A stretch of DNA of 64,000 bases from assembly GCF_011045215.1 (NCBI RefSeq), contig NZ_CP049201.1. One strand, 5' to 3'. Both the position numbers and the translations under genes were made by a program. This document shows, piece after piece, positions 1 through 64,000 of this stretch (the stretch's first letter is position 1; each line of letters opens with the position of its first letter). Origin of the DNA: Escherichia coli (GTDB lineage: Bacteria > Pseudomonadota > Gammaproteobacteria > Enterobacterales > Enterobacteriaceae). The notes beneath the pieces are model-generated. The model did not search any database, was not told the origin of the DNA, and saw only the letters and a program-made list of their open reading frames with translations.

Positions 1-149
1 TGGCTAACGCCTCAATGAATTAAAATTCAATTTATATGGATGATTATTCATTTGCAAGTCTAAAGCATAAATCTTTGTCACAAAGGTGGAGGCAATGTCA
101 GTGGTGTGTGACAATAAGAGTATCGGCAGGACATTAAGAGGAATGAGCC

Positions 150-566
150 ATGGCAAACCCGGAACAACTGGAAGAACAGCGTGAAGAAACACGTTTGATT
201 ATTGAAGAATTACTGGAAGATGGCAGCGATCCGGACGCGCTGTACACCATCGAACACCATCTTTCCGCAGACGATCTGGAAACCCTGGAAAAAGCAGCAG
301 TTGAAGCGTTTAAACTCGGTTACGAAGTGACCGATCCAGAAGAGCTGGAAGTTGAAGATGGTGATATCGTGATTTGCTGCGACATCCTCAGCGAGTGCGC
401 GTTGAATGCCGATCTGATCGATGCCCAGGTTGAACAACTGATGACGCTGGCGGAGAAATTTGACGTTGAGTACGACGGTTGGGGCACTTACTTTGAAGAT
501 CCCAACGGCGAAGACGGCGACGATGAAGATTTTGTCGATGAAGACGATGACGGGGTTCGCCACTAA
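150..566 (+). CDS. rraB: RraB, regulator of ribonuclease activity B
   Basis: 138-aa ORF with a very acidic Asp/Glu-rich C-terminus; matches E. coli RraB from memory and sits in the expected position next to yjgM. Confidence 0.92.
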
Positions 567-579
567 TTAATTGATTAAA

Positions 580-613
580 ATGCCCGATAGCACACACTAG
601 CGGGCATTTTTTT
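580..613. terminator. Putative bidirectional rho-independent terminator between rraB and yjgM
   Basis: Inverted repeat atgcccg/cgggcat (580-586 and 601-607) followed by a run of seven T (607-613). Confidence 0.5.
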
Positions 614-1115
614 AGAGTTCGCGTAGCATCCGCACTTCACAATCGACATGGCCCGTGCAGCCAAGCGCATAGTCGATATGCTCAAAGCCCAAATGCTCAT
701 AAAGCGCAATGGCTTCCTTTAAAAAAGCGGTCGTTTCCAGATAGCAGCGTTTGAAGCCCATTTCTCGTGCCTGCTCCATCGCCATTAAGGCCAGTTTTTT
801 CGCCAGCCCTTTACCGCGAATAGCCGGAAGAAAATACATCTTTTGCAGTTCGCAAATGTCCGATTCACTACCTGCTAATGGCGCAATCCCACCGCCGCCG
901 ACCACTTCACCCTCGTACTCAACCACCCAATATGCATGACCCGGCTGACTATACACTTGATACAGCTCGTCAAGATTCGGATCGGCGACGGTGTAGCCTT
1001 TATCAGCGGTAAGACCGTATTCGGCGGATACCTGACGAATGACGCGGGCGATAGCAGGATTATCCTGCAGCGTCAGGCGACGCATTACAGGTGATTGCGG
1101 CGCAATGTTATTCAT
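612..1115 (-). CDS. yjgM: GNAT-family N-acetyltransferase YjgM
   Basis: 167-aa ORF with a GNAT-type acetyl-CoA binding region (glycine-rich stretch then RGKGLAKKL); length and position match K-12 YjgM. Confidence 0.88.
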
Positions 1116-1307
1116 AGTTTAACCCAATAAAAATAAAGTAATTATACATTTGTTTAATACCACTCTCTTCTTACGTGCGCAAGCGTCTTATAAAGCAATA
1201 AAGTTTTTGCCAGCCTATTACTGATAAGAGTATTGTAACGTGGCAGAACATTTTACTGTCTGTATATATAAATTATATCAATGGATTTTTTAATTCAGGG
1301 AATTTTT

Positions 1308-2504
1308 ATGGCTCAAGTTATTAATGAAATGGATGTTCCGTCCCATTCGTTTGTTTTTCATGGCACAGGTGAGAGATATTTTCTTATTTGTGTGGTGAAT
1401 GTGTTGTTAACGATTATAACGCTAGGTATCTATTTACCATGGGCATTAATGAAATGTAAGCGTTATCTCTATGCTAATATGGAAGTTAACGGACAACGAT
1501 TTTCTTATGGAATTACTGGTGGGAATGTTTTTTTTAGTTGTCTTGTTTTTGTTTTTTTCTATTTCGCAATCTTAATGACAGTGTCAGCAGATATGCCGCT
1601 TGTTGGCTGTGTTTTGACTTTGTCACTGTTGGTTTTGCTTATATTTATGGCAGCAAAAGGACTGCGTTATCAGGCCTTGATGACCAGTCTCAACGGCGTA
1701 AGATTTAGTTTTAATTGCTCTTTGAAAGGGTTCTGGTGGGTAACCTTTTTCTTGCCGATTTTAATGGCCATTGGGATGGGGACTGTTTTCTTTATCTCGA
1801 CAAAGATGCTACATGCCAATAGTTCAAGTAGTGTTATTATATCTGTGGTTCTGATGGCAATAGTTGGTATTGTTTCCATTGGTATTTTTAATGGTACTTT
1901 ATATAGCCTGGTAATGAGTTTTCTCTGGAGCAATACCAGTTTCGGTATACATCGTTTCAAGGTGAAATTAGATACTGCGTATTGTATAAAATATGCCATC
2001 CTCGCATTTTTAGCTTTATTACCTTTTCTCGCTGTTGCTGGTTATATTATCTTCGATCAAATATTAAATGCGTATGATAGTTCTGTGTATGCAAATGATG
2101 ATATTGAGAATTTACAGCAATTTATGGAAATGCAACGTAAAATGATAATCGCGCAGTTAATCTATTATTTTGGGATTGCTGTTAGCACCAGTTATTTAAC
2201 GGTGTCGTTGCGAAATCATTTTATGAGCAACCTGTCACTGAATGATGGGCGTATTCGTTTTCGCTCAACTTTAACATACCACGGTATGCTTTATCGCATG
2301 TGTGCGTTGGTGGTGATATCCGGGATTACGGGCGGTCTGGCTTATCCACTGCTGAAAATATGGATGATTGACTGGCAGGCAAAAAATACGTATTTGCTGG
2401 GCGATTTGGATGACCTTCCTTTAATCAATAAAGAAGAACAACCAGATAAAGGCTTCTTAGCCAGTATTTCACGGGGAATTATGCCTTCTTTACCATTTCT
2501 GTAA
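1308..2504 (+). CDS. yjgN: Inner membrane protein YjgN (DUF898 family)
   Basis: Strongly hydrophobic multi-pass ORF; start moved to the internal Met (MAQVINEM) to give 398 aa as in K-12 YjgN. Confidence 0.85.
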   Translation: MAQVINEMDVPSHSFVFHGTGERYFLICVVNVLLTIITLGIYLPWALMKCKRYLYANMEVNGQRFSYGITGGNVFFSCLVFVFFYFAILMTVSADMPLVGCVLTLSLLVLLIFMAAKGLRYQALMTSLNGVRFSFNCSLKGFWWVTFFLPILMAIGMGTVFFISTKMLHANSSSSVIISVVLMAIVGIVSIGIFNGTLYSLVMSFLWSNTSFGIHRFKVKLDTAYCIKYAILAFLALLPFLAVAGYIIFDQILNAYDSSVYANDDIENLQQFMEMQRKMIIAQLIYYFGIAVSTSYLTVSLRNHFMSNLSLNDGRIRFRSTLTYHGMLYRMCALVVISGITGGLAYPLLKIWMIDWQAKNTYLLGDLDDLPLINKEEQPDKGFLASISRGIMPSLPFL

Positions 2505-2510
2505 GAGATA

Positions 2511-2544
2511 AAAAAGGCCGGAGCATGCTCCGGCCTTCGTTTTC
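2511..2544. terminator. Bidirectional rho-independent terminator between yjgN and valS
   Basis: GC-rich palindrome ggccggagc/gctccggcc (2516-2535) flanked by an A-run on one side and a T-rich run on the other. Confidence 0.75.
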
Positions 2545-2559
2545 ATCACTGTGTTTTGA

Positions 2560-5415
2560 TTACAGCGCGGCGATAACAGCCTGCTGTTCAATCAGCTTAG
2601 CTTTCGCTTCTGCATAGCCTTCCAGCTTCTCACGCTCTTTCGCGATGACCGCTTCCGGTGCGCGGGCGACAAAGCCTTCATTCGCCAGCTTGTTCTCGAT
2701 ACGGCTGATTTCGCCTTCGATCTTCGCCACTTCTTTCGCCAGACGCGCCAGCTCATCTTCTTTGTTGATGAGGCCAGCCATCGGGATCAGCAGCTCTGCG
2801 CCGTCGATGATCTTCGTAACGGAAACCGGACCTTTGTCATCGGCAGGCAGCACGGTGATGCTTTCCAGACGCGCCAGGGTTTGCAGGAAGCCACGGTTTT
2901 CATTTACGCGACGTTCTGCATCCGCGCTGCAACCACGCAGCAGCAGCTCCAGCGGTTTGCCCGGCGCGATGTTCATTTCTGCACGGATGTTACGTACCGC
3001 AACGATCGCCTGTTTCAGCCATTCGGTGTCGGCCAGTGCGGCTTCATCAACCTGAGATGCATCGTACTGCGGGAACGGCTGCAGCATGATGGTGTCGGCA
3101 GTGATACCGCAAAGTACTTTCACACGCTGCCAGATGGTTTCGGTGATGAACGGAATGATCGGATGCGCGAGGCGCAGCAGACCTTCCAGTACAGTCACCA
3201 GCGTATGGCGAGTACCGCGCAGTTCGGCTTCGGTTCCACCGTTCATTACCGGCTTGGTCAGCTCCAGATACCAGTCGCAGAACTGGTTCCAGGTGAACTC
3301 ATACAGAATGCCTGCAGCGATATCGAAGCGGAAGCTGTCCAGCGCTTCGCGGTACGCTTTGATGGTCTGGTTGAACTCTGCCAGAATCCAGCGGTCCGCC
3401 AGCGACAGCGTCATTTCACCACCGTTGAAGCCGCAATCCTGACCTTCCGTGTTCATCAGCACAAAGCGGCTGGCGTTCCACAGCTTGTTACAGAAGTTAC
3501 GGTAGCCTTCCAGGCGTTTCATATCCCAGTTGATGTCACGACCGGTAGACGCCAGTGCCGCCAGGGTGAAGCGCAGGGCATCGGTGCCGTGCGGCTCAAT
3601 ACCGTTCGGGAACTGCTTCTCGGTGCGCTTACGGATTTTGTCCGCCAGCTGCGGCTGCATCATATTGCCGGTACGTTTCTCCAGCAGTTCCGGCAGCGAA
3701 ATACCGTCAACCATATCCAGCGGGTCAATAACGTTACCCTTGGATTTGGACATCTTCTGACCTTCGTCATCACGAATCAGACCAGTCATGTAAACGGTGT
3801 GGAACGGCACCTGCGGTTTGCCATTTTCATCTTTGATGAAGTGCATGGTCATCATGATCATGCGGGCAATCCAGAAGAAGATGATGTCGAAACCAGATAC
3901 CATCACGCTGGTTGGGTGGAACTGGCGCAGTGCGTCGGTGTTTTCCGGCCAGCCTAGGGTAGAGAAGGTCCACAGCGCAGAAGAGAACCAGGTGTCGAGA
4001 ACGTCTTCGTCCTGACGCAGGGCAACGTCGGCACCGAGGTTATTTTCCTTGCGCACTTCTTCTTCGTTGCGGCCAACATAAACGTTACCTGCTTCGTCGT
4101 ACCATGCAGGGATACGGTGACCCCACCACAGCTGACGAGAGATACACCAGTCCTGAATATCGCGCATCCAGGAGAAGTACATGTTTTCGTACTGCTTCGG
4201 TACGAACTGAATGTCGCCGTTCTCAACCGCTTCAACCGCCGGTTTCGCCAGTACATCGGCACGCACGTACCACTGGTCGGTCAGCATTGGTTCGATAACT
4301 ACGCCGCCACGGTCGCCGTAAGGAACGGTCAGGTCGTGCGGTTTAATTTCTTCCAGCAGGCCGAGTGCGTCAACCGCAGCAACGACTGCTTTACGTGCAG
4401 CAAAACGCTCGAGTTTCTGGAACTCTGCCGGGATTTCGCTGGAATAAACGTCAGATTCGTTACCTTTGGTATCGAACACCTGGGCGCTTTCACGGATATC
4501 GCCGTCAAAGGTCAGGATGTTGATCATCGGCAGCGCGTGACGTTTACCCACTTCATAGTCGTTAAAGTCGTGCGCCGGAGTGATTTTCACGCAGCCGGTG
4601 CCTTTTTCCATGTCGGCGTGTTCGTCGCCAACGATCGGAATACGACGGTTAACCAGCGGTAGAATGACATATTTGCCAATCAGGTCTTTGTAACGCGGAT
4701 CTTCCGGGTTAACGGCCACGCCGGTATCGCCCAACAGGGTTTCCGGACGGGTAGTCGCAACCACCAGATAATCTTTACCGTCTGCGGTTTTCGCGCCGTC
4801 AGCCAGCGGATAGCGGATGTGCCACATCGAACCTTTCGATTCGCGGTTTTCCACTTCCAGGTCAGAGATAGCGGTGCGCAGTTTCGGATCCCAGTTTACC
4901 AGGCGTTTGCCACGGTAAATCAGGTCTTCTTTATACAGACGAACGAAAACTTCTTTCACCGCATTGGACAGGCCTTCGTCCATCGTGAAGCGTTCACGCT
5001 CCCAGTCGACGGAGTTGCCGAGACGGCGCATCTGACGGGTAATCGTGCCGCCGGATTCCGCTTTCCATTCCCAAATTTTGTCGATGAAAGCTTCGCGGCC
5101 GTAGTCGTGACGGGTTTTACCTTCTTCTGCGGCAATCTTGCGCTCAACGACCATCTGGGTAGCGATCCCGGCGTGGTCAGTACCGACCTGCCACAGGGTG
5201 TTTTTGCCCTGCATGCGCTGATAGCGGATCATGGTATCCATGATGGTTTGCTGGAAGGCGTGACCCATATGCAAACTGCCGGTGACGTTCGGCGGCGGGA
5301 TCATGATGCAGAAACTTTCCTGGCTTTCATCGCCATTAGGCTTAAAGTAGCCCTGCTTTTCCCAGTGCTCGTAAAGCGGCTGTTCGATATCTTGTGGGTT
5401 GTATGTCTTTTCCAT
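2560..5415 (-). CDS. valS: Valine--tRNA ligase
   Basis: 951-aa ORF with class I aminoacyl-tRNA synthetase HMGH and KMSKS motifs and a C-terminal coiled coil; matches E. coli ValS length. Confidence 0.97.
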
Positions 5416-5858
5416 TATTTCCAGGTTGCCGTATTCAGGTTGAAACCAGCCACGCGGTAGGCTTTATAGCGTTCGCGCGCCAGTTGTTTCAGAGAATCTT
5501 CATAAGGGACGAAGTCTACCACTTCTGTGAAAGCGGTGGCAAAATCTGCAAAGCTTGTTCGCAGACTAATCAATATATCGCGCGGGCTGCTGCTGCGCTT
5601 TTGCGGCCAGGCGATCTCCACCGGCGCACCGCCGCGCGGTCCTTCTCCCGCTAAATTATGCGGAACAAAGCTTTCTGCCGGACGCGCCCACAGGGCTTCA
5701 TCCAGCCGGTAAGCCTGCTTTTCATCTTCACAGGCGATGAGCACGCGCTTACCGCTGCGCCAACGTTCTGCGGCAATTTCACACACCAGTTGCTCAACGG
5801 CGCTTAAGCCATCGACGGTGGTGTCATTGTCCAGAAGGTAGAACGTCGCGTTTTTCAT
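5415..5858 (-). CDS. holC: DNA polymerase III chi subunit
   Basis: 147-aa ORF directly upstream of valS with overlapping stop and start codons; matches E. coli HolC. Confidence 0.93.
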
Positions 5859-5890
5859 AAATGGGGCTTCTTGTGGTGGATTTAAATACG

Positions 5891-6212
<322 letters not shown>

Positions 6213-6214
6213 AA

Positions 6215-7729
<1,515 letters not shown>

Positions 7730-7992
7730 CTACGCTCCTGAATCTTAAAGACAACGGCGGTGGCTACAGATAGAATTGCAAGCTTTCGTAACTCATGTCC
7801 GCTGTTGCGATGACTTCGTGTTAATCTTAACGTTATTACGGCATTGGCACGTCAGAACAAAATCTGAGAGGTGAATCCGTTGAGTATAATTATCTTAGCG
7901 ACGATTTCGACGACTCAAGAGAATAAATGACGTTTAAGCCATGAAACAAGCTAAAATCCTGCAAAAGACGAGTTTTTACGGGCGTATTTAAA

Positions 7993-9093
7993 GTGATAAT
8001 CATAAGATATCTGGTGCGGGAGACGCTCAAAAGCCAGCTGGCGATACTCTTCATCTTGCTTTTGATCTTCTTCTGTCAAAAGTTAGTGAGGATCCTCGGC
8101 GCAGCGGTTGACGGCGATATTCCGGCGAATCTGGTGCTCTCCCTTCTCGGGTTGGGCGTGCCGGAAATGGCGCAGCTTATCCTGCCATTAAGCCTGTTCC
8201 TCGGGCTGCTGATGACGCTGGGCAAACTGTATACCGAAAGTGAAATTACGGTAATGCATGCCTGCGGCCTGAGCAAAGCGGTTCTGGTGAAAGCGGCAAT
8301 GATCCTTGCGGTATTCACGGCAATCGTCGCGGCGGTTAACGTGATGTGGGCGGGACCGTGGTCATCGCGTCATCAGGATGAAGTGTTAGCAGAAGCGAAA
8401 GCGAACCCTGGCATGGCGGCGCTGGCGCAAGGGCAATTCCAGCAAGCGACTAATGGCAGCTCGGTGCTGTTCATCGAAAGCGTTGACGGCAGCGATTTCA
8501 AAGATGTGTTCCTCGCGCAAATTCGACCAAAAGGTAATGCACGTCCTTCTGTGGTGGTGGCCGATTCCGGACATTTAACCCAGCTGCGCGACGGCTCCCA
8601 GGTCGTCACTCTCAACCAGGGAACGCGCTTCGAAGGCACTGCACTGTTACGTGATTTCCGCATTACGGACTTCCAGGATTATCAGGCGATCATTGGTCAC
8701 CAGGCGGTGGCGCTCGACCCGAACGATACCGACCAGATGGACATGCGTACATTGTGGAACACTGACACCGATCGTGCCCGCGCAGAACTGAACTGGCGTA
8801 TCACGTTGGTATTCACCGTGTTTATGATGGCACTTATGGTCGTACCGCTGAGCGTGGTTAACCCACGTCAGGGACGCGTACTGTCGATGCTGCCAGCCAT
8901 GCTGCTGTATCTACTTTTCTTCCTGATCCAGACCTCCCTGAAATCGAACGGCGGTAAAGGTAAGCTGGACCCGACGCTGTGGATGTGGACCGTTAACCTG
9001 ATTTATCTGGCTTTGGCGATTGTTCTCAACCTTTGGGACACCGTGCCGGTCCGCCGCCTGCGCGCCAGTTTTTCGCGTAAAGGAGCGGTGTGA
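7993..9093 (+). CDS. lptF: LPS export ABC transporter permease LptF
   Basis: 366-aa membrane ORF with a GTG start, translationally coupled to lptG; matches E. coli LptF. Confidence 0.94.
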   Translation: MIIIRYLVRETLKSQLAILFILLLIFFCQKLVRILGAAVDGDIPANLVLSLLGLGVPEMAQLILPLSLFLGLLMTLGKLYTESEITVMHACGLSKAVLVKAAMILAVFTAIVAAVNVMWAGPWSSRHQDEVLAEAKANPGMAALAQGQFQQATNGSSVLFIESVDGSDFKDVFLAQIRPKGNARPSVVVADSGHLTQLRDGSQVVTLNQGTRFEGTALLRDFRITDFQDYQAIIGHQAVALDPNDTDQMDMRTLWNTDTDRARAELNWRITLVFTVFMMALMVVPLSVVNPRQGRVLSMLPAMLLYLLFFLIQTSLKSNGGKGKLDPTLWMWTVNLIYLALAIVLNLWDTVPVRRLRASFSRKGAV

Positions 9094-10175
9094 TGCAACC
9101 TTTTGGCGTACTTGACCGCTATATCGGTAAAACTATTTTCACTACCATCATGATGACGCTGTTCATGCTGGTGTCGCTGTCGGGCATTATCAAGTTTGTC
9201 GATCAGCTGAAAAAAGCCGGGCAGGGGAGTTACGACGCGTTAGGCGCAGGAATGTATACCTTGCTGAGCGTGCCGAAAGATGTGCAAATCTTCTTCCCGA
9301 TGGCGGCTCTGCTTGGGGCGTTGCTTGGTCTTGGGATGCTGGCGCAGCGCAGCGAACTGGTGGTGATGCAGGCTTCTGGTTTTACCCGTATGCAGGTGGC
9401 GCTGTCGGTGATGAAAACCGCCATTCCGCTGGTCTTGCTGACGATGGCGATTGGCGAATGGGTCGCGCCGCAGGGCGAGCAGATGGCGCGTAACTACCGT
9501 GCGCAGGCGATGTACGGCGGCTCGTTGCTCTCTACCCAGCAAGGTTTATGGGCGAAAGATGGCAACAACTTCGTCTACATTGAGCGGGTTAAAGGTGACG
9601 AAGAGTTAGGTGGCATCAGTATTTATGCCTTTAACGAGAATCGTCGTCTGCAATCCGTACGCTATGCCGCTACCGCGAAGTTTGACCCGGAACATAAAGT
9701 CTGGCGTCTGTCGCAGGTTGATGAATCTGATCTGACCAATCCGAAACAGATCACCGGTTCGCAGACGGTGAGCGGCACCTGGAAAACCAACCTCACGCCG
9801 GACAAACTGGGCGTGGTGGCGCTGGACCCGGATGCACTCTCCATCAGTGGTTTGCACAACTATGTGAAGTATCTGAAGTCGAGCGGTCAGGATGCCGGAC
9901 GTTATCAGCTCAACATGTGGAGCAAAATCTTCCAGCCGCTATCTGTGGCGGTGATGATGCTGATGGCGCTGTCGTTCATCTTTGGCCCACTGCGTAGCGT
10001 ACCGATGGGCGTGCGTGTGGTCACCGGTATCAGTTTCGGTTTTGTCTTCTACGTACTGGACCAGATCTTCGGTCCGCTGACGTTGGTTTATGGTATCCCG
10101 CCGATCATCGGCGCACTGTTGCCAAGCGCCAGCTTCTTCTTAATCAGCCTGTGGCTGTTAATGAGAAAATCGTAA
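9093..10175 (+). CDS. lptG: LPS export ABC transporter permease LptG
   Basis: 360 aa from the second Met of the track ORF; matches E. coli LptG. Confidence 0.94.
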   Translation: MQPFGVLDRYIGKTIFTTIMMTLFMLVSLSGIIKFVDQLKKAGQGSYDALGAGMYTLLSVPKDVQIFFPMAALLGALLGLGMLAQRSELVVMQASGFTRMQVALSVMKTAIPLVLLTMAIGEWVAPQGEQMARNYRAQAMYGGSLLSTQQGLWAKDGNNFVYIERVKGDEELGGISIYAFNENRRLQSVRYAATAKFDPEHKVWRLSQVDESDLTNPKQITGSQTVSGTWKTNLTPDKLGVVALDPDALSISGLHNYVKYLKSSGQDAGRYQLNMWSKIFQPLSVAVMMLMALSFIFGPLRSVPMGVRVVTGISFGFVFYVLDQIFGPLTLVYGIPPIIGALLPSASFFLISLWLLMRKS

Positions 10176-10189
10176 CCGAATGAACGAAT

Positions 10190-10218
10190 AAAGGGAGCGA
10201 AAGCTCCCTTTATTATTG
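10190..10218 (+). terminator. Rho-independent terminator after lptG
   Basis: Stem aagggagc/gctccctt with a gaaa loop, followed by ttattatt. Confidence 0.7.
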
Positions 10219-10285
10219 TTAGCAAAGTGTGCTTCGTTCATTCCTGAAAAATAATTAAAATTCAATATATTGCTGTGGGGTGGGC

Positions 10286-10315
10286 ATGATAAGACGCGCC
10301 AGCGTCGCATCAGGC
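10286..10315. repeat. REP element
   Basis: gataagacgcgccagcgtcgcatcaggc motif of the same family as the holC-pepA array. Confidence 0.7.
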
Positions 10316-10335
10316 AAAGACAAATCTCGCCTGAC

Positions 10336-11838
10336 TTACCTTCTTCTCCCCCCCAGCAAACTCCCCAACATCCCGCGTACAATCTGATTCGTCACCTGGC
10401 GAGCGGCGCTTTTGGCCATTGTTTGCACCACACCATCTTTCTTCCCGCCGCGTGGTCCGGTAGTGCCAAACAAAATATCCTTCAATCCACCAAGAATGCC
10501 GTCATCCACCGCTACCTCTTTCCCTTTCGCGGGGGGATTATTTTGCTGCTCGGTACTGGCCTGAAAGCCTTTTTGCAACATCTCATAGGCGGATTCCCGG
10601 TCCACCTCATCCTCATATTTGCCATACACCGGGGAGTGATTAATCAAGCCATTACGCTCATCTTCCGTCACCGGCCCCATCCGCGAACAAGGCGCAATCA
10701 CCATCGCCCGTTCCACCACAGAAGGACTTCCTTTTGCATCGAGAAACGAGATTAACGCCTCGCCGGTCCCCAGTTCCTGGATTGCCTTTTCGGTATCAAA
10801 TGCAGGGTTGGGGCGCATGGTTTGCGCCGCAGCTTTTACCGCTTTCTGATCTTTGGGCGTAAAAGCACGCAAAGCGTGTTGAACGCGATTACCGAGCTGC
10901 CCGAGCACATTATCCGGAATATCAGACGGGTTTTGCGAAACGAACCAGACGCCCACGCCTTTTGAGCGAATAAGCCTTATCACCTGCTCAATCTTATCCA
11001 GCAGTACCTGCGGTGCATCGTTAAACAGCAGATGTGCTTCGTCGAAGAAAAACACCAGTTTTGGCTTCTCGAGATCGCCCGCTTCCGGCAATTGTTCATA
11101 CAACTCTGAAATCATCCACAGCAGGCTGGCGGCGTACAGTTTCGGCATCTGATAAAGTTTCTCGGCGCTGAGGATATTGATAACGCCTTTACCGTTGGCA
11201 TCGGTGCGCATCCAGTCTTTGATATCCAGCATCGGCTCACCAAAAAAGTGTGTTGCGCCTTGCTGTTCCAGCGATAACAGCCCGCGCTGGATGGCACCAA
11301 CCGATGCGCTACTGATATTACCGTACTGATTCTGGAAAGATTTGGCGTTATCGCCGATGTACTGGGTAATCGCCCGCAAATCTTTAAAGTCGAACAGTAA
11401 CAGCCCCTGATCGTCAGCAATGCGGAAGATGATATTCAGCACGCCAGATTGCACATCGTTGAGATTCAACAGCCGCGCCAGCAACAGCGGCCCCAGATCC
11501 GAAACCGTCGCCCGCACCGGATGGCCTTTCTCGCCAAAGATATCCCACACCACCACCGGATTGGCATGCGGTTGCCAGTCATTGACGCCGATATTTTTAA
11601 GCCTTGTGAGCAGTTTTTCCGATGCCGTTCCTGCCTGCGCGATACCGGTCAGATCGCCTTTCACATCAGCCATAAACACCGGCACGCCGATTTCCGACAA
11701 TGACTCTGCCAGTTTTTGCAGCGTAACGGTTTTACCCGTCCCCGTTGCGCCAGTAATCAGCCCGTGACGGTTAGCCATTCCCGGCAGTAAAAACAGTTCT
11801 GTGTCCGGCGTGCGGGCAATTAACAGGGGTTCGCTCAT
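10336..11838 (-). CDS. yjgR: YjgR, P-loop NTPase of the DUF853 family
   Basis: 500 aa from the internal Met ([12 protein letters not shown]), Walker A motif GATGTGKT; matches K-12 YjgR. Confidence 0.88.
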
Positions 11839-11967
11839 GAGATTTCCTCCAGTTTCCTGCCTGGAGTATAGGCAACGGCTGCGCACTCTTCACCGCCAAA
11901 TTCAGCAGATTGCGAGACGCCTTCCAAAGAGATTTAAGTGCCGGGCGACAGGCACCCGGCAAAGAGA

Positions 11968-12987
11968 TCAGAAGTCAGCTTTCAGAACCACGCGGTAACG
12001 CGCCTTACCGTCGCGCACATGCTGGATGGCGTCGTTAATTTTCGACATCGGGAACAGTTCGGTAGTCGGCGCAACCTTGCTGCGGGCGGCAAAGCGCATC
12101 AGCTTACGCAACTCATAAGGTGTACCGGTAGCAGAGCCAGAGACACTGCGATCGCCCGCAATCAGCGTAAAGGCCGGAACCGGCAACGGCGTGAGAACCG
12201 CACCGACTGTATGGAAATTACCGCCATAGGTCAGCGCCTCAAAATAAGGCTGCCAGTCGAGGCTGACGTTCACAGTATTGATAATGAGATCAAACTGCCC
12301 CGACAGGGCTTTCAGTGCCTGCGGATCGCGGCTATTCACCACTTTATCGGCACCCATCGCCAGTACTTCCTGCTCTTTCGCCGGATTAGAACTAAAGGCC
12401 GTCACCTCGCATCCCATTGCGTGCAGAAGTTTTATAGCGATATGCCCCAGCCCGCCAATACCAATTACCCCAACGCGGCTGGTAGCAGTGATATGGTGCA
12501 TCAACAGTGGTTTAAAGACCGTGATACCGCCGCACAACAGCGGCCCGGCGGACTCGATATCAATATTTTCTGGCAGTGGAATCACCCATTGCCAGTCCGC
12601 ACGCAACTTCTCGGCAAAGCCACCGCGATTCATAATCGTCGGCACCGCACCTTGCTCGCAGTTGATCTGATTACCGCTAATACAGGCGTCGCAATGCCCG
12701 CAGCTACGCGCCGTCCAGCCAATCCCGACACGCTGACCGACCTGCAAACCTTTATCCTGCGCGGCGCTCCCGAGCGCCACCACGCGACCAATCACCTCAT
12801 GCCCGGCAACCAGCGGATATTGCGAAAATCCCCATTCGTTATCGATCATCGACAGATCGGAATGGCAGATCCCGCAGTAATCCACCTGCACTTCAACATC
12901 TTGTGGCCTCAGCTCACCGGGATCGTACTCATAAACTTCCAGTTCGCCGCCCGCTTCTTTTGCGGCATAGCTTTTTATCATCGACAT
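11968..12987 (-). CDS. ahr: NADPH-dependent aldehyde reductase Ahr (zinc-dependent alcohol dehydrogenase family)
   Basis: 339 aa from the internal start [14 protein letters not shown]; zinc-binding GHEVIG and C-x2-C-x2-C motifs; matches K-12 Ahr/YjgB. Confidence 0.92.
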
Positions 12988-13182
12988 TTTTTGGTCCTTC
13001 TCTGGTGTTGTTTGGGAAGTGTAGAGCATGGCAGGGCGGGGTGCCTGGAGTGTGACAAAGGTTACACATCGCTGTATGCAATGCTGAAAATTTCAGCACT
13101 TAGCGAGGTGCGAGCAAGCTGGCGCTTGCATGGTGGCGTGCGACAGGTATAATCCACAACGTTTTCCGCATACCTCTTCAGT

Positions 13183-13267
13183 GCCGAAGTGGCGAAATCG
13201 GTAGACGCAGTTGATTCAAAATCAACCGTAGAAATACGTGCCGGTTCGAGTCCGGCCTTCGGCACCA
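13183..13267 (+). tRNA. leuX: tRNA-Leu (anticodon CAA)
   Basis: 85-nt sequence GCCGAAGTGGCGAAATCGGTAGACGC...TTCGAGTCCGGCCTTCGGCACCA with CAA anticodon loop, long variable arm and encoded CCA end. Confidence 0.93.
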
Positions 13268-13456
13268 TAAAAAGCTTTTTTCAAGTCTACCAACGTCTAC
13301 TTTAGTCCATAAAAACAGTAAGTTAAGCAGAGTTTTGGCCTTTCTTAGTCTGTTCACGTCTACTTACTTCTATCCACATATACCAACGAATGATGGTATA
13401 ACTGGTGGTATCTTCGGTTCGATTGATTTTGATACCAACAGCGGAGGTATCAACTG

Positions 13457-14707
13457 ATGGCACTTACTGATATCAAAGTTAGGACTACCAAGCCCTCCGA
13501 CAAACCTTTCAAACTCACAGATGGGCAGGGTATGCACCTGCTGATCAACCCCAATGGTTCAAAATACTGGCGACTCCAATACCGTTTCGATGGCAAACAG
13601 AAAGTTTTAGCATTGGGTGTTTATCCAATGGTCTCTCTTGGTGAAGCTCGCAGGAAACGAGATGAGGCTAAAAAGTTGGTATCTGATGGTATCGACCCTT
13701 CCGAGAAGAAAAAGGCAGACAAGATCGAGCAGAGCGAAGCTCTTACTTTTGAATCTGTTGCCAGGGACTGGCATAAGGCTTGTAAAAGGAAATGGTCAGA
13801 TTCCCATAGCGAGAGAGTTCTAAAAAGCATGGAAGATGGTCTCTTTACTGCTCTTGGTAAAAGAAAAATATCCGAGCTTAATACCAGAGATCTTCTTGCC
13901 CCTATCAAGGCTGTTGAAGCTTCTGGGCGACTGGAAGTTGCTTCCCGCCTACAGCAAAGAACAACGGCAGTGATGCGATATGCTGTCCAGAACGGGCTGA
14001 TAGATTACAACCCTGCCCAGGAGATGGCAGGAGCTATTGCAGTAGCTAAAAGAGTCCACAGGCCAGCTTTGCCATTCGAACGATTCTCAGAACTTTTAGA
14101 ACGAATTGATAGTTTCAAGGGTAGAAAACTCACGAAGTTAGCCGTAAAGCTGACATTGCTCATTTTCATTCGTTCCAGTGAACTTAGGTTTGCTCGTTGG
14201 TCAGAGATAGATTTCGACAATGCCATGTGGACTATCCCTGGGGAACGTGAGCCATTGCCAGGGGTCAAACATTCTCATCGAGGCTCAAAAATGAAGACAC
14301 CACACCTCGTGCCGTTAAGTCGCCAGGCTATAGAACTCCTCAAAGCTATCAAAGAAATCAGCGGTGAATGTGAACTTGTATTCATTGGTGATCATGATTT
14401 TAGAAAGCCTATGAGTGAAAACACGGTAAACAAGGCTTTAAGGTCTATGGGCTACGACACTACGGTTGAAGTATGTGGACATGGTTTTCGTGCGATGGCA
14501 TGTAGTGCGTTGATCGAATCGGGAAAATGGTCAAGGGATGCTGTTGAACGGCAGATGAGCCACCAAGAGCGAAACTCCGTTCGTGCTGCCTACATTCATA
14601 AAGCAGAACACCTTGATGAAAGAAGGCTTATGTTGCAGTGGTGGGCTGATTACCTTAATGCCTTGAAAGATAGGTTTATCAGTCCCTTTGATTTTACAAC
14701 AAAGTAG
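13457..14707 (+). CDS. P4-family tyrosine integrase
   Basis: 416-aa ORF adjacent to the tRNA; N-terminal KPFKLTDGQGMHLLINPNGSKYWRLQYRFDGK arm-binding region and a C-terminal catalytic domain typical of P4-like integrases. Confidence 0.9.
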   Translation: MALTDIKVRTTKPSDKPFKLTDGQGMHLLINPNGSKYWRLQYRFDGKQKVLALGVYPMVSLGEARRKRDEAKKLVSDGIDPSEKKKADKIEQSEALTFESVARDWHKACKRKWSDSHSERVLKSMEDGLFTALGKRKISELNTRDLLAPIKAVEASGRLEVASRLQQRTTAVMRYAVQNGLIDYNPAQEMAGAIAVAKRVHRPALPFERFSELLERIDSFKGRKLTKLAVKLTLLIFIRSSELRFARWSEIDFDNAMWTIPGEREPLPGVKHSHRGSKMKTPHLVPLSRQAIELLKAIKEISGECELVFIGDHDFRKPMSENTVNKALRSMGYDTTVEVCGHGFRAMACSALIESGKWSRDAVERQMSHQERNSVRAAYIHKAEHLDERRLMLQWWADYLNALKDRFISPFDFTTK

Positions 14708-14794
14708 CTTGATCAACGATTAACTATCCACTGGCATAGCCGTGTGATATGATTACAATGGCTATATTTTTAATTTAAATTTAATAGGTAAAAA

Positions 14795-15934
14795 ATGTCC
14801 ACAATTAACCCCGCAATTTTTTCTTTTTTCTCTGGTTCAGGATTTCTTGATCTTGGATTTGAAAAAAATGGTTATGAAGTGGTTTTCGTGAATGAATACC
14901 ATGCTCCGTTTATGGATGCATATAAACATTCGAGGAAAAAATTAAATATAGCACCACCTCGTTTTGGGTATGCAGAGTGCAGTATTGAAGATGTAGAACA
15001 TGAAAAAATTAAGTCTTCTATGCTTCAACTTAAAAATGAGGGGCGATTGACTGGATTTATTGGTGGTCCACCATGCCCGGATTTCTCTGTAGCGGGTAAA
15101 AATAAAGGTCGAGATGGTGAAAACGGTCGGCTTTCACAAAGCTATATTGATATCATTCTTGAAATGAAACCAGATTTCTTTCTTTTTGAGAATGTTAAAG
15201 GTCTATACCGTACCAGTAAACATAGGGAATTTTTTGACCATTTAAAAACTCAATTAGAATCGGTTGGTTATTGTTTGCATGAAAAACTAATAAATTCTAT
15301 TGAATATGGTGCTCCTCAAGATAGGCAACGAATCATATTGATTGGTTTCCTTGATGAAAAATATGCAAGCCAATTCAATTGGGGGCAAAGAGTCTACCCT
15401 GAAAGAACTGCATTTGAATATAAATGGCCGACGACAAACCAATTTTCAGAAAACACTTCTGTTATAAAACCAAAGGGTATCCCAGAAGAGTTAACAGTAG
15501 AGCATTGGTTCAAGAAAAACCAGGTTGATAATCATCCAAATGCAAAGCATGTATTCGCGGCAAGAGCAGGGCTTGCGAGGTTTTTGACTGTCGAAGAAGG
15601 GGATGATAGTAAAAAATCCTATAAAAGGTTACATAGATGGAGATTTTCACCAACTGCTGCTTACGGTAATAATGAGGTACATTTACATCCTTATAAACCA
15701 AGAAGAATTACTGTTGCCGAAGCATTAGCAATTCAGTCTTTACCAAAAGAATTTGAATTACCTGCTTATATGACTCTGTCTAATATGTTTAAAACTGTCG
15801 GTAACGGTGTACCCTACTTAGCAGCGGCCGGTATTGCCAAATCTATTATAGAGCATTTAGGAATCGAATATGAGAGTAACTGCGGCGAACTTAGCACAGG
15901 CGATTGCCAATCTACCAAGAAACACGCAGTTTAA
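14795..15934 (+). CDS. DNA (cytosine-5)-methyltransferase
   Basis: Motif I FSGSGF, motif IV GGPPCPDFS, motif VI ENV and motif VIII QDRQR, in the canonical order. Confidence 0.85.
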   Translation: MSTINPAIFSFFSGSGFLDLGFEKNGYEVVFVNEYHAPFMDAYKHSRKKLNIAPPRFGYAECSIEDVEHEKIKSSMLQLKNEGRLTGFIGGPPCPDFSVAGKNKGRDGENGRLSQSYIDIILEMKPDFFLFENVKGLYRTSKHREFFDHLKTQLESVGYCLHEKLINSIEYGAPQDRQRIILIGFLDEKYASQFNWGQRVYPERTAFEYKWPTTNQFSENTSVIKPKGIPEELTVEHWFKKNQVDNHPNAKHVFAARAGLARFLTVEEGDDSKKSYKRLHRWRFSPTAAYGNNEVHLHPYKPRRITVAEALAIQSLPKEFELPAYMTLSNMFKTVGNGVPYLAAAGIAKSIIEHLGIEYESNCGELSTGDCQSTKKHAV

Positions 15935-16946
15935 TTATGTAAATGTGCGAAATTCGGGAAGAATCATTGTAACGAATGTTCAACTTCCCGAAGGCCCAAT
16001 AGAATTCAAAAGATTCGATCCAAAAAAGGGTGAGACACTGCATAGTTCTAAATCGGAAAGCATCTCCACACAAATGTTGTGGAGATTGGCTAATGCTTTA
16101 CAGGAAGATGTCCCTGTCAATTTGGATCGTATTTTTGGTGCAAGCTATAATACACGTGCTGTTCTCGAAAGCCTTTTGGCCCATACTCCTGAGTTTTATT
16201 GGTGTAAGCTTGATCGCCTTGAGGTAATGAACACTCAGAAAAATATTAAAAAAGGTCACAAGCACCTTATTTATAGACCAAATGACCCACATGAAAATGG
16301 TGTAGCAATAGAACATACTACTAATGTTATAATTTCTGAAATGAATTTAGATGTTGTCCATCAATCAGTTGATATAGAGACAATCTTACCTACTAAAGGA
16401 ATGACGATTGAGGAAAAAAGACGTCATGCACAAATTCAAATCTCATTAGTAAAAATAGGTCATTACTTAGGTTATCGGACATGGGTTGCAGCAAATGATC
16501 GTGGCCTCCAATATAATGGAAAATCTATAGCCCAAATGGATGGGGTCATAGATAATTTAAGAAATGAACAAGTGCTTCAATCATATGATAAAGCTATCAA
16601 AGAAGCTCGGCTTATAGATTGTATTTGGTTTCGAAATGGAAAATTAATGCCTGCAGTTATGGAGATTGAGCATAGCACTGGTATTAAAAGTGGTTTGGTA
16701 AGGATGAAACAATTTTATGATTATGCACCACAGTTAAAAAATATACGTTGGACCGTTGTGGCACCTGACGAATATAGAAATAAAGTTATAGAGTTTTCTA
16801 ATATGCCACAATTTAAAGAATTAGATACTCGATTCTTCCCCTATTCTGCTGTAGAGGAACTCTATTCATTATGTGCAAGAAGGAATCCTCAAGGAATTAC
16901 AGACGATTTCCTTGATGCATTCATGGAAAAGTGTGTGACACATTAA
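15870..16946 (+). CDS. Hypothetical protein, candidate restriction endonuclease partner of the methyltransferase
   Basis: 358-aa ORF overlapping the methyltransferase 3' end by 65 nt on the same strand; assignment by context only, no motif recognised. Confidence 0.45.
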   Translation: MRVTAANLAQAIANLPRNTQFNYVNVRNSGRIIVTNVQLPEGPIEFKRFDPKKGETLHSSKSESISTQMLWRLANALQEDVPVNLDRIFGASYNTRAVLESLLAHTPEFYWCKLDRLEVMNTQKNIKKGHKHLIYRPNDPHENGVAIEHTTNVIISEMNLDVVHQSVDIETILPTKGMTIEEKRRHAQIQISLVKIGHYLGYRTWVAANDRGLQYNGKSIAQMDGVIDNLRNEQVLQSYDKAIKEARLIDCIWFRNGKLMPAVMEIEHSTGIKSGLVRMKQFYDYAPQLKNIRWTVVAPDEYRNKVIEFSNMPQFKELDTRFFPYSAVEELYSLCARRNPQGITDDFLDAFMEKCVTH

Positions 16947-17083
16947 TCCTTCATAATCAGTTACCGGAGCAAATTACTTTTCTCCGGTTGGTTAACTGAA
17001 TATTAGTATTAAAATCTGATGGTGTTTATTTTATAAATATCAAATGTAATGGTATTTTCAATAATTATATCTAAGAGCGGTTT

Positions 17084-17893
17084 ATGAGAGTAATTAGCCC
17101 CTTTGAGGAATTGAAGAACTGGTTTAATCTTGATAACTATGAACCGATAAAATCGTTTACAATCAAGGAACTACATAGAGAGATTGTCTTTAGAGAAGCG
17201 ATTTTCGACAGTGTAAATTTTGGATGGGAAGATGATAATCAAAATTTAAGGTCTATCCTTGAAGGTAATCCTATTTTAAGCAGACAAGATAATAATCATG
17301 GTCATTTTGGCAAGGGCCAAAGACATGTTGCGCAGGTTAGCTTTGGTGATATAAAAAAATTAGAGAATAAGTTGATAATGTTTAGCATGGATTTTTTTGA
17401 AGAAAATGGTGATTTCAAAAAAGAGTTGAAAAAGAAACCAATAACAAAAACTATGAGAGACTTTTTTCTCAACAAAAATAGCAGCAAGATGTATGTATCA
17501 TTTGATTTGGGGTTATCTAGTGATGAGGAAATTATATCAGCCCTGCAAACTATGCTTCCAACTCTAAGGAAAGAATACGAGATTGACCCAGTAAAAACAG
17601 AAAAGATAGGGCTCGCAAAAATAAGAAAACTTGTCGATTACAACATTATTCCTATGATGGACTTACTAATTTGGTCAAAATTCAAAAAAGCAAAAATCTC
17701 AAATATGGTCTTGTCTCGTGTGTTGTATCCTGATTTCACTCACGAGATTAGAGGCGAAGATCACATTAAAGATACAGACAGGCCCATTGCTGAGAAGGCT
17801 TTAAATGGAGAGATAACTCGTAGTTTGGAGTACTTTCTTAGTAAAAACAGTCATCTCATCAACATACCGATTTCAGAACTCGGATCTCTCTAG
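17084..17893 (+). CDS. Hypothetical protein
   Basis: 269-aa AT-rich ORF, no recognisable motif. Confidence 0.5.
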   Translation: MRVISPFEELKNWFNLDNYEPIKSFTIKELHREIVFREAIFDSVNFGWEDDNQNLRSILEGNPILSRQDNNHGHFGKGQRHVAQVSFGDIKKLENKLIMFSMDFFEENGDFKKELKKKPITKTMRDFFLNKNSSKMYVSFDLGLSSDEEIISALQTMLPTLRKEYEIDPVKTEKIGLAKIRKLVDYNIIPMMDLLIWSKFKKAKISNMVLSRVLYPDFTHEIRGEDHIKDTDRPIAEKALNGEITRSLEYFLSKNSHLINIPISELGSL

Positions 17894-18058
17894 CTATAAA
17901 TCATCATGCAATTGTCAAGGGGATGGTGAAAATATTTTTCTTCCCCTAAATTTCTCTCCATTCTTTCCTCATCTAAATTTTCAGTTATCAGCACTCCCTT
18001 CATAGATACAAATCTGTGTGGCTAATATCTCCTTAACGGAAGCGGAGGAGACAGCCAA

Positions 18059-18265
18059 ATGAATACAACCAATCAAAGCTTAATTCGTTTACCAGAAGTC
18101 TTGAAACGAACTGGTTTCGGCAAGGCCTGGATCTATCGTCTGATCAGTGAAGGTCGGTTTCCGGCACCCGTTAAGATCGGAATTCGTGCCGTTGCTTTTG
18201 TCGAGAGTGAAGTTGACGAGTGGATTCTATCAGTTATCGAAACAAACAGAATTAAAGTTGCTTAA
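18059..18265 (+). CDS. alpA: AlpA-family DNA-binding regulator (excisionase-like)
   Basis: 68-aa ORF; LIRLPEVLKRTGFGKAWIYRLISEGRFPAPVKIG is a typical AlpA/MerR-like helix-turn-helix. Confidence 0.8.
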   Translation: MNTTNQSLIRLPEVLKRTGFGKAWIYRLISEGRFPAPVKIGIRAVAFVESEVDEWILSVIETNRIKVA

Positions 18266-18286
18266 TTAAACCTAGGAGAGATTTTT

Positions 18287-18601
18287 ATGAATATCGAAGA
18301 ATTTATGAATGAAGAAAACCATATGTGCAATTTAGGCGAGGATCTTTTTTGCAAGATCTTCGAACCCGGAGCGATTTATGATTTGCCGAATAGCGATTTT
18401 AATAAAGAAATCATTTACTGGCTCAGTCAGTATCTTGTCGGAAATTTGAGACAACCTTTAGACGCGATCTCTGAGCTTGATATTTTCGAGCAGTTTTATG
18501 TTTACGAGACATGGTTCTCGCTAATTAAATGCCCAGATGAAATTAGAAATTTATCGAAACGGATAATTCGATATCAGATTGGGTTAAAAACCATTCTTTG
18601 A
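18287..18601 (+). CDS. Hypothetical protein
   Basis: 104-aa ORF starting 22 nt after alpA. Confidence 0.45.
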   Translation: MNIEEFMNEENHMCNLGEDLFCKIFEPGAIYDLPNSDFNKEIIYWLSQYLVGNLRQPLDAISELDIFEQFYVYETWFSLIKCPDEIRNLSKRIIRYQIGLKTIL

Positions 18602-18732
18602 AAGAACCTATATTTAGTACTATTTTGTAAATTGCATTGTTGAAATGATAGTGCTATTTGCTTTTTGATTTACAAAACATCTTTAACTTCTTTTAAAATA
18701 ATGGGTTAACTATTTTAAGTGAAAAGAAAGGA

Positions 18733-18762
18733 TTATAATATCCCTCTAGAGGGATATTATAA
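18733..18762. promoter_or_regulatory. Perfect 30-bp palindrome upstream of the recombinase trio (candidate operator or recombination core site)
   Basis: ttataatatccctctagagggatattataa is its own reverse complement; lies about 130 bp upstream of the first recombinase gene. Confidence 0.5.
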
Positions 18763-18893
18763 ATTTTCGGCCGGTATGCGTCATTGTAAAAGGGAATAAT
18801 ATTAAATTCAGGAAAATATATTTGTAAATTGCTTATGTTATATGCTTTATTTATTTTCACTGACAATTAAATGTAAATAGAGGCGATATTACT

Positions 18894-20156
18894 TTGAAAT
18901 ATAAAATAAAAAGATTGAAGAATAAAGATGGTATCAGAAGTTGCATTATTATTAATGAGAGCAACGGATTACCCTTGGTTTATTCTAACTTATATATGAG
19001 TGTTATTTCACGAACAAATAGCTATTCATTTTCAACAATGGAAGCAATAGCAAATGCTTTGCTTTTATTTGAAAGATATAATGCTTACATGAATGTGGAT
19101 GTTTTTGATATGGTAAATCCTGACATCGAAAAACTTGTCTCGAACAAAGGATATTTATTCGGGTTAATGAATGCCCTTTCTTACAGAAACGACTTAGAGA
19201 ATGTTACAAGCATTCTTAAAGAACAACATGTCTCTAAAAGAACCCTTTATTTCAAGATAATGACAATTGAAAATTACGTCAAATGGTTTTTTGATAACAT
19301 TGCTATCAATAATATTGATTCTTCTCGTTATGAAGCAATCAGTCGAGCATTTGATTTTATAAAGCCAAGAATAGAGAACGGAAAGAATTACAATATTGAA
19401 AGCGAAAGCAAATCATTGACAAATGAGCAAGTTACAACTTTGACTGATATGGTAAGTGTTAAATCTAAGATTAATCCATTTTCGGAGCATGTAAGGTTTC
19501 GAAATAATCTAATAATTAAAATTTTATTAGAGACAGGTATTAGGGGAGGGGAACTACTTAATATTAAGTTGGTTGATTTTGACTATGTCCACAAAAGTCT
19601 ATGCATAGTAAGAAGGCCAGATGATCAAAACGAACCACGATTAAGGCAACCATTGGTTAAAACTTTAGAAAGAAAAATACCATTGAGTATAGAATTGACT
19701 GAGTTAATACAGAATTATATTAGTGATTTCAGAGGTAAGCAGTGTCATGCAGGGGAGCATGACTATCTGCTTGTTACTCATAGCAGTAAAGGTCAATTAG
19801 GTCATGCATTAACTATTTCAGGTTATCAGAAAATTTTCGAACAAATTAGGAAAAATAGTAATGTTTTGAGCGATATTGTGGGGCATTCGCTAAGACATAC
19901 TTGGAATGTGAAATTCTCAGAAATGATGCTCATGAATTCGAACTCTCAGGAATATATTACTTATGAGAAAGTAAGAAATTATCTTATGGGGTGGAAAAAG
20001 AATAGTACAACCTCAGATATCTATAACCAAGCATTTATAGCACAAGAAAGCCGAAAAATAATGGCTGTTATTAATCCACTCAAAAACATAGTAGAGGACA
20101 AATCCAATGTTTCAAACTCTAAGAAAGCTACAAGAAAGTCAATATTCGGTTTTTGA
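18894..20156 (+). CDS. Tyrosine recombinase-like protein A (first of three tandem genes)
   Basis: 420 aa, probable TTG start; catalytic-domain elements TGIRGGE (Arg box), HSLRHT and a C-terminal Tyr (TSDIY). Confidence 0.75.
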   Translation: MKYKIKRLKNKDGIRSCIIINESNGLPLVYSNLYMSVISRTNSYSFSTMEAIANALLLFERYNAYMNVDVFDMVNPDIEKLVSNKGYLFGLMNALSYRNDLENVTSILKEQHVSKRTLYFKIMTIENYVKWFFDNIAINNIDSSRYEAISRAFDFIKPRIENGKNYNIESESKSLTNEQVTTLTDMVSVKSKINPFSEHVRFRNNLIIKILLETGIRGGELLNIKLVDFDYVHKSLCIVRRPDDQNEPRLRQPLVKTLERKIPLSIELTELIQNYISDFRGKQCHAGEHDYLLVTHSSKGQLGHALTISGYQKIFEQIRKNSNVLSDIVGHSLRHTWNVKFSEMMLMNSNSQEYITYEKVRNYLMGWKKNSTTSDIYNQAFIAQESRKIMAVINPLKNIVEDKSNVSNSKKATRKSIFGF

Positions 20157-21432
20157 AACCAAGGATGGTAATTTCAAAGTGAACTTTTCTTATTCCAAGT
20201 GGAAGATAAGTGAAAGTATAACATTGAACATTGATTCTTTAAGAGTGGTCATCAGTGCATATATACCTATCAAAACCACTTTGGCATATTTCGCTATAAA
20301 TTATAGTGCCAGTTATACTAAGAAAATGTTTTATGCAGTAAAGCATTACATTAAGGCCTGTAATACGAATGATAGCTTGTTTTCTAAAGATTGCATAAAG
20401 TATTACTATAAAGTTGTGAGCTCATTAGATTACACACATGCAGAGACAGTCAAATATTTTTTTATGAAGATGAGTGGTCTTTACCCATCTTTGTTTTCGG
20501 CAGAAGCAATCATATTTTTAGAAAATATTAAAGTTAAAAAAACAAATGCAAACAAGTCTATAAAGACACATGATTATAAAAAAGGTCCCTTTAGTGACTC
20601 GCAATTAAAGGTAATTATAGATTCTGTAGCGATAGCTTATAAGGAAGAAAAGGTAAGTCTGTCAAACTATCTGCTAACCTTCCTTGTTGCATATTCCGGG
20701 CGGCGACCTATGCAAATATCTCAACTTGAAGCTGGTGATCTCTTTGCTTTTAATGGAGAGTACTTTCTCAATATCCCAAGAATTAAACAACGAAATGGAT
20801 ATAGAAAAGAGTTTAGAAAATTACAAATTCCAGAAGAGCTTTTTAGCCAATTGACATATCTCGTTGAAGCTGTGAATTCGCTGGTCAGTGACACATTAAA
20901 AATCGATTTAAGTGAAAAACAAAAGAGAAAACTACCAATTTTTATAAACACATATCCATTCAAAAAAGGATGTGTTGAGCTAAACATGATTGAAAGTGGT
21001 GGATTAAAACTTAACCCCTATGCCATAACACTAAAAATAAGGAACACTATAAATCGTTCAATAAATGAATATCAAGCCTATCTGGGGTGTATAAATTCGC
21101 GCAGATTTAGATATTCATTAGGCACTAAGGTTGCACAATTGGGTTATAGTCCTTCACTGATAGCAAATGTTTTGGACCATTCTTCAATCAATTCTGTTAT
21201 GAGTTATATAGAAAATACAGCGGAAAATGGCAAGAGAATTAATGAAGCTGTAAATGAACTAATGAAGCCACTGGCTAACAAATTTATTGAGGGAAAAGAG
21301 CTTCAGAAAGAGTTAGATTCTTTGAAGCATTTGATAGAAGAATACTGCGGTGGATATAAAACTAACTCTTTTGATAATACAGCAATATCGTTAGTAACTA
21401 ATTCTATCGACGATATGATCAATAGCATTTAA
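20107..21432 (+). CDS. Tyrosine recombinase-like protein B (second of three)
   Basis: 441 aa; AYSGRRPMQISQLE Arg box, box II RRFRYSLGT with Arg in place of the usual first His, and a C-terminal Tyr (VMSYI); GAGGA ribosome-binding site; overlaps gene A by 50 nt. Confidence 0.7.
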   Translation: MFQTLRKLQESQYSVFETKDGNFKVNFSYSKWKISESITLNIDSLRVVISAYIPIKTTLAYFAINYSASYTKKMFYAVKHYIKACNTNDSLFSKDCIKYYYKVVSSLDYTHAETVKYFFMKMSGLYPSLFSAEAIIFLENIKVKKTNANKSIKTHDYKKGPFSDSQLKVIIDSVAIAYKEEKVSLSNYLLTFLVAYSGRRPMQISQLEAGDLFAFNGEYFLNIPRIKQRNGYRKEFRKLQIPEELFSQLTYLVEAVNSLVSDTLKIDLSEKQKRKLPIFINTYPFKKGCVELNMIESGGLKLNPYAITLKIRNTINRSINEYQAYLGCINSRRFRYSLGTKVAQLGYSPSLIANVLDHSSINSVMSYIENTAENGKRINEAVNELMKPLANKFIEGKELQKELDSLKHLIEEYCGGYKTNSFDNTAISLVTNSIDDMINSI

Positions 21433-21444
21433 AAGAAGGATAAA

Positions 21445-23052
21445 GTGATGAAAGAAATCCATGATAAAATGATTAATAACTTCATTATCGCTAATAAGGC
21501 CCATGCGAAAAATTTTGGAAATTTTGAGTGGGATAATTCAAGTTGGGGAGGCGGAATTACATTTTTTAGCGGAATCAAGGTTAGAATGGGGAACAAGAAT
21601 AAGAAATTAATGAATTATAACATTGCAGAGTTCGCAAAAGCATATGTATGGCATGAGTGCTTTCATGATTTATCTGTAGCTTTCAGAGTGCTGAGATTAT
21701 TTAGGATATTAGAAATTGCCATAGGTAAAACAAATAAAGAAGTTAAGATTTCAAGTATAGATCATAAAGTATTAGATGAAGTTATGACTATTGTTCAAGA
21801 AAATTTTGCAATATCCACTTCTTATAAAATATATTTAGATCTTAGGGTATTATGTTCTTTTATGTCTAAGAACGAAATGTTGCCAGAATCCATTACACGA
21901 TGGTCATATCCATTTAAGGCATATGATGCTTACACAAATAGCACAATGGATTCGATGGGAAATTTATCCAATCAGAAAAAACTTCCTGATGAAAAGGCTA
22001 TAGATTTTATTGGTAAAATATTTAGCTCTAATCCAGTTAATGAAAGGGATATATTTACATCTTCTATTTTTGCATTGCTCTTATGTGCTCCATCTCGAAT
22101 TAGTGAAATTATGCTTTTAGAAGAGGACTGTGAAGTTATAGTTGAAGATAGTAATGGCATATCAAGATATGGTTTGCGATTTCTTTCTCTGAAGGGCTTT
22201 GGATACAATACCAAATGGATTCCAGACTGTATGGTTTCTGTAGCTTCAAAGGCTATCATGCGATTGAAAAAACTTACAAGGAATGCAAGGGTTGTTTCTC
22301 GGTTAATAAAAGCAGGGGAAATTAATTTATACGAGTCATTAAACAAAAGTGCGTTTGATTGTTTAACAATTGAAGATCTCCACAAACTTGGCTTTGTTAT
22401 AAATCAATTAAATATCTCCCAAGAAAATCTAAAATTCTTGGCTAAGATAAAACATGGTACAGTCAGTGTAAAAGCATTTTGGATTTATATAGAGCGAAAG
22501 AATGTTAATTCTGAAAATATTAATGCTAATTTATGCTCCATAAATCATAATTTATTGGACTCTATCAAGGGTGCTGATATTTTTACAACAATTAAGGCAT
22601 CTTCAAAGTATTTTAGAGCGGATTTTCGCACCGATAATATGAATAACATATTTCATAGGAATATACATTTTAACTGTGATGGTTCTGTTTTAATTTTCCG
22701 CAGCCATCAAATTAGACATTTACTTAATACTATAGCTCAACGAAGCGTATTGTCAGAGATACAAATTGCCCAATGGTCTGGGAGAAGGAGTGTTAAGCAG
22801 AATTCAGTATATGATCATATGTCTCACAACGAGTTATCAGAACTATCAAGGAAACTATTGAACGGAAACACCTACGAAGAAACAAAAATTTCAGCATCTT
22901 CATTTAATGAACAATCGATTATTATGAATTTGATTAAAGATAAATTTGAAAAACTAGAATTAAAAATCCAAAATTCAGATCCAAGAAAAAGAAAATATAT
23001 TCTGGAAAAAATTAAAGATTTAAGATTGGAAATTGAATACATATTAATGTGA
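21445..23052 (+). CDS. Tyrosine recombinase-like protein C (third of three)
   Basis: 535 aa, GTG start; CAPSRISEI Arg box, HQIRHLL box II and a C-terminal Tyr (NSVYDH). Confidence 0.7.
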   Translation: MMKEIHDKMINNFIIANKAHAKNFGNFEWDNSSWGGGITFFSGIKVRMGNKNKKLMNYNIAEFAKAYVWHECFHDLSVAFRVLRLFRILEIAIGKTNKEVKISSIDHKVLDEVMTIVQENFAISTSYKIYLDLRVLCSFMSKNEMLPESITRWSYPFKAYDAYTNSTMDSMGNLSNQKKLPDEKAIDFIGKIFSSNPVNERDIFTSSIFALLLCAPSRISEIMLLEEDCEVIVEDSNGISRYGLRFLSLKGFGYNTKWIPDCMVSVASKAIMRLKKLTRNARVVSRLIKAGEINLYESLNKSAFDCLTIEDLHKLGFVINQLNISQENLKFLAKIKHGTVSVKAFWIYIERKNVNSENINANLCSINHNLLDSIKGADIFTTIKASSKYFRADFRTDNMNNIFHRNIHFNCDGSVLIFRSHQIRHLLNTIAQRSVLSEIQIAQWSGRRSVKQNSVYDHMSHNELSELSRKLLNGNTYEETKISASSFNEQSIIMNLIKDKFEKLELKIQNSDPRKRKYILEKIKDLRLEIEYILM

Positions 23053-23061
23053 GGAGATTAT

Positions 23062-23460
23062 ATGGCAAGAAAGTTTTATGATAAAGAAATAAAAGCTATT
23101 GTTAAACTTATTGAAACCTGGAGTAAGCCTGATTTCACTTGGGATTCTTTATGCGTGGCTTGCAAAAAAATTTTAGGTAAAGTACCTACACGGCAAGCAT
23201 TAAGCCAGCATAGTGAGATTGTCGTTGCGTATAGGACCAGAAAAAGATCTGGTATGGTTAAACGTCAAAATACGAAGTTACCCGGTAGCCTGAGCCTTGC
23301 GGCGAAAAGAATAGAACGACTTGAAAATGATAATTCGGCACTAAAATATGAAAATAATAATTTACTGCTTATGATTCAAAGAATGCACGAAAATGCTTAC
23401 AGGCATAATATATTGGCTTCTATTCTTGAAGAAGAATTTCCACAGAGAGCAAGAAAATAA
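23062..23460 (+). CDS. Small basic protein with a predicted coiled coil, coupled to the recombinase trio
   Basis: 132-aa ORF starting 9 nt after recombinase C; the C-terminal half (AAKRIERLENDNSALKYENNNLLLMIQRMHENAY) looks coiled-coil. Confidence 0.5.
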   Translation: MARKFYDKEIKAIVKLIETWSKPDFTWDSLCVACKKILGKVPTRQALSQHSEIVVAYRTRKRSGMVKRQNTKLPGSLSLAAKRIERLENDNSALKYENNNLLLMIQRMHENAYRHNILASILEEEFPQRARK

Positions 23461-23545
23461 TATTTTGATAGGTTTTATCTATTGACAGGTGATGTTAATA
23501 TGGTATTTGTAAATATAGTCAGGAAGACAAAACTAACTTGCAAGG

Positions 23546-23983
23546 ATGCAATTTATGGACAAACAACACAATTTTCCAGTGGAAACACTGGAAGAGCAGC
23601 TTATTATTATCGTTGATAAATATATCTCAAAACGGTACCAGCCGGGCGATAAAAGTTTCTCATACCAGCTATACCTGCTTTTTGTTGGCTATCACTTAAA
23701 GTATTTCTACCCCAAAAAACTTTATACTCGCTCTAATCGCAACATAGACAACATTATGACAATGTTTAGTTCTGTATACAAATGTCTTACAAGTACTTTG
23801 TTACAGCGATTAAATAATAAGGAAGCTGTTATCAGGGAGCTAAACTCTCTCGTTAACTATATTGATAACAATCAAGAACGAGCAGAAGAAATCTTTATAG
23901 CTATCAAAACTCAATATGAGATAAAAGCAATAGAGAAAGAACTAACCCATGAAGTCGTTAGAGTAAAAAATGTTAGATTATAA
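23546..23983 (+). CDS. Hypothetical protein
   Basis: 145-aa ORF followed by a terminator hairpin. Confidence 0.45.
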   Translation: MQFMDKQHNFPVETLEEQLIIIVDKYISKRYQPGDKSFSYQLYLLFVGYHLKYFYPKKLYTRSNRNIDNIMTMFSSVYKCLTSTLLQRLNNKEAVIRELNSLVNYIDNNQERAEEIFIAIKTQYEIKAIEKELTHEVVRVKNVRL

Positions 23984-23984
23984 A

Positions 23985-24010
23985 AGCTCCCGAAAGGGAG
24001 CTTCATTTTA
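23985..24010. terminator. Putative bidirectional terminator
   Basis: Stem agctccc/gggagct with a gaaa loop, flanked by A/T runs, between convergent genes. Confidence 0.6.
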
Positions 24011-24023
24011 CTAATTTTCTTTA

Positions 24024-24287
24024 TTAATAACTTCCTACTTGCCAGCCATCATCTGATTTTATTAATTTAACTGTTCCAGCTTGCTTTGTTCCGCTCATAT
24101 CCATAATTATATTGCACTTATAGCTTTTATCAGATTCTTTTGTGCAATCTACTTTTTTTACTGAAGTCAGATAGCTTCCAGTCCATTTTCGCATAGCTTT
24201 AAAAATATCATCTTGGGAAGGCTCACTACTACATGCAGTAAGAAGAAATACGGAAATAATAACAGCAAGGACCGAAGATATTTTCAT
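24024..24287 (-). CDS. Putative lipoprotein
   Basis: 87 aa; signal peptide with lipobox LLTAC. Confidence 0.6.
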   Translation of the reverse strand: MKISSVLAVIISVFLLTACSSEPSQDDIFKAMRKWTGSYLTSVKKVDCTKESDKSYKCNIIMDMSGTKQAGTVKLIKSDDGWQVGSY

Positions 24288-24311
24288 TAGACTTAATCCT
24301 GATTAAGTATG

Positions 24312-24698
24312 TTACTGAAAAATGCCAGATTTTGTATTATTATTATCAGTAGAGAATGTCCATTTGCTGACAATTTCGCCTTTAAAATCTATTTCAAGAG
24401 TTTTGGACTGAGTCTGTGAACCACCAGTTAGTAGCCCAACTACAGGAATGAAAGTCGAGGCATTGAACTGATTGTTATACATAAAATATCTCCATTGCTC
24501 GTTGCCATCATCAAGAGTCGTTCTTGTATCTGGTTCACCTAACTTAGCGAGTAGCTCGTTCTTAGTAGTCTTGTTTTTAATGATCTTTGACTGAAGACTT
24601 TGTGCAGTTTCATTTTCAATTTGTTGGTTCCCGGATGTTGAGCAGCCAGAAATTAAAAATATTGCAATGAAAAAGGCGGTAACAATAGATTTATTCAT
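24312..24698 (-). CDS. Putative lipoprotein
   Basis: 128 aa; signal peptide with lipobox LISGC. Confidence 0.6.
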   Translation of the reverse strand: MNKSIVTAFFIAIFLISGCSTSGNQQIENETAQSLQSKIIKNKTTKNELLAKLGEPDTRTTLDDGNEQWRYFMYNNQFNASTFIPVVGLLTGGSQTQSKTLEIDFKGEIVSKWTFSTDNNNTKSGIFQ

Positions 24699-24727
24699 TC
24701 TATCTTCCTTATTATATTTGGTCAGGG

Positions 24728-25006
24728 TTAACTTTTATGTGTGAAAACGGCTCTGTGGGCAAATTTCTTGCGTAAATAAAATCTTAAAGAAATTGCTGAG
24801 GCAAAATAGATAACGACAGTTAATATAAAACTTTGACTGATAGCGAATATGAAGAAAGCAATTACTAACAGCACAATTCCTATGAGTAAAGCTAACCAGG
24901 CCGAAGGTTCACCATAATTTATTGTTGCGTGACAGCCGATACAGACACGAACTCCGAACGGACTCTCTTTGAAGCAGAACGGGCACTTAATGGTCTCTTT
25001 ACTCAT
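24728..25006 (-). CDS. Zinc-ribbon membrane protein
   Basis: 92 aa; N-terminal CPFC...CIGC four-cysteine motif followed by two hydrophobic helices. Confidence 0.55.
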   Translation of the reverse strand: MSKETIKCPFCFKESPFGVRVCIGCHATINYGEPSAWLALLIGIVLLVIAFFIFAISQSFILTVVIYFASAISLRFYLRKKFAHRAVFTHKS

Positions 25007-25259
25007 ACAAACTCCGTTTATTCAACAGGTTCCTGATACTACAAATTGTTTAAAAATCATCAGGTTCTTTTCAGGGATTCTCGATGAATAATTATCTTTA
25101 GTAAAATCACTTGTACCGATCGATGTTTGAATCATGATAGGTAAAAACTATCATAACTAGATTATCGATCTGTATTAACGATCAATAATTTCTTGACATA
25201 ATATAAATTAGTTACTGTATAGTTAAGAGTGTTTGAGAATAATCAATACAAGTAATTGT

Positions 25260-26405
25260 CTATAAACGAATTTTTATCGCCTTGTTTAAAGGTTTCATTG
25301 CGTAGATATTTGAGAAGGTCGTGTGTGTTTTGTGAAGAATGGTCTTACCAAAGCTTCTCAGAAGCTCGATGTAATGCTTTATGGAAGCAAGCCACTCTAC
25401 GAATCTGAGATGCTTTTGCCGTTGTACTGCATTTTTTTGAAGAATCTTTCCTACGATTTCGTTTCGTTTGTCTTCTCTAAGCCGTAATTCCAGTTCTGCA
25501 ATTTTTTCAACGATACTTTCCTTTCTCTCAGTGGTTTTCAACACTGTTGCAGGAGCAGGAGCAGCAGGTTGGTCTTTTGTCGATATGTCGCTTCGTAGAG
25601 CTTCTAAGTGGTCGGGGTTGTAGTTAAGCCGATTACTGAGATTTGCCCAGGAGTAGCTCTTGCCCAATTGTGAAGCTTTGAAAGCTATGCCTGTGTATTC
25701 GAAAGAGAAGCCGTTCATTTTACCGGTAGAGGCAATATTGGCCTTCCAAGATACTTCAGCTTCTTCCAGCCTCTTGATAAAAGTTAGAAGGTCCGGCTTA
25801 TCAGATAAACTTTTATCAAGTATCTGCTGCAGAGCTTCTCTTGGTGAAAGCACCCCGGTTCGTTCCGATAGCATTTTCTCATTACGGGACACTCTCTTCC
25901 GCTTCGGTTGTGCTTGCGAGGGGGGAGATGCAGTTTTGGTCACTGTCAGGCCATGAGCGATTTCGAGTTTACTGATGATCTGTGTGCTGATGAGGTTTTC
26001 GTTCCTACCCAAGTAGAGCTTCCCACCATTGAGATCTATGCGACTTGCGATAATGTGTATGTGCTGGCCATCGTCGTCATGAAGCACATAGCAACGAAGG
26101 TGAGTATCCCTGAACCCCATCCTCTTCATGTAGTCATCTGCGATAATGGACCACTGTTCATTCGTTAGTGTTTCACCGTCGGGTAAGCGAAGTGAGTTGT
26201 GCCAAACGGGTTTTGCGACATCTAGGCGAAGATGCTTGGTGCTATCGAATTCAGCGATCATTTCAACGGCTGAATCACTTAACATGTTCCCGCCAATGAC
26301 GACTGGATCGCTTTTGTGGTGTGCTCCCGATTGTAATACATAACGAACAACACCAGCGAAGCTCTTACCCCTCTTGATCTTCCGCATACCCTTCACGAGG
26401 GACAC
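25260..26405 (-). CDS. Relaxase (MobA/VirD2-type mobilisation nuclease)
   Basis: 381 aa; three-histidine motif HDDDGQHIHII typical of the relaxase/mobilisation nuclease domain; overlaps the upstream mobC-like gene. Confidence 0.75.
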   Translation of the reverse strand: MSLVKGMRKIKRGKSFAGVVRYVLQSGAHHKSDPVVIGGNMLSDSAVEMIAEFDSTKHLRLDVAKPVWHNSLRLPDGETLTNEQWSIIADDYMKRMGFRDTHLRCYVLHDDDGQHIHIIASRIDLNGGKLYLGRNENLISTQIISKLEIAHGLTVTKTASPPSQAQPKRKRVSRNEKMLSERTGVLSPREALQQILDKSLSDKPDLLTFIKRLEEAEVSWKANIASTGKMNGFSFEYTGIAFKASQLGKSYSWANLSNRLNYNPDHLEALRSDISTKDQPAAPAPATVLKTTERKESIVEKIAELELRLREDKRNEIVGKILQKNAVQRQKHLRFVEWLASIKHYIELLRSFGKTILHKTHTTFSNIYAMKPLNKAIKIRL

Positions 26406-26739
26406 TCCAAAAATCTGTTCTTAACAAGTTGTGACGAAGCTCTTCAAGTTGTCGCTTCACAGCGAAAAGCTCTGTATGAGTAAGCTGGCTATCTTTACTC
26501 TTACTGTCGATATGGAGAGCAATACGATTCAACTTTTGTGATATGTCAGACAATTTTTTCCAGGCTTCAGTATTAATTGTCGGTACTACTGGTGGCAGGT
26601 TTTGCAGAAATGACATGCGGAGCCATTCACCTTTACTTTTATTACCTCGTTTTATATTTAAAATCTGTAATTCATTGTTGTTGAGTCGAACACTTATACA
26701 ATGTATTCTAATTCTGTCATCTAATCTTAATTTAGCCAT
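26365..26739 (-). CDS. MobC-like relaxosome accessory protein
   Basis: 124 aa; KLNRIALHI resembles the MobC N-L-N-Q-I-A-R motif; 41-nt overlap with the relaxase gene. Confidence 0.65.
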   Translation of the reverse strand: MAKLRLDDRIRIHCISVRLNNNELQILNIKRGNKSKGEWLRMSFLQNLPPVVPTINTEAWKKLSDISQKLNRIALHIDSKSKDSQLTHTELFAVKRQLEELRHNLLRTDFWSVPREGYAEDQEG

Positions 26740-26885
26740 ATAAGTTCCTTTTATATGATTTAATATGATTAATGATAGTTATTATTTCCCATTAGTCAAT
26801 AGCAGAACGGTTTTGATATATGGGTTTAATGTGCTAAAAATAAATCTCTCTGAAATAAAGTATTCAAAGATTCCCTAAATTAAAA

Positions 26886-28049
26886 TTAAGGATGATCTAT
26901 TGAAACAAACTTTTGACTAAACTCCAGCCATCTTGCATTATCAACATCCTTCACAAAAGCAATCAGACCTGCGACATGATTGTAAAAGCCAATTGGAGAG
27001 TCAAATTTTTCATGTCTTGCAACTTCTGAGAGACCAAATTTTTTTATTGAGTAAAGGTGGCGTTCAATACGTTTATAAGTTTGTTTAGATAATCGAGGGA
27101 CATTGCCATCAACAAGTAATCCTAAAACTATTTTTTTTGAACCAGGTCCAGCTACTCTTATTTTGCTTACGTTTTCTTTGAAATGGTGCTTACGAATGAT
27201 GCTGATAATGTTATTTTGTATTTTTCCAACCGAAACACCGTCGGGTAGAGTACCACCGCAGGATAATGTTATATCATCAGCATATCGAGTATAAGTGAAG
27301 CCATATTTATTAGCATATTCAGATAGAGAAATATCTAACTTTACAGTGGCTAAATTACTAAGCATTGGGCTACTCGGTGCCCCTTGAGGTAGCACTCCTA
27401 ACGGCCATGGTTCTGATATGTCCCAAAAAAGGCTCTTCTCTTTATTTTGTCCGTAAAGCTTATATTCCTTAGTTGAGTGCTTAGGAACAGAAATTAGAGA
27501 TTGTAAATGTTGTGGTAAACGTATAGTTGTGCATAGCCTTGATAGTTCAAATGCTATTAATGGCCGATATCCAGCATTTTTAAAAACCATATAAACATCA
27601 GATTCATTTATTGAATAAAAGAAATCGGAAATGTCGAATTGGAAGAGCCATTTAGCACCACAATGCTGTTCTGCACATTTTCTGATGCCACCATTAGGAT
27701 GGAAAGCAAAAGAAGTATTATGGGGAACTAACTTTTTTAATATTTCACTATTGATGAAATGCTGTACTTTAAATATCTCGCCAGTTACAGCATGAATATG
27801 GCGTCTTCCACCTGAACGTTTTTTTATAGCAAACATGCGATAATTTGCTGATTCACGGCGGCGTGATACAGTGGATCGTAGCAAGCGATAATCAACACCA
27901 GTAATTTTTGAAAGATGGCGTAATGTAAAAATTACAGGGAGATTATTTTTCTTCAGATTACTTGCATAATTTCTTAAGTTTAGAGCCTGTGTCTTCCCTA
28001 AGGATGACTCTGCATTTTGATAAAGTTGGTGTGCTGACCAGATTTCCAT
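26886..28049 (-). CDS. Reverse transcriptase, retron-type or defence-associated
   Basis: 387 aa; motifs FDISDFFYSI, LPQGAPSSP, catalytic YADD, and a thumb-like KIRVAGPGSKKIVLGLLV; no maturase, endonuclease or other extra domain. Confidence 0.85.
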   Translation of the reverse strand: MEIWSAHQLYQNAESSLGKTQALNLRNYASNLKKNNLPVIFTLRHLSKITGVDYRLLRSTVSRRRESANYRMFAIKKRSGGRRHIHAVTGEIFKVQHFINSEILKKLVPHNTSFAFHPNGGIRKCAEQHCGAKWLFQFDISDFFYSINESDVYMVFKNAGYRPLIAFELSRLCTTIRLPQHLQSLISVPKHSTKEYKLYGQNKEKSLFWDISEPWPLGVLPQGAPSSPMLSNLATVKLDISLSEYANKYGFTYTRYADDITLSCGGTLPDGVSVGKIQNNIISIIRKHHFKENVSKIRVAGPGSKKIVLGLLVDGNVPRLSKQTYKRIERHLYSIKKFGLSEVARHEKFDSPIGFYNHVAGLIAFVKDVDNARWLEFSQKFVSIDHP

Positions 28050-28237
28050 TCACCTATCCTTTGAGCCCAGGGGGCCATCAGTGTCATACATTTTCCGAGT
28101 CCTCGATGGCCGTTAATGTATGACATTGAAGGGCGGCGTAGCCGCCTTTGCGTCAGATCTTTCCAGAGATGTTTCTCCAACATCCCCATCCGTTGTAACA
28201 AAAGCCACAACAGATTCTGTCAAACAAGCGGTGAACT
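28050..28237 (-). ncRNA. Candidate structured non-coding RNA upstream of the reverse transcriptase (possible retron msr-msd)
   Basis: 188-bp intergenic region with an 11-bp perfect stem (28082-28092 with 28115-28125), an interleaved 7-bp stem (28073-28079 with 28105-28111) and a GGCGGC-gta-GCCGCC hairpin (28132-28146). Confidence 0.35.
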
Positions 28238-29458
28238 TCACTCATCATTGTTTAACGGCTGAACGGAGTGCTGATCAGCACACCAAGACTCTGGAATGTA
28301 AAGACCAAAATCCCATACACTATCGTTTTTAACATGCCTAGAATTTACAAGTATGTCAAGTCCGAATTTAGATAATCGTTTTTGAGTTGTCAATAGTCCT
28401 AATGTCTCTGCATATATGAGTAGTTTTTCTACATACGAACAATCAACATTCAAACGTAAGGCAATGCTTTTGTTATCTCTGACACCTCTTTTTATAAGTT
28501 TTAGTAAATTTATAATTTCGGGAGATAAAGATGAATGGGGGGAAGTGTTATGCTTTGTTCCATTTTCTAACAAGGCAAGCAGCCATCCTGGAATTGCTCT
28601 ATCAGGCATTAGTCCTTGCCATTTTTTATTAGAAAACCATAGTATTCCAGGAAGGTTATTAGGGACGCTATGATAAAAAATTATATTAGATAAAACATTA
28701 CCATAGCCAAGACGAGCCCATGGAGGAATTTTGGTTTGATTTTTACAAAGATTGATTATTTCATTATACTGCTCACCCCACCGAGTTTCTAACCAATTTT
28801 CATTATATACGATGTTACTTATGAAATTGATTTTTTCAGATTTTCTATATTTTCTTACTCCATGGTCTGAGCCGCGAATAGTATTGATTATTCTATTTTC
28901 AGAACCTAGTGTTCTGGCGAAAGAAATTAAAGTTAATCTTACTAGTCCTAAACTCCACCAACTTAAAAAGGTAGGGTTATCGAGCATGGCATTAATAAAT
29001 CCGGATACTCTATCACCACTACCAATCGAATCATCAATAAGTAAAAAATCGTTGACTTTAGATTTTTTCAGATCATTGAGTGATGGATGATCTAAAAACA
29101 TAGTTTTATTAGACCGCACAAGGTTTGAAATAATTGAATATACTAAGTCTTCGCTACCTTGCGAATGACCTGGTCTATTAACAACATCACCATTAAGGTC
29201 CCATAATACTTGTTTGTCTGGATCTAATTTGCGAACTGAATAAAGGGCATAATTTTTATTTTTTGGTAAATCAGAAATGCTCTTTTGAAGCCATATGGTA
29301 AACTCATCTCTACTTACAAAAGTTAACTTGCTCAAGATGTTTTTTGCAATCGCTTTTTGGCTGCTATTAAATTGCATAAGCCATTGAGCTATTTCCTGAG
29401 AGGATTCAATTTTTTCTACTGAAAGTATTTTAAATTTAGGTTTGTCTCTTGTTTTCAT
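28238..29458 (-). CDS. Phosphoribosyltransferase-like protein with a C-terminal helix-turn-helix region (candidate effector)
   Basis: 406 aa; PRPP-binding-type motif FLLIDDSIGSGDRVSG in the N-terminal half; HTH-like KSIALRLNVDCSYVEKLLIYAETLGLL near the C-terminus. Confidence 0.65.
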   Translation of the reverse strand: MKTRDKPKFKILSVEKIESSQEIAQWLMQFNSSQKAIAKNILSKLTFVSRDEFTIWLQKSISDLPKNKNYALYSVRKLDPDKQVLWDLNGDVVNRPGHSQGSEDLVYSIISNLVRSNKTMFLDHPSLNDLKKSKVNDFLLIDDSIGSGDRVSGFINAMLDNPTFLSWWSLGLVRLTLISFARTLGSENRIINTIRGSDHGVRKYRKSEKINFISNIVYNENWLETRWGEQYNEIINLCKNQTKIPPWARLGYGNVLSNIIFYHSVPNNLPGILWFSNKKWQGLMPDRAIPGWLLALLENGTKHNTSPHSSLSPEIINLLKLIKRGVRDNKSIALRLNVDCSYVEKLLIYAETLGLLTTQKRLSKFGLDILVNSRHVKNDSVWDFGLYIPESWCADQHSVQPLNNDE

Positions 29459-29693
29459 TTTTTTTAACCACTGTCAGGGCAATTGTTATTTCATAACATA
29501 AAAAGTAATGATGGTAAAGGTTTTGTTGTATCATTAACCTTCTTTATAACTGAGTAGACTAAGTTTAGTACTCTTATACGAAGCTAAATGAGCTAAATAT
29601 TAAATACTAAAATGTAATGGCGGATATTTTTCAACCGAAGGGCGAAAAACAAGGGAACGCAAAGAAGCGGAGCTTCGATGAGTTAGCCCTTGC

Positions 29694-30278
29694 TTATTCA
29701 TATGATTTGTATTTCTTTTCATCTACTAAATTTATTATGGACGATGAGGTTTTATATATCAACTTTACATTGTGTAAAGATATATTGTGTTTGCTAATAA
29801 AATATAAAAGATCCAATAGCATCTGTTCTTGCCGTTCTTGTGGAAACTCTAATTTTACGATTGGAGTAAATTCAACAATAAAACCACTATTCAACAGTAG
29901 TTTTATGTAGCTAAATGAGTTTGGCGTAACTGTTTTGATTTTTATTATTTTATTAGTAATTAGATGCTTATGGTTTATAATAATGTGAGGGTTGAGCAGT
30001 GCCATATCATATGACATGAATGTTAAACCATGACTATCTATTATGTTCAAGTCGATACCAAGTTGTATAAACATATCGATTATTGCTTTGCTATGTATCC
30101 AGTTATAAAATAAAGGTGTCCTTCCATAGTTATCTAAATGATTTAGGTCGGCTCCTGCAGCTAAAAGAGATGTTGTAAGTAAATAGTCATTAGAATAAAA
30201 TAATGGTGTACGACCACAATTATCCTTTAAGTTTATTAAACCATTGTCTATGAATATATTAGATAAATTATTGTGCAT
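29694..30278 (-). CDS. Ankyrin-repeat protein
   Basis: Two GRTPLFY...L..GADLN ankyrin units; start placed at the Met preceded by a perfect AAAGGAGGT ribosome-binding site. Confidence 0.65.
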   Translation of the reverse strand: MHNNLSNIFIDNGLINLKDNCGRTPLFYSNDYLLTTSLLAAGADLNHLDNYGRTPLFYNWIHSKAIIDMFIQLGIDLNIIDSHGLTFMSYDMALLNPHIIINHKHLITNKIIKIKTVTPNSFSYIKLLLNSGFIVEFTPIVKLEFPQERQEQMLLDLLYFISKHNISLHNVKLIYKTSSSIINLVDEKKYKSYE

Positions 30279-30339
30279 TTTACCTCCTTTTATCATTATG
30301 TATATTAAAAAAAGGAGGTTGTCAATATTTAGAGGTTAG

Positions 30340-30588
30340 TTAACCACCAAATGTTTTTTTCTTAGGTTGTGGGGGCTCTGCATTAAGTATGATAGTTTTA
30401 ATATTTGCATTTATTTGATTGATATTATCAGTCAATATATTAATAACTGATAATGCTTCTACAGGTGTGCTAAATGATGATTCTAAAAACACGCCTGAGC
30501 CTTTCAAAAATATATGGTAAGTGAGTATGCCATTTTCTTCATTTTCATATATATCATAAAGTTCATTTACTGTTTCGTACAATTTCAT
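30340..30588 (-). CDS. Hypothetical protein
   Basis: 82-aa ORF in the same minus-strand gene string. Confidence 0.4.
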   Translation of the reverse strand: MKLYETVNELYDIYENEENGILTYHIFLKGSGVFLESSFSTPVEALSVINILTDNINQINANIKTIILNAEPPQPKKKTFGG

Positions 30589-30643
30589 TATTATACTCCT
30601 TGATAATGATGGTTTATTTCAATGGGCTCGCGATATCACTACC

Positions 30644-31519
30644 TTATAAATGATCTCCAATGTGAGCAATAGCGATTTGTGCCGGTCTATCAGGAATTCT
30701 ATTAAAGAAGCCAAAGTATATTCTATTGTAGTAATAAGTTCCTTTTCGATTAGTATTGTCCATGTATTCAAGTTTATAATGGAATTCACAATTCACGTCT
30801 TTATAGATACAATCACCCACTTTAAAATCACGTTTTAATTCCCCTATGGCTCGTTTATTTTTGCCTCCACCTTCTGGTGTTACAAGATAAGGTAACGATG
30901 AATTCATAATTCTAATGTTATGTTGTGAGTCATTAGGTATAATTGTATAGTTATTAACAAAATAAAGAAATTCAGTGATGCTTTTCAAAAAATTTTCATA
31001 TCCACCTTCAATTTTCCTAATAAAATTAAAGGTTTGTGGTGGGTTATCCAAAAAAATGACATTCTTGAAAATGTTTTTAATATTGTCAGCATATTCATCA
31101 CAATCCGATGGGAATTCATCAAGGATTTTCTTAGAAAGATCAATTATTTCACTTTCACTAGAAACTGTATTATCCTTTTTTAAAGGTATGTCTGGAGATT
31201 GATAGGCACAGAGTTTTCTTTCGGCAAGTATCGATGGGGATGTATTGATGATATTTAGAAGTTCATTGCAGCCTATTTCATCCAATAAACTAATTTGGCC
31301 TATTTTATAATACTCATTAACAAGGCCACCGTAATCAGGGTTTGTTGAAAATAATTTAGTGACAAATTTTCCATCAAATTCATTGGAGCGAAGAAACTTT
31401 ATAAAATCTGAATCCACTCTCTCTACAAGTGCTTTAAGATCTTTAATCTGGTTAAAAATCTTAATTTGTTCTTCTTCAAGAGAAAAACTATCTATGAACA
31501 AGCAAACACCTGCTTTCAT
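30644..31519 (-). CDS. Hypothetical protein (third gene of the DUF262-ATPase operon)
   Basis: 291-aa ORF starting 9 nt after the ATPase stop; no confident motif. Confidence 0.55.
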   Translation of the reverse strand: MKAGVCLFIDSFSLEEEQIKIFNQIKDLKALVERVDSDFIKFLRSNEFDGKFVTKLFSTNPDYGGLVNEYYKIGQISLLDEIGCNELLNIINTSPSILAERKLCAYQSPDIPLKKDNTVSSESEIIDLSKKILDEFPSDCDEYADNIKNIFKNVIFLDNPPQTFNFIRKIEGGYENFLKSITEFLYFVNNYTIIPNDSQHNIRIMNSSLPYLVTPEGGGKNKRAIGELKRDFKVGDCIYKDVNCEFHYKLEYMDNTNRKGTYYYNRIYFGFFNRIPDRPAQIAIAHIGDHL

Positions 31520-31528
31520 GAAATCCCC

Positions 31529-32680
31529 TTAATTTTCAATATCAGGAGTATTAAATGATCCTGTCATAATGGTATACATATCAATTGATTGCTGGTCAAA
31601 GAATCCTTTCGGCCAACTAGAAAGTTTTCCATCTTTGCCAATAGATATCTTTTCTGCAGTAGATTCATTATTCTCATGTGAAATATAAAATAACGAAATT
31701 AGCTCAGGTGAAAAGTCAGGAGATGTTCTTGCTACGACACGGATTCCGTTGAGAAGGTGATCGCTATGAGTTTCTATGAATACCTGTACTCCCGCTTGAG
31801 CAGTGTAAGCTATTAATCTACCCATATAGCTTTGTCCTCTAGGGTGCAAATGGGCTTCCGGGTTTTCTAAAACTACTAATTCGCCCGGTTTTGCTAAAAG
31901 TAATGCTGAAACAATACTCAAAGCATAGCTATAACCAAAACCAATGTTTTTGGGTTTAGTTTGTTTTCCTGACTCAGCCTGTATTGTGTTATAAGCAATG
32001 TTTGCACTAACTTCCAATTTTGGCTGTATTTTATAATTTGGGGATATTTCATCCATCCATGCCTGTATATTATTCGCAACCCTTACATTATTATAATTAT
32101 GATGTATTCTTGGGTCGTCTTTATTTGGATTACCATCTTTCAGTATTAGTCTATCTTGCCTATTCATTATATTGTCTAATACTTCGATGACATATTCACC
32201 TTTTTTCCCCAACCAATCGCTATGAAAATTGTGTTGTGATAAAGAAATATTGTCTCTTGGACCAATACGTTCGGCTTCAATATATTGAAAATTACTTGCA
32301 TGTATAAAGTTTTTAATTGTTTTAATGCTATCCATACCTGAAATACATGGAAGTTCATTACGAAGATTTGCTGAGTCCTCTTGTGTAACCCCCCAACTGA
32401 CTTCACATTCTTTAACTGAAAGAGTGATTTTCAGTTGATCATCATCTGAAATAAAGTCATTAATAATATCGTCAATACGACCAATGTTTATCAGTTCACC
32501 ATTTAACTTTATATCATTTTTACTACTAAAATCAGACTGTAACACCATACCTATGGCTTGCATTACTGTACTCTTACCGACAGAGTTATTACCACAAAAT
32601 ACATTTAGACCTGACAAATCAAAAGATTGCTCTTTGTATGATTTAAAATTTTTGAGTTTTATCGATTTAATAGGGAGCAT
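31529..32680 (-). CDS. ABC-type (AAA_21-like) ATPase
   Basis: Walker A GNNSVGKST near the N-terminus; LENPEAHLHP Walker B/D-loop region and ETHSDHLL H-loop near the C-terminus; ATG sits 3 nt after the upstream gene's stop, with a GAGGG ribosome-binding site. Confidence 0.75.
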   Translation of the reverse strand: MLPIKSIKLKNFKSYKEQSFDLSGLNVFCGNNSVGKSTVMQAIGMVLQSDFSSKNDIKLNGELINIGRIDDIINDFISDDDQLKITLSVKECEVSWGVTQEDSANLRNELPCISGMDSIKTIKNFIHASNFQYIEAERIGPRDNISLSQHNFHSDWLGKKGEYVIEVLDNIMNRQDRLILKDGNPNKDDPRIHHNYNNVRVANNIQAWMDEISPNYKIQPKLEVSANIAYNTIQAESGKQTKPKNIGFGYSYALSIVSALLLAKPGELVVLENPEAHLHPRGQSYMGRLIAYTAQAGVQVFIETHSDHLLNGIRVVARTSPDFSPELISLFYISHENNESTAEKISIGKDGKLSSWPKGFFDQQSIDMYTIMTGSFNTPDIEN

Positions 32681-32682
32681 TA

Positions 32683-34599
32683 TCAATTACCCTCATTAGC
32701 ATTAACAATCTTAATGCCTGTGCTTTGTTCAAGAATTTTCGCAAAAGAATTGAATCTATATAATATAGTTATTTTCTTTCCTGTTGAGGTAGAGATAGAG
32801 TCCTTAAACCCTCGCTCTGCTTCAATGTAAGTCTGTGAATCCCATGTGGCATATTCTTTTGAATTGCTATCAATAGCAGAATAAAGGGTATCAACCAATT
32901 TATCAGAATTTTTCAGCAATAACTCTTCTTGTTCCTCAGTAACATAATAGAAATAGTAAATTATCACTTCATAAAGTTGCTTACTTATAGGTGATGTATT
33001 AGAGCCAATCTCTTTTATGAAAGCTAAATCACCGAAAACATCATAGGCGAGGTTTAAAGCCCTCAAATATTTTCTTTCTATTTGAAGATACTCGTTGCAT
33101 TCATTCGAAATGTACGCACTTCCTAAATCTATTTCTTTTTCGTTTAATAAGTTTAATTTATATAGATTTAAGTTTTCCATGGCTTTTGATAAAAACTTAT
33201 CATAGGAATTAAAATTATAATTTTTAAAGCCAATATTTATAAATGCAAGAGCAGCAAGGCAAAGCTCCATATCCTTTTGTCTATCAGGCTTAACCTTACC
33301 ATGCGTTGCTTGTTTGAATTCGTTTTTGGATGCCAGATACCGTAAAAACTTAACACTTGAACCTTGATTCAGGGCCGAACGAATTTCTTGATCACTTAAC
33401 TTAACACCATATGTATTGATACGGTGGAATAATTCAACTATGAGATCAGTGCTATCTTTATTCATTTCTATAAAGTAAGCCGTGATTTCATATTCTCTTA
33501 TGGCTCTTTGTTCAGTGCGAGTAAGCTCACCAAACTCTTTACCATTTAAATCCTCAAGGATATCAAGTTTAGAAAGTTTAAATTCTCCACTCATAAAATC
33601 ATAAATTGTTGTGATCCGTTGTAAACCATCAACAACGACCCACTTATCTTCTGCGATTCGATTACCAAAATAAAATACAGGAAGTGGGAGTTTTAAGAGA
33701 ATAGACTCGATTAATTTAGACTTCTTCTCATTATTCCAAATACGATCTTTTCTTTGGAAGTCAGGTTGTAGTTCAATATCACCAAAATGAACCCGATCAA
33801 AAATGAGAGATAAAACCGGAGTCTTGGAGGTAATTCTTGCAACACCAAGTTTAGCTTGTAGAGTTTTTAATTCCAAGTTCAACTGTGATGATGTTGTATC
33901 ATTTTCACCCTCATCTACTCCATAAGTATTGGGTGACTCTATAAGTTCTTCTACAGTAGTATTATTACTAATTTTTAATGTTGGCACCTCTATATTATAA
34001 TCAAGAGTCACAACTGAGTTAGCCATATCTGCGGAAAGCTCTTTAAATCTATTAAGAGTAACCTCAACCATTTTTGAAGCAATTTCAGATGGGAATTTCT
34101 TCAAAACTATTTGATAAGCATCATCAAGGCTTTGAACTAATTCAACCTGCTGTTCATAAATTTTCCCAAGATTCAAATTGAGAAAATTATCAATTTTTTT
34201 TCTTAAAACCCTAAATTCAGAGCCTTGAACTTCTGATAATGTCGCTGCTTCATGGACATTATGACTACGCAATAACAGGTGTTTTTTGTTTTCATACTTG
34301 AAATGTTGAATATAGGGTAAGTTAGCAAATATTGTTTCTGGTTGGTTCCTGCTCGAAGAACTACCGTAAAGAACCTGCTCTACATTACAAAAACCTCTAA
34401 TATTTAAATTGCTGTAAATCGATTCAAGCTCTGATAATGAACGTGTTTTAGATTCAGAATTAGAAGAGACTTTATATTTACCGTTTTCACGATCAATGCT
34501 TATAATACATAGTGGAGGCGTAGAAGGATTAATTGGCTGTAGCTGTTTGCCAAAAAGAAGATTTTCGATGTCGTTTAGCACTTGTTCAAAGTTAAGCAT
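32683..34599 (-). CDS. DUF262 (ParB-like nuclease fold) domain protein
   Basis: 638 aa; central QPDFQRKDRIWNNEK...VVDGLQRITTI matches the DUF262 IPxFQR and DGQQR signatures. Confidence 0.7.
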   Translation of the reverse strand: MLNFEQVLNDIENLLFGKQLQPINPSTPPLCIISIDRENGKYKVSSNSESKTRSLSELESIYSNLNIRGFCNVEQVLYGSSSSRNQPETIFANLPYIQHFKYENKKHLLLRSHNVHEAATLSEVQGSEFRVLRKKIDNFLNLNLGKIYEQQVELVQSLDDAYQIVLKKFPSEIASKMVEVTLNRFKELSADMANSVVTLDYNIEVPTLKISNNTTVEELIESPNTYGVDEGENDTTSSQLNLELKTLQAKLGVARITSKTPVLSLIFDRVHFGDIELQPDFQRKDRIWNNEKKSKLIESILLKLPLPVFYFGNRIAEDKWVVVDGLQRITTIYDFMSGEFKLSKLDILEDLNGKEFGELTRTEQRAIREYEITAYFIEMNKDSTDLIVELFHRINTYGVKLSDQEIRSALNQGSSVKFLRYLASKNEFKQATHGKVKPDRQKDMELCLAALAFINIGFKNYNFNSYDKFLSKAMENLNLYKLNLLNEKEIDLGSAYISNECNEYLQIERKYLRALNLAYDVFGDLAFIKEIGSNTSPISKQLYEVIIYYFYYVTEEQEELLLKNSDKLVDTLYSAIDSNSKEYATWDSQTYIEAERGFKDSISTSTGKKITILYRFNSFAKILEQSTGIKIVNANEGN

Positions 34600-34799
34600 T
34601 AGTGCTTCCTAAATCCATGTTAGAATTGAAAACCATCCTGTAGGATACCATCATTTGGGTATTGGTTCAATTTTTATCTTTACTTCAATAAAAAATTACG
34701 TTATGCGTTTAAATGACTATGTTGCGTGATGGTATTTATGATGGTATTGATTATCTTGTATTAAGAAAATGACATATAAACCAATGAGGTAAGTGCGAT

Positions 34800-34822
34800 G
34801 TTCGAGTCCGGCCTTCGCACCA
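34800..34822 (+). repeat. Direct repeat of the leuX 3' end (attR-like island boundary)
   Basis: gttcgagtccggccttcgcacca matches tRNA positions 13244-13267 with one missing G. Confidence 0.8.
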
Positions 34823-35499
34823 CACCGTATGCAAATCGAGTCGCTCAAGAGCGGCTTTTTTTGTGTCTGAAATCACCCATATCCGTGCAGTATATAGGCC
34901 TGCCAGAAAAGCAGTTCAGTATTATTCATTTTGTAGTCGATGGTCCCAAGTTTGCTCTGGCTGGAAGCTGCATCGTCCACATTACGTGGGCAGGGTGGTT
35001 TCGCTATGCTATTTGAACGTTTTGACCATGTGGCTCAGGTAGCTAATATCAAAAGACGTCATTTTGTCTCCACGCCCACCTTGGTGAATATTCAATAAAT
35101 AGTTTCGGTCGAGAGCAGTTATGTAGGGCTAGCAGACGAGATGCGCAGACATCTTGTTGAAGACAATTTTACTGACCACCTGAGAACGCTATTTTACCGA
35201 ATAATATTTATTATCTTGGCGAATAATGATGATTACCTGTGTAACTATGGTTTTATGCTGATGGGACCGGCAGTACAATTTCTGTAGTGTACTCGCAATT
35301 TCAGATCTCTGGCGTTTATTCTGGTGCAAAGGAGGTATGTGATGAAAACTTTGCTACCATGCCATTAAATGCGACCAATATCGGATTATACATCAGTTGC
35401 TTGTTGTAGATTTCATTGGTTATAAAAATGCAAGGTGTAAAAGATGAAATTTATAATTATTAGTTAAGTGGCTAGTTTTATAGTAATTTAGACAATAGG

Positions 35500-36051
35500 A
35501 TGTATGGAAAAATGGGAAAAGTTTATGATACCACTAGAATTAGTAATCTTGCTAACGACCCGAAACAGTTTTGTTCTTTTTTTTGTGAGTACATAAAAAG
35601 AGATGATATTAGTATAGATATCGCCTTGGATGTGCTGAGAATATCTTCCATCTATTATAATAGATTTTCAGTTCAGACTGAAGTTGAGTATAACAATACA
35701 TTCAAAAAATGTATTAATGAGCTAGTAAACTCATTTCCTGATAACATTGAACTAATCTCTGAGTTCGAGAGTCAATGTAAAATTATGCATGATATAAATA
35801 ATTCTTTCTTTGCGGCTACAAAATGTGCTGGTATTTGGCGTAAAAATACAAAAAAATCACATGCATTAATACTTAATCTCATCATGTTTTGTGAGATGTT
35901 TTTATCATCATTATCATCCTTGGTTGTGGTCAATGATCCTAAAAAAATGAAGAGGATTTTTCCATTATTTATCGTTTCTAAAATATTAATATTCATGCTG
36001 AACCTGATATCGAATATTTTCGAGTTATCGATAGGGCATTTGATGAGGTAG
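35500..36051 (+). CDS. Hypothetical protein
   Basis: 183-aa AT-rich ORF with a hydrophobic C-terminus. Confidence 0.45.
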   Translation: MYGKMGKVYDTTRISNLANDPKQFCSFFCEYIKRDDISIDIALDVLRISSIYYNRFSVQTEVEYNNTFKKCINELVNSFPDNIELISEFESQCKIMHDINNSFFAATKCAGIWRKNTKKSHALILNLIMFCEMFLSSLSSLVVVNDPKKMKRIFPLFIVSKILIFMLNLISNIFELSIGHLMR

Positions 36052-36098
36052 CCAATTACACCGGAAGAATATTTTCTTATTTACGGACTCATGGGCCA

Positions 36099-37547
36099 TT
36101 GAAACTAACTTCTTGTGTGAATAAACAAACCTTGCTTTCAATGGGAGGGTACCTTAATGAGTGGAATGTTTTTGACTCATTAAGCAGAGTAAGAGACTTT
36201 TTCAGACTAAGTAGTGCAGTATTTACAAAATTGGATAATAACATTTACTCTCTTGAGGTTGATAGTTTTTGTTTATACCGAGATTATGAGATTGCAAGAA
36301 ATAGACTAATGATGAGAGCGTCACATCTATATAGCGAAGTTCATGAATTTAGTAACAAACATTTTCATCTAAATAGTTGGGTAAAGGATCATATGCCATC
36401 TTACTTAAATTCTGATGGCGTTTTTAGCTCATTTCATCTAAGCGAGTTGGAAAATATGTCTCCTGATGACCTTCATGAAGAATATGGGAATATATCATTA
36501 TTTAATTGGGTGCACGCTTATCAATGTTTAGTCGAGTTATCTAAAGAAGAAATGAGAAAAAGATTTTCATCGACAAAACCTATACCCCTACAGTTGGATC
36601 GCTGGCTGATCATAAAAAGCCGTGAGAGTTGGTTATCATTCTTTCAACGTAAGGGGATTGCAGCAGATGCAGCAAAAAAACTGATAGATTATTTTACCTT
36701 CAATTCAAAATCACATGATCTTAATGATTGCCCATTTATTCCCTGTATGGACGGTTTATGCTTAATGCCTGCATTAATAGCAAATAGCTCAGTGACTCGC
36801 TCTCTAATGTCATTATTTGGTTCCAAAAAAATTTCTCAAGCAAGTAAAGGGCGATTTCATGAGCAACAATTTATAAAACAAGTTCGTGATGCGGGGATTA
36901 AAGCTTCTCCAATTGATGCTCATGCTAATTATCAGTGCGATTGCGTGATTCTCCTGGATGATTGTTTGATTTTTACAGAACTAAAATCAAATGGTCAACC
37001 AATATATTATGGTAAGTACTATCAGCAAGTGTGTAACATCGTTGGAGATAGCTCATTAATACATGATCATAATAATAAATTTATGCGTTCTTATTTTCAA
37101 CAAATAAATCGAATTTCTGAACATTATCTTAATCATCTTGATGTGATCATTAAAGAATTCGAACTACCATCAACATGGCAACCCAAAGGTGTGTATAAGC
37201 TTATTGTTACTACAACTATGCTCGGTGGAAAATATCATGTGGATGATACATATGTAGCGGACAAATATGCATTATCTAGTTTTTTTCAACGAATACCTGG
37301 AGTGATATATCAAACAAATGAAAATGGAAAAATGGCGAAAAATATCATTGATGGGTTTGAGTGTTGCGAAGGGGAAATCACTATCGATAAGTTTATAGAT
37401 TATCTTTCCTCTTTGCCCAGTATTAATGCTGTACGTAAAAATATAAAAAAATTAACTTATAGTGTTCGATTTAATGAAAAATTAGTCCATCACCCTTATT
37501 ATGATTCTTGGGCTTTTGGTCCATATATTCGTAAGGGAAATGATTAG
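36099..37547 (+). CDS. Hypothetical protein, possible PD-(D/E)xK-like nuclease
   Basis: 482-aa AT-rich ORF; CDCVILLDDCLIFTELKS resembles a D...ExK nuclease core, weak evidence. Confidence 0.45.
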   Translation: MKLTSCVNKQTLLSMGGYLNEWNVFDSLSRVRDFFRLSSAVFTKLDNNIYSLEVDSFCLYRDYEIARNRLMMRASHLYSEVHEFSNKHFHLNSWVKDHMPSYLNSDGVFSSFHLSELENMSPDDLHEEYGNISLFNWVHAYQCLVELSKEEMRKRFSSTKPIPLQLDRWLIIKSRESWLSFFQRKGIAADAAKKLIDYFTFNSKSHDLNDCPFIPCMDGLCLMPALIANSSVTRSLMSLFGSKKISQASKGRFHEQQFIKQVRDAGIKASPIDAHANYQCDCVILLDDCLIFTELKSNGQPIYYGKYYQQVCNIVGDSSLIHDHNNKFMRSYFQQINRISEHYLNHLDVIIKEFELPSTWQPKGVYKLIVTTTMLGGKYHVDDTYVADKYALSSFFQRIPGVIYQTNENGKMAKNIIDGFECCEGEITIDKFIDYLSSLPSINAVRKNIKKLTYSVRFNEKLVHHPYYDSWAFGPYIRKGND

Positions 37548-38168
37548 AGCAATTTATTATATAGTCCATGTTATTCACTGATTATATTATTGATAAAATA
37601 ATCAGTGAATAACTCTAATTTTTTAATGTTGGGGTTTAGCCTGAAATTGAAATTGGTACTACGGAACGGTATGATCATATCGCATCAAAATATCAAGGTA
37701 GTGATGATTTTCTACGCAACGATCCAGAAGCGTGGATTTTATCATCACCATAAGCAATGGCAGCGACAACACCATCAATTTCTATATCAAAGGTGGTGAA
37801 ATGAATTAGAAAATTGTTTATTTAATCCATTAGCGATAAGTTTTATTGTTATTTAGCCGAGATATATTCCATTGAAAAAAGTAAATTGGCACTGATATTA
37901 TATCAAATGGGAATAATCCTTTTGTAAATAAGCTGAGGAATGTGTTAATTCATATCCAGCGCCTTATAAACCGCATCAACCGGTTATGAGTAAAAACTTA
38001 CCTGAAACTTGGTAAACAACTCTGCCGGAACTGTTGGAATATCCATAGCCCAGGATATCGGTAACAGAACTCGTTTTGCGCCGCTATCGAAGGCGAGTTG
38101 TAAACTAGCGGCAAGATCCTGCACTGATTATGTCAGCAATATTGAACATACTGCGATAGTTATCAACC

Positions 38169-39098
38169 TCACCCCCTAAAAACCTCATTCCGATGCCACT
38201 CCACAAACCCCTCATAAGGGTAATTTTTACGCACCTGCGGCAACGCAATAGTTTTCCCGTCAAAATCCCAGAATAATCTCTCAACGATCCCTCCGCCGTT
38301 TACCGCATCTGATACCAGTACCCGCATATTTTCGTCCAGGCCAATCGATCCTTTATCAAAGGCTTTATGGTGAATTGCGCAAAGCGCCAGGCCATTAGGA
38401 ATTTCACAAGGACCGCCGTGCTGTTTCCATTTTATATGCGCCGCTTCCAGCGCGACGGTGGTGTCGTCGTGGCGCATATTAAAGCCACATATCGCGCACT
38501 GGTAGTTATAAGCGCGTAATACATTTTTGCGAAATAACGGGTCGCGCTGTTTACGGATTTGCTGGAGATCAAAACCCAGCTCGTCAGCAATTTCTTCCTG
38601 AATACTCTCGGTGAAGTGCGCTTCGAGTATCTGTTGCGCCAGAGTATTGATGAGTTTTTTATTGCCTGTTACCAGGGCGTAGTGCTGTTCATCGAAACCG
38701 CCTGCAACGTGGTATTCGTTCAGTTCCTTCACTGGCGGTTGTCGGCTGCTACCTGCTGTTGAGCAAAGCTCGGCATTGTGTAATTGCCAGAATCCGTCGC
38801 CTTGTAATCGCCAGAACGGCATATCAGGTCGGTACTGTGAACGCTGTGGCCCAAAACGTTCCAGTAAATTGTGCAGAGGTTCGTAGATTTCCGATCCATA
38901 ATCGAAAAGGCGCGGATGCCCATTCAGGTATCCCGCTAATACGTATAGCAGTAACAATGGTTTATGCGGCGCGCGCTGTTCACCCTTGTGCCAGATTTTT
39001 ATATTGGCAATTGCCTGCTGTAGCGATTTACTGGAAGCCATTGATATCCCTGGCAGTGAAATAATTGCGATCATGCTCGCAAATTTTCTGCTGTTCAA
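38169..39098 (-). CDS. HNH endonuclease-domain protein
   Basis: 309 aa; C-terminal YQCAICGF...AAHIKW...ALCAIHH HNH motif; N-terminal domain of about 200 aa unassigned. Confidence 0.7.
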   Translation of the reverse strand: MNSRKFASMIAIISLPGISMASSKSLQQAIANIKIWHKGEQRAPHKPLLLLYVLAGYLNGHPRLFDYGSEIYEPLHNLLERFGPQRSQYRPDMPFWRLQGDGFWQLHNAELCSTAGSSRQPPVKELNEYHVAGGFDEQHYALVTGNKKLINTLAQQILEAHFTESIQEEIADELGFDLQQIRKQRDPLFRKNVLRAYNYQCAICGFNMRHDDTTVALEAAHIKWKQHGGPCEIPNGLALCAIHHKAFDKGSIGLDENMRVLVSDAVNGGGIVERLFWDFDGKTIALPQVRKNYPYEGFVEWHRNEVFRG

Positions 39099-39177
39099 GC
39101 CTGCAAGTGAAGATATATTACCTTGATCTCATTTGTTTTTTTGCTGCTTGTTCTGAGAACGTATAAGGACATTCTCC

Positions 39178-39828
39178 ATGAATAAACTCCCCGATCATCT
39201 TCCTCGGCGGTATATCATCAAAGCTATTCATTTATGGGATGCGGGAGAAACTCATCAGTTCCAGCCTGCACGGTTGTATGAGATTGAATATCATGGCCGA
39301 CGTTACCCCTCGAAGGCGATTGCTGGCATCGCAGCGACATTGATGACGGGGACGCAATTTACCCCTGCGGATTTCACCGGCGGAATAAAATCTAAATGCG
39401 TCAAGCTACTTATAGATCAGGGATTTCATATTCATCAGGATAAAGCCGCTGCGGCTCCCATAGCCGATGTTCTGTTCCCGGATGAGTTGCCGTCGCAGGG
39501 GACCTACGTTGAAGGTGCGGCGATAAAGGTGACGGTAAACCGCTATGAACGAGATAAAAAAGCTCGCGAGAAAGCAGTCGAACATCACGGATGCCAGTGC
39601 AACGTATGCGGCGTTGATCTGGTGAAGATCTATGGCGATATCGCTGAGGGTTTTATCCATATGCATCACCTGGTGCCGCTTTCAGCCATTAAAGAGGATT
39701 ACCAGCTGGATCCAGTTAATGATTTACTTCCTGTGTGCCCTAATTGCCATGCGATGTTGCACCGACGCAAACCACCGTTTACGCCGGAGGAGTTAAAAGC
39801 GCTGATGGATGCGAATAAATCAAATTAA
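39178..39828 (+). CDS. HNH endonuclease-domain protein
   Basis: 216 aa; CQCNVCG...HMHHLVPLS...CPNCHAMLH HNH motif; N-terminal domain of about 130 aa unassigned. Confidence 0.7.
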   Translation: MNKLPDHLPRRYIIKAIHLWDAGETHQFQPARLYEIEYHGRRYPSKAIAGIAATLMTGTQFTPADFTGGIKSKCVKLLIDQGFHIHQDKAAAAPIADVLFPDELPSQGTYVEGAAIKVTVNRYERDKKAREKAVEHHGCQCNVCGVDLVKIYGDIAEGFIHMHHLVPLSAIKEDYQLDPVNDLLPVCPNCHAMLHRRKPPFTPEELKALMDANKSN

Positions 39829-39835
39829 TGAACGC

Positions 39836-40816
39836 TCACCTTTCGCGCCAAAACTGCAAAATTGCTTCTACAAACTTGTCAGAAATAATCCCCCGACGGG
39901 CTGCCGCGCTGAAATGACTGCTTCGCAGTGCCGTCGTCCAGTTCTCCGGTGACCGGTACGCTGAACCGTAATATCCCGTGCTTAAATCGTCCGGATCTTC
40001 ATCAGGCGCGTTCGTCAGTCCTCTTTCACCTTGTTGCTGGAAGTCGACGAAAATAATATTGGCTAAAACATTATTTTGATAATTGCCATAAATAGCTTCA
40101 TACGCATGAGGGAAATTTTCTTTCCAGTACCAGGTGGTATCGCCGCAAAACCACGGCGCATCAGTAATATTATTAAGCTGAGAATGGTATTGTTTTAGAT
40201 CCCTACGAAAGGCTTCAACCATATGATTAAAGTGTTGAGGGTGTGACGCGTAGTCACTGGTCATTAAGTCAAATTCGCCTTGCATCCAGCATACGCCGAG
40301 GAATTTGTTCTGCGGATTTTTTGCCAGTGCGGCTCGCGTTCTGCTGACTAAATCCTGGTACAGCGGAGTATCCGTTCCCCAACGACAAGCATCATGGCTG
40401 GCTCCGTGCCGTTCTGAATATGTCCCCTCGCTGCCAGCGGTAAAAGCCGATCCGCCACGGCAACACGGAACGATGAGAACCCCTGCGTTATCAGGAATAA
40501 AGGGCAGTAATTTCCGTGCAATATGCAGTGCCTGGCCAACGGTGCCGTACTGTGTTTGATGATTCGTTGCCAGAGGATGGTGATAACCCTGCATATCCTG
40601 AACATCGTGTGGGCAGTGAGTCAGTGGAATAATGTCGTTAAAGTGACATGACGGGCCTCCGGGATGCGTATGCGCAAATCTCGCTAATTGTTTAATTCTG
40701 GGATGAGGCGCATCTTCCCTGTCCGGTAATGGCAGTCCTTCGCCATACGCCATAGCATTAGACTGACCAGCAACGGTAAGAACAAAGTAATAATCAGGCG
40801 ATATTATTGCGTTCAT
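39836..40816 (-). CDS. nanS: 9-O-acetyl-N-acetylneuraminate esterase
   Basis: 326 aa from the internal Met; SGNH-hydrolase GQSN motif; matches K-12 NanS/YjhS. Confidence 0.9.
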   Translation of the reverse strand: MNAIISPDYYFVLTVAGQSNAMAYGEGLPLPDREDAPHPRIKQLARFAHTHPGGPSCHFNDIIPLTHCPHDVQDMQGYHHPLATNHQTQYGTVGQALHIARKLLPFIPDNAGVLIVPCCRGGSAFTAGSEGTYSERHGASHDACRWGTDTPLYQDLVSRTRAALAKNPQNKFLGVCWMQGEFDLMTSDYASHPQHFNHMVEAFRRDLKQYHSQLNNITDAPWFCGDTTWYWKENFPHAYEAIYGNYQNNVLANIIFVDFQQQGERGLTNAPDEDPDDLSTGYYGSAYRSPENWTTALRSSHFSAAARRGIISDKFVEAILQFWRER

Positions 40817-40880
40817 ATAAATTTCGCGTAATTGAAATGACAAATTGATAGCAGGGCCCCTTTACTGGGGCCCTGAAGCG

Positions 40881-41987
40881 TTAGTTTTGTACTGTGGCTT
40901 TATTATCCTTCACAGAGATCAAAACTGAATCCGTCACCGCTTTGCCGCCTGCAGTTTCACCGCCAATAATCAATAGGCTATTATTCCAGGGCAATGATAC
41001 TCCGTAGGCCCGACCTTGCGACAATTCGCCCGATTTATCCCATTTCCCGTTATGCCAAAGATGAATATCAGCGCTATATGATTTTTTCAGGCCTTCATGC
41101 GCATAGTTCTTACCGTTTTGGTAATTTTCTCGTGAACCTTTGAATCCGGCCCCTCCGGCAAATATCAGTGAGTCATTGCTCATGCCTGCAAAACCGCCAG
41201 CGACGCCATCTGGTGATGAGACGGGAGCAAGCTTATTCCATTGTAAATTATTATCGGTGAAATCAAGTTCAAATACGGCATCCGTTCGCAATCCTGGTTT
41301 GGCTTCGCCATTAATAAGCCAGGTTATATCACCTTTATTCACAACCGCCGCACCAGCCGTCCCGTACCAGGGAGATTCGCCAGCGTAACTCCATTGCTGT
41401 GTTGAGGGATCAAAAGACAATAGAAACTTATTGAAGAAATAATCTTCTGCTTTTTTGTCAAAATAGTGGGCGTTGATTTTATCTATAGCGGTTGAATCTT
41501 TTCCAGCTTCGTTGAGATCTTCAAAATAGCCATTGAAGATATTCTGGTTAACACCGCCAGTAACATAAGCCTTGCCGTTGTGTACAAAAGTCACATGGCC
41601 CGCCATGCCCATCGGCGCGTGCGACATCAATTTAACCCAGCTATTGGTTTTGGGGTTGTATTTGTGTACGTCATTAAATACCTGAGTCAAGCCCTCGCTG
41701 TTTTTGCCAATGCCGCCAAACACATACAGATTGCCATCAATAAATGCAGAGGTTGCTTGATCTCTTGGTCCGCCAGGGAATGCAGCTAACGCTGTCCATT
41801 TTTTATCTTTGGCCTGTGTATCCAGCTTGTACCATGCCGTACCTGCGCTACCTAAACCAATGTAGACAGTGTCGTTATCAATTGCTCCGGTACCACTTTT
41901 AAATGGCACAGGAGTTTCCGGTAATACAGACGCGTTTGCGGCAAATGAAGCCATCATGATAGCAAGCGCCGTTATTGTTTTATTCAT
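40881..41987 (-). CDS. nanM: N-acetylneuraminate epimerase/mutarotase
   Basis: 368 aa from the internal Met (MNKTITALAIMMASFAANA signal peptide); Kelch-repeat protein matching K-12 NanM/YjhT. Confidence 0.9.
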   Translation of the reverse strand: MNKTITALAIMMASFAANASVLPETPVPFKSGTGAIDNDTVYIGLGSAGTAWYKLDTQAKDKKWTALAAFPGGPRDQATSAFIDGNLYVFGGIGKNSEGLTQVFNDVHKYNPKTNSWVKLMSHAPMGMAGHVTFVHNGKAYVTGGVNQNIFNGYFEDLNEAGKDSTAIDKINAHYFDKKAEDYFFNKFLLSFDPSTQQWSYAGESPWYGTAGAAVVNKGDITWLINGEAKPGLRTDAVFELDFTDNNLQWNKLAPVSSPDGVAGGFAGMSNDSLIFAGGAGFKGSRENYQNGKNYAHEGLKKSYSADIHLWHNGKWDKSGELSQGRAYGVSLPWNNSLLIIGGETAGGKAVTDSVLISVKDNKATVQN

Positions 41988-42006
41988 TGTGACTGTCTCC
42001 TGTCTA

Positions 42007-42723
42007 CTACAGTTTAAATGACACACCAATGCGATAACTGTTTTCCGATAAATTATCTCTGCCGTTGTAAACACCCTGACGGTCAAGGTAGTCATATTCT
42101 ATGTATGGCGTAATATCGGGCGTCATATGGTATTGTAGAACAAATGCATTTTCCGTCGCCCATTTCTTATGGTTTGCATAGCGATAATCGTTCTGTTTGC
42201 TGTATAGCGTCGTTTGCCATGCGAAGGTGAAATCACTATTAATATGGTAAGTGACATATCCATCCCAACGATGAACGTTATCACGAGACATATCACCGGA
42301 TAAGTCTTGTTGTCGGTAAGCTTTCCAGTCGTAACGATAGCGAATGCCAAAATTAAGATCTTTTGTCGCGTCCCAGGACAGTTTTACGTAGGGTCCGTAG
42401 CGTGTGCCGTTGCTGCTAAAATGCGTTAACATTCCCGGGCGCACCGTCCATTGATCATCAAGTTTAATTGCGTAATTAACTTCAACCTGAACATCATTGA
42501 GTGCGGCATTTTCCTTTTTATTATCATGAATGGTATTCCAGGTATTACTTTCCATGCTTGCCCACCATCCATTTTGCCATCCCTCACTGACTTTGAGTCG
42601 AGTCTCATAGGCGTGGCTTCCACTACGATATCCACCACGTACGTCCAGTGTCGCAGCCTGAGAAATTAATGGTGACGAAAAGCACAGTAATAATACGCCA
42701 GAAAGTATTTTAGCCTTTTTCAT
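42007..42723 (-). CDS. nanC: N-acetylneuraminic acid outer-membrane channel (KdgM family)
   Basis: 238 aa from MKKAKILSGVLLL; signal peptide and beta-barrel pattern; matches K-12 NanC. Confidence 0.9.
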   Translation of the reverse strand: MKKAKILSGVLLLCFSSPLISQAATLDVRGGYRSGSHAYETRLKVSEGWQNGWWASMESNTWNTIHDNKKENAALNDVQVEVNYAIKLDDQWTVRPGMLTHFSSNGTRYGPYVKLSWDATKDLNFGIRYRYDWKAYRQQDLSGDMSRDNVHRWDGYVTYHINSDFTFAWQTTLYSKQNDYRYANHKKWATENAFVLQYHMTPDITPYIEYDYLDRQGVYNGRDNLSENSYRIGVSFKL

Positions 42724-43140
42724 AAATTTCACTCATTTGTAGGATACAGAAAGCAATACAAAGCCCGCATAAACAATTAGCATTTATGTTGTGTAATATT
42801 TTTTTGCCAGGCTTATAGTGTCTTTGGCAACCGGTAGCTGTATTTTATATTTTTTGTATAAGGTCTCCTGTGAAAAATCTCTTTTCACATTATTTAAATA
42901 AACAGAGAGCCAGATTAAATATCTGAGTATAAAATCTCTTCTGATGTTTAATTGATTTGAATGTTCGTAAGCTATATCACTTACTCAATCCATTTTACCC
43001 AGAGTCATAAAATAGAATGTCTGTTGATCTCATTTTCATATTCCTTTCAGACTGAAGTGCGTTTTCATCACCCGATGAGAAAGAACTGAAGTGATGTTTG
43101 CCATAGATTACGAGATGCCCTGTCTCATTGACTATCTTGG

Positions 43141-43164
43141 TGCACCTTTATACCTGTTATACCA
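43141..43164 (-). promoter_or_regulatory. Candidate NanR operator in the nanC-fimB intergenic region
   Basis: Minus strand reads T-GGTATA-aca-GGTATA-aa-GGTGCA, closely resembling the nanA operator GGTATA hexamer repeats. Confidence 0.6.
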
Positions 43165-44178
43165 GATCAAAAATCACGCAATCCATACAACAAAACCAGA
43201 TTTGCAATTCGTGTCACAAAATATGTCGATCTTTTTCTAAGAAGAAGATGCCATGTGAAGCCAGCCGAACACTTGCGGTGGTTTTCAAAAACCAAAGATT
43301 ATTGTTTAGTTATCTGTTTTATATGTGATTTATTTAGGATCTAAACAAGGGAAGCTTTGCAAGTTAACTCAGTGGGTGTGGTGAAAATAAGTGTTTACCC
43401 GCCATCAGGCTGAGCATAATTCTCATCATGAAATATGTTTCCTGGTTTGTGGCTTGTAACTGGTCACTCCTGAAGTCGATCTGGAGAGGCTTGTTGATGT
43501 TGGTGTTTTCAGGGTGATGCCTCACTTAGTTTGTTTGCCGTATCGCCCGGCGAACAGCTGTGATTGAGGAAGGTTTAAGTCGTAGTGACCAAAGCCATAT
43601 TTACCAACGGATGCAGATGAAAAAATCGTTTCCTGCTTTCCCCCATATCTCCATGATAAAAAGGAATGTAACAATCTCATGGCCTAAACTGACGAACCAG
43701 CCAGGAATAATCGCTAGGGACCTAAGAATTAGCATGATAATAGCCACTAAGAAATTACTGCGTTCCATGAAATAGCCATTTTGTGGCAAATGGAGTTGAC
43801 TAATAATGTCATATGTGAGACGGCTAGTTGAACGAATATTAAATTTTGCTGAATTTTTTATGTTGATTTTACTTGTTACAGAACATATCACATGATATAT
43901 AGATAAGATTAGTTGCATTAATGATGAGGGTTATTATTAGATTCGTATCAGATTGATAAATATATAAAGGTACATAGCATGCAAGAGCATAGCGTTTGTA
44001 TGGCAACGTTATTATAATTAACTGTTGCTACTCCATTTAAGTTCACTCAGAAGAACTGGTCCACTTACGTTAGTTATTAAGCAAACGTTCGCTTTTATAA
44101 ACATAATCAGGATAAAAATGTTGGATTATTGCTAACCCAGCACAGCTAGTGCGCGTCTGTAATTATAAGGGAAAAACG

Positions 44179-44781
44179 ATGAAGAATAAGGCTGATAACA
44201 AAAAAAGGAACTTCCTGACCCATAGTGAAATCGAATCACTCCTTAAAGCAGCAAATACCGGGCCTCATGCAGCACGTAATTATTGTCTGACTTTGCTTTG
44301 TTTTATTCATGGTTTCCGGGCGAGTGAAATTTGTCGATTGAGGATTTCGGATATTGATCTTAAGGCAAAGTGTATATATATCCATCGATTAAAAAAAGGC
44401 TTTTCAACAACGCACCCGCTATTGAACAAAGAAGTTCAGGCTTTAAAAAACTGGTTGAGTATCCGTACTTCGTACCCGCATGCTGAGAGCGAGTGGGTAT
44501 TTTTATCGCGTAAGGGTAATCCGCTTTCTCGGCAACAGTTTTACCATATTATCTCGACTTCCGGTGGTAATGCCGGGTTGTCACTGGAGATTCATCCGCA
44601 CATGTTACGCCATTCGTGTGGTTTTGCTTTGGCGAATATGGGAATAGATACGCGACTTATCCAGGATTATCTTGGGCATCGCAATATTCGTCATACTGTC
44701 TGGTATACCGCCAGCAATGCAGGGCGTTTTTACGGCATCTGGGATAGAGCCAGAGGACGACAGCGTCACGCTGTTTTATAG
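44179..44781 (+). CDS. fimB: Type 1 fimbriae switch recombinase FimB
   Basis: 200 aa from MKNKADNKK; tyrosine recombinase; matches K-12 FimB. Confidence 0.95.
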   Translation: MKNKADNKKRNFLTHSEIESLLKAANTGPHAARNYCLTLLCFIHGFRASEICRLRISDIDLKAKCIYIHRLKKGFSTTHPLLNKEVQALKNWLSIRTSYPHAESEWVFLSRKGNPLSRQQFYHIISTSGGNAGLSLEIHPHMLRHSCGFALANMGIDTRLIQDYLGHRNIRHTVWYTASNAGRFYGIWDRARGRQRHAVL

Positions 44782-45258
44782 AGATAGTTGAGATACCAGG
44801 GATGGTGTTAAAAACTACATTATTCTTACGATATATCAAAAATGATTAACCATTTATTAATTGATGTTATTGTAAGTATAATTCTTAATTATCATAATAA
44901 ACATTAAGTTAACCATATCCATACAAAATACAATGGTTTATGTTCTTCAAAATAAATAAACAAAATCATTCATAAATTTACACATCACTTAAATTCTCCT
45001 GTTTTCGCACTTTTTTCTTTATTTTTTAAGCAACTGGAAGTTAATCCACTGCAATCTATTGTTATATTGAATCAAATCAATGAAAATAGATGTTGTCACA
45101 TCAGTGATATTTTATTTTTGTATGATATTTAATGTAATTGACTGATAGCCACATCACTTCGTGTGTGGTTATCTTTTTATCTATTGGGCTAATTTTGACC
45201 GATTGAGGTTTCCTATAGGTATTCATTCAAATATATCTCAGTTAGGAGTACTACTATT

Positions 45259-45855
45259 GTGAGTAAACGTCGTTATCTTACCGGTAAAGAAGTTCAGGCC
45301 ATGATGCAGGCGGTTTGTTACGGGGCAACGGGAGCCAGAGATTATTGTCTTATTCTGTTGGCATATCGGCATGGGATGCGTATTAGTGAACTGCTTGATC
45401 TGCATTATCAGGATCTTGACCTTAATGAAGGTCGAATAAATATTCGCCGACTGAAGAACGGATTTTCTACCGTTCACCCGTTACGTTTTGATGAGCGTGA
45501 AGCTGTGGAACGCTGGACCCTGGAACGTGCTAACTGGAAAGGCGCTGACCGGACCGACGCCATATTTATTTCTCGCCGCGGGAGTCGGCTTTCTCGCCAG
45601 CAGGCCTATCGCATTATTCGTGATGCCGGTATTGAAGCTGGAACCGTAACGCAGACTCATCCTCATATGTTAAGGCATGCTTGCGGTTATGAACTGGCGG
45701 AGCGTGGTGCCGATACCCGTTTAATTCAGGATTATCTCGGGCATCGAAATATTCGCCATACTGTGCGTTATACCGCCAGTAATGCTGCTCGTTTTGCCGG
45801 ATTATGGGAAAGAAATAATCTCATAAACGAAAAATTAAAAAGAGAAGAGGTTTGA
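45259..45855 (+). CDS. fimE: Type 1 fimbriae switch recombinase FimE
   Basis: 198 aa, GTG start; paralog of FimB (HPHMLRH..., RHTVRYTAS); matches K-12 FimE. Confidence 0.95.
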   Translation: MSKRRYLTGKEVQAMMQAVCYGATGARDYCLILLAYRHGMRISELLDLHYQDLDLNEGRINIRRLKNGFSTVHPLRFDEREAVERWTLERANWKGADRTDAIFISRRGSRLSRQQAYRIIRDAGIEAGTVTQTHPHMLRHACGYELAERGADTRLIQDYLGHRNIRHTVRYTASNAARFAGLWERNNLINEKLKREEV

Positions 45856-45902
45856 TTTAACTTATTGATAATAAAGTTAAAAAACAAATAAATACAAGAC
45901 AA

Positions 45903-46216
45903 TTGGGGCCAAACTGTCCATATCATAAATAAGTTACGTATTTTTTCTCAAGCATAAAAATTTTAAAAAACGACAAAAATCATCTAACTGTTTGATATGT
46001 AAATTATTTCTCTTGTAAATTAATTTCACATCACCTCCGCTATATGTAAAGCTAACGTTTCTGTGGCTCGACGCATCTTCCTCATTCTTCTCTCCAAAAA
46101 CCACCTCATGCAATATAAAAATCTATAAATAAAGATAATAACAGAATATTAAGCTAACAAATAAACTGAAAAAGTTTGTGCGCGATGCTTTCCTCTATGA
46201 GTCAAAATGGCCCCAA
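45903..46216. promoter_or_regulatory. fimS: fimS invertible promoter element (fim switch), apparently phase-OFF
   Basis: 314-bp element bounded by 9-bp inverted repeats ttggggcca (45903-45911) and tggccccaa (46208-46216); the sigma70-like promoter lies next to the left repeat on the minus strand. Confidence 0.85.
45921..45951 (-). promoter_or_regulatory. Sigma70-like promoter inside fimS, directed toward fimE
   Basis: Minus strand reads TTGAGA (-35), an 18-nt spacer, then TATGATA (-10, reverse complement of 45921-45927). Confidence 0.55.
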
Positions 46217-46335
46217 ATGTTTCATCTTTTGGGGGAAAACTGTGCAGTGTTGGCAGTCAAACTCGTTGACAAAACAAAGTGTACAGAACGACTGCCCATG
46301 TCGATTTAGAAATAGTTTTTTTAAAGGAAAGCAGC

Positions 46336-46884
46336 ATGAAAATTAAAACTCTGGCAATCGTTGTTCTGTCGGCTCTGTCCCTCAGTTCCGCAGCGGCTCT
46401 GGCCGATACTACGACGGTAAATGGTGGGACCGTTCACTTTAAAGGGGAAGTTGTTAATGCCGCTTGCGCAGTTGATGCAGGCTCTGTTGATCAAACCGTT
46501 CAGTTAGGTCAGGCTCGTACCGCTTCGCTGGACCAGGATGGAGCGACCAGCTCTGCTGTCGGTTTTAACATTCAGCTGAATGATTGCGATACCGATGTTG
46601 CAAGCAAAGCTGCTGTTGCCTTCTTAGGTACAACAATTGACACGAATCATACCAACGTACTGGCTCTGCAGAGTTCTGCTGCGGGTAGCGCAACAAACGT
46701 TGGTGTACAGATCCTGGATAAAACAGGAGCTGCGTTGGCGCTGGATGGTGCGTCATTTAGTGCACAAACAACCCTGAATAACGGAACCAACACCATTCCG
46801 TTCCAGGCGCGTTATTATGCAATTGGTGCCGCAACCCCTGGCGCAGCTAATGCGGATGCGACCTTCAAGGTTCAGTATCAATAA
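46336..46884 (+). CDS. fimA: Type 1 fimbrial major subunit FimA
   Basis: 182 aa from [14 protein letters not shown]; signal peptide and pilin fold; conserved C-terminus FKVQYQ. Confidence 0.95.
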
Positions 46885-46948
46885 CCTACCCAGGTTCAGG
46901 GACGTCATTACGGGCAGGGATGCCCACCCTTGTGCGATAAAAATAACG

Positions 46949-47488
46949 ATGAAAAGGAAGAGATTATTTCTATTAGCGTCGTTGCTGCCAATGTTTGCTC
47001 TGGCCGGAAATAAATGGAATACCACGCTGCCCGGCGGAAATATGCAATTTCAGGGCGTCATTATTGCGGAAACTTGCCGGATTGAAGCCGGTGATAAACA
47101 AATGACGGTCAATATGGGGCAAATCAGCAGTAACCGGTTTCATGCGGTAGGGGAAGATAGCGCACCGGTGCCTTTTGTTATTCATTTACGGGAATGTAGC
47201 ACGGTGGTGAGTGAACGTGTAGGTGTGGCGTTTCACGGTGTCGCGGATGGTAAAAATCCGGATGTGCTTTCCGTGGGAGAGGGGCCAGGGATAGCCACCA
47301 ATATTGGCGTAGCGTTGTTTGATGATGAAGGAAACCTCGTACCGATTAATCGTCCTCCAGCAAACTGGAAACGGCTTTACTCAGGCTCTACTTCGCTACA
47401 TTTCATCGCCAAATATCGTGCTACCGGGCGTCGGGTTACTGGCGGCATCGCCAATGCCCAGGCCTGGTTCTCTTTAACCTATCAGTAA
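46949..47488 (+). CDS. fimI: Fimbrial protein FimI
   Basis: 179 aa from [13 protein letters not shown]; pilin-like, ends FSLTYQ. Confidence 0.88.
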
Positions 47489-47524
47489 TTGTTCAGCAGA
47501 TAATGTGATAACAGGAACAGGACA

Positions 47525-48250
47525 GTGAGTAATAAAAACGTCAATGTAAGGAAATCGCAGGAAATAACATTCTGCTTGCTGGCAGGTATCCTGATGTTCA
47601 TGGCAATGATGGTTGCCGGACGCGCTGAAGCGGGAGTGGCCTTAGGTGCGACTCGCGTAATTTATCCGGCAGGGCAAAAACAAGTGCAACTTGCCGTGAC
47701 AAATAATGATGAAAATAGTACCTATTTAATTCAATCATGGGTGGAAAATGCCGATGGTGTAAAGGATGGTCGTTTTATCGTGACGCCTCCTCTGTTTGCG
47801 ATGAAGGGAAAAAAAGAGAATACCTTGCGTATTCTTGATGCAACAAATAACCAATTGCCACAGGATCGGGAAAGTTTATTCTGGATGAATGTTAAAGCGA
47901 TTCCGTCAATGGATAAATCAAAATTGACTGAGAATACGCTACAGCTCGCAATTATCAGCCGCATTAAACTGTACTATCGCCCGGCTAAATTAGCGTTGCC
48001 ACCCGATCAGGCCGCAGAAAAATTAAGATTTCGTCGTAGCGCGAATTCTCTGACGCTGATCAACCCGACACCCTATTACCTGACGGTAACAGAGTTGAAT
48101 GCCGGAACTCGGGTTCTTGAAAATGCCTTGGTGCCTCCAATGGGCGAAAGCACGGTTAAATTGCCTTCTGATGCGGGAAGCAATATTACTTACCGAACAA
48201 TAAATGATTATGGCGCACTTACCCCAAAAATGACGGGCGTAATGGAATAA
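47525..48250 (+). CDS. fimC: Periplasmic pilus chaperone FimC
   Basis: 241 aa, GTG start; PapD-like chaperone matching E. coli FimC. Confidence 0.95.
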   Translation: MSNKNVNVRKSQEITFCLLAGILMFMAMMVAGRAEAGVALGATRVIYPAGQKQVQLAVTNNDENSTYLIQSWVENADGVKDGRFIVTPPLFAMKGKKENTLRILDATNNQLPQDRESLFWMNVKAIPSMDKSKLTENTLQLAIISRIKLYYRPAKLALPPDQAAEKLRFRRSANSLTLINPTPYYLTVTELNAGTRVLENALVPPMGESTVKLPSDAGSNITYRTINDYGALTPKMTGVME

Positions 48251-48316
48251 CGCAGGGGGAATTTTTCGCCTGAATAAAAAGAATTGACTGCCGGGTGATT
48301 TTAAACCGGAGGAATA

Positions 48317-50953
48317 ATGTCATATCTGAATTTAAGACTTTACCAGCTAAACACACAATGCTTGCATATTCGTAAGCATCGTTTGGCTGGTTTTTTTGTC
48401 CGGCTCGTTGTCGCCTGTGCTTTTGCCGCACAGGCACCTTTGTCATCTGCCGAACTCTATTTTAACCCGCGTTTTTTAGCGGATGATCCCCAGGCTGTGG
48501 CTGATTTATCGCGTTTTGAAAATGGGCAAGAATTACCGCCAGGGACGTATCGCGTCGATATCTATTTGAATAATGGTTATATGGCAACGCGTGATGTCAC
48601 ATTTAATACGGGCGACAGTGAACAAGGGATTGTTCCCTGCCTGACACGCGCGCAACTTGCCAGTATGGGGCTGAATACGGCTTCTGTCTCCGGTATGAGT
48701 CTGCTGGCGGATGATGCCTGCGTGCCATTAACCACAATGATCCATGACGCTACTGCGCATTTAGATGTTGGTCAGCAGCGACTCAACCTGACGATCCCTC
48801 AGGCATTTATGAGTAATCGCGCGCGTGGTTATATTCCTCCTGAGTTATGGGATCCCGGTATTAATGCCGGATTGCTCAATTATAATTTCAGCGGAAATAG
48901 TGTACAGAATCGGATTGGGGGTAACAGCCATTATGCATATTTAAACCTACAGAGTGGGTTAAATATTGGTGCGTGGCGTTTACGCGACAATACCACCTGG
49001 AGTTATAACAGTAGCGACAGATCATCAGGTAGCAAAAATAAATGGCAGCATATCAATACCTGGCTTGAGCGAGACATAATTCCTTTACGTTCCCGGCTAA
49101 CGCTGGGTGATGGTTATACTCAGGGCGATATTTTCGATGGTATTAACTTTCGCGGCGCACAATTGGCCTCAGATGACAATATGTTACCCGATAGCCAAAG
49201 AGGATTTGCCCCGGTGATCCACGGTATTGCTCGTGGTACTGCACAGGTCACTATTAAACAAAATGGGTATGACATTTATAATAGTACGGTGCCACCGGGG
49301 CCTTTTACCATCAACGATATCTATGCCGCAGGTAATAGTGGTGACTTGCAGGTAACAATTAAAGAGGCTGACGGCAGCACGCAGATTTTTACCGTACCCT
49401 ATTCGTCAGTCCCGCTTTTGCAACGTGAAGGGCATACTCGTTATTCCATTACGGCAGGAGAATACCGTAGTGGAAATGCGCAGCAGGAAAAACCCCGCTT
49501 TTTCCAGAGTACATTACTCCACGGCCTTCCGGCTGGCTGGACAATATATGGTGGAACGCAACTGGCGGATCGTTATCGTGCTTTTAATTTCGGTATCGGG
49601 AAAAACATGGGGGCACTGGGCGCTCTGTCTGTGGATATGACGCAGGCTAATTCCACACTTCCCGATGACAGTCAGCATGACGGACAATCGGTGCGTTTTC
49701 TCTATAACAAATCGCTCAATGAGTCAGGCACGAATATTCAGTTAGTGGGTTACCGTTATTCGACCAGCGGATATTTTAATTTCGCTGATACAACATACAG
49801 TCGAATGAATGGCTACAACATCGAAACACAGGATGGAGTTATTCAGGTTAAGCCGAAATTCACCGACTATTACAACCTCGCTTATAACAAACGCGGGAAA
49901 TTACAGCTCACCGTTACTCAGCAACTCGGGCGCACATCAACACTGTATTTGAGTGGTAGCCATCAAACTTATTGGGGAACGAGTAATGTCGATGAGCAAT
50001 TCCAGGCTGGATTAAATACTGCGTTCGAAGATATCAACTGGACGCTCAGCTATAGCCTGACGAAAAACGCCTGGCAAAAAGGACGGGATCAGATGTTAGC
50101 GCTTAACGTCAATATTCCTTTCAGCCACTGGCTGCGTTCTGACAGTAAATCTCAGTGGCGACATGCCAGTGCCAGCTACAGCATGTCACACGATCTCAAC
50201 GGTCGGATGACCAATCTGGCTGGTGTATACGGTACGTTGCTGGAAGACAACAACCTCAGCTATAGCGTGCAAACCGGCTATGCCGGGGGAGGCGATGGTA
50301 ATAGCGGAAGTACAGGCTACGCCACGCTGAATTATCGCGGTGGTTACGGCAATGCCAATATCGGTTACAGCCATAGCGATGATATTAAGCAGCTCTATTA
50401 CGGAGTCAGCGGTGGGGTACTGGCTCATGCCAATGGCGTAACGCTGGGGCAGCCGTTAAACGATACGGTGGTACTTGTTAAAGCGCCTGGCGCAAAAGAT
50501 GCAAAAGTCGAAAACCAGACGGGGGTGCGTACCGACTGGCGCGGTTATGCCGTGCTGCCTTATGCCACCGAATATCGGGAAAACAGAGTGGCGCTGGATA
50601 CCAATACCCTGGCTGATAACGTCGATTTAGATAACGCGGTCGCTAACGTTGTTCCCACTCGTGGGGCGATCGTGCGAGCAGAGTTTAAAGCGCGCGTTGG
50701 GATAAAACTGCTCATGACGCTAACCCACAATAATAAGCCGCTGCCGTTTGGGGCGATGGTGACATCAGAGAGTAGCCATAGTAGCGGCATTGTTGCGGAT
50801 AATGGTCAGGTTTACCTCAGCGGAATGCCTCTAGCGGGAAAAGTTCAGGTGAAATGGGGAGAAGAGGAAAATGCTCATTGTGTCGCCAATTATCAACTGC
50901 CACCAGAGAGTCAGCAGCAGTTATTAACCCAGCTATCAGCTGAATGTCGTTAA
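48317..50953 (+). CDS. fimD: Outer-membrane usher FimD
   Basis: 878-aa usher protein matching E. coli FimD. Confidence 0.96.
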   Translation: MSYLNLRLYQLNTQCLHIRKHRLAGFFVRLVVACAFAAQAPLSSAELYFNPRFLADDPQAVADLSRFENGQELPPGTYRVDIYLNNGYMATRDVTFNTGDSEQGIVPCLTRAQLASMGLNTASVSGMSLLADDACVPLTTMIHDATAHLDVGQQRLNLTIPQAFMSNRARGYIPPELWDPGINAGLLNYNFSGNSVQNRIGGNSHYAYLNLQSGLNIGAWRLRDNTTWSYNSSDRSSGSKNKWQHINTWLERDIIPLRSRLTLGDGYTQGDIFDGINFRGAQLASDDNMLPDSQRGFAPVIHGIARGTAQVTIKQNGYDIYNSTVPPGPFTINDIYAAGNSGDLQVTIKEADGSTQIFTVPYSSVPLLQREGHTRYSITAGEYRSGNAQQEKPRFFQSTLLHGLPAGWTIYGGTQLADRYRAFNFGIGKNMGALGALSVDMTQANSTLPDDSQHDGQSVRFLYNKSLNESGTNIQLVGYRYSTSGYFNFADTTYSRMNGYNIETQDGVIQVKPKFTDYYNLAYNKRGKLQLTVTQQLGRTSTLYLSGSHQTYWGTSNVDEQFQAGLNTAFEDINWTLSYSLTKNAWQKGRDQMLALNVNIPFSHWLRSDSKSQWRHASASYSMSHDLNGRMTNLAGVYGTLLEDNNLSYSVQTGYAGGGDGNSGSTGYATLNYRGGYGNANIGYSHSDDIKQLYYGVSGGVLAHANGVTLGQPLNDTVVLVKAPGAKDAKVENQTGVRTDWRGYAVLPYATEYRENRVALDTNTLADNVDLDNAVANVVPTRGAIVRAEFKARVGIKLLMTLTHNNKPLPFGAMVTSESSHSSGIVADNGQVYLSGMPLAGKVQVKWGEEENAHCVANYQLPPESQQQLLTQLSAECR

Positions 50954-50962
50954 GGGGGCGTG

Positions 50963-51493
50963 ATGAGAAACAAACCTTTTTATCTTCTGTGCGCTTTTTT
51001 GTGGCTGGCGGTAAGTCGCGTTTTGGCTGCGGATAGCACGATTACTATCCGCGGCTATGTCAGAGATAACGGCTGTAGTGTGGCCGCTGAATCAACCAAT
51101 TTTACTGTTGATCTGATGGAAAACGCGGCGAAGCAATTTAACAACATTGGCGCAACGACTCCTGTCGTTCCATTTCGTATTTTGCTGTCACCCTGTGGTA
51201 ACGCCGTTTCTGCCGTAAAGGTTGGGTTTACCGGCGTTGCAGATAGCCACAATGCCAACCTGCTTGCACTTGAAAATACGGTGTCAGCGGCTTCGGGATT
51301 GGGAATACAGCTTCTGAATGAGCAGCAAAATCAAATACCCCTTAATGCTCCATCGTCCGCGATTTCGTGGACGACCCTGACGCCGGGTAAACCAAATACG
51401 CTGAATTTTTACGCCCGGCTAATGGCGACACAGGTGCCTGTCACTGCGGGGCATATCAATGCCACGGCTACCTTCACTCTTGAATATCAGTAA
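50963..51493 (+). CDS. fimF: Fimbrial minor subunit FimF
   Basis: 176 aa from MRNKPFYLL; pilin-like, ends FTLEYQ. Confidence 0.92.
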
Positions 51494-51505
51494 CTGGAGA
51501 TGCTC

Positions 51506-52009
51506 ATGAAATGGCGCAAACGTGGGTATTTATTGGCGGCAATATTGGCGCTCGCAAGTGCGACGATACAGGCAGCCGATGTCACCATCACGGTGAACGG
51601 TAAGGTCGTCGCCAAACCGTGCACAGTTTCCACCACCAATGCCACGGTTGATCTCGGCGATCTTTATTCTTTCAGTCTGATGTCTGCCGGGGCGGCATCG
51701 GCCTGGCATGATGTTGCGCTTGAGTTGACTAATTGTCCGGTGGGAACGTCGAGGGTCACTGCCAGCTTCAGCGGGGCAGCCGACAGTACCGGATATTATA
51801 AAAACCAGGGGACCGCGCAAAACATCCAGTTAGAGCTACAGGATGACAGTGGCAACACATTGAATACTGGCGCAACCAAAACAGTTCAGGTGGATGATTC
51901 CTCACAATCAGCGCACTTCCCGTTACAGGTCAGAGCATTGACGGTAAATGGCGGAGCCACTCAGGGAACCATTCAGGCAGTGATTAGCATCACCTATACC
52001 TACAGCTGA
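51506..52009 (+). CDS. fimG: Fimbrial minor subunit FimG
   Basis: 167 aa from MKWRKRGYLLAAILAL; pilin-like. Confidence 0.92.
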   Translation: MKWRKRGYLLAAILALASATIQAADVTITVNGKVVAKPCTVSTTNATVDLGDLYSFSLMSAGAASAWHDVALELTNCPVGTSRVTASFSGAADSTGYYKNQGTAQNIQLELQDDSGNTLNTGATKTVQVDDSSQSAHFPLQVRALTVNGGATQGTIQAVISITYTYS

Positions 52010-52028
52010 ACCCGAAGAGATAATTGTA

Positions 52029-52931
52029 ATGAAACGAGTTATTACCCTGTTTGCTGTACTGCTGATGGGCTGGTCGGTAAATGCCTGGTCATTCGCCTGT
52101 AAAACCGCCAATGGTACCGCTATTCCTATTGGCGGTGGCAGCGCTAATGTTTATGTAAACCTTGCGCCTGCCGTGAATGTGGGGCAAAACCTGGTCGTAG
52201 ATCTTTCGACGCAAATCTTTTGCCATAACGATTATCCGGAAACCATTACAGACTATGTCACACTGCAACGAGGCTCGGCTTATGGCGGCGTGTTATCTAA
52301 TTTTTCCGGGACCGTAAAATATAGTGGCAGTAGCTATCCATTTCCGACCACCAGCGAAACGCCGCGGGTTGTTTATAATTCGAGAACGGATAAGCCGTGG
52401 CCGGTGGCGCTTTATTTGACGCCTGTGAGCAGTGCGGGCGGGGTGGCGATTAAAGCTGGCTCATTAATTGCCGTGCTTATTTTGCGACAGACCAACAACT
52501 ATAACAGCGATGATTTCCAGTTTGTGTGGAATATTTACGCCAATAATGATGTGGTGGTGCCTACTGGCGGCTGCGATGTTTCTGCTCGTGATGTCACCGT
52601 TACTCTGCCGGACTACCCTGGTTCAGTGCCAATTCCTCTTACCGTTTATTGTGCGAAAAGCCAAAACCTGGGGTATTACCTCTCCGGCACAACCGCAGAT
52701 GCGGGCAACTCGATTTTCACCAATACCGCGTCGTTTTCACCAGCGCAGGGCGTCGGCGTACAGTTGACGCGCAACGGTACGATTATTCCAGCGAATAACA
52801 CGGTATCGTTAGGAGCAGTAGGGACTTCGGCGGTAAGTCTGGGATTAACGGCAAATTACGCACGTACCGGAGGGCAGGTGACTGCAGGGAATGTGCAATC
52901 GATTATTGGCGTGACTTTTGTTTATCAATAA
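52029..52931 (+). CDS. fimH: Mannose-specific fimbrial adhesin FimH
   Basis: 300 aa; FACKTANGTAIPIGGGSANVYVNLAPAVNVGQNLVVDLSTQIFCHNDYPETITDYV lectin domain followed by a pilin domain. Confidence 0.96.
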   Translation: MKRVITLFAVLLMGWSVNAWSFACKTANGTAIPIGGGSANVYVNLAPAVNVGQNLVVDLSTQIFCHNDYPETITDYVTLQRGSAYGGVLSNFSGTVKYSGSSYPFPTTSETPRVVYNSRTDKPWPVALYLTPVSSAGGVAIKAGSLIAVLILRQTNNYNSDDFQFVWNIYANNDVVVPTGGCDVSARDVTVTLPDYPGSVPIPLTVYCAKSQNLGYYLSGTTADAGNSIFTNTASFSPAQGVGVQLTRNGTIIPANNTVSLGAVGTSAVSLGLTANYARTGGQVTAGNVQSIIGVTFVYQ

Positions 52932-53002
52932 AGAAATCACAGGGCATTGCTAATGCAGGTACGCAATATTACCTGAAGCTAAAAACCTGCACGTTAGCCC
53001 TT

Positions 53003-53040
53003 TGTAGGCCAGATAAGACGCGTCAGCGTCGCATCTGGCA
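53003..53040. repeat. REP element
   Basis: gtaggccagataagacgcgtcagcgtcgcatctggca. Confidence 0.7.
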
Positions 53041-53073
53041 TAAACAAAGCGCACTTTGCCGACAATCCGAACT

Positions 53074-53094
53074 GAGCCTGCCATTGGCAGGCTC
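53074..53094. terminator. Putative terminator hairpin between fimH and gntP
   Basis: Stem gagcctgcc/ggcaggctc with a 3-nt loop; T-rich on the plus side. Confidence 0.55.
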
Positions 53095-53104
53095 TGGTGT
53101 TCTT

Positions 53105-54448
53105 TTACGCTACCATGCTAATAATCAGCACAATAATCAGCCCAACCACGGAGTTGACCAGCTCCAGCAGACCCCAGGTTTTCAACGTGTCTTTTACCGA
53201 CAGGTCAAAGTAACCTTTGAACAACCAGAAAGATGCATCGTTAATGTGGGTGAGGGTGTTGGAACCCGCAGCCGTCGCCAGCACCAGCAGCGCCGGATTC
53301 ACGCCAACCAGCTGACCGGTTGCTGGATCAAGGATTGCAGCACTGATAATCCCGGCGGCGGTCATCGCCGAAACGACACCCTGACCCGTCGCCAGACGAA
53401 TTAGCACAGTGATCAGCCATGCCATAATGTAGGGCGAGATATTGCCGTGGGACATCAACATGCCGATGGTGTCGCCAATGCCGGTGTCGATGATAGTTTG
53501 CTTCAGCACGCCACCCGCACCGATGATCAGAATCACCATTGCAATGCTTTTCACCGCACTTTCAAAAGCGTTCATCACCCACTGCATGTCATGACCACGT
53601 GCGGTGCCAAAGAGTACGAATGCAACCACCATCGCAATAAACATTGCAATCGGCGAGGAACCGATAAAGTTAACCACTTCCCAGGCAGGGGTATCTTTTA
53701 CCAGCCAGATATTGGCGATGGTGGTAGAGATCATAATGATCGCCGGGATCAGCGGCACCAGAATCGAAACGCCGAAAGAGGGCAGATTGTTCATATCTAC
53801 CGGTTGATCTGCTTTCAGGAATGATGGCGTTGGGCGCTCAAGATTGCCGAGGAACTTCGGCAGGATCAGACCTGCGCAGATTACACTTGGGATCGTCACC
53901 AGTACGCCATAGATATAAACCATCCCCATATCTGCGCCATAAGCATTCACCAGCGCCACCGGACCCGGCTGCGGTGGGAACAGTGAATGTGCGGTAGTGG
54001 CAGCTGCTACTGCCGGGATCGCCAGTTTCAGGAACGGAATTTTAGCTTCGGCGGCAATAACAATAACCAGCGGCGCTAACATGATAAAGGCCACTTCATA
54101 GAACATCGCCAGACCAAAAATCAGGCCGATGATAATCACTGACAGCTGTACATAGCGCAGACCGAGACGCGCCAGCAGCGTATGCGCTATCTGGTGAGCC
54201 GCGCCGGAGTCGACCATCAATTTACCGATGACCGCACCGAACACCACGATGATAGCCAGTTCCCCCAGCGTGTTGCCGAAGCCCGCTTTCATGGTGTGCA
54301 GCAGCGACATCAAATCCATGCCCGCCAGCATCCCGACGGACAGCGCCGCCACCAACAAAGCCACCATTGAATTGATTTTGAACTTCAAATTCAGTACCAG
54401 CATCAGACCAATGCCGAATACCACCCAGAGAATGTTAAGCACATGCAT
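53105..54448 (-). CDS. gntP: Fructuronate/gluconate transporter (GntP family)
   Basis: 447-aa polytopic membrane protein divergent from uxuA; matches E. coli GntP. Confidence 0.92.
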
Positions 54449-54787
54449 AACGTTTTACCTTACCTGGTTGAACCGTTGTTATTTTGGGCGACATGTTATG
54501 TAAATTGGTCAACCATTGTTGCGATGAATGTCACATCCTCTGATCAATAACCATCGATTACCCTTTGCTGCAATTTGCAGCAACAACCAGGAGAGTGAAA
54601 TTCTTGTGATGTGGTTAACCAATTTCAGAATTCGGGTTGACATGTCTTACCAAAAGGTAGAACTTATACGCCATCTCATCCGATGCAACGCCACGGCTGC
54701 GGTCTGGTTGTTCATCCGGATACCTAAACAACTCCAGGGTTCCGCGTCTCTTTGCTGTGGAACCCACTATGTGAAAGAGGAAAAATC

Positions 54788-55972
54788 ATGGAACAGACCT
54801 GGCGCTGGTACGGCCCAAACGATCCGGTTTCTTTAGCTGATGTCCGTCAGGCGGGCGCAACTGGCGTGGTTACCGCGCTGCACCATATCCCGAACGGCGA
54901 AGTATGGTCCGTAGAAGAGATCCTCAAACGCAAGGCGATCGTTGAAGACGCAGGCCTGGTGTGGTCTGTCGTAGAAAGCGTACCAATTCACGAAGATATC
55001 AAAACCCACACTGGCAACTATGAGCAGTGGATCGCTAACTATCAGCAGACTCTGCGCAACCTGGCGCAGTGCGGCATTCGCACCGTGTGCTACAACTTCA
55101 TGCCGGTGCTCGACTGGACCCGTACTGACCTCGAATACGTGCTGCCAGACGGCTCCAAAGCTCTGCGCTTCGACCAGATCGAATTCGCTGCATTCGAAAT
55201 GCATATCCTGAAACGTCCAGGCGCGGAAGCGGATTACACCGAAGAAGAAATTGCTCAGGCAGCTGAACGCTTCGCCACTATGAGCGATGAAGACAAAGCG
55301 CGTCTGACGCGTAACATCATTGCCGGTCTGCCGGGCGCGGAAGAAGGGTATACCCTCGACCAGTTCCGTAAGCACCTGGAGCTGTACAAAGATATCGATA
55401 AAGCGAAGCTGCGCGAAAACTTTGCCGTCTTCCTGAAAGCGATTATTCCAGTTGCTGAAGAAGTTGGCGTGCGTATGGCGGTTCACCCGGACGATCCGCC
55501 GCGCCCGATCCTCGGCCTGCCGCGCATTGTTTCCACCATTGAAGATATGCAGTGGATGGTTGATACCGTAAACAGCATGGCGAACGGTTTCACCATGTGC
55601 ACCGGTTCCTACGGCGTGCGTGCTGACAACGATCTGGTTGATATGATCAAGCAGTTCGGTCCGCGTATTTACTTCACCCATCTGCGCTCCACCATGCGTG
55701 AAGATAACCCGAAAACCTTCCACGAAGCGGCGCACCTGAACGGTGACGTTGATATGTACGAAGTGGTGAAAGCGATTGTTGAAGAAGAACACCGTCGTAA
55801 AGCGGAAGGCAAAGAAGACCTGATCCCGATGCGTCCGGACCACGGTCATCAGATGCTGGACGACCTGAAGAAGAAAACCAACCCAGGTTACTCCGCAATT
55901 GGTCGTCTGAAAGGCCTGGCCGAAGTTCGCGGTGTCGAACTGGCGATCCAGCGCGCTTTCTTTAGCCGTTAA
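54788..55972 (+). CDS. uxuA: Mannonate dehydratase
   Basis: 394 aa from [28 protein letters not shown]; matches E. coli UxuA. Confidence 0.95.
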
Positions 55973-56052
55973 TATCCACCGGCATGGCTGCGCGCCGTGC
56001 CGGTTCCTTCTTCCTTGCCGTCACTCTCTGAAGACGGATTCTGGAGTTTACG

Positions 56053-57513
56053 ATGACTACTATTGTTGACAGCAATCTGCCGGTTGCCCGCCCGTCATGG
56101 GATCATTCTCGTCTGGAATCACGCATTGTGCATCTCGGTTGCGGGGCGTTTCACCGCGCGCACCAGGCGCTGTATACCCATCATCTGCTGGAAAGCACCG
56201 ACAGCGACTGGGGCATCTGCGAAGTTAACCTGATGCCAGGCAACGACCGCGTGCTGATCGAAAACCTGAAAAAACAGCAACTGCTGTACACCGTAGCGGA
56301 AAAAGGCGCAGAAAGCACCGAGCTGAAAATTATCGGTTCGATGAAAGAAGCGCTGCATCCGGAAATCGACGGCTGCGAAGGTATTCTCAACGCGATGGCG
56401 CGTCCGCAAACGGCGATTGTCTCTCTAACGGTCACGGAAAAAGGCTACTGCGCTGATGCGGCAAGCGGTCAGCTGGATCTCAATAACCCGCTGATCAAGC
56501 ACGATCTGGAAAACCCGACTGCGCCGAAGTCCGCGATTGGTTACATCGTCGAAGCCTTGCGTCTGCGTCGTGAAAAAGGGCTGAAAGCGTTTACGGTGAT
56601 GTCCTGCGACAACGTGCGTGAAAACGGTCATGTGGCGAAGGTCGCGGTACTGGGGCTGGCTCAGGCGCGTGACCCGCAGCTAGCGGCATGGATTGAAGAG
56701 AACGTCACCTTCCCGTGCACCATGGTTGACCGCATCGTTCCGGCGGCGACGCCAGAAACCTTACAGGAAATTGCTGACCAGCTGGGTGTTTACGACCCGT
56801 GCGCCATTGCCTGCGAACCGTTCCGTCAGTGGGTGATTGAAGATAACTTCGTTAATGGTCGTCCGGACTGGGATAAAGTGGGCGCACAGTTCGTTGCAGA
56901 CGTTGTGCCGTTCGAAATGATGAAACTGCGTATGCTGAACGGCAGCCACTCTTTCCTGGCGTACCTCGGTTACCTCGGCGGCTATGAAACCATTGCTGAC
57001 ACCATGACTAACCCGGATTATCGCAAAGCGGCCTTTGCCCTGATGATGCAGGAACAAGCGCCAACGCTGTCGATGCCGGAAGGTACGGACCTGAACGCCT
57101 ATGCGACGCTGCTGATCGAGCGTTTCAGCAACCCGTCTCTGCGTCACCGTACCTGGCAGATTGCGATGGACGGCAGCCAGAAGTTACCGCAACGTCTGCT
57201 GGACCCGGTGCGTCTGCACCTGCAAAACGGCGGCAGCTGGCGTCACCTGGCGCTGGGCGTGGCTGGCTGGATGCGTTACACCCAGGGCGTGGATGAGCAG
57301 GGTAATGCCATTGACGTGGTCGACCCGATGCTGGCCGAGTTCCAGAAGATTAACGCGCAGTATCAGGGCGCAGACCGCGTGAAAGCGCTGCTGGGCCTGA
57401 GCGGTATTTTTGCCGATGATCTGCCGCAGAATGCCGACTTTGTTGGCGCGGTGACGGCGGCATATCAGCAGCTGTGCGAACGCGGTGCGCGCGAGTGTGT
57501 GGCTGCGCTGTAA
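56053..57513 (+). CDS. uxuB: D-mannonate oxidoreductase (fructuronate reductase)
   Basis: 486-aa ORF immediately downstream of uxuA; matches E. coli UxuB. Confidence 0.95.
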   Translation: MTTIVDSNLPVARPSWDHSRLESRIVHLGCGAFHRAHQALYTHHLLESTDSDWGICEVNLMPGNDRVLIENLKKQQLLYTVAEKGAESTELKIIGSMKEALHPEIDGCEGILNAMARPQTAIVSLTVTEKGYCADAASGQLDLNNPLIKHDLENPTAPKSAIGYIVEALRLRREKGLKAFTVMSCDNVRENGHVAKVAVLGLAQARDPQLAAWIEENVTFPCTMVDRIVPAATPETLQEIADQLGVYDPCAIACEPFRQWVIEDNFVNGRPDWDKVGAQFVADVVPFEMMKLRMLNGSHSFLAYLGYLGGYETIADTMTNPDYRKAAFALMMQEQAPTLSMPEGTDLNAYATLLIERFSNPSLRHRTWQIAMDGSQKLPQRLLDPVRLHLQNGGSWRHLALGVAGWMRYTQGVDEQGNAIDVVDPMLAEFQKINAQYQGADRVKALLGLSGIFADDLPQNADFVGAVTAAYQQLCERGARECVAAL

Positions 57514-57649
57514 CTAACTGATTACCCTACAGACTTACTGGTCAATCAAACTGATATTTGGTTGACCAGTTTTCGTTTTTTTGCCCACCTGTACGTGCCA
57601 ACTTCCAGTGCTAATGGTATAGTTTGAGATTAACGGGGGCCGTAAAATT

Positions 57650-57692
57650 GCCCGTTGTAGGCCGGATAAGGCGTTCACGCCGCATCCGGCAA
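57650..57692. repeat. REP element
   Basis: gcccgttgtaggccggataaggcgttcacgccgcatccggc. Confidence 0.7.
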
Positions 57693-57727
57693 AAATTTGA
57701 TTAACCGCACCTAACGGACACAACACC

Positions 57728-58501
57728 ATGAAATCTGCCACCTCTGCGCAAAGACCTTACCAGGAAGTCGGGGCGATGATCCGCGATCTGATCATAAAGA
57801 CGCCGTACAATCCTGGCGAACGGCTGCCGCCGGAGCGTGAAATTGCAGAAATGCTTGATGTCACGCGGACGGTGGTACGTGAAGCGCTGATCATGCTGGA
57901 GATCAAAGGGCTGGTGGAAGTGCGCCGGGGTGCCGGTATCTATGTTCTTGATAGCTCAGGCAGCCACAACACAGACAGTCCGGATGCCAACGTCTGCAAT
58001 GATGCGGGTCCTTTTGAGCTGTTACAGGCGCGTCAGTTACTGGAAAGTAACATCGCCGAGTTTGCCGCCCTGCAGGCTACCCGCGAAGATATCGTCAAAA
58101 TGCGTCAGGCATTGCAACTGGAAGAGCGTGAACTGGCTTCCAGTGCGCCGGGCAGCAGCGAAAGCGGTGACATGCAGTTCCATCTCGCTATTGCCGAAGC
58201 AACGCATAACAGCATGCTGGTGGAGCTGTTCCGTCAGTCCTGGCAGTGGCGGGAAAACAACCCAATGTGGATCCAGTTGCACAGCCATCTGGATGACAGC
58301 CTGTATCGCAAAGAGTGGTTGGGCGATCACAAACAGATCCTCGCCGCGTTAATCAAAAAAGATGCCCGAGCGGCGAAGCTGGCAATGTGGCAGCATCTGG
58401 AAAACGTTAAGCAACGTCTGCTGGAATTCTCGAACGTTGACGATATTTATTTTGACGGCTATCTGTTTGATTCATGGCCGCTGGATAAAGTCGACGCCTG
58501 A
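57728..58501 (+). CDS. uxuR: GntR-family transcriptional repressor UxuR
   Basis: 257 aa; N-terminal GntR-type HTH and FadR-like C-terminal domain; matches E. coli UxuR. Confidence 0.95.
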   Translation: MKSATSAQRPYQEVGAMIRDLIIKTPYNPGERLPPEREIAEMLDVTRTVVREALIMLEIKGLVEVRRGAGIYVLDSSGSHNTDSPDANVCNDAGPFELLQARQLLESNIAEFAALQATREDIVKMRQALQLEERELASSAPGSSESGDMQFHLAIAEATHNSMLVELFRQSWQWRENNPMWIQLHSHLDDSLYRKEWLGDHKQILAALIKKDARAAKLAMWQHLENVKQRLLEFSNVDDIYFDGYLFDSWPLDKVDA

Positions 58502-58512
58502 CTTATTATAAT

Positions 58513-58545
58513 AAGCGCAAGGGTAAACGTTCCTTGCGCTTTCTT
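58513..58545. terminator. Putative bidirectional terminator between uxuR and yjiC
   Basis: Stem aagcgcaagg/ccttgcgctt with a 9-nt loop, followed by tcttaaatt. Confidence 0.6.
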
Positions 58546-58641
58546 AAATTAAGAAGTCGCAATGAGTATTACTTTGTAAATTGCAGGGTATTGTTTAAAT
58601 ATCTGTATAACCTGAATATTAGTACTCATTCTTCTCAGTGG

Positions 58642-59472
58642 CTATTTACCAATATAATTCCATTCACCATTTTTTAATTCAAACAGTTCTGGAAGAGATG
58701 ACGGTTGCAGAGTCATGCGTTTGAGTGGCGCATCTTCATCACCGGGGATAACTTTATATCCCATTTTTGCATGGATCTCCGCGGTACCAGGATAGGCTTC
58801 TATACCAATGATTGGGTCATTTCCCATCTCAATATTAGCATTAAGTAATGCGGCAAGGGCGAATCCGGAAGAATTTGCTACCCCTGAGACAGTTATTATC
58901 TGATCAATATAGATATCAATTCTTGGCTGCTCATTGGTCCATCTTTTTGCCTGAGAAACTGGAAGGGTTGAAATATATCCTATCGTGGTTCCGGCGTAAC
59001 CTGGAACATTGCAACCAGGGCCTAATGTTATTTCATGAACTGTATAGTCCTCAACAGGATCGAAAGGGCTCTTCATAAATAAATTTAGCCGTAAACCTTC
59101 TGCTAATTCTGTAGCAGCATGCGCCTTTTTACATATGCCACCATATATTTCGTCTAAAGCTGAGGTGATTTTCAAGTTTCGATAGAGCATACGTCCTGTT
59201 GTTGTAATACCATCGGATTCTCTGCATGCTTCTGTCACATAATTAAATGGCCAGGACTCTTTACTAATATCAAGTTTTCTAATTTCGACAACGCTTTTTC
59301 CATCGTAATTATGGTTATTGCCACGAGCAAGAGGCAGAAGATAGATATTTTCCGTATCCAGGCGTGCACGTTCATATTTACGTGTTAACTCACTGTCGAC
59401 TTTTGGATGATGAAGGAAGTGATTATCTGTAATAATTTGGCTCTGAAGGGTATTGCTTAATGGCATAGACAT
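58642..59472 (-). CDS. yjiC: Uncharacterised protein YjiC
   Basis: 276-aa ORF; position and length match K-12 YjiC. Confidence 0.8.
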   Translation of the reverse strand: MSMPLSNTLQSQIITDNHFLHHPKVDSELTRKYERARLDTENIYLLPLARGNNHNYDGKSVVEIRKLDISKESWPFNYVTEACRESDGITTTGRMLYRNLKITSALDEIYGGICKKAHAATELAEGLRLNLFMKSPFDPVEDYTVHEITLGPGCNVPGYAGTTIGYISTLPVSQAKRWTNEQPRIDIYIDQIITVSGVANSSGFALAALLNANIEMGNDPIIGIEAYPGTAEIHAKMGYKVIPGDEDAPLKRMTLQPSSLPELFELKNGEWNYIGK

Positions 59473-60144
59473 AATAGTTACCTTTTATGAGTATTTCACT
59501 GATGTTTAGAAAAATAGATAAATTTTTCTGTAGTAAAATGAGAAGTAAACAAATGACATGCATGTTTCTGTTGTAGTGATATCAACTCTACACGGTGATA
59601 TTAAAGGGTAGGAAACACTCTAAAGTATCAAAAAACGCTCATTTGAAATTATTTCCATGCAATTAAAAAGCATATCTTATTACTAATTGGAATTTGATGT
59701 TGCTATATTGGTGTCTATATTAATAATGCCTGTGAATGGTATTTTTGATGTATTTGATATGTTATCAATTTATATTATTTACAAACTAATTGTTTCAAAT
59801 AATACATGGCTGATTATGCGGAAATAAATAATTTCCCACCGGAATTAAGTAGCGGCGGTGACAAGTATTTTCATCTACGTAACTATTCGGAATATTCAGA
59901 ATATGCTAGCGGTTTTTTTTTGAGTTTGATGATTTTTATCAAATCATGACTTTTTTCCTGAAAAGTCAGTAGATATTCATAGGCAAGTAAGGTTTTATAC
60001 TTTGCTGACAGGATTCAGGCCTGTCTCAGACTGACATGGATGTAATGAACAAAAGGGAATGGCTATGGAAAATGAGCATCAATACAGTGGTGCCCGGTGT
60101 TCAGGGCAAGCCGCATATGTTGCTAAACGTCAGGAGTGCGCAAA

Positions 60145-60537
60145 ATGATGCGCCAATCACTTCAGGCTGTTTTACCTGAAATTTCAGGCAATAAAACGTC
60201 ATTGCTGCGTAAATCGGTATGCAGCGATCTCCTCACTCTTTTTAATTCTCCTCATTCGGCATTACCGTCATTACTTGTTTCAGGCATGCCCGAGTGGCAA
60301 GTGCATAACCCGAGCGACAAACATCTCCAGAGCTGGTATTGCCGTCAGCTGCGTTCTGCACTGTTATTTCATGAGCCACGGATTGCGGCGTTGCAGGTTA
60401 ATTTGAAAGAAGCGTACTGCCACACTCTGGCGATCAGCCTTGAGATAATGCTGTACCACGACGATGAACCGCTAACGTTTGATCTGGTCTGGGATAATGG
60501 CGGTTGGCGCAGTGCGACGCTTGAGAATGTCAGCTAA
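60145..60537 (+). CDS. iraD: Anti-adaptor protein IraD (stabilises sigma S)
   Basis: 130 aa from [17 protein letters not shown]; matches E. coli IraD/YjiD. Confidence 0.88.
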
Positions 60538-61441
60538 GCACAATCTCCAGCTCGCGCAGTTCACGCCAGAAGCGTTCGGCAACTGGATTCATGCGGGTAT
60601 TCATCCGGTATGCGTAGGCCTGAATCGGGATCACCAGTTCGTCCCGATTCAGCACAACGAGCTGCCCGCTGCGAATTTCTTGTTGGATGGCATACTCCGG
60701 CAGCCAGGCAATCCCACAGCCGTCGAGGGCAACCTGCTTTAAAAGCTCGCTCATCGAAGAGACAAAAAAGGTGCTGAAACTTAACTCACTGTGGCGCGTC
60801 AGGGTGCGATTAATCAATCGCCCCATGTAGGAGTTGCGGCTGTAATTCAGTAACGGAAAGTGTGGCTGCGCGAGGTTAAAAAGTGCTTCTCCGTGTTCGT
60901 CACTGGCGCAGACAGGGAACAATTGAGATTCAAATAAGCGAATGTGGTCAAACGGCGCTTCCAGCAAATCTTCGTCGTGAAAGGAAAAAATACAGTCACT
61001 TTGCCCTTCACGCAGTTTATCGACCGCTTCATCGACATCAATGGCTTCAATTGCCCAGGTAAAGAGCGGCGGCATCTGGCTGATAATGGACGGTAACAGA
61101 CCGAGGGAAAGAGAGTGTGCAGCGGCTATCTTGATTTTACGTTGCGCGTAATCGCTGCCGCCACGCAGCTCTGCAAGGTTACTTTCTAACTGTTGCAACA
61201 GATGGCGGATCTGCGAATGGAAGATTTTCCCTTGTTCTGAGAGTTGCAGCGGCGTCACCTGGCGGTTAAACAATTCAACGCCAATCGCCTGTTCCAGCGC
61301 GCGGATGCGGCGGCTGAATGCCGGTTGCGAGACGTTACGACTGACTGCCGCCTGGGAAAAATTGCGGCATTTTTCCAGGGTCAGAAAATCATAAAGCCAT
61401 TTGGTTTCAATATTATGCAAAACCGCACCACAGTCATCCAT
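60530..61441 (-). CDS. hypT: LysR-family hypochlorite-responsive regulator HypT
   Basis: 303 aa; N-terminal LysR HTH ([29 protein letters not shown]); matches E. coli YjiE/HypT. Confidence 0.9.
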
Positions 61442-61505
61442 TACGTTTTACTCTGTCAGCCGCCCTTGCGGGCATTCTACGTCCATTAGGGCGGCTGACA
61501 ACCGT

Positions 61506-62678
61506 TTAAGCCGTTTCAAACGTTCCTTTCACGCAGGCTTTGCCGTCTTTGACCATCAGTTTGCCGCGAGCGTATACCTGCTCAATGCGCAATTCTGGCG
61601 TCATGACCAGTAAGTCTGCGTCATTGCCTGGCAGAATTTCGCCTTTCCCGCTCAGGTTAAGGAAACCGGCTACGCTACTGGTGAGCGGGCGCAGGGCATC
61701 GCTGATACTGAAATCATAGTCTTTAACCAGCACCTGCACGGTTTCCAGCAACGTTTCAAAACCTACAACGCCGATATGGGTTAAATTCCCTTCATCATCG
61801 AAGAACGGCTGGCTACCGTTGCCGTCGGAGCTGAGGGTGACGCGTGCCAGCGGAATACCCGCCTGAACGGCGCGGGCAATACCTTCGGCAGGGGCGACCG
61901 GTTCGTCAATGCTGCTGGTGATATCGATGGTGCCGCCTTTGCGCGCGAACTCCAGCGCCTGCTCAAACAACGGTACGTTGCGGTTAACGTGGGTCGGCAG
62001 CAGCTTGCTGATCGGCACATCGCAGTTTTCCAGCAGGTCATAAATAGGCTGTAACGCCTTTTTACTGTCGCCCATGTGGAATACGGTGACGCCAGGTTTA
62101 CCGCCGAGCAAACCGCCAACGCGGGATTCTGCCGCCATATTAGCCAGGTGATAAACGTCCGGTGCGGCAGAACGGTGATCAGAGATGGCGCATTTCACAC
62201 CAATCACACGATCGATAATCGCCACGTCTTTTTCCACGGAACCCGTAATAGTGCGGGAAGGGACATGATAAGCGCCGGTCAGCATCCAGGCGCTGATGCC
62301 TTCTTCATTGAGCGCACGGGTCTTGGCGAGCAGGGATTCCGGGTGGCGAGAGATAGAGTCGGTGCCCAGCAGACCAACCACTGACGTGACGCCCGCTTCC
62401 GTCAGGCGACTTAGCGCCACTTCCGGCGTGCGCGTCGTGGGACCTGCTTCGCCGCCACCGCCAATCAAATGGACGTGTTGATCAATAAAACCTGGGCAGA
62501 GGATCTGCCCGCTGAGATCGACAACCGTGCAGTCCGGTACAATGTCAGAAGGGATATTGCTGGCAACGGCGATAATTTTGCCGTTAGCGACGAGGACATC
62601 GCAAATTCCCCGATCTTCCGGCGCATACAAATGCGCTCCCTGCAGCAGGGTAAAACCGGCTGCGGTATAATCAATCAT
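61506..62678 (-). CDS. iadA: Isoaspartyl dipeptidase
   Basis: 390-aa amidohydrolase-fold protein with metal-binding His residues (DQHVHLIGGGGE); matches E. coli IadA. Confidence 0.93.
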   Translation of the reverse strand: MIDYTAAGFTLLQGAHLYAPEDRGICDVLVANGKIIAVASNIPSDIVPDCTVVDLSGQILCPGFIDQHVHLIGGGGEAGPTTRTPEVALSRLTEAGVTSVVGLLGTDSISRHPESLLAKTRALNEEGISAWMLTGAYHVPSRTITGSVEKDVAIIDRVIGVKCAISDHRSAAPDVYHLANMAAESRVGGLLGGKPGVTVFHMGDSKKALQPIYDLLENCDVPISKLLPTHVNRNVPLFEQALEFARKGGTIDITSSIDEPVAPAEGIARAVQAGIPLARVTLSSDGNGSQPFFDDEGNLTHIGVVGFETLLETVQVLVKDYDFSISDALRPLTSSVAGFLNLSGKGEILPGNDADLLVMTPELRIEQVYARGKLMVKDGKACVKGTFETA

Positions 62679-62690
62679 GGTAACTCCTTG

Positions 62691-63152
62691 TTAAACAATA
62701 AGCTGCATAACCCAGATCGACAGCAATGCGTTAATCACGCAGACCGTAATGATATGCGGGTAATATTTGGCATTCACTTCGGCTGTCCCCAGGCAGCGAC
62801 CGACATTTTGCACCGGGTTGCCCATTAAATACATCGCGGGCAGTAAAACGGTGACATCGTGACCGGTTAATGCGCCAGCGGTTGCCAGACTGGCGGCAAC
62901 ACCGACTGCGCCACCCATACTCATTAATGCGGCTAAAAGGACGGTTGCCGCTTCACCGGGTAATCCCCACAGCGCCATTACGGGTTCACAGATATGCCCC
63001 ACCCAGTCGAGCAGGCCGGTAATTTTCAGCGCCTGAATGATGACAAACGCCATCACCACGTTTGGCAGCAGGTTGGTCGTGGCGATAGTAAAGCCACGGC
63101 GCGCGCCATCGATAAACATATCCATGACGTTTTTGCGGACCTGAGTTGTCAT
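62691..63152 (-). CDS. yjiG: Inner membrane protein YjiG
   Basis: 153-aa hydrophobic ORF; matches K-12 YjiG. Confidence 0.88.
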   Translation of the reverse strand: MTTQVRKNVMDMFIDGARRGFTIATTNLLPNVVMAFVIIQALKITGLLDWVGHICEPVMALWGLPGEAATVLLAALMSMGGAVGVAASLATAGALTGHDVTVLLPAMYLMGNPVQNVGRCLGTAEVNAKYYPHIITVCVINALLSIWVMQLIV

Positions 63153-63832
63153 GCTTGCGCTCCTTGCGTTGGGTTGCGACGTTCTTCGAAGTTAAGCCAG
63201 ACGCGCAAAATGTTGGCTCCGACAAATTTAAACACCAGGATGACGGCTAAAGGTACGATTACGGACGTGCCCAGAAAGGCGAACACCGCGACGCCGGAAG
63301 AGAAGTAGTTGGTGATGATGGCGCTACCGCTGGTTTGATATGCGGCGAAAATCACTTTATCGCGTTCGGTAATTTCACCTTCCTGCGCCAGCTCTTTGGT
63401 CATACCGGCGGCGGCATCCGTGTTTTGCAAGTTAGCGATCAGCGCCAGCGAGCAGATCCCTGGAATGCCCAACAACGGTTTTAGCACAGGTGTCATTAAC
63501 TGCTGCGCGGCGCGTAATCCACCAAGACCATCGGTAATTGAAATAATCCCCAGAGAGAGAATGACTGACGGTGCCAGCTCCAGCGCAAAGAGAAAGCCAT
63601 CTTTAGCCCCCGCGCCGCCCGCCCCGCGAAATGAGGTGGTGGCTCCATTCGCACCAGGCAACTGCCCAAACGATCCGTTCAGCACGGAAAAATCAAAAAC
63701 GCGCCACCAGCTGTCTGTCCCGGAAAAAACACCGGAAAAAAAGATTATGGTGAGAAAAAAAGCCAGATACCCTTTAATGCCCACTTTTTCTGTCGCCAGC
63801 TCCCCGGCTACAGCATCCCCTTGTTGTGTCAT
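63149..63832 (-). CDS. yjiH: Inner membrane protein YjiH
   Basis: 227 aa from the internal Met MTQQGDAVAG; overlaps yjiG by 4 nt; matches K-12 YjiH. Confidence 0.85.
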   Translation of the reverse strand: MTQQGDAVAGELATEKVGIKGYLAFFLTIIFFSGVFSGTDSWWRVFDFSVLNGSFGQLPGANGATTSFRGAGGAGAKDGFLFALELAPSVILSLGIISITDGLGGLRAAQQLMTPVLKPLLGIPGICSLALIANLQNTDAAAGMTKELAQEGEITERDKVIFAAYQTSGSAIITNYFSSGVAVFAFLGTSVIVPLAVILVFKFVGANILRVWLNFEERRNPTQGAQA

Positions 63833-64000
63833 AACAATCCCCATTGTTTTTTTGTGTTTGTGTGTTGCTTGAGCCAGGAAAATTCCTGGAGCTGAAAAAC
63901 CTTATCAGCCATGTGGGTATGGGGAAAATGCAAGTATGTTTCTGGCTATGCGTTTTTTGCATAGCGGAAACATTACGCTGTGTGGAAAAGGTTCTACGCA

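Follow-up and report, generated by a model that had tools for sequence, protein, structure and literature searches.

The idn-free yjgR-ahr junction of an Escherichia coli genome segment, compared with K-12 and with other Enterobacteriaceae

The yjgR-ahr interval and the content of its spacer

The window, as we call the whole stretch of 64,000 nucleotides of Escherichia coli DNA that was analysed, carries yjgR and ahr side by side on the minus strand, next to the leuX tRNA gene. The features of the locus are as follows.

10336-11838, minus strand: yjgR (HerA-like ATPase, DUF853), 500 aa plus stop codon; 98.6% amino acid identity to K-12 YjgR by tblastn, and annotated as yjgR in RefSeq under the match
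11839-11877, minus strand: yjgR-proximal 39 nt common to idn-free and idn-bearing genomes
11878-11967: 90 nt specific to the idn-free haplotype, with breakpoints taken from the K-12 comparison
11878-11931, minus strand: putative older upstream region of yjgR, which is collinear with the sequence between dak and yjgR in other Enterobacteriaceae
11939-11961, minus strand: candidate intrinsic terminator of ahr (fold and terminator scan)
11956-11967: 12-mer CCGGCAAAGAGA, directly by the ahr stop codon in the window and on the yjgR side of the idn block in K-12
11968-12990, minus strand: ahr (yjgB), NADPH-dependent aldehyde reductase, 340 aa plus stop codon; 99.4% amino acid identity to K-12 Ahr by tblastn
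13183-13267, plus strand: leuX tRNA-Leu(CAA), the island integration site adjoining the locus

On the plus strand, the start codon of yjgR reads CAT (11836-11838) and the stop codon of ahr reads TCA (11968-11970), so that the 129 bp given for the spacer in the first-pass annotation are exact (11839-11967). On the flank, K-12 LptF, LptG and PepA were recovered with 100% identity by tblastn. Searches with the K-12 proteins gave no match to IdnR, IdnO or IdnK anywhere in the 64-kb window, the only idn-like matches being the paralogue gntP (40% to IdnT, 53111-54382) and ahr itself (33% to IdnD), and no orthologue of idnK, idnD, idnO, idnT or idnR of the GntII L-idonate locus was found, whether between yjgR and ahr or elsewhere in the window. 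A 404-aa open reading frame antisense to ahr (11938-13152, plus strand), taken from a mechanical ORF list, is almost certainly a spurious shadow of the ahr reading frame.

Read along the minus strand, the spacer presents the ahr stop codon, a hairpin, CUUAAAUCUCUUUGG, the upstream segment, a TATACT hexamer, a small hairpin and the yjgR ATG. The 39 nt nearest to yjgR, which the window shares with K-12, E. albertii, Citrobacter and most of the outgroup genera, contain the -10-like TATACT, a CTCCAG/CTGGAG hairpin and a GGAGGA ribosome-binding site, and in the RNA the CUCCAG/CUGGAG hairpin overlaps this ribosome-binding site. The segment 11839-11877, and the TATACT within it, may act as a promoter; a consensus scan for a sigma-70 promoter of yjgR gave no full match.

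The ahr-proximal hairpin (11939-11961) consists of a G+C-rich stem of 9 bp (UGCCGGGUG / CGCCCGGCA) and a loop of 5 nt, is followed by CUUAAAUCUCUUUGG, and recurs at the equivalent place in E. albertii and Citrobacter. It is the probable intrinsic terminator of ahr, a prediction that is plausible but unproven: the terminator scan of the spacer returned one terminator-like site against a mean of 0.5 in shuffled sequences, and the tail CUUAAAUCUCUUU behind the stem is only moderately U-rich when judged as that of a Rho-independent terminator. A structured RNA in the spacer was considered and dropped, as the spacer matched no Rfam family (the sole match within 11500-13400 at E up to 1 was the leuX tRNA) and its fold z-score of -1.26 is unremarkable. 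The 90-nt segment was likewise discarded as a dispersed repeat or small mobile element, being single-copy in every genome that carries it. On either side of the ahr-proximal hairpin lies a copy of a 9-nt direct repeat, CAAAGAGAT (11925-11933 and 11960-11968); the repeat received no further support as a sign of a mobile element, and neither an element nor a mechanism could be attached to it.

Breakpoints against K-12 and frequency of the two arrangements

In the RefSeq record of MG1655 the gene order is yjgR, idnR, idnT, idnO, idnD, idnK, ahr, leuX, in agreement with the order that the first-pass annotation had given for K-12. When MG1655 was looked up for a yjgR adjoining ahr, the circumstance named as fatal to the earlier claim, the five idn genes were found to intervene. 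The K-12 GntII or L-idonate locus, idnK-idnDOTR (b4264-b4268), thus occupies the same slot, between yjgR (b4263) and ahr (b4269) and by leuX, and differs from the window in the presence of all five genes. The loss of this block from the window had also been stated correctly, as the K-12 block has no counterpart in it; of the description 'roughly 6 kb', the five-gene content stands, whereas the size was a modest overestimate of the actual 5,087 bp.

Homology to K-12 ends at window position 11877, 39 nt upstream of the yjgR ATG, and restarts at 11968 with the first base of the ahr stop codon. Between these breakpoints the window has 90 nt (11878-11967) and K-12 has 5,087 nt (6104-11190 of the MG1655 locus, L001). 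Since each form replaces the sequence of the other, the two are alternative haplotypes, neither of which is a subset of the other. The first 78 nt of the window segment (11878-11955) are absent from K-12. The 12-mer CCGGCAAAGAGA (11956-11967) was found in K-12 with 12 of 12 identities beside the shared yjgR-proximal sequence (L001 6105-6116), a match whose chance expectation is estimated at about 1e-4.

The population counts were taken over 5,426 complete E. coli genomes. The genes yjgR and ahr were contiguous in 3,212 of these (59%), and the K-12 idn block was present in 2,055 (38%), at a median of one place per genome and never on a plasmid. The idn-free 90-mer occurred, as a single copy, in 3,222 genomes, essentially the same set as those with yjgR next to ahr, and a query with the junction was matched over at least 80% of its length at 95-99% identity in 3,211 genomes. 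O157:H7 belongs to the idn-free type, with yjgR directly adjoining ahr; the spacers of O157:H7, E. albertii and C. freundii are 129-132 bp long. The absence of idn had been described as a strain-specific difference; this does not hold, as the idn-free junction is the majority state of E. coli (3,212 of 5,426, against 2,055 with idn) and is found in other species as well.

About 150 genomes fell into neither class, and two of them, MLI104K2 and FCI56, were inspected. In MLI104K2 (NZ_CP116925.1) the interval between yjgR and ahr (L083 8430-9260) is made up of long G, C and A homopolymer runs together with fragments of idnR and idnT, and this artefact stands in a RefSeq 'complete' genome as a 'hypothetical protein' and a LacI-family pseudogene. 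This 'third' arrangement was rejected as an evolutionary intermediate, the interval being homopolymer noise of a poor assembly. The partial junction match in FCI56 was also rejected as an intermediate, since FCI56 is idn-free and has its ahr truncated by a secondary deletion.

Natural variation of the operon has been reported before. According to the passages cited here, Nissle 1917 lacks idnK-idnDOTR, which K-12 and CFT073 have (PMC7924626), the ST131 strains JJ1886 and S250 lack idnK (PMC5369007), and in a pangenome survey 83% of the pks-positive genomes had the five idn genes, against about 31% of the pks-negative ones, of which 68% were devoid of them (PMC8545132). As far as these passages go, the absence of idnK, or of the whole idnK-idnDOTR set, is a natural strain difference in Nissle 1917, JJ1886, S250 and the pks-negative genomes, as it is in the window; they deal with the presence or absence of genes and not with the sequence of the junction or its relation to other genera. 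The majority counts and this published variability make the difference neither strain-specific nor new, and the absence of idn in the window is an ordinary instance of an already documented, common accessory-operon polymorphism.

The slot in other genera and the direction of change

A scan of genome contigs was dominated by distant YjgR homologues and furnished only five useful enterobacterial loci, to which outgroups were added via Ahr homologues. The arrangements found were as follows.

E. albertii, C. werkmanii, C. freundii: ahr directly adjoining yjgR, with the junction type of the window
Citrobacter sp. FP75: idnK-idnDOTR in the slot, with K-12-type junctions (45 identical positions among the 60 nt that lie upstream of the shared block)
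Salmonella enterica: ahr-idnK-idnDOTR, with 17 codons from the 3' end of yjgR left ahead of lptG
Leclercia, Trabulsiella, Yokenella, Cedecea, E. cloacae: ahr and yjgR separated by a Dak1/Dak2 kinase gene
Pseudescherichia: dak present, yjgR absent

Both junction types hence occur within Citrobacter, and the haplotype-specific junction of the window (hairpin and yjgR upstream segment) is conserved in E. albertii and Citrobacter. In Salmonella enterica the ahr-idnK-idnDOTR-lptG order keeps ahr and the lptFG-pepA flank as in the window, but the situation is the reverse of that in the window, with idn kept and yjgR nearly all lost; the remnant (L094 15103-15153) encodes 17 aa (VAKSATRQVTHYIIRGI) that match the YjgR C-terminus and lies between idnR and lptG. 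The ahr-dak-yjgR loci of Leclercia, Yokenella, Trabulsiella, Cedecea and Enterobacter have the same flanking genes as the window, which lacks their roughly 1.64-kb Dak1/Dak2 gene. This dihydroxyacetone-kinase gene was located, for instance, at L006 8217-9863, and also in loci L097 and L100-L103; in Trabulsiella an ABC sugar-transporter cluster additionally lies between ahr and dak.

From about 11839 to 11931 the spacer of the window runs collinear with the sequence between dak and yjgR in Leclercia, Yokenella, Trabulsiella and Enterobacter, the alignment blocks shared with the outgroups being CTGGAA, CGCAA, GAATTT and GTTGCCTATACT, whereas K-12 and FP75 are not collinear with it. Comparison of the idn-free types with E. 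cloacae gave 24-26 in-register identities over 60 positions, values that were reached by 2-34 of 5,000 shuffles; the idn-bearing types, compared with the idn-free types and with E. cloacae, gave 8-15 of 60, which is the level of chance; with E. cloacae the values for the idn-bearing types were 11-15 of 60. Because of this collinearity the window spacer looks like the remainder of an ahr-dak-yjgR locus from which dak is missing. Furthermore, the hairpin at 11939-11961 begins with GCCGGGTG and in this resembles the hairpin that follows ahr in Leclercia, a likeness that is suggestive only.

Three other accounts of the junction have to be weighed against that of a natural allele. A collapse or misjoin in the source assembly is hardly conceivable: bad assemblies of the locus do exist, as the homopolymer noise of MLI104K2 illustrates, but 3,212 complete genomes have the 2.8-kb arrangement in one piece, with identities reaching 98.5%, and the reading frames on both sides of the junction are intact. 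It is also very improbable that the source genome has its idn genes at another locus and is not idn-negative. Although the view covers 64 kb of that genome, the 2,055 idn-bearing genomes have the genes at a median of one place and in no case on a plasmid, in each of the six idn-bearing E. coli loci that were inspected (K-12 and five others) they lie between yjgR and ahr, and the 3,222 genomes with the 90-mer and the 2,055 with idn add up to less than the 5,426 surveyed.

A recent deletion of idn in the lineage of the window, from a K-12-like yjgR-idn-ahr parent, has more in its favour, as the idn-bearing layout is found in Salmonella, in FP75 and in 38% of E. coli, so that idn must be old at this site, and small deletions do happen here, as the truncated ahr of FCI56 demonstrates. 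It is nevertheless improbable. The 78 nt that are missing in K-12-type genomes prevent the spacer from being a subset of theirs; the same 78 nt can be aligned with the dak-yjgR intergenic region of other genera; and the same junction recurs in E. albertii and two Citrobacter species, which independent deletions would not have produced. The window is therefore not a simple deletion derivative of K-12, and judged by these alignments a deletion from a K-12-type parent is largely refuted. Very probably, the presence or absence of idn at the ahr-yjgR slot is an old polymorphism, of which the window carries the common natural idn-free allele.

As to which of the two alleles came first, the short non-coding matches lead us to favour, with some reserve, the window type as the older and the K-12 type as the derived one. 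In the layout that would have come before, which is that of other genera of Enterobacteriaceae, dak occupied the ahr-yjgR slot, and it would then have gone in the Escherichia-Citrobacter group, leaving the 129-bp spacer, in which the putative terminator hairpin of ahr meets the original upstream region of yjgR. The K-12-type allele would have arisen, most likely, by insertion of the lower-GC, 5.1-kb idnK-idnDOTR directly after the ahr stop codon, and by loss of about 78 nt comprising the hairpin and the yjgR upstream region, whereby the opening 12 nt of the ahr terminator region may have ended up on the far side of idn. Both alleles would since have circulated in E. coli and Citrobacter, moved by homologous recombination in the flanking genes. 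This direction rests on the 12-mer and on some 55 nt that are 40-45% identical to the outgroups, and against it stands that two events, the insertion and the 78-nt loss, are required to connect the alleles; the term 'ancestral' would apply to the spacer sequence alone.

The insertion itself appears to be as old as Escherichia, Citrobacter and Salmonella, since all three share the idn layout and since the divergence between K-12 and FP75 in idn (20%) is similar to that in the flanks (about 18%). At 47.3%, the K-12 idn block is poorer in GC than its flanks, which have 54-56%. Neither terminal direct or inverted repeats of at least 8 nt at its ends nor a mobility gene inside it were found; the block does not have the attributes of a mobile genomic island, and its lower GC content is the sole sign of a foreign origin.

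Exchange of the alleles, function and the neighbouring island

Neighbour-joining trees of yjgR and of the ahr-leuX region, built for 13 E. coli (seven idn-free and six idn-bearing), mix the two idn states, and the idn-free L087 and the idn-bearing L092 are only 1.2% apart in yjgR. Among these 13 strains the idn states differ by only two fixed sites, the fourth and seventh nucleotides from the ahr stop codon, both of them synonymous, and on the yjgR side no site is fixed between the states. A flank haplotype associated with the idn state was looked for and rejected beyond 7 nt from the junction. As the flanks are not sorted by idn state and linkage is broken within a few nucleotides, the alleles appear to be exchanged by homologous recombination in the flanks.

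The mean pairwise diversity of yjgR (4.57%) and of ahr together with the spacer (3.39%) exceeds that of lptG (1.52%), and the idn block, compared among its carriers, has 0.65%. Tentatively, and with less confidence than doubt, the slot may be seen as a very old trans-genus polymorphism of which both haplotypes persist in Escherichia and Citrobacter; if so, the nearly uniform idn allele between diverse flanks would suggest either that idn has spread recently through recombination or that selection maintains both states.

The diversity of yjgR is itself unusual, with a mean of 4.6% and a maximum of 6.7% pairwise nucleotide divergence in the 13 strains (the window, L001, L002 and L084-L093), and could stem from the proximity of the leuX hot spot or from selection on the HerA-like ATPase. 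Within 10336-13271 a mosaic boundary was also noted at or near the spacer, the ahr-leuX part of the window being 99.9% identical to EF7-18-51 (L002) and its yjgR only 97.5%; no sampled E. coli is closer to the window yjgR than EF7-18-51, and the best match to the 2.8-kb yjgR-ahr stretch among complete E. coli genomes does not exceed 98.5% identity.

In K-12, according to the literature cited in PMC5369007, PMC7924626 and PMC4052901, L-idonate and 5-ketogluconate are handled by a subsidiary route, GntII, which idnK-idnDOTR encodes. By analogy with this K-12 literature, a strain with the window allele would be expected to do without the GntII route for these two substrates and to use gluconate via GntI; the idn-free Nissle 1917 is reported, in the passage cited, to grow still on gluconate and 5-ketogluconate (PMC7924626). 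We further infer that the window yjgR lies behind its original upstream sequence and not behind idnR. For annotators this means that K-12 represents the minority state at this locus and that utilization of L-idonate via GntII is not to be expected from the window allele. The junction, with its dak slot, its displaced terminator fragment and its recombining flanks, may serve to illustrate how a small metabolic operon becomes accessory without mobility genes; its importance hardly goes beyond bookkeeping, and it raises no new question.

On the far side of the window, fimD, fimH, gntP and uxuAB apparently follow from about 48 kb, as judged by the positions of open reading frames and by the annotation of EF7-18-51; among these names, gntP alone is backed by a tblastn match. 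The island on the leuX side (13300 to about 43000) starts with an integrase-sized open reading frame at 13457-14707. Its stretch from 13300 to 38000 is partly shared with other strains, at 68% coverage and 97.5% identity with ETEC strains and at 41% with IAI1, and the annotations under the island matches include DUF262 and DUF3696 proteins, three tyrosine recombinases, a relaxase and ISCro1.

Follow-up and report, generated by a model that had tools for sequence, protein, structure and literature searches.

A probable Type II restriction-modification system of the NmeDI family in the leuX island of Escherichia coli

Two overlapping genes in a 64,000-nt stretch of Escherichia coli DNA (contig NZ_CP049201.1; the whole stretch is referred to as the window) very probably constitute an intact Type II restriction-modification (R-M) system of the NmeDI family, acting as an island-borne defence. 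The upstream gene codes for a C5 cytosine DNA methyltransferase, the downstream gene (ORF2) for a restriction endonuclease. The system is an uncharacterised addition to a family that is already described and curated, as evident from Pfam, PADLOC and the NCBI naming of an identical protein, and it is ordinary though rare. The pair represents one further defence module in the variable E. coli leuX island, and its assignment provides a name for a gene that is labelled "hypothetical protein" by RefSeq in complete genomes such as IAI1. The features of the region, numbered from the first position of the window, are the following:

14697..17074, plus strand: the whole R-M cassette, which the leuX island of E. 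coli O55:H7 RM12579, although homologous in other respects, does not contain (BLASTN)
14731..14759, plus strand: weak candidate for a sigma-70-like promoter (CTGGCA-17-TACAAT, 9/12 matches), within the leader of 98 nt in front of the methyltransferase gene
14795..15934, plus strand: C5 cytosine DNA methyltransferase gene (379 aa, ATG start), with motifs I-X and catalytic Cys94 in GGPPCPDFS
15859..15862, plus strand: Shine-Dalgarno-like AGGA, read from the sequence, 7 nt 5' of the endonuclease ATG and within the methyltransferase coding sequence
15870..15934, plus strand: 65-nt overlap, comprising the last 21 codons and the stop codon of the methyltransferase gene and, in the other frame, the first ~21 codons of the endonuclease gene
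15870..16946, plus strand: restriction endonuclease gene of the NmeDI family (358 aa, ATG start), with a putative sequence reader at the N-terminus (residues ~1-150) and a PD-(D/E)XK-type cleavage domain at the C-terminus (residues ~175-355)
16957..16999, plus strand: stable hairpin located 11 nt past the stop codon of the endonuclease gene, with the core CCGGAG...CTCCGG at 16964-16987 (RNA folding: -16.6 kcal/mol; z = -4.3 vs shuffles)

The methyltransferase

The upstream protein is a C5 cytosine DNA methyltransferase. Its residues 8-352 match Pfam PF00145 over profile positions 3-323 of 324 (E 5e-54); TIGR00675 (dcm; E 6e-48) and the PADLOC MTase_II model PDLC03355 (E 1e-163) match it as well. 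A preceding reading of the region, made from the sequence only, had recognised motifs I, IV, VI and VIII in canonical order. All ten C5 motifs can be read from the translation, likewise in canonical order, among them motif I (FSFFSGSGFLDLGF), motif IV (GGPPCPDFS, in which the catalytic Pro-Cys is followed by Pro), motif VI (FLFENVKGL, with ENV present), motif VIII (QDRQRIILIGF), motif IX (RRITVAEALAIQSLP), and motif X (GNGVPY). The PCP noted in that reading in place of PCQ is real. In a family alignment of 19 methyltransferases, which are 57-92% identical, GGPPCPDFS is invariant, and PCP is thus a trait of the family, not a lesion. The C5 motifs as a whole show no variation in this alignment either.

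The nearest solved sequence is that of M.HaeIII (E 7e-32), with an aligned stretch confined to residues 8-188. Motif order is identical in both enzymes and the likeness spans motifs I-VIII. They differ in motif IV, with PCP here and the usual PCQ there, and the match does not extend to the variable stretch between motifs VIII and IX, the usual place of the target-recognition domain. Across the 19 homologues the putative target-recognition region is nearly invariant, and a family-specific invariant block, EGDDSKKSYKRLHRWR.SPTAAYGNNEVHLHP, is situated between motifs VIII and IX.

The methyltransferase also matches the PADLOC model DruM2 (5e-142), a component type of Druantia type II (DruM together with DruE, DruF, and DruG). 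This assignment was rejected: MTase_II is the best methyltransferase model, scoring above DruM2, and no partner genes are present among five scanned ORFs, namely ORF2 and four of the six that follow it downstream.

Family assignment of the endonuclease

ORF2 is matched end to end by PDLC03534, a Type II REase model of PADLOC (E 2e-124; positions 5-350 of 351). In a large protein database, a 100%-identical protein is named "restriction endonuclease [Escherichia coli]" by NCBI and is assigned to Pfam PF27126 (PF27126.1). The same database holds 1644 homologues of ORF2; all those listed carry PF27126, and NCBI and JGI denote homologues as restriction endonuclease or type II restriction enzyme. 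The name of the family, NmeDI_C, is given in the gene tables of two distant homologues. The Pfam family covers the C-terminal domain only, and none of the homologues has an N-terminal family on record; the PADLOC model, with its 351 positions, equals R.NmeDI in length.

Other searches returned no assignment. ORF2 has no match in NCBIfam or in a local Pfam release without PF27126, nor in the PDB when compared by sequence, either as a single protein or as a 27-sequence profile. A literature search for the protein accessions and for PF27126 found nothing, and Neisseria entries are absent among the best 120 matches of a homologue search seeded with a 351-aa family member (P0257).

Domain architecture and catalytic residues

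The sequence-only reading had described ORF2 as a protein with no assignable motif or fold. The C-terminal half can now be assigned: it carries the NmeDI_C domain and a nuclease fold, the absence of which had been named there among the refuting observations. For the first ~170 residues, structure comparison found no close solved neighbour. Structure prediction, which had been proposed as a check, yields an AlphaFold model (pLDDT 81.8) of two domains with a low-confidence linker at residues 156-165. The C-terminal half is modelled as a PD-(D/E)XK nuclease with the alpha/beta core of restriction-endonuclease-like proteins, and the closest solved folds are those of N.BspD6I, SdaI, and FokI (structure comparison). 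The N-terminal 172 residues fold confidently on their own (pLDDT 91.6). The NmeDI family is without a solved structure, and the putative N-terminal reader does not seem to resemble a fold solved so far.

Residues D250, E265, and E267 are invariant. D250 opens one beta strand, and E265-x-E267 is located directly after the next strand. On the basis of secondary structure and conservation, rather than residue-level superposition, the three residues are taken as a probable D...E-x-E variant of the PD-(D/E)XK signature. The canonical catalytic lysine is absent and a Glu is found at its position, in a part of the protein (residues 267-269) where the model is least confident. A Glu in the lysine position of the catalytic signature is also present in BamHI. 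Distant relatives of the C-terminal domain have H186, D250, E265, E267, T270, S274, G275, and R278 as invariant residues.

When 1.84 billion representative proteins were searched exhaustively, ~60 full-length relatives of ORF2 were retrieved at E below 1e-30, together with several hundred proteins in which the similarity is limited to residues ~170-355. This C-terminal domain occurs fused to EVE (a modified-base reader), TPR, and other N-termini, and the C-terminal half alone is found in 162 plasmid records. ORF2 is therefore modular, with a separable cleavage domain and an independent N-terminal domain, as in Type IIS-like enzymes. It shares this organisation, an N-terminal reader followed by a C-terminal PD-(D/E)XK cleavage domain, with FokI, N.BspD6I/R.BspD6I, and SdaI-like enzymes. 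From FokI-type enzymes it differs in several respects: sequence similarity is not detectable, the catalytic motif is D...E-x-E instead of D...D/E-x-K, the protein is shorter (358 aa versus 558-587 aa), and its N-terminal domain has no close solved relative. In addition, the target of ORF2 is presumably palindromic, so that one methyltransferase would suffice, unlike in FokI-type systems.

Gene overlap and start of the endonuclease

Both ORFs are located on the same strand in different frames and overlap by 65 nt (15934-15870+1, according to the ORF list), precisely as had been claimed from the sequence. The same reading had considered that the true start of the endonuclease might lie far downstream, which would remove the coupling of the two genes. 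The start, however, stays at 15870. Because of an in-frame TAG at 15858-15860, 9 nt upstream, this ATG is the first possible start codon, and it is preceded by the AGGA sequence listed above. In the alignment of 27 endonuclease homologues (51-75% identical), which begins at residue 1, T4, A5, I12, and L15 are conserved, and this conserved segment forms a confidently modelled helix (AlphaFold). The next candidate start, GTG at 15945, was rejected, as its use would delete the N-terminus that is conserved from residue 1. The upstream stop codon and the conserved N-terminus together demonstrate that the overlap is genuine. Within it, the tail of the methyltransferase is variable and in some homologues absent altogether (family alignment). 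As the endonuclease N-terminus is conserved, the constraint on the overlap stems mainly from the endonuclease frame.

Conserved pairing and purifying selection

The association of both genes was surveyed in one genome per species, comprising 80 loci that encode full-length ORF2 relatives (47-100% identity). These loci originate from Proteobacteria, Bacteroidota, Bacillota, Verrucomicrobia, Elusimicrobia, Acidobacteria, Chloroflexi, and one archaeon (Methanocorpusculum). A homologue of the window methyltransferase is encoded upstream on the same strand in 78 of them; in the remaining two, the match is situated at a contig edge and no upstream DNA is available. The upstream methyltransferases are 52-76% identical to that of the window, apart from a near-identical Kosakonia copy (99.7%). 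In all but two of the 78 loci the methyltransferase gene is directly upstream, usually with an overlap; its stop codon is located at most 5 nt ahead of the endonuclease start and at most 104 nt beyond it. Genes downstream of the endonuclease vary: in Bacillus cereus a MutH-like gene is found there, and 5 of 74 loci have Vsr as the next gene. Together with the PADLOC REase match and the NmeDI_C family, the pairing in 78 of 80 loci supports the original proposal of a type II methyltransferase/endonuclease pair.

The conserved pairing also bears on the idea that ORF2 is a modification-dependent (Type IV) nuclease or, in line with the DruM2 match discussed above, a part of another defence system such as Druantia type II. 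The fusion of the C-terminal nuclease domain to EVE, modified-base readers typical of Type IV enzymes, would be compatible with the former. ORF2 itself has no EVE domain, however, and the near-universal M-then-R adjacency with overlap fits a cognate pair; moreover, an enzyme cutting modified DNA would be incompatible with the adjacent methyltransferase unless their specificities differ. This explanation is considered highly improbable.

Comparison of coding sequences indicates that purifying selection acts on both genes. In comparison with the IAI1 and Kosakonia alleles, the methyltransferase gene has a pN/pS of 0.03-0.05 and the endonuclease gene one of 0.02-0.04; with homologues of 74-76% identity, both genes yield 0.2. 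Resident R-M systems often lose their R genes or carry them in an inactivated form, and in 12 complete carrier genomes, IAI1 included, ORF2 is annotated by RefSeq as "hypothetical protein". Both points would suit a locus with an active methyltransferase and a decayed or silenced endonuclease, i.e. an orphan methyltransferase. This is nevertheless unlikely: all copies examined contain the ORF in full length, its ribosome-binding site and upstream stop codon are intact, and its pN/pS values between diverged alleles resemble those of the methyltransferase gene. The columns that are invariant across 27 endonucleases are kept in the window copy as well, albeit by construction of the alignment. The reading of the pair as an intact R-M system is thus the preferred one.

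Comparison with NmeDI and predicted specificity

The prototype of the family, R.NmeDI of Neisseria meningitidis, comprises 351 aa; its gene comes after nmeDIM in the same orientation and overlaps it by its first nine codons (Kwiatek and Piekarowicz, 2007; PMC2095814). The recognition sequence is RCCGGY, and cleavage on either side of it, (12/7)RCCGGY(7/12), sets free a 25-bp fragment that has 5-nt 5' overhangs; the enzyme is tetrameric, requires only Mg2+, and prefers DNA with two sites in cis (PMC2095814). The cognate M.NmeDI has the specificity RCCGGB, and together with R.NmeDI it restricts lambda 1000-fold in E. coli (PMC2095814). R.NmeDI was denoted a symmetric Type IIS enzyme by Pingoud et al. 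(PMC4081073). Cfr10I, BsrFI, Bse634I, and NgoMIV, enzymes specific for RCCGGY and GCCGGC, differ from the NmeDI type in that they cut within the site and consist of a single domain. According to the 2007 study, NmeDI has no significant sequence homology to them (PMC2095814).

The E. coli pair shares with NmeDI the order of a C5 methyltransferase gene and a same-strand gene for an endonuclease of ~350 aa, whose start overlaps the end of the methyltransferase gene, as well as the Pfam NmeDI_C domain of the endonuclease. Both are stand-alone two-protein Type II systems with no control (C) protein. Differences concern the length of the overlap (65 nt versus nine codons in NmeDI), the accessory Vsr protein (V.NmeDI), which belongs to the prototype and is absent from this cassette, and the genomic site, which is the leuX island in E. 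coli and the region between pheS and pheT in the meningococcus.

It is rather likely that the specificity of NmeDI (RCCGGY) is shared as well. This would follow from full-length homology, to which the Pfam name (for the C-terminal domain only), the 351-position PADLOC model, and the same gene organisation point indirectly. The alternative, a genuine NmeDI-like R-M system that has only the cleavage domain in common with the prototype and recognises another sequence, is less probable, though a real prospect provided that the pair is an R-M system at all. It would be in accordance with the restriction of NmeDI_C to the C-terminal domain, with the lack of an N-terminal family on any homologue, and with the recombination of the C-terminal domain with other N-terminal domains. 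On the other hand, the end-to-end REase model has exactly the length of R.NmeDI, and size, gene order and overlap are as in NmeDI. Furthermore, full-length-type homologues paired with methyltransferases of predicted RCCGGB specificity were already reported in 2007 from Acidobacteria and Gammaproteobacteria (Kwiatek and Piekarowicz; PMC2095814), which indirectly bears on homology of the N-terminal domain to R.NmeDI, too. A shared specificity is thus preferred.

Proposed mode of action

The methyltransferase is supposed to generate 5-methylcytosine at the target of the system on host DNA, which by analogy with M.NmeDI would be RCCGGB/RCCGGY. The N-terminal domain of the endonuclease would read the unmethylated site, and its C-terminal PD-(D/E)XK domain (D250/E265/E267) would cut in a Mg-dependent manner. 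As a presumed 'symmetric Type IIS' enzyme, again by analogy with R.NmeDI, it may act as an oligomer that prefers two-site DNA and cleaves either side of the palindrome at a fixed distance. Both genes probably form one transcription unit. Since the start and the ribosome-binding site of the endonuclease gene are placed inside the methyltransferase gene, the nuclease is probably produced from the same transcript and coupled to the methyltransferase. The pair is presumably active in vivo. An additional m5C pattern, probably RCCGGY, is predicted for the few carriers, including several ETEC isolates; it could affect transformation, phage host range, and the interpretation of methylomes. Otherwise the system is a routine one; of wider interest is the way in which enzymes of the NmeDI family recognise their target and cleave the DNA some distance away on either side.

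Expression signals and genomic context

A promoter scan of the region detected sites no more numerous than in shuffled sequences, and the candidate at 14731..14759 is a weak one. The hairpin at 16957..16999 is the probable transcription terminator of the two-gene unit. It was missed by a simple terminator scan, probably due to a loop exceeding the length allowed by the scan and a weak U-tract.

RCCGGY occurs 57 times in the window, 7 times between 13000 and 39000 (a range spanning the island), and once in the cassette, at 15827; these counts are judged uninformative with regard to specificity.

The pair resides on a mobile island flanked by lptG, yjgR, ahr, and tRNA-Leu(CAA), with flanks ~98% identical to E. 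coli. The tRNA gene is followed by a P4-type integrase gene, after which the G+C content falls to 31-40% for ~25 kb. Homology to the O55:H7 RM12579 island covers 13101-14696 (91%) and resumes at 17075-18198 (87%). The gap between the integrase and DUF6387 genes comprises 113 bp in that strain and 2378 bp in the window, which defines the pair as a discrete cassette (14697-17074). The cassette contains neither a Vsr nor a control-protein gene, and the next gene after its end at 17074 is the DUF6387 gene of the island. It thus represents a 2.4-kb cargo located just inside a leuX-integrated mobilizable defence island. Of 5426 complete E. coli genomes, 12 carry the cassette, among them IAI1 and several ETEC strains, and one Enterobacter cloacae plasmid has a full-length copy with 72% identity.

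Organization of the leuX island

The low-G+C island at the tRNA-Leu(CAA) gene leuX (window 13183-38000) is a mobilizable, defence-rich element. Its integration, regulation and mobilization genes are the following:

13457-14707, P4-type integrase
18059-18265, AlpA-like regulator
25260-26405, minus strand, MobA/VirD2 relaxase

Between the regulator and relaxase genes lie three successive ORFs on the same strand:

18894-23052, ORFs of 420, 441 and 535 aa

The 420- and 441-aa ORFs overlap and match Pfam Phage_integrase, and the RefSeq annotation lists both as tyrosine recombinases and the 535-aa ORF as hypothetical. The arrangement resembles a 'recombinase in trio', and it is conserved in the homologous island of E. 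coli O55:H7 RM12579.

Exchange of cargo and possible transfer between hosts

In O55:H7 RM12579 (locus L002, 14069-19551), the island backbone is the same as that of the window and the cargo is different. The latter consists of the following genes:

L002 14069-19551, HsdM-like methyltransferase with two unknown genes, and KwaAB (Kiwa)

The methyltransferase-endonuclease cassette is absent beside the O55:H7 integrase gene. Cargo exchange in this leuX island family therefore affects two or more positions. The end of the cassette in the window is directly adjoined by a further gene:

17084-17893, DUF6387 protein (domain match, E 2e-74)

Since this gene is found in O55:H7 without the R-M pair, it is part of the island backbone. 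A copy of the cassette adjoining a tRNA-Leu gene is present in a record labelled Kosakonia cowanii 282A-S69 (L008), with proteins 99.7% identical to those of the window and 95% DNA identity across 5.5 kb. This near-identity indicates that the island has recently passed from one enterobacterial genus to another or that the assembly is mislabelled.

Defence-type genes and the far edge of the island

In addition to the R-M cassette, the island carries several defence-type genes:

26886-29458, minus strand, reverse transcriptase (387 aa, RVT_1) and adjoining PRTase-CE plus wHTH protein (406 aa)
31529-34599, minus strand, GmrSD_N (DUF262) protein and paired AAA_15/DUF3696 ATPase

The former looks like a retron-type defence pair. 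In a Roseobacter genome, a GmrSD_N and AAA_15/DUF3696 pair (L005, 1-2520) is likewise located immediately upstream of the NmeDI-like R-M genes, and in Bacillus cereus a GmrSD_N gene (L004, 626-1687) lies in the vicinity of such genes. Its occurrence in the window and in these two genomes suggests that the Type IV-like GmrSD_N module is repeatedly co-located with NmeDI-family systems. At the far edge of the low-G+C region, where the G+C content climbs back, another gene is found:

38169-39098, minus strand, HNH_2 endonuclease-domain protein (309 aa)

Follow-up and report, generated by a model that had tools for sequence, protein, structure and literature searches.

A conserved palindrome at the probable attachment site of a GInt-type recombinase cassette within a leuX island of Escherichia coli

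The stretch of DNA analysed here, referred to below as the window, comprises 64 kb of E. coli-type chromosome, in which lptG, yjgR, ahr and the tRNA-Leu(CAA) gene leuX can be recognized. A genomic island has been inserted at leuX, and its main features are as follows.

13183-13267, plus strand: leuX, tRNA-Leu(CAA), found by ARAGORN; integration target of the island, with its 3' part (13244-13261) forming the left direct-repeat copy
13457-14707, plus strand: P4-type tyrosine integrase, annotated in the related copies L001 and L002; Pfam Arm-DNA-bind_3, Phage_int_M and Phage_integrase on the identical gene of L015
17084-17893, plus strand: DUF6387 protein, a backbone gene of the island family
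18059-18265, plus strand: AlpA-like helix-turn-helix protein, with Pfam Phage_AlpA and a weak NCBIfam excisionase match
18287-18601, plus strand: hypothetical protein of 104 aa, the last gene ahead of the gin cassette
25260-26405, minus strand: relaxase of the MobA/VirD2 type, annotated in L002; Pfam Relaxase on homologues
34800-34817, plus strand: right copy of the leuX repeat (direct repeat), attR of the P4-integrase island

A stretch of 18 bp from the 3' end of leuX (GTTCGAGTCCGGCCTTCG) is directly repeated at 13244-13261 and 34800-34817, and these two copies bound an island of 21.6 kb (approximately 13262-34817) with a low G+C content of about 33%. Its other genes include a cytosine methyltransferase with a partner gene, several small genes, and defence-type cargo. 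All hallmarks of a P4-integrase tRNA island can be seen, namely an integrase beside a tRNA gene, repeats of the tRNA 3' end, a directionality factor, and a relaxase; the AlpA-like protein probably serves the P4-type integrase as recombination directionality factor. Since a relaxase gene is present, the island should be mobilizable, and by its gene content it is classed here as an integrative mobilizable element. Islands of the EARL/ROD21 type and other P4-integrase tRNA islands are alike in the integrase by a tRNA gene, the tRNA 3'-end repeats, DUF6387, an AlpA-type factor, small hypothetical genes, and the relaxase, and DUF6387 also adjoins AlpA in islands of the EARL family (PMC10763509). 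However, the gene table of ICEKp258.2, an EARL island, lists no gin cassette (PMC10763509), and the likeness of EARL islands to the island in the window is one of gene types.

Downstream of the 104-aa gene lie three genes described in the initial annotation as a recombinase trio, followed by a fourth small gene.

18888-20156, plus strand: ginA, tyrosine recombinase with Xer-like NCBIfam matches
20107-21432, plus strand: ginB, second tyrosine recombinase (NF041502 site-specific integrase, 246 bits)
21445-23052, plus strand: ginC, recombinase-related protein without a family match
23062-23460, plus strand: ginD, small accessory protein, whose stop codon closes the cassette

According to tblastn and BLASTP comparisons against the ssb-targeting GInts of pETN48 and pPAD8, the four products are homologous to the Gin proteins of these elements: GinA, GinC, and GinD share 34.7% (E = 9e-59), 30% (E = 2e-66), and 39% (E = 2e-23) identity with their counterparts in pETN48, and GinB shares 28% identity with GinB of pPAD8 (E = 7e-44). 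A 98%-identical homologue in E. coli O55:H7 RM12579 (NC_017656.1) is one of the ginC-ginD blocks listed by Idola et al. 2023 (Additional file 10, PMC10214605). GInts were defined by Bardaji et al. 2017 (PMC5385486) as elements with ginABCD at the 5' end, cargo from the ginD stop codon onward, and imperfect flanking repeats of 10-17 nt. In the window, the order ginA, ginB, ginC, ginD is the same as in the described GInts, and the cargo DNA adjoins the ginD stop, with homology between islands of different gin types resuming at 23454, 6 nt before the end of ginD. Judged by homology and gene order, the trio and the small gene are a GInt-type ginABCD cassette, extending over 18604-23453.

The extent of this cassette can be read from comparison with L003, which represents islands with the same backbone and an unrelated gin cassette (type 2). 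The two islands are 97% identical over 13243-18603, have nothing in common over 18604-23453, and are homologous again from 23454. The swapped unit is composed of 130 bp, a palindrome, a further 126 bp, and ginABCD; comparison thus shows the cassette, including its presumed attachment region, to be a discrete unit swapped between islands. The order DUF6387, AlpA, site, ginABCD, relaxase is also found beside ssrA/ypjA in E. coli, fljA in Salmonella, and leuX in Rahnella, and the P4-type integrase occurs in either orientation among the islands that have a gin cassette.

Several further properties are common to the cassette and the described GInts, including variable DNA beginning at the ginD stop, a site about 150 bp upstream of ginA, TGTAAA motifs, and an apparent crossover region of 6 nt that changes between copies, the last being seen in relatives and in type 2. 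Differences are equally evident. The gin operon of a GInt lies at the 5' end of the island beside attL, with repeats of 10-17 nt made by the Gin proteins, whereas the cassette in the window lies 5.5 kb inside an island bounded by the 18-bp leuX repeats, lacks attL and attR flanks of its own, and has an unsplit joint site. In addition, GInts are described as non-mobilizable, whereas the present island has a relaxase. One peculiarity of the window concerns ginA itself: the start codon is ATT where L001, L002, L024, L025, and L026 have ATG, and the first usable start is a TTG at 18894. With the ATG lost, this copy of ginA may be weakly expressed.

The palindrome within the swapped unit occupies 18733-18762 (TTATAATATCCCTCTAGAGGGATATTATAA). 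As the initial annotation had claimed, it is exact over 30 bp, and the flanking bases 18732 (A) and 18763 (A) are unpaired. It is the longest perfect palindrome of the window, the runner-up being 24 bp long (2514-2537), and in 300 first-order Markov simulations the longest palindrome was usually 16-18 bp and never exceeded 24 bp. Tolerating 3 mismatches brings up no second occurrence in the 64 kb, no match appeared in any of 100 shuffles, and its central TCTAGA is observed once in the window against 9.9 expected. The palindrome lies 5.5 kb within the island. From its end, 126 bp remain to the ginA start at 18888, which is the RefSeq start in homologous loci, and 132 bp to the TTG at 18894, in agreement with the distance of about 130 bp given previously; the centre is 140.5 bp upstream of ginA. 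A second copy, for which a search had been proposed, was absent from the island and from the window with up to 3 mismatches, and half-sites in the window matched at chance level only, without any copy of a half-site or of the spacer context.

The other proposed check, presence in homologous elements, gave a positive result: the palindrome is kept in every related copy fetched, at a fixed distance from ginA, even though the GinA proteins of these relatives range from 45 to 97% in identity. The centre CCCTCTAGAGGG is invariant in all relatives, and the arms compare as follows.

Window: left arm TTATAATATCCC, right arm GGGATATTATAA
E. coli CB209 and strain 135 (about 72% DNA identity): left arm TCTAATATCCC, right arm GGGATATTAGA
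Rahnella (GinA 72%): left arm TATAATTTCCC, right arm GGGAAATTATA
Metagenomic group (GinA about 45%): left arm TTTTAATAACCC, right arm GGGTTATTAAAA, up to 32 bp perfect

Four independent arm changes can be distinguished, A/T at position 5 (Rahnella, L026), T/A at 4 and A/T at 10 (L033 group), and A/C at 10 (L005). All are two-sided, and no one-sided change occurs inside +/-13. Changes that occur only in pairs indicate selection on sequence and symmetry together, and comparison shows this apparent selection to be strong. The outermost TT (18733-34) falls in a variable hexamer, and the base of L001 equivalent to 18733 is C, without a compensating change; judging from the relatives, strict constraint on the symmetry seems to extend over 26-28 bp (18735-18760). 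Six contigs ending at the palindrome (L029-L032, L034, and L035) were considered as context breaks and rejected, the ends being better accounted for by a probable assembly artefact at k=31; the ENA scaffold L033 has a 32-bp perfect palindrome at the site, and Logan contigs with a 28-bp version read through it. TATAAT within the arms was likewise rejected as a promoter, as it is not conserved (TCTAAT in L005, TTTAAT in L033). Cassettes of other types have different symmetric elements at comparable positions, a 20-bp palindrome in type 3 and an 8-bp palindrome with 11-bp inverted repeats on either side in type 2. The palindrome is real and conserved, and it is clearly a functional site tied to the recombinase genes.

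The region around the palindrome can be divided as follows.

18604-18728, plus strand: left ('3'-arm-like') part of the gin attachment region, swapped with the gin genes; its motifs are kept in relatives with GinA 45-72% identical
18729-18734, plus strand: hexamer AGGATT, the inferred crossover spacer, overlapping the outer TT of the palindrome
18733-18762, symmetric: palindrome; left arm (18735-18747) is the putative core motif C adjoining the spacer, the right arm its inverted second copy, and the centre CCCTCTAGAGGG is invariant
18763-18887, plus strand: right ('5'-arm') part and presumed gin promoter region, with TGTAAA at 18785, 18823 (within TTTGTAAATTGC), and 18872

Motifs of the left part are TTTGTAAATTGC at 18624-18635, an inverted TTTACAAA at 18669-18676, 75 bp from the palindrome centre, and a C'-like AGTGAAAAGAA at 18718-18728. 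Core motif C (ATAATATCCCT...) begins at 18735, coinciding with the left arm, and the right arm repeats it perfectly in inverted orientation. The match of C' (AGTGAAAAGAA) to the reverse complement of C (AGGGATATTAT) is weak, 6 of 11 positions in an 11-6-11 register, and the same 6 of 11 are found in the L033 group and in type 2. TGTAAA is the commonest 6-mer in the 150 bp upstream of ginA among 12 loci (25 occurrences against 1.7 expected) and is conserved at about -66 and about -17 relative to ginA, canonical GInts included. The palindrome centre is also the mirror axis of an inverted pair of TTTGTAAA, placed at -75 and +77 in the window (approximately +/-76 bp), and in about 20 metagenomic loci the pattern matches both strands about the equivalent centre. 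From the hexamer to ginA the distance is 157 bp, and the attL crossover of canonical GInts lies approximately 143-160 bp upstream; those of pETN48 and pPAD8 sit at the 3' end of the ssb gene, where the attL crossover reads CCGTTCTAGAG as against CCGTTCTAACG or CCGTTCTAAGT at attR.

Natural variation among the relatives allows the crossover to be placed. In L052, a single metagenomic assembly, the left arm of the attachment region ends in ...AAGTAAAACTAA-AGGATT, an insert of 175 nt follows, and the sequence then continues as AGGATT-TTAATAACCCTCTAGAGGG... The insert consists of two tRNA-Tyr genes, the second of which is cut in the T-loop (AATCCT, the complement of AGGATT) and has its 3' end completed by the left arm of the element. 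The adjacent stretch of tRNA, CGAACCTCC, is similar to the palindrome's left arm, TTAATAACCCTC, as expected of a target half-site. On its face, the arrangement bears the mark of site-specific recombination between the element and a tRNA gene, after which an aberrant excision carried flanking DNA along. In the Salmonella copies L027, also known from a single assembly, and L038, the island ends at the palindrome, which is intact; compared with the close relative L028, the upstream context of L027 switches at -19 to -14 from the palindrome centre, where a fimbrial ORF is cut. A full-length homologue of this ORF, sought as an empty target, was not found.

The same few positions emerge from copies that remain unsplit. 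Nineteen distinct but otherwise nearly identical sites of the metagenomic group vary on the left only at -19, -18, -16, and -15, with no change from -14 to +14; the left-distal flanks recombine freely with the right side, while the palindrome and about 5 nt leftward of it stay linked rightward. Type 2 repeats the pattern: 11 E. coli copies contain a window of 5-6 nt in 7 variants between the invariant GGTGTACATAA and CTAGATCTACC, a layout that is apparently the same design of C', spacer, and C. Comparison thus shows the apparent exchange in relatives to fall in the 6-bp spacer at the left edge of the palindrome (-19 to -14) and not in TCTAGA. The view of the initial annotation, that the site is linked to the recombinases, stands to this extent: the palindrome belongs to the gin attachment region, is conserved in homologues, and changes symmetrically. 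The placement of the exchange between 12-bp arms, in the central TCTAGA, does not stand; it is contradicted by the L052 and L027 junctions, by the variability at -19 to -14, and by the hypervariable spacer of type 2.

The spacer also points to a target. AAGGATT in the window is identical to part of the T-arm of E. coli tRNA-Tyr (GGTTCGAATCCTT), which makes tRNA-Tyr genes the predicted target; on the chromosome, the gin system would probably recombine with the T-arm of such a gene. Among 12 type-1 and 56 type-2 copies in complete E. coli genomes, none was found split by gin integration; Gin-driven movement of these islands must from this be rare, and activity of the site rare or indirect.

The explanation that best accommodates these observations, and which we are somewhat more inclined to accept than to doubt, is that the region is the unrecombined joint site (attI) of the GInt-type cassette, comprising C' (18718-18728), the spacer AGGATT (18729-18734), and C (18735-18747). 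If the crossover lies in the AGGATT hexamer, the left arm of the palindrome becomes the recombinase core motif beside the spacer and the right arm an inverted second copy. When the island is drawn as a circle, its genes take the position of GInt cargo, and the intergenic region takes that of the GInt joint site. Integration of a GInt by its Gin proteins normally splits this joint site into attL and attR; here it would have stayed whole because leuX, and not the gin system, was the island's route into the chromosome. Gin recombinase subunits would bind both arms; the subunit on the left arm would act on the spacer, and the copy on the right would hold a second subunit of the same protein, which, as a guess, would serve architecture or autoregulation from a place directly ahead of the gin promoter. 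A counterpoint to this joint-site model is that ssb-GInts have no long palindrome by the crossover, pETN48 having only the 8-bp AGTTAACT. No perfect palindrome of the kind that abuts the crossover here, 26-30 bp long, has been described for GInts, and the canonical ssb-GInts examined lack one.

Exchange in GInts proceeds by staggered cuts of 6 nt, and the attachment site changes between cycles (Bardaji et al. 2017, PMC5385486); in strand-biased circularizing integrative elements (SE), the spacer likewise changes with each cycle (Idola et al. 2023, PMC10214605). In GInts, circular excision and integration require the four gin genes together. The SE joint site is defined by imperfect inverted repeats of 13-19 bp with a 6-bp spacer. 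Both SE elements and Tn554 resemble the present cassette, as proposed here, in having a joint site (attS) with a 6-bp spacer between imperfect inverted C and C', in the swapping of the spacer for that of the target ('footprint/fingerprint'), and in the need for a small fourth protein. However, the SE order is intA-tfp-intB-srap, with the non-catalytic protein second, whereas here two recombinases are followed by the non-catalytic and the small protein; moreover, no palindrome beside motif C is described for SE elements or Tn554. By gene order and by Tfp and Srap clusters the cassette falls outside the SE group, and its ginC-ginD homologue stands in the GInt list, separate from SE. Idola et al. 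2023 (PMC10214605) also detected no similarity in sequence between the proteins of SE elements and those of GInts.

Core sites such as loxP, FRT, and dif have inverted arms of 11-13 bp around a spacer of 6-8 bp, a form that the perfect 12-bp arms around TCTAGA share; their exchange, however, takes place in the spacer between the arms, whereas here it would occur outside the perfect pair, between the left arm and a poor C'. FRT also carries a third copy of its binding element.

Two other roles were considered and rejected for the palindrome. As an attL border of a nested GInt it would need a partner, and there is no partner site; moreover, the swapped unit begins 130 bp leftward, at 18604. An oriT was set aside, as 6.5 kb separate the site from the relaxase gene and it is swapped together with the gin genes rather than the relaxase.

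Among the competing explanations, the one that survives best, though we consider it unlikely, is that the palindrome is mainly a transcription insulator. Its RNA would form a 13-bp hairpin serving as a bidirectional intrinsic terminator at the cassette edge, blocking read-through from alpA and the 104-aa gene into ginABCD as well as outward ginA transcripts into the backbone; the left arm would be constrained as recombinase core motif, and the right arm would follow to keep the stem. A terminator scan flags the minus strand, with 13 pairs followed by TCCTTTCTTT, and the predicted RNA fold is stable (-19.4 kcal/mol, z = -3.3), an upstream GAAAG pairing with a downstream UUUUC. T-rich tracts lie on either side in most lineages, every arm change is compensatory, and transcription entering and leaving across attL has been reported for GInts. 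However, the stem contains only 3-4 G-C pairs, the plus-strand tract has 4 T, and the scan flags the minus strand only; the L027/L028 lineage lacks a plus-strand T-tract (AAACTTCTT), and the minus-strand tract of L005 is poor. A terminator would require no constancy of its loop, yet the centre CCCTCTAGAGGG is invariant even where GinA is 45% identical. One-sided changes of the G-U type number zero, and the mirror-symmetric TTTGTAAA at +/-76 bp on the same axis suggests a protein-DNA complex. Rfam 15 returned no family at gathering score, the best being AbsR25 with 25.4 bits against a gathering score of 47.

Somewhat less probable again is an operator for a dimeric regulator other than the recombinases, such as AlpA, GinD, or a host factor, controlling the gin promoter, with the adjoining crossover incidental. 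Perfect dyad symmetry with an invariant centre would suit such a site, as would its location, 126 bp ahead of ginA with conserved promoter-like blocks directly following, its intactness in every copy seen, and the occurrence of different palindromes at comparable positions in types 2 and 3. Against this, L027 and L038 keep the palindrome and an intact gin operon with alpA and DUF6387 absent alongside, and the arm changes show no tie to any particular regulator. The left arm, moreover, resembles the T-arm half of the inferred tRNA target (CGAACCTCC compared with TTAATAACCCTC), which is expected of a recombinase core motif.

A further reading, in our opinion improbable, would make the island a dual-route element that enters leuX by the P4-type integrase and tRNA-Tyr by a Gin route. 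The palindrome, when single-stranded, would fold into a hairpin that rebuilds a double-stranded core motif for the Gin proteins; this would happen after relaxase-driven conjugative entry or SE-like strand-biased circularization, with Gin acting before second-strand synthesis. Formation of the DNA hairpin is calculated to be favourable (-11 kcal/mol, z = -4.8). Folded single-stranded recombination sites exist in the integron attC and in the attachment site of CTX phage.

Least probable of all, by a small step, is the model of the initial annotation with exchange in TCTAGA: its 12-6-12 layout fits loxP-, FRT-, and dif-like sites as well as the SE joint-site definition, the pETN48 and pPAD8 ssb-GInts have TCTAGAG at attL, 143-160 bp upstream of ginA, and exchange between identical symmetric sites would leave no sequence trace, but in L052 and L027 the junction leaves the palindrome complete and on the side of ginA, in recombinant flanks the palindrome with about 5 nt leftward keeps to the right side, the variable 'footprint' lies at -19 to -15 beside an invariant centre, a fully symmetric spacer gives no directionality, and the unique TCTAGA has no partner site in the window. 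TCTAGAG as crossover homology was rejected as largely coincidental, since in the ssb-GInts the motif derives from the stop-codon region of ssb.

Returning to the joint-site reading, the finding refines a known family; it does not amount to a new kind of system. GInts have been known from islands integrated by their own three recombinases, and the structure of their attachment site has been little known. The copies examined, from E. coli, Salmonella, Rahnella, and metagenomes, have gin cassettes as swappable units within mobilizable islands integrated at tRNA or tmRNA genes. As the joint site is intact in these islands, the whole site can be read in one piece; natural variation alone allows the crossover to be placed in a 6-bp spacer, and a strictly symmetric element, with arms evolving in step, abuts that spacer. 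These results offer substrates for biochemistry, a predicted target in the T-arm of tRNA-Tyr, and a means of recognizing such cassettes in genomes. Since gin cassettes move defence and resistance cargo, knowledge of how and where they recombine has practical value.

The distribution of the site is narrow by exact matching. The exact 18-mer core, compared with 100,044 species-representative genomes, gave a single match, in an unrelated archaeal Halorubrum; no match to the palindrome was found in plasmids, and a protein scan of viral contigs found nothing. Carriers of the palindrome number 12 among 5426 complete E. coli genomes, and the exact GinD protein is recorded in 727 blocks of the contig collection.

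Six independent Logan contigs (L029-L032, L034 and L035) terminate in the gin attachment region, 14 nt to the left of the palindrome's centre. These ends are interpreted as an artefact of assembly at k=31, which would break at a perfect palindrome of at least 32 bp. Under this assembly-artefact reading, perfect palindromes of at least 32 bp are systematically broken sites in the Logan contig collection.

Palindromic or inverted-repeat sequences were also observed in other gin cassette types. The third type, linked to ssrA in E. coli O55:H7 (L009, 14338-14357), carries a different perfect palindrome of 20 bp, TTTATTTGACGTCAAATAAA, whose centre is located 134.5 bp upstream of that cassette's own ginA. 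In the type-2 cassette (L003, 8485-8575; also L006 and L007), the inverted repeat CAGTGAGATAG / CTATCTCACTG has 11-bp arms separated by 69 nt and is roughly centred on an 8-bp palindrome, TAGATCTA, which lies immediately right of the hypervariable spacer. Within the window itself, a second perfect palindrome of 24 bp was found at 2514-2537, flanked by convergent ORFs at 1281-2504 (+) and 2560-5415 (-). Its length was attained in just 2 of 300 simulated sequences, and it is probably a bidirectional terminator.

The ginABCD genes of the window are intact apart from the start codon of ginA. Positions 18888-18890 read ATT, whereas ATG is the ginA start codon in the homologous loci L001, L002, L024, L025 and L026; the first in-frame start in the window is the TTG at 18894.

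The stretch 14795-16946, between the integrase and the DUF6387 gene, encodes a cytosine methyltransferase together with a protein that has an NmeDI_C domain. The O55:H7 version of the island (L002) lacks both, so the island's left end is a hot spot for cargo. Right-end cargo also varies among islands that are otherwise identical. In the window it occupies 31529-34599 and, as indicated by genes in L015, L018 and L021 that match in length and position, probably includes two defence-type genes, one for a protein with a GmrSD_N domain and one for an AAA_15/AAA_21 ATPase. Among the canonical and related cassettes (L011/L014, plasmid pETN48; L029-L032), anti-phage cargo is often placed immediately 3' of ginD, and the kinds found there are Avs4, AbiGi, reverse transcriptases, and HEPN and DUF4755 proteins.

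Beyond the right repeat of the island, low G+C (31-36%) extends for approximately 3 kb (34818-38000), and this stretch contains the following features:

35500-36051, ORF
36099-37547, ORF

The continued low G+C suggests that 34818-38000 is a remnant of a second island, arranged in tandem at leuX. Farther to the right, AGTATTACTTTGTAAATTGCA at 58565-58585 is identical to the left-arm motif (18616-18636) at 19 of 21 bases and borders another short low-G+C patch at approximately 58.5-60 kb. This sequence may be a leftover of another gin-type attachment region or of an island border.

Follow-up and report, generated by a model that had tools for sequence, protein, structure and literature searches.

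The four genes at 18894-23460 of the window, the whole 64,000-nucleotide stretch of Escherichia coli DNA analysed here, probably constitute a ginABCD operon, the recombination module of GInts, fixed inside a P4-type defence island at the tRNA gene leuX. The operon was described by Bardaji et al. 2017 (PMC5385486), and the O55:H7 ortholog WP_000658560.1, which displays ~98% nucleotide identity to the window, is listed with its neighbour as ginC/ginD by Idola et al. 2023 (PMC10214605, Additional file 10). Given this exact match to a described operon and the cataloguing of the O55:H7 genes, the apparent novelty of the recombinase trio disappears; the interest that remains is the context of the gin operon, not the trio itself.

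The probable ginABCD operon and its products

The operon comprises, all on the plus strand, (i) ginA (ORF1, 18894-20156), encoding a tyrosine recombinase of 420 aa from a TTG start; (ii) ginB (ORF2, 20107-21432), encoding a tyrosine recombinase of 441 aa; (iii) ginC (ORF3, 21445-23052), encoding a large, divergent tyrosine recombinase of 535 aa from a GTG start; and (iv) ginD (ORF4, 23062-23460), encoding a small basic accessory protein of 132 aa. The ORF list agrees exactly with the four tightly packed, same-strand reading frames of the original prediction, with an overlap of 50 nt between ginA and ginB and gaps of 12 nt between ginB and ginC and 9 nt between ginC and ginD. RefSeq orthologs of ginA start at an ATG two codons upstream, a codon that reads ATT in the window. 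Judged at the sequence level, the four frames are all intact and under purifying selection, with dN/dS values of 0.06-0.31 across ginA, ginB, ginC and ginD. The same gene order and strand are found in 80 loci from other species, so the trio, whose occurrence as a unit beyond this island had been made a point of the original prediction, is widespread. All four genes are complete in 73/73 of the loci uncut by contig ends; the order kept in these loci, together with the dN/dS values, argues that the four-gene signal is more than chance.

The tyrosine recombinase fold, on which the assignment of the three large proteins had been staked beforehand, is confirmed in each of them, through Pfam matches (ORF1 and ORF2) or AlphaFold/Foldseek (ORF3). 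GinA matches the Pfam family Phage_integrase at 2.8e-16, with its box I aligning to the XerH structure, and GinB matches Phage_integrase at 3.1e-6 and NF041502 at 5e-73. GinC shows no match in Pfam, NCBIfam, PHROG/PHROGs or PDB sequence profiles, and its assignment was reached solely through structure search, in which the AlphaFold model (pLDDT 76) matches Tn1549 Int, Cre and XerH in Foldseek with probability 1.0. The candidate catalytic residues, as evaluated across 81-87 homologues, include (i) R217, H331, R334, H335, W367 and Y377 in GinA, all 100% conserved; (ii) R200, R335 and Y367 (100%) and H358 (99%) in GinB, where the box II His position is occupied by Arg in the window and by R/N/T/Q across the family; and (iii) R218, K250, H421, R424, W444 and Y456 in GinC, 98-100% conserved, with the full catalytic set kept in 87/87 GinC homologues examined. 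Comparisons between the Gin families with hhalign give low probabilities (2-51%), yet the local alignments lie exactly over the catalytic boxes, supporting residue correspondence only. Going by these conserved residues only, GinA, GinB and GinC all appear catalytically competent.

GinD has a pI of 10.0, with 26 K+R against 14 D+E, and the lowest dN/dS among the four gin genes (0.058). Its N-terminal part forms a bundle of helices that includes the conserved motif PTRQSL, and its C-terminus a single helix of 40 residues. The description of the fourth reading frame as a basic coiled-coil protein thus stands as to its basic and helical character, whereas the coiled coil itself is plausible, given the short helices at residues 7-65 and the single long helix at residues 75-114 of the AF2 model (pLDDT 83). 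In the proposed mechanism, GinA, GinB and GinC would be paralogous recombinases and GinD a small basic helical DNA-binding or accessory protein.

Relation to GInts and to other multi-recombinase elements

The window operon matches that of GInts in gene number, order, sizes and tight packing, and both encode three proteins with a tyrosine recombinase fold followed by a small protein with a helical C-terminus. In Pseudomonas GInts, the literature reports all four gin genes to be needed for site-specific circularisation and integration. Among the loci from other species, 38/80 immediately follow ssb, the target published for GInts, and the window GinC aligns with those of ssb-site GInts from Pseudomonas, Stutzerimonas and Yersinia (E <= 1e-46, tblastn), although at an identity of only 28-34%. 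The comparison also shows differences. Published GInts carry the operon at the 5' end of the element, are termed putatively non-mobilisable and hold at least 2.5 kb of cargo, whereas the window operon lies in the interior of an island that has P4-integrase/tRNA att repeats at its ends and also encodes a relaxase. The GinC of the window is a short form that lacks the Cys-rich C-terminal segment of the longer GInt forms (624-677 aa). In addition, the GInt papers state that GinC lacks the first Arg, or the RHRY motif and catalytic Tyr (PMC5385486, PMC10214605), while all of its catalytic residues are kept in the alignments made here; if this conserved set is real, the published statements on GinC need revision.

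Affiliation with another multi-recombinase family, that is, a RIT element, a Tn554-type transposon or an SE or GMT element, is highly improbable, even though all of these are tandem tyrosine recombinase systems and Tn554, SE and GMT also include a small extra gene. RIT and Tn554 are set apart from gin by their descriptions: the RIT genes (RitA/B/C) are tandem tyrosine recombinases with flanking inverted repeats and no conserved fourth gene, and Tn554 resembles gin in having one large recombinase and a small third protein, TnpC, but has two recombinases rather than three. The original prediction correctly saw that neither of them fits; what it missed is that ginABCD matches exactly in order, sizes and fourth gene. 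The SE module (intA-tfp-intB-srap), found in Gammaproteobacteria at an end of an integrative element, likewise has four genes, which encode an ordinary and a large tyrosine recombinase and a small auxiliary protein carrying a C-terminal coiled coil. However, Tfp is devoid of catalytic residues, whereas ORF2 keeps its Arg, Arg, His and Tyr, and SE termini are imperfect inverted repeats of 13-19 bp, with no terminal inverted repeats in the window. Moreover, Idola et al. 2023 (PMC10214605) place GinC/GinD and Tfp/Srap in separate clusters, with this locus type under GInt. GMT islands are alike in plan, comprising a recombinase trio, defence-rich cargo and a small VPA1267-family gene after the trio, and weak matches link ORF2 to GmtY (E 6e-4) and ORF4 to the VPA1267 family (E 0.057), but the scores fall far under the cut-offs (19 against 340 bits and 13.6 against 90 bits, respectively). 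GmtZ is described with a Phage_Integr_2 domain and GmtX with a fold unknown, the islands inserting at inverted-repeat sites (bioRxiv 10.1101/2023.03.28.534373).

The enclosing leuX island

The gin operon lies within a 21.6-kb mobilisable defence island (13268-34822) delimited by 23/24-nt repeats of the leuX tRNA. The island follows tRNA-Leu(CAA) (leuX, 13183-13267, plus strand), the 3' end of which (13244-13267) is attL, and ends at attR (34800-34822, plus strand), a direct repeat (23/24 nt) that copies the 3' end of the tRNA and follows GATGGTAT arm-like repeats. Only gapped alignment revealed attR, which an ungapped search allowing 3 mismatches had overlooked; the site coincides with the homology boundary with ETEC 120899 and IAI1 at 34821, and a direct-repeat search across the whole island was uninformative. 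The P4-type integrase (13457-14707, plus strand; NF007246, 3.5e-71) has orthologs carrying Arm-DNA-bind_3, Phage_int_M and Phage_integrase domains. With the tRNA gene, this integrase and the repeat located, the trio is borne out as nested in a tRNA island that has a P4-type integrase of its own.

Upstream of gin, the backbone comprises the genes for a DUF6387 protein (17084-17893), an AlpA/excisionase-like HTH protein (18059-18265) and, directly upstream of the gin region, a 104-aa ORF (18287-18601), all on the plus strand. Downstream, it extends over 23546-26739 on mixed strands, with a 145-aa ORF (plus) followed by three small lipoprotein/membrane ORFs (minus). This stretch also includes the gene for a MobA/VirD2-type relaxase (25260-26405, minus strand; PF03432 at 2.3e-23, with MobP-like NCBIfam matches), overlapped by a 124-aa ORF (26365-26739, minus strand) that may, by position only, encode a relaxase accessory protein. 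The defence cargo includes a retron III-A, NsnABC and a Dcm-type restriction-modification pair.

With its P4-type integrase, AlpA excisionase-like gene, DUF6387 gene, MobA/VirD2 relaxase and defence cargo, the leuX island resembles the EARL/ROD21-like islands. Both display a P4-related integrase beside a tRNA gene with flanking direct repeats, an AlpA-family RDF-like gene beside a DUF6387 (SEN1998-type) gene, and a relaxase; relatives of the window island also carry SEN1984-type lipoprotein annotations and, in Salmonella, an H-NS paralog. In contrast, EARL islands (i) target tRNA-Asn rather than tRNA-Leu; (ii) encode a MOBQ relaxase and TraD, compared with a MobA/VirD2 relaxase with MOBP-like matches and no TraD among the ORFs scanned here; and (iii) carry AlpA and DUF6387 distal to the integrase, whereas in the window they lie beside it and co-oriented, the distal arrangement recurring in three relatives (L003, L090 and L057). 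Described EARL islands, e.g. ICEKp258.2 (PMC10763509), have no gin operon, and the main text of Pina-Iturbe et al. 2018 (PMC6035254), on EARL islands, mentions no extra integrases. A gin operon internal to a leuX P4-type island appears undescribed in the literature searched.

Cassette edges, exchange of gin types and possible roles

The gin upstream region (18602-18893, plus strand), a putative left-end or control region, contains five TGTAAA/TTTACA hexamers (18626+, 18669-, 18785+, 18823+ and 18872+) and a perfect 30-bp palindrome (18733-18762) kept with paired changes in two relatives (L007 and L003). TGTAAA is ~8-10x enriched in the 320 nt upstream of ginA across 76 loci of both context classes, and the left ends of ssb-type GInts display the same layout of stop codon, TGTAAA, hairpin, more TGTAAA and ginA. 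As in GInts, the operon begins shortly after the stop of the upstream gene, ginA starting 293 nt after that of the 104-aa ORF, which belongs to the island itself, and the cargo starts at the stop codon of ginD (23458-23460), where homology to islands with other gin types changes at 23454-23468; the left homology edge lies at 18575-18603, also read as about 18591-18603. Homology to these islands resumes in the conserved junction 3' of ginD (23461-23545, plus strand), a promoter-like region with TGATAGGTTTTATCTATTGACA ... TTTGTAAAT at 23506-23516. In a working model, the Gin proteins would bind the TGTAAA repeats and the palindrome, and would add to the P4 integrase a separate, independent system of site-specific recombination that may act on a unit with its left edge at the stop of the 104-aa ORF (~18602).

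When the candidate left end was aligned locally with 23400-38300 in search of an imperfect repeat, the score stayed under that of shuffled controls; a scan of the whole island for TGTAAA clusters returned only the one upstream of ginA, and neither the flanking imperfect direct repeats of 10-17 nt nor the short AT-rich 3' end of GInts was identified in the island. The search for flanking inverted repeats proposed beforehand found nothing terminal, in agreement with a non-RIT reading. A second ssb 3' end, sought in ssb-type GInt loci with too-short flanks, gave one weak match (L039) inside coding-like sequence. Consequently, with no Gin-specific right end found, the substrate of Gin recombination here remains inferred, and the role of gin is unproven since the integrase, the AlpA-like gene and the att repeats already suffice for island insertion. 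These results, namely the lack of a right end, of a second TGTAAA cluster and of terminal inverted repeats, weigh against the preferred reading, as do the internal position and the relaxase, in which this locus departs from published GInts, the low identity to ssb-type GinC and the breakpoints of the O55:H7 exchange given below.

A relic or repurposed gin module that no longer moves DNA, serving for instance as a regulator or a dimer-resolution system, would be consistent with the absence of detected Gin-specific ends and with the complete P4-type integration module already in the island. Such a module is nonetheless improbable in view of the intact frames under purifying selection, the conservation of the catalytic residues in GinA, GinB and GinC, and the presence of the module, despite exchange of its type, in each of ~786 E. 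coli islands; a resolution role might still apply.

This exchange is evident among the backbone-carrying E. coli islands, in which gin types are swapped. Between islands of different gin type, the flanks retain 78-92% identity, compared with ~33% for the Gin proteins. The same backbone, with the same or different gin types, is also found at leuX, ssrA, tRNA-Arg and tRNA-Thr and beside Salmonella fljBA. One explanation is a minimal, self-contained GInt, a 4.9-kb cassette (~18602-23461) of upstream region and ginABCD inserted at the 3' end of the 104-aa ORF, which would be selfish, site-specific and open to replacement by other gin types at that site. The sharp, recurrent homology breaks at both edges, the divergence of the Gin proteins between similar flanks and a left-end layout like that of ssb-type GInts, also starting at a stop codon, are in line with it, as is the sharing of one insertion site by distantly related GInts (Bardaji et al. 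2017, PMC5385486); the two edges further carry an 11/15 imperfect repeat (AAAACCATTCTTTGA / AAAATAATATTTTGA), estimated as not statistically meaningful. We consider such a cassette unlikely, because a synthetic joined-flank query detected contiguous flanks, i.e. a gin-less island, in 0/786 E. coli genomes with this backbone, a result that also speaks for a fixed internal module, and no empty site turned up at the 99-aa ORF variant, a homologue of the 104-aa ORF that is accompanied by gin in 8/8 contexts. Published GInts, moreover, carry at least 2.5 kb of cargo, and gin and the downstream relaxase block remain together in several genera that lack the upstream AlpA and DUF6387 genes. Furthermore, where the window and O55:H7 recently exchanged DNA, the breakpoints (18475 and 23875) lie inside the flanking genes, which argues for homologous recombination, not site-specific cassette movement.

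A larger, mobilisable GInt is a somewhat less remote but still doubtful explanation. It would start at ginA and carry as cargo the 145-aa ORF, the lipoproteins, the relaxase and the defence genes, with its right end near the leuX attR, and the P4 integrase, DUF6387 and AlpA would then represent a separate small integration module around the GInt. Under this arrangement gin would be located at the 5' end with cargo from the ginD stop, as published, and the linkage of gin to the relaxase block in loci devoid of AlpA/DUF6387 from six genera (Xenorhabdus, Dickeya, Citrobacter, Klebsiella, Pectobacterium and Erwinia), together with the high variability of the cargo downstream of the relaxase between islands, speaks in its favour. 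Against it, the right-end search described above found no repeat, islands that differ in gin type are still 97-99% identical over the final 3.4 kb up to attR, and the AlpA-less loci carry their own conserved upstream genes, which makes gin internal once more. The integrase/attP module, in addition, occupies one place on the inferred circular map in either orientation, which fits a single modular element.

Returning to the ginABCD operon as a module fixed within the island, we tentatively entertain a broader possibility, namely that in Enterobacterales gin might be no passenger GInt but an obligatory yet exchangeable core of a large family of P4-integrase/AlpA/DUF6387/relaxase defence islands, found in ~14% of complete E. 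coli genomes. These would be dual-recombinase islands, with the P4 integrase responsible for tRNA integration and an active Gin trio plus GinD for a second job. If so, the second job could be the replicative 'copy-out' of circles for relaxase-mediated transfer or, alternatively, cassette or cargo exchange at two hotspots, and GinC would be active as a recombinase rather than a catalytically dead protein with the fold. The multi-recombinase elements known as GInts, SEs and GMT islands have been recognised only recently, and their mechanism, the need for three recombinases and cut-out versus copy-out are at issue. Since a single 20-kb island unites gin with a P4-type integrase, a relaxase and an excisionase-like gene, the contributions of the two systems can be told apart genetically, and IAI1, O55:H7 RM12579 and ETEC 120899 provide a tractable E. 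coli setting. The question bears on the spread of anti-phage defence islands among Enterobacterales, and the internal position of the operon suggests that GInt surveys in Enterobacterales may count internal modules of tRNA islands as GInts.

No interior inversion polymorphism was detected in E. coli leuX islands, the integrase and DUF6387 genes being adjacent and co-oriented in all pairs examined. An IS3-mediated inversion considered for strain 135 was rejected, as both IS copies simply interrupt genes. In the Pantoea element, a single step rightward in search of the integrase met defence cargo only.

Identity of the four-gene module

Four consecutive plus-strand genes comprise (i) ORF1 (18894-20156, 420 aa, TTG start), (ii) ORF2 (20107-21432, 441 aa), (iii) ORF3 (21445-23052, 535 aa), and (iv) ORF4 (23062-23460, 132 aa), with a 50-nt overlap between ORF1 and ORF2 and gaps of 12 nt between ORF2 and ORF3 and 9 nt between ORF3 and ORF4. 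The ORF list reproduces exactly the sizes and spacing of the same-strand quartet in the original prediction, an observation that is real and correctly described; the arrangement is not due to chance. The region is AT-rich (GC 0.31-0.34 versus ~0.54 in the flanking core), and the four genes are under purifying selection (dN/dS 0.06-0.31 for all four, in comparison with two relatives).

The ginABCD operon, characteristic of the genomic islands called GInts, consists of three genes of tyrosine-recombinase type followed by a small fourth one; in Pseudomonas, circularisation and integration need all four (PMC5385486). The orthologs in E. coli O55:H7 RM12579, with 98% DNA identity to the window, are listed among the 'ginC and ginD orthologs' of Idola et al. 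2023 (PMC10214605, Additional file 10), together with Klebsiella WP_004200787/WP_004200789. In addition, a scan with the GinC alignment, using one genome per species and followed by window-protein searches (tblastn and blastp), recovers the trio as a unit in 80 loci of other species, all with identical GinA-GinB-GinC-GinD order and strand; the four-gene set is complete in every locus unbroken by contig ends (73/73). The ssb gene, a reported insertion site of several GInt families, lies directly upstream of gin in 38 of these 80 loci, and the homologue set therefore includes bona fide GInts. Taken together, the ortholog listing, the conserved four-gene synteny and the ssb-site homologues argue that the module is a gin operon, with ORF1 to ORF4 corresponding to ginA, ginB, ginC and ginD.

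The incomplete resemblance to RIT elements and Tn554 noted at the outset is borne out as a mismatch, the trio itself belonging to an already known kind of system. RIT elements lack a fourth gene and carry flanking inverted repeats, absent here, whereas Tn554 has two recombinases. GMT elements are likewise rejected, their models scoring far below the cut-offs, as are SE elements, since ORF2 keeps its catalytic residues, unlike Tfp, and published clustering separates the families. The basic product of ginD (pI 10.0) is predicted to form a small N-terminal helical bundle followed by one 40-residue helix, residues 75-114 (pLDDT 83).

Recombinase fold and catalytic residues

The assignment of all three large proteins as tyrosine recombinases holds, through Pfam for the first two and a structure search for the third, with a recombinase fold present in each. 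GinA and GinB match the Pfam Phage_integrase model (2.8e-16 and 3.1e-6, respectively), and box I of GinA aligns with XerH. GinC finds no match in Pfam, NCBIfam, PHROGs or the PDB sequence profile; on the other hand, an AlphaFold2 model built from 24 homologues (pLDDT 76) retrieves the Tn1549 integrase, Cre and XerH by Foldseek at a probability of 1.0, the alignments spanning more than 400 columns.

Alignments of 81-87 homologues per protein, taken from the 80 loci, disclose putative catalytic residues in (i) GinA, with R217, H331, R334, H335, W367 and Y377 100% conserved; (ii) GinB, with R200, R335 and Y367 at 100% and H358 at 99%, the box II His position being occupied by R/N/T/Q; and (iii) GinC, with R218, K250, H421, R424, W444 and Y456 conserved at 98-100%. 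In profile-profile alignments, weak overall, GinC R218 falls on GinA R217, and GinC H421/R424/Y456 fall on GinB R332/R335/Y367. Judged by these residues, all three recombinases are expected to be active.

GinC has been described as lacking the first Arg (Bardaji 2017, PMC5385486) and as lacking the RHRY motif as well as the catalytic Tyr (Idola 2023, PMC10214605). Contrary to both papers, the full tyrosine-recombinase catalytic set appears to be kept in 87/87 GinC homologues, a reading taken from sequence because model confidence is low around the Tyr. Three near-invariant motifs, APSR(I/A)SE, (S/T)HQxRH and WSGR…Y(N/D)H, run through this alignment (n=87), which takes in ssb-site Pseudomonas and Stutzerimonas proteins. 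At 535 aa, the window GinC is of a short form: set against the homologous proteins P0039-P0120 (alignment columns about 560-700), it lacks both the extra Cys/His-rich segment (…CVHDY…PCEK…DC..C…QVC…) and the long C-terminal tail of the 624-677 aa forms.

The leuX island and its gin backbone

The gin operon had been placed within a tRNA-integrated island with its own P4-type integrase, and the tRNA, the integrase and the attR repeat are all located. The tRNA-Leu(CAA) gene (13183-13267) is followed by the integrase, and attR (34800-34822) repeats the tRNA 3' end over 23/24 nt with one base deleted; it was detected by gapped alignment, is missed by an ungapped 3-mismatch search and is preceded by GATGGTAT arm-like repeats. 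Exactly at this repeat, other E. coli leuX islands cease to be homologous, and the island boundaries are of P4 type. The 21.6-kb island displays, in this order, a methylase of Dcm type and its partner ORF (14795-16946, between integrase and DUF6387), DUF6387, an AlpA/excisionase-like gene, a 104-aa ORF, ginABCD, an ORF of 145 aa, three short ORFs for lipoprotein/membrane proteins, a relaxase of MobA/VirD2 type (PF03432, 2.3e-23) overlapped by a small ORF, a type III-A retron (26886-29458; RT 5.6e-160, PRTase 2e-93), and NsnABC (30644-34599; 6e-94 to 2e-115).

The combination of P4 integrase, AlpA recombination directionality factor, DUF6387 and relaxase is the signature of EARL/ROD21-like islands (PMC10763509; PMC6035254) and is shared by the window island; in contrast, ICEKp258.2, of the same type (PMC10763509), lacks a gin operon, and extra integrases go unmentioned in the EARL papers searched (PMC10763509; PMC6035254). 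In the literature searched, gin appears undescribed as a core module of defence islands that have a P4 integrase and a relaxase. In some genera gin and the downstream relaxase block occur without AlpA/DUF6387, behind other conserved upstream genes. A GInt that carries the relaxase and sits within a minimal P4 module is an unlikely alternative.

The gin operon is an obligatory part of this backbone, with exchange of gin types. Among 5,426 complete E. coli genomes, about 760-790 have flank-like DNA. When the two flanks are joined into one synthetic query, contiguous, gin-less flanks turn up in 0/786 genomes, and the operon is present in all eight distinct contexts of a common variant of the 104-aa ORF. 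Both this fixed presence and the conserved catalytic residues speak against the reading of gin as a repurposed module, which is improbable. The leuX island of E. coli IAI1 is the same, its flanks being 78-92% identical, whereas its gin proteins are only 26-37% identical and its GinC has 624 aa. Against islands with a different gin type, homology ends at 18575-18603, at the stop codon of the 104-aa ORF (18287-18601), and restarts at 23454-23468, at the ginD stop codon; against O55:H7, with the same gin type, a high-identity block spans 18475-23875 with breakpoints within the flanking genes, so that homologous recombination seems to account for this exchange. The sharp junctions speak for a 4.9-kb GInt cassette free of cargo, and the missing gin-less flanks against it; this alternative is unlikely.

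This backbone is also found elsewhere: at ssrA in E. coli strain 135, at tRNA-Arg and tRNA-Thr in other genera, adjoining fljBA in Salmonella, and, in Pantoea and Erwinia, at chromosomal sites. When the island is drawn as the inferred circle, the integrase/attP module is invariably placed between cargo and DUF6387, though its orientation varies. DUF6387 is the last gene at the integrase-distal end, the EARL arrangement, in strain 135 (locus L003), Salmonella (L090) and Pantoea (L057/L064/L071), whereas in all examined leuX islands it adjoins the integrase, co-oriented; the integrase/attP module therefore appears exchangeable in either orientation.

A second set of conserved genes lies upstream of gin in Dickeya, Citrobacter, Klebsiella, Erwinia and Pantoea (L008, L032, L054, L078, L084, L065) and comprises a ~195-aa minus-strand ORF and a ~200-aa plus-strand ORF, with defence genes such as GapS6b nearby. 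O55:H7 RM12579 (NC_017656.1) harbours a second ginC/ginD pair at 3245667-3247695, annotated in RefSeq as similar to NP_311536/NP_311537, so that several gin-bearing islands, differing in type, can coexist in a single genome. Between attR and the nan/fim core, a second low-GC stretch (34823-38168; 0.31-0.36) contains ORFs at 35500-36051 and 36099-37547, neither with a PADLOC match; no integrase is seen there, so the stretch may be what is left of a tandem island. The next gene, an HNH-type restriction endonuclease (38169-39098), is truncated in ETEC 120899 and IAI1.

Candidate Gin sites

Five TGTAAA/TTTACA hexamers lie in the 292 nt upstream of ginA, together with, 130 nt upstream of the gene, a perfect 30-bp palindrome with halves TTATAATATCCCTCT and AGAGGGATATTATAA (18733-18762), kept with paired substitutions in strain 135 and Pantoea stewartii. 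The hexamers are enriched ~8-10-fold upstream of ginA across 76 loci of both context classes. The layout matches that of ssb-type GInts, in which the target-gene stop codon is followed by TGTAAA, a hairpin, more TGTAAA and ginA, the GC-rich hairpin occupying the position equivalent to the window palindrome. The 292-nt region is thus a putative Gin-binding left-end/control region on which the Gin proteins would act, forming a second site-specific recombination system beside the P4 integrase. The best-scoring partner repeat of the candidate left end falls below shuffled controls, the island holds no second TGTAAA cluster, and a search for flanking inverted repeats, a feature raised by the original prediction, found none at the termini. 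Elsewhere in the window, three TGTAAA hexamers lie within 50 nt (45998-46045) between a fimE-like ORF (45259-45855) and a fimA-like ORF (46279-46884), a likely coincidence that probably falls within the fim switch region.

Follow-up and report, generated by a model that had tools for sequence, protein, structure and literature searches.

The window analyzed here is a 64,000-nucleotide stretch of an Escherichia coli-like chromosome that carries a low-GC defense island at tRNA-Leu (leuX). Within this island, four genes (A to D; 18894-23460) lie together on the plus strand, joined by overlaps or by gaps of no more than 13 nt. Clusters with this A-B-C-D order and with genes of matching size are also present in unrelated genomes, namely, in Pectobacterium, Alteromonas, E. 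coli, and an IncF plasmid. Idola et al. (PMC10214605, Additional file 10) list WP_001399631 and WP_004200789, the C and D products of an E. coli locus with 98% identity, as a ginC-ginD block. For A, B, and C, the motifs at box I, box II, and the Tyr agree with the printed segments of GinA, GinB, and GinC from P. stutzeri DSM4166 (Bardaji et al., Fig. S1). Because of this recurring order, the published listing, and the motif agreement, the four genes are predicted to form the ginABCD operon of a GInt island, and the recombinase trio is a GInt module within the leuX defense island.

Gene A (18894..20156, plus strand) encodes a GinA-type protein of 420 aa. It is a canonical tyrosine recombinase with a PF00589 match (E = 9.6e-17), the residues R217-x-x-E220, H331-x-x-R334-H, W367, and Y377, and motifs agreeing with the P. 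stutzeri GinA segments GLRRSE, HTHILRH, and FGW...HY. Gene C (21445..23052, plus strand) encodes a GinC-type, recombinase-fold protein of 535 aa with Foldseek matches to XerH, Tn1549 Int, and Cre. Box II reads GHSLRHT in A and SHQIRHLL in C, as given in the original prediction. No Pfam or NCBIfam match was obtained for C, a direct sequence search of the PDB with the C-family profile returned no recombinase, and hhalign of the C family against protein A produced no informative alignment. Its residue register is based on canonical spacings, invariance, fold, and a weak hhalign match to the B family (E = 0.067). In that register, C carries R218-x-x-E221, K250, H421-x-x-R424-H425, R447 (at the His/Trp III position), and Y456, all invariant in 119 homologs; a protein treated as noncatalytic in the literature has a complete R-E-K-HxxR-R-Y set. 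Gene D (23062..23460, plus strand) encodes a protein of 132 aa assigned to the GinD type by A-B-C-D synteny and the ginC-ginD listing, with a dN/dS of ~0.07. Its C-terminal stretch is heptad-like and, read by eye, resembles a coiled coil; GinD has been described in the literature as a coiled-coil, TnpC-like protein.

Upstream of the operon, identity to an E. coli strain with a different gin set breaks sharply at 18603/18604, ~290 bp before ginA. The ginA upstream region also holds a perfect 30-bp palindrome (18733..18762; TTATAATATCCCTCT followed directly by AGAGGGATATTATAA), which is identical in loci whose gin genes show dS values of 0.4-0.7 and is a candidate operator or recombinase-binding site. 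A GInt is bounded by short imperfect direct repeats (attL and attR), has its gin operon at the 5' end, and excises as a circle. Comparison of 18560-18900 with 36000-39200 or with 13200-13500 revealed no convincing terminal repeats, only one 12-nt inverted match, and the tRNA-Leu 3' end occurs only once in the window. In other loci, the gin operon is accompanied by a DUF6387-AlpA-hypothetical gene set. A plasmid origin of the locus was ruled out, as megablast found no match in PLSDB. IncF plasmids do carry distantly related GinB-type modules.

Gene B (20107..21432, plus strand), which overlaps A by 50 nt, is an intact ORF for a GinB-type recombinase of 441 aa. The protein contains GCINSRRFRYSLGTKVAQLGYSPSLIANVLDHSSINSVMSYIEN, in which box II reads NS-R332-R333-F-R335-Y336-SLGT (R332 to Y336, 21100..21114). 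It had been claimed that B carries Arg at the conserved box II His and retains the downstream Arg and a candidate catalytic Tyr, and both points are borne out when the B profile is aligned with Xer recombinases of solved structure and with the C family. With HMMER, the B-family profile 'arRFRYtlGT' pairs with 'PHvLRHtFAT' and 'PHqLRHsFAT' of XerA (5hxy) and an archaeal XerC-like protein (4a8e), which places R332 (CGC codon, 21100-21102) at the box II His (Cre H289), R335 at Arg II, H358 at His/Trp III, and Y367 at the nucleophile. The weak hhalign alignment with the C family gives the same register (R332/H421, R335/R424, and Y367/Y456). Spacings are canonical, with 32 residues from R335 to Y367 and nine from H358 to Y367. 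A canonical His elsewhere in the box II region was looked for as well; the only histidines of B are at 80, 111, 155, 358, and 408, leaving none between residues 156 and 357.

The remaining active-site positions of B were located in the same way, all on the plus strand. Box I, R200-P-M-Q203 (20704..20715), aligns with the G-x-R-x-x-E of XerA, XerC-like, and XerH proteins and has Arg I together with a Gln at the Glu/Asp I position. K227 (20785..20787), within PRIKQR...R, aligns to the Lys region of XerH (IKGKG..R) and is a candidate for the catalytic beta-hairpin Lys, and the segment from H358 to Y367 (21178..21207) aligns with LGHs...iY of Xer proteins. The catalytic set of PF00589 (Phage_integrase; Arg I, Lys, Arg II, His/Trp III, and Tyr) is thus present in B as R200, K227, R335, H358, and Y367, and the recombinase-specific auxiliary residues His II and Glu/Asp I are absent. 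The PF00589 score is 28.9 bits, barely above the cut-off of 27.1. Against the NCBIfam equivalog NF041502 ('integrase_1'; cut-off, 350 bits), B scored 246.5 bits over profile positions 3-387 of 484, versus 633 bits for a Pectobacterium relative. The AF2 model has a pLDDT of 80 (moderately confident, 65-83, at residues 330-370), and its best Foldseek matches were XerA, Cre, IntI, and XerH.

Conservation was examined across 169 diverged relatives of B, mostly representatives of 50%-identity clusters. R200, K227, R335, and Y367 are invariant (169/169), and H358 is present in 165 relatives (98%), R333 in 167, and Q203 in 166. Position 332, in contrast, varies: Arg occupies it in 82 relatives (49%), Tyr in 30 (18%), Thr in 20 (12%), Ile and Lys in nine each, Val in seven, and other residues in the rest. 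The conserved extra Arg of the family is therefore R333, directly after the His position, R332 being the commonest of several residues there. Relatives with as little as 25% identity still have the RRFRY motif, and the N-terminus of B is kept in homologs down to 55% identity. Judged from these alignments, the substitution at the box II His belongs to the clade as a whole and is not peculiar to this copy. Position 332 covaries with 336 (Fisher p ~1e-18); this was rejected as proof of compensation, because the sequences with R336 resemble one another slightly more than the others do (mean identity, 0.35 versus 0.30) and may be one clade, and the covariation is a hint only. B is under purifying selection, with a dN/dS of ~0.16 measured against a 79%-identical ortholog, like that of the canonical A (0.17).

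The closest known counterpart of B is the GinB of GInts (Bardaji et al. 2017, Sci Rep 7:46254; archetypes P. stutzeri DSM 4166 and P. syringae pv. phaseolicola 1448A). Both are the second gene of a co-oriented, tight A-B-C-D operon, and they share the G-x-R-x-x-Q box I (GQRGxQ in the archetype clade), the x-R-F-R-[H/Y]-T-L-G-T box II, and the H...Y tail. They differ at the box II His, which the archetype Pseudomonas GinB retains (GHRFRH) and B replaces with Arg (SRRFRY); Q203 and R333 are common even to this His-bearing clade. Similarity in sequence is weak, as BLASTP of B against the P. stutzeri GinB segment gave E = 0.003 over the box II-Tyr segment only, and the B clade differs from the archetype clade in lying near NF041502. 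Within its clade, B belongs to a short form (37/169 aligned sequences) that does not have the C-terminal Cys-rich module of the other 132 relatives.

In active-site composition, B resembles the type IB topoisomerases. Poxvirus TopIB (R130, K167, R223, H265, and Y274) has the same Arg, Lys, Arg, His, and Tyr set, neither protein has His II or an acidic residue I, and a basic residue lies three positions before Arg II in both (R332-x-x-R335 in B and K220-x-x-R223 in TopIB). The likeness is one of composition only: no sequence or profile match between B and TopIB was detectable, the best sequence and fold matches of B being Xer, Cre, and IntI recombinases, and B, unlike TopIB, lies in a site-specific recombination operon. 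The telomere resolvases ResT (Y293) and TelA (Y363), which are active enzymes, have Tyr at a position adjoining the nucleophile. The YRFRY subgroup of the GinB family (18% of representatives) has Tyr at His II, like ResT, TelA, and ~7% of tyrosine recombinases; B differs in having Arg, and the biology of ResT and TelA (hairpin telomere formation) is unrelated.

Other multi-recombinase mobile modules with site-specific insertion were considered, namely, SE (strand-biased circularizing integrative element, intA-tfp-intB-srap; Idola et al. 2023), Tn554 (tnpA-tnpB-tnpC), and RIT (recombinase in trio, ritABC). A small coiled-coil accessory protein recurs in such modules (Srap, TnpC, and GinD). SE was rejected because its second gene encodes a noncatalytic Tfp of at least 550 aa, whereas the second protein here has 441 aa and the full nucleophile set. 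A related replicon, NC_017656.1, has 0 in one part of a survey table and 1 in another, which we took as its SE and GInt counts, respectively (PMC10214605). Tn554 has only two recombinases, against three here. RIT was set apart by its published description, in which the three recombinases have 315-410 aa, the termini are inverted repeats, and the core lacks a fourth gene; the present locus encodes proteins of 420, 441, and 535 aa and a conserved D. For GMT (gamma-mobile-trio; GmtY, GmtZ, and GmtX in tandem), B gave only a partial, 19-bit match to GmtY (cut-off, 340), and there were no matches to GmtZ or GmtX.

From the module identity, register, conservation, selection, and fold, we infer that B is most likely catalytically competent and partnered with GinA. 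Our preferred reading, to which we give a probability of roughly 60%, is that B serves as GinB in a ginABCD module, being an enzyme of the tyrosine-recombinase fold with a TopIB-type catalytic pentad and the likely active partner of GinA. Under this model, the B clade would have lost both residues that set tyrosine recombinases apart, namely, the His of box II (R332 in this protein) and Glu/Asp I (Q203), kept the five shared with type IB topoisomerases (R200, K227, R335, H358, and Y367), and added the family-specific R333. B would cleave and rejoin one DNA strand pair at the island att sites as the partner of GinA, in an arrangement resembling that of XerC with XerD, and GinC and GinD would complete the recombination complex. 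The job of His II, which in canonical enzymes is transition-state stabilization and activation of the Tyr, might be done by water, as in TopIB, or alternatively by nearby basic or Tyr side chains at 332, 333, and 336.

Precedents for such an active site come from Cre mutagenesis and superfamily surveys, and they point both ways. Cre H289R and H289K are inactive, belonging to five inactive H289 substitutions when all others are active, and no in vitro activity could be measured for Cre E176Q (Gibb 2010, PMC2943603). By that yardstick, B bears two inactivating changes. The box II His is also the least conserved active-site residue of tyrosine recombinases (87% His, 6.8% Tyr, and ~13% non-His in all), Glu/Asp I is 95% conserved in the superfamily, and neither is strictly required (Gibb 2010, PMC2943603). 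TopIB functions although it has no counterpart of His II or Glu I, and in poxvirus TopIB, K-x-x-R replaces H-x-x-R (Gibb 2010, PMC2943603). In the archetype GInt, recombination needs all four gin genes; since the published gin knock-outs are frameshifts, a catalytic requirement is not separable from a structural one in those data.

The original prediction described B as a divergent or regulatory subunit rather than a fully canonical enzyme. Divergence is borne out by the missing box II His, Gln203, and the marginal Pfam score, which also lends some weight to the view of B as a regulatory or architectural subunit, catalytically dead or weakened, that binds DNA and controls its active partner(s) without cleaving. 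Such a role would fit the inactivity of Cre H289R, H289K, and E176Q, as B has both types of change, and one noncatalytic recombinase-fold protein has already been proposed for GInt and SE systems. A noncatalytic protein would not, however, need an invariant Arg I, Lys, Arg II, and Tyr and a nearly invariant His III across 169 relatives. The substitutions are ancient and family-wide, Q203 and R333 reaching into the His-containing archetype clade, and a position that accepts Arg, Tyr, Thr, Ile, Lys, and Val behaves as expected of an auxiliary residue that can be dispensed with, not of a switch. The regulatory part of the prediction is therefore unsupported, because the catalytic residues are conserved, the dN/dS equals that of A, non-His residues are known at this position elsewhere, and the literature gives the noncatalytic role in GInts to GinC, not GinB. 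We regard a dead subunit as unlikely. B is more probably a functional enzyme whose active site is atypical than a subunit with a regulatory role, because the non-His state is a clade trait and the residues needed for cleavage are strictly conserved.

An improbable variant is that B is active yet chemically unbalanced, in that it cleaves slowly or has a shifted balance of cleavage and ligation or a shifted strand preference, such that GinA and GinB favor one strand-pair exchange and give rise to the 'no empty site' or copy-out-like behavior of some GInts and SEs. Several Cre H289 and Flp H305 mutants do pile up covalent or Holliday-junction intermediates, and Cre H289A inverts the order of strand exchange. 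This reading is purely inferential, however, and since the archetype Pseudomonas GinB still has its His, loss of that residue is not a general cause of GInt behavior. Gene decay in a degenerate island remnant, with His loss as part of the erosion, might be suspected from the mosaic island, from the many IS elements in related E. coli strains, where they interrupt the relaxase, and from the missing Cys-rich module. Selection and conservation effectively refute decay: B is an intact ORF under constraint, copies 98-99% identical to B are present in Salmonella, Enterobacter, and E. coli, the short form is a conserved subgroup, and RRFRY persists in distant relatives.

A more speculative reading is that GinB-type proteins are a distinct catalytic variety of tyrosine recombinase on a TopIB-like pentad, one lacking Glu/Asp I (with an invariant Gln in its place) and having an optional His II and an added invariant Arg adjoining it. 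If GinC were active as well, the module would combine three chemically different active recombinases, and their division of labor could underlie 'no empty site' or copy-out-like outcomes. We hold this proposal to be doubtful.

GInts, SEs, and Tn554-like elements mobilize defense, virulence, and resistance genes. For annotation, a missing box II His alone is no ground for labeling B a pseudo-enzyme. A whole GinB clade has neither a His in box II nor an acidic residue in box I and yet maintains the TopIB-type pentad, which makes the clade a natural test of the idea, drawn from Cre mutagenesis, that both residues are later additions to a topoisomerase-like core.

The four consecutive plus-strand genes A (GinA-type, 420 aa, 18894-20156), B (GinB-type, 441 aa, 20107-21432, overlapping A by 50 nt), C (GinC-type, 535 aa, 21445-23052), and D (GinD-type, 132 aa, 23062-23460) are, judging by sequence and gene order, the ginABCD operon of a GInt, a "genomic island with three integrases" (Bardaji et al. 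2017). The ORF of B is intact and carries ...INSRRFRYSLGT...LDHSSINSVMSYIEN. In Pfam, A clearly matched Phage_integrase (E=9.6e-17), B scored barely above the cut-off (28.9 versus 27.1 bits), and C and D had no match. The NCBIfam profile NF041502 "integrase_1" gave B 246 bits, under its cut-off of 350, covering profile positions 3-387 of 484 only. A TTG at 18894 is the first in-frame, and a possible, start of ginA; the RefSeq start of a 98%-identical E. coli ginA lies 6 nt further upstream, where the window has ATT (18888-18896).

The A-B-C-D order, with similar protein sizes, was found in Pectobacterium (402/520/671/139 aa, adjoining ssb) and Alteromonas (325/543/737/128 aa), as well as on other E. 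coli and Salmonella-type contigs and the IncF plasmid pETN48. An E. coli locus 98.3% identical over the module has WP_001399631 at C and WP_004200789 at D; Idola et al. (2023) include both in their ginC-ginD synteny-block table. The archetypal Pseudomonas stutzeri DSM4166 segments printed in Fig. S1 of Bardaji et al. show the motifs of A, B, and C, reading GLRRSE, HTHILRH, and FGW...HY in GinA, GQRGTQ, GHRFRHTLGT, and H...Y in GinB, and THAFRHELNT and SGR...VYNH in GinC; by BLASTP, B aligned with the GinB fragment from box II through the Tyr, a weak similarity (E=0.003). The architectures of SE, RIT, Tn554, and GMT did not fit, and these were rejected. GinB-type modules lie directly downstream of ssb both in the Pectobacterium chromosome and in conjugative pETN48 (NC_014615.1), where the order is ginA-ginB-IS3-ginC-ginD followed by avs4. 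This site may be a recurrent GInt target.

The original prediction placed Arg at the box II His position of B, beside HSLRHT in A and HQIRHLL in C; all three readings held, with GHSLRHT present in A and SHQIRHLL in C. When a profile of 23 B homologs was HMMER-aligned to XerA (5hxy) and an archaeal XerC-like protein (4a8e), "a-r-R-F-R-Y-t-l-G-T" fell opposite "P-H-v-L-R-H-t-F-A-T", making R332 the equivalent of the box II His (Cre H289), R335 Arg II, H358 His/Trp III, and Y367 the nucleophile. In box I, "tGrRpiQ" fell opposite "tGvRvgE", so that R200 is Arg I and Q203 occupies the Glu/Asp I position. An hhalign comparison of the B and C families gave the same register (R332/H421, R335/R424, Y367/Y456), with a weak score (E=0.067), and the spacings in B are canonical, with 32 residues from Arg II to Tyr and 9 from His III to Tyr. 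The AlphaFold model (mean pLDDT 80) begins a helix at residue 331 and matched XerA, Cre, IntI, XerH, Tn1549 Int, and lambda Int in Foldseek. A canonical His elsewhere in box II was sought as the alternative and is absent, as the His residues of B are 80, 111, 155, 358, and 408. The Arg is, on these alignments, a correct observation and no alignment artefact.

An exhaustive HMMER search returned 560 relatives of B at E<=0.001. We aligned 169 full-length sequences, mostly representatives of 50%-identity clusters, with the best 150 of ~560 representatives covered; among the 169, R200, K227, R335, and Y367 were present in 169/169, R333 in 167, Q203 in 166, and H358 in 165, and position 332 varied (R 82, Y 30, T 20, I 9, K 9, V 7, then N, L, H, and others). 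The family's conserved extra Arg is thus R333, one residue after the His position, which is itself relaxed. Positions 332 and 336, one helical turn apart, covary: R/Y/K/N332 goes with Y336 and T/I/V/L332 with R336 (R336 in 5/98 and 33/42, respectively; Fisher p ~1e-18), which is only a hint of compensation, as all sequences with R336 could belong to a single clade. The Pseudomonas archetype clade shares the R-x-x-Q and the +1 Arg with B and retains the His (GHRFR[HY] in 10/10), so that His loss is a trait of the clade containing the enterobacterial proteins rather than of all GinB. The Arg of B reflects clade-wide natural variation in GinB of a known element type, and is no peculiarity of this copy. 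A Cys-rich, zinc-ribbon-like C-terminal module (C..C...CYxC..F.P) was found in 132 of the same 169 relatives; B belongs to the short subgroup lacking it (37/169), and the C-terminus of B and its closest relatives lies ~75 residues past the catalytic Tyr (B tail, 21208-21432).

We consider B to be probably an active enzyme whose active site is non-canonical, at a probability of about 60%. Invariance of the chemistry-critical set, nucleophile included, argues for DNA cleavage by GinB. In comparison with an ortholog of 79% identity, B shows dN=0.114, dS=0.72, and dN/dS=0.16, matched by A (0.17), with D still more constrained (0.07); copies at 98-99% identity are found in Salmonella, Enterobacter, and E. 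coli. Gibb et al. (2010, PMC2943603), whose survey took in ~12,000 recombinases and, for every active-site residue of Cre, the full set of 19 substitutions, found that the box II His is conserved least among the active-site residues (87% His, 6.8% Tyr). They also report that type IB topoisomerases lack both the box II His and Glu/Asp I, and that poxvirus TopIB carries K220-x-x-R223, with the Lys directed to the +1 phosphate. Set against those findings, the conserved residues of B (R, K, R, H, Y, with a basic residue three positions ahead of Arg II and acidic residue I lacking) make up a TopIB-like pentad within a recombinase fold. The telomere resolvases ResT and TelA, with a second Tyr in the active site, offer a parallel to the YRFRY subgroup of B relatives.

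That Arg at box II can harm a canonical active site is evident from Cre, where Arg and Lys are among five inactive substitutions and the activity of E176Q was not measurable in vitro (Gibb et al. 2010), and a non-catalytic or regulatory B could be argued from this; but the catalytic residues of GinB, including the Tyr nucleophile, are all invariant, and we regard that role as unlikely. The original prediction of a divergent or regulatory subunit is borne out as to divergence, in that R332 and Q203 make the active site non-canonical; the clade-wide Arg is not a sign that this copy is a regulatory pseudo-enzyme. A B that is active, yet strand-biased or unbalanced, seems less probable still. In the archetype, recombination needs all four gin genes; the mutants were frameshifts, so they do not discriminate a catalytic from a structural role.

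The window chromosome is E. coli-like (valS-pepA-lptFG-ahr and nan-fim, which flank the island, are 98% identical), and the operon lies inside a low-GC (32-37%) island extending from tRNA-Leu(CAA) (13183-13267) to ~38.9 kb, with a P4-type integrase at 13457-14707. Terminal repeats marking the GInt ends, looked for between 18560-18900 and 36000-39200 or 13200-13500, were not found beyond one 12-nt inverted match, and the window has no second copy of the tRNA-Leu 3' end. E. coli CUVET19-1937 shares the left module (P4-type int, cytosine methyltransferase, DUF6387, AlpA, hypothetical) at 97% identity up to window position 18603 (positions 13243-18603 and 18604-23454 compared). There it continues with a different ginABCD (400/436/624/128 aa) with undetectable DNA similarity and then, as far as the relaxase, with genes of 76-79% identity, which may reflect module swapping or independent GInts at one site. 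The DUF6387-AlpA-hypothetical-ginABCD-...-relaxase block recurs at two loci, one adjoining hin-fljB-fljA and one adjoining Pycsar-type genes, neither with the leuX P4-type integrase; the mobile unit may therefore begin upstream of DUF6387 and not at ginA.

Within the 290 bp upstream of ginA are a perfect 30-bp palindrome, TTATAATATCCCTCT|AGAGGGATATTATAA (18733-18762), and two direct copies of a 12-nt repeat, TTTGTAAATTGC (18624 and 18821). Loci with gin-gene dS of 0.4-0.7 carry the palindrome unchanged, and a divergent gin set lacks it upstream; it may be an operator or recombinase-binding site. The cargo region (25260-37547), read as defence genes, includes an ankyrin protein, an AAA/DUF3696 ATPase with a GmrSD_N/DUF262 protein (31529-34599), and an adjoining reverse transcriptase (26886-28049) and PRTase-CE/wHTH protein (28238-29458), a pair that looks retron-like. 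GInts are putatively non-mobilizable in published accounts; the island here has a MobA/VirD2 relaxase gene (25260-26405).

GinC is described in the literature as lacking the RHRY motif, the catalytic Tyr, or Arg I. C has R218-x-x-E221, K250, H421-x-x-R424-H425, R447 at the His/Trp III position, and Y456, all invariant in 119 homologs down to ~30% identity and canonically spaced (32 and 9), within a recombinase fold whose AF2 model is of low confidence over 420-490; GinC of the P. stutzeri archetype likewise reads THAFRH...SGR...VYNH. That description thus appears to fail for the clade of C. The Arg of B is itself a modestly interesting detail; of more interest is this by-product, an apparently complete and invariant catalytic set in GinC of the clade, against the non-catalytic view.
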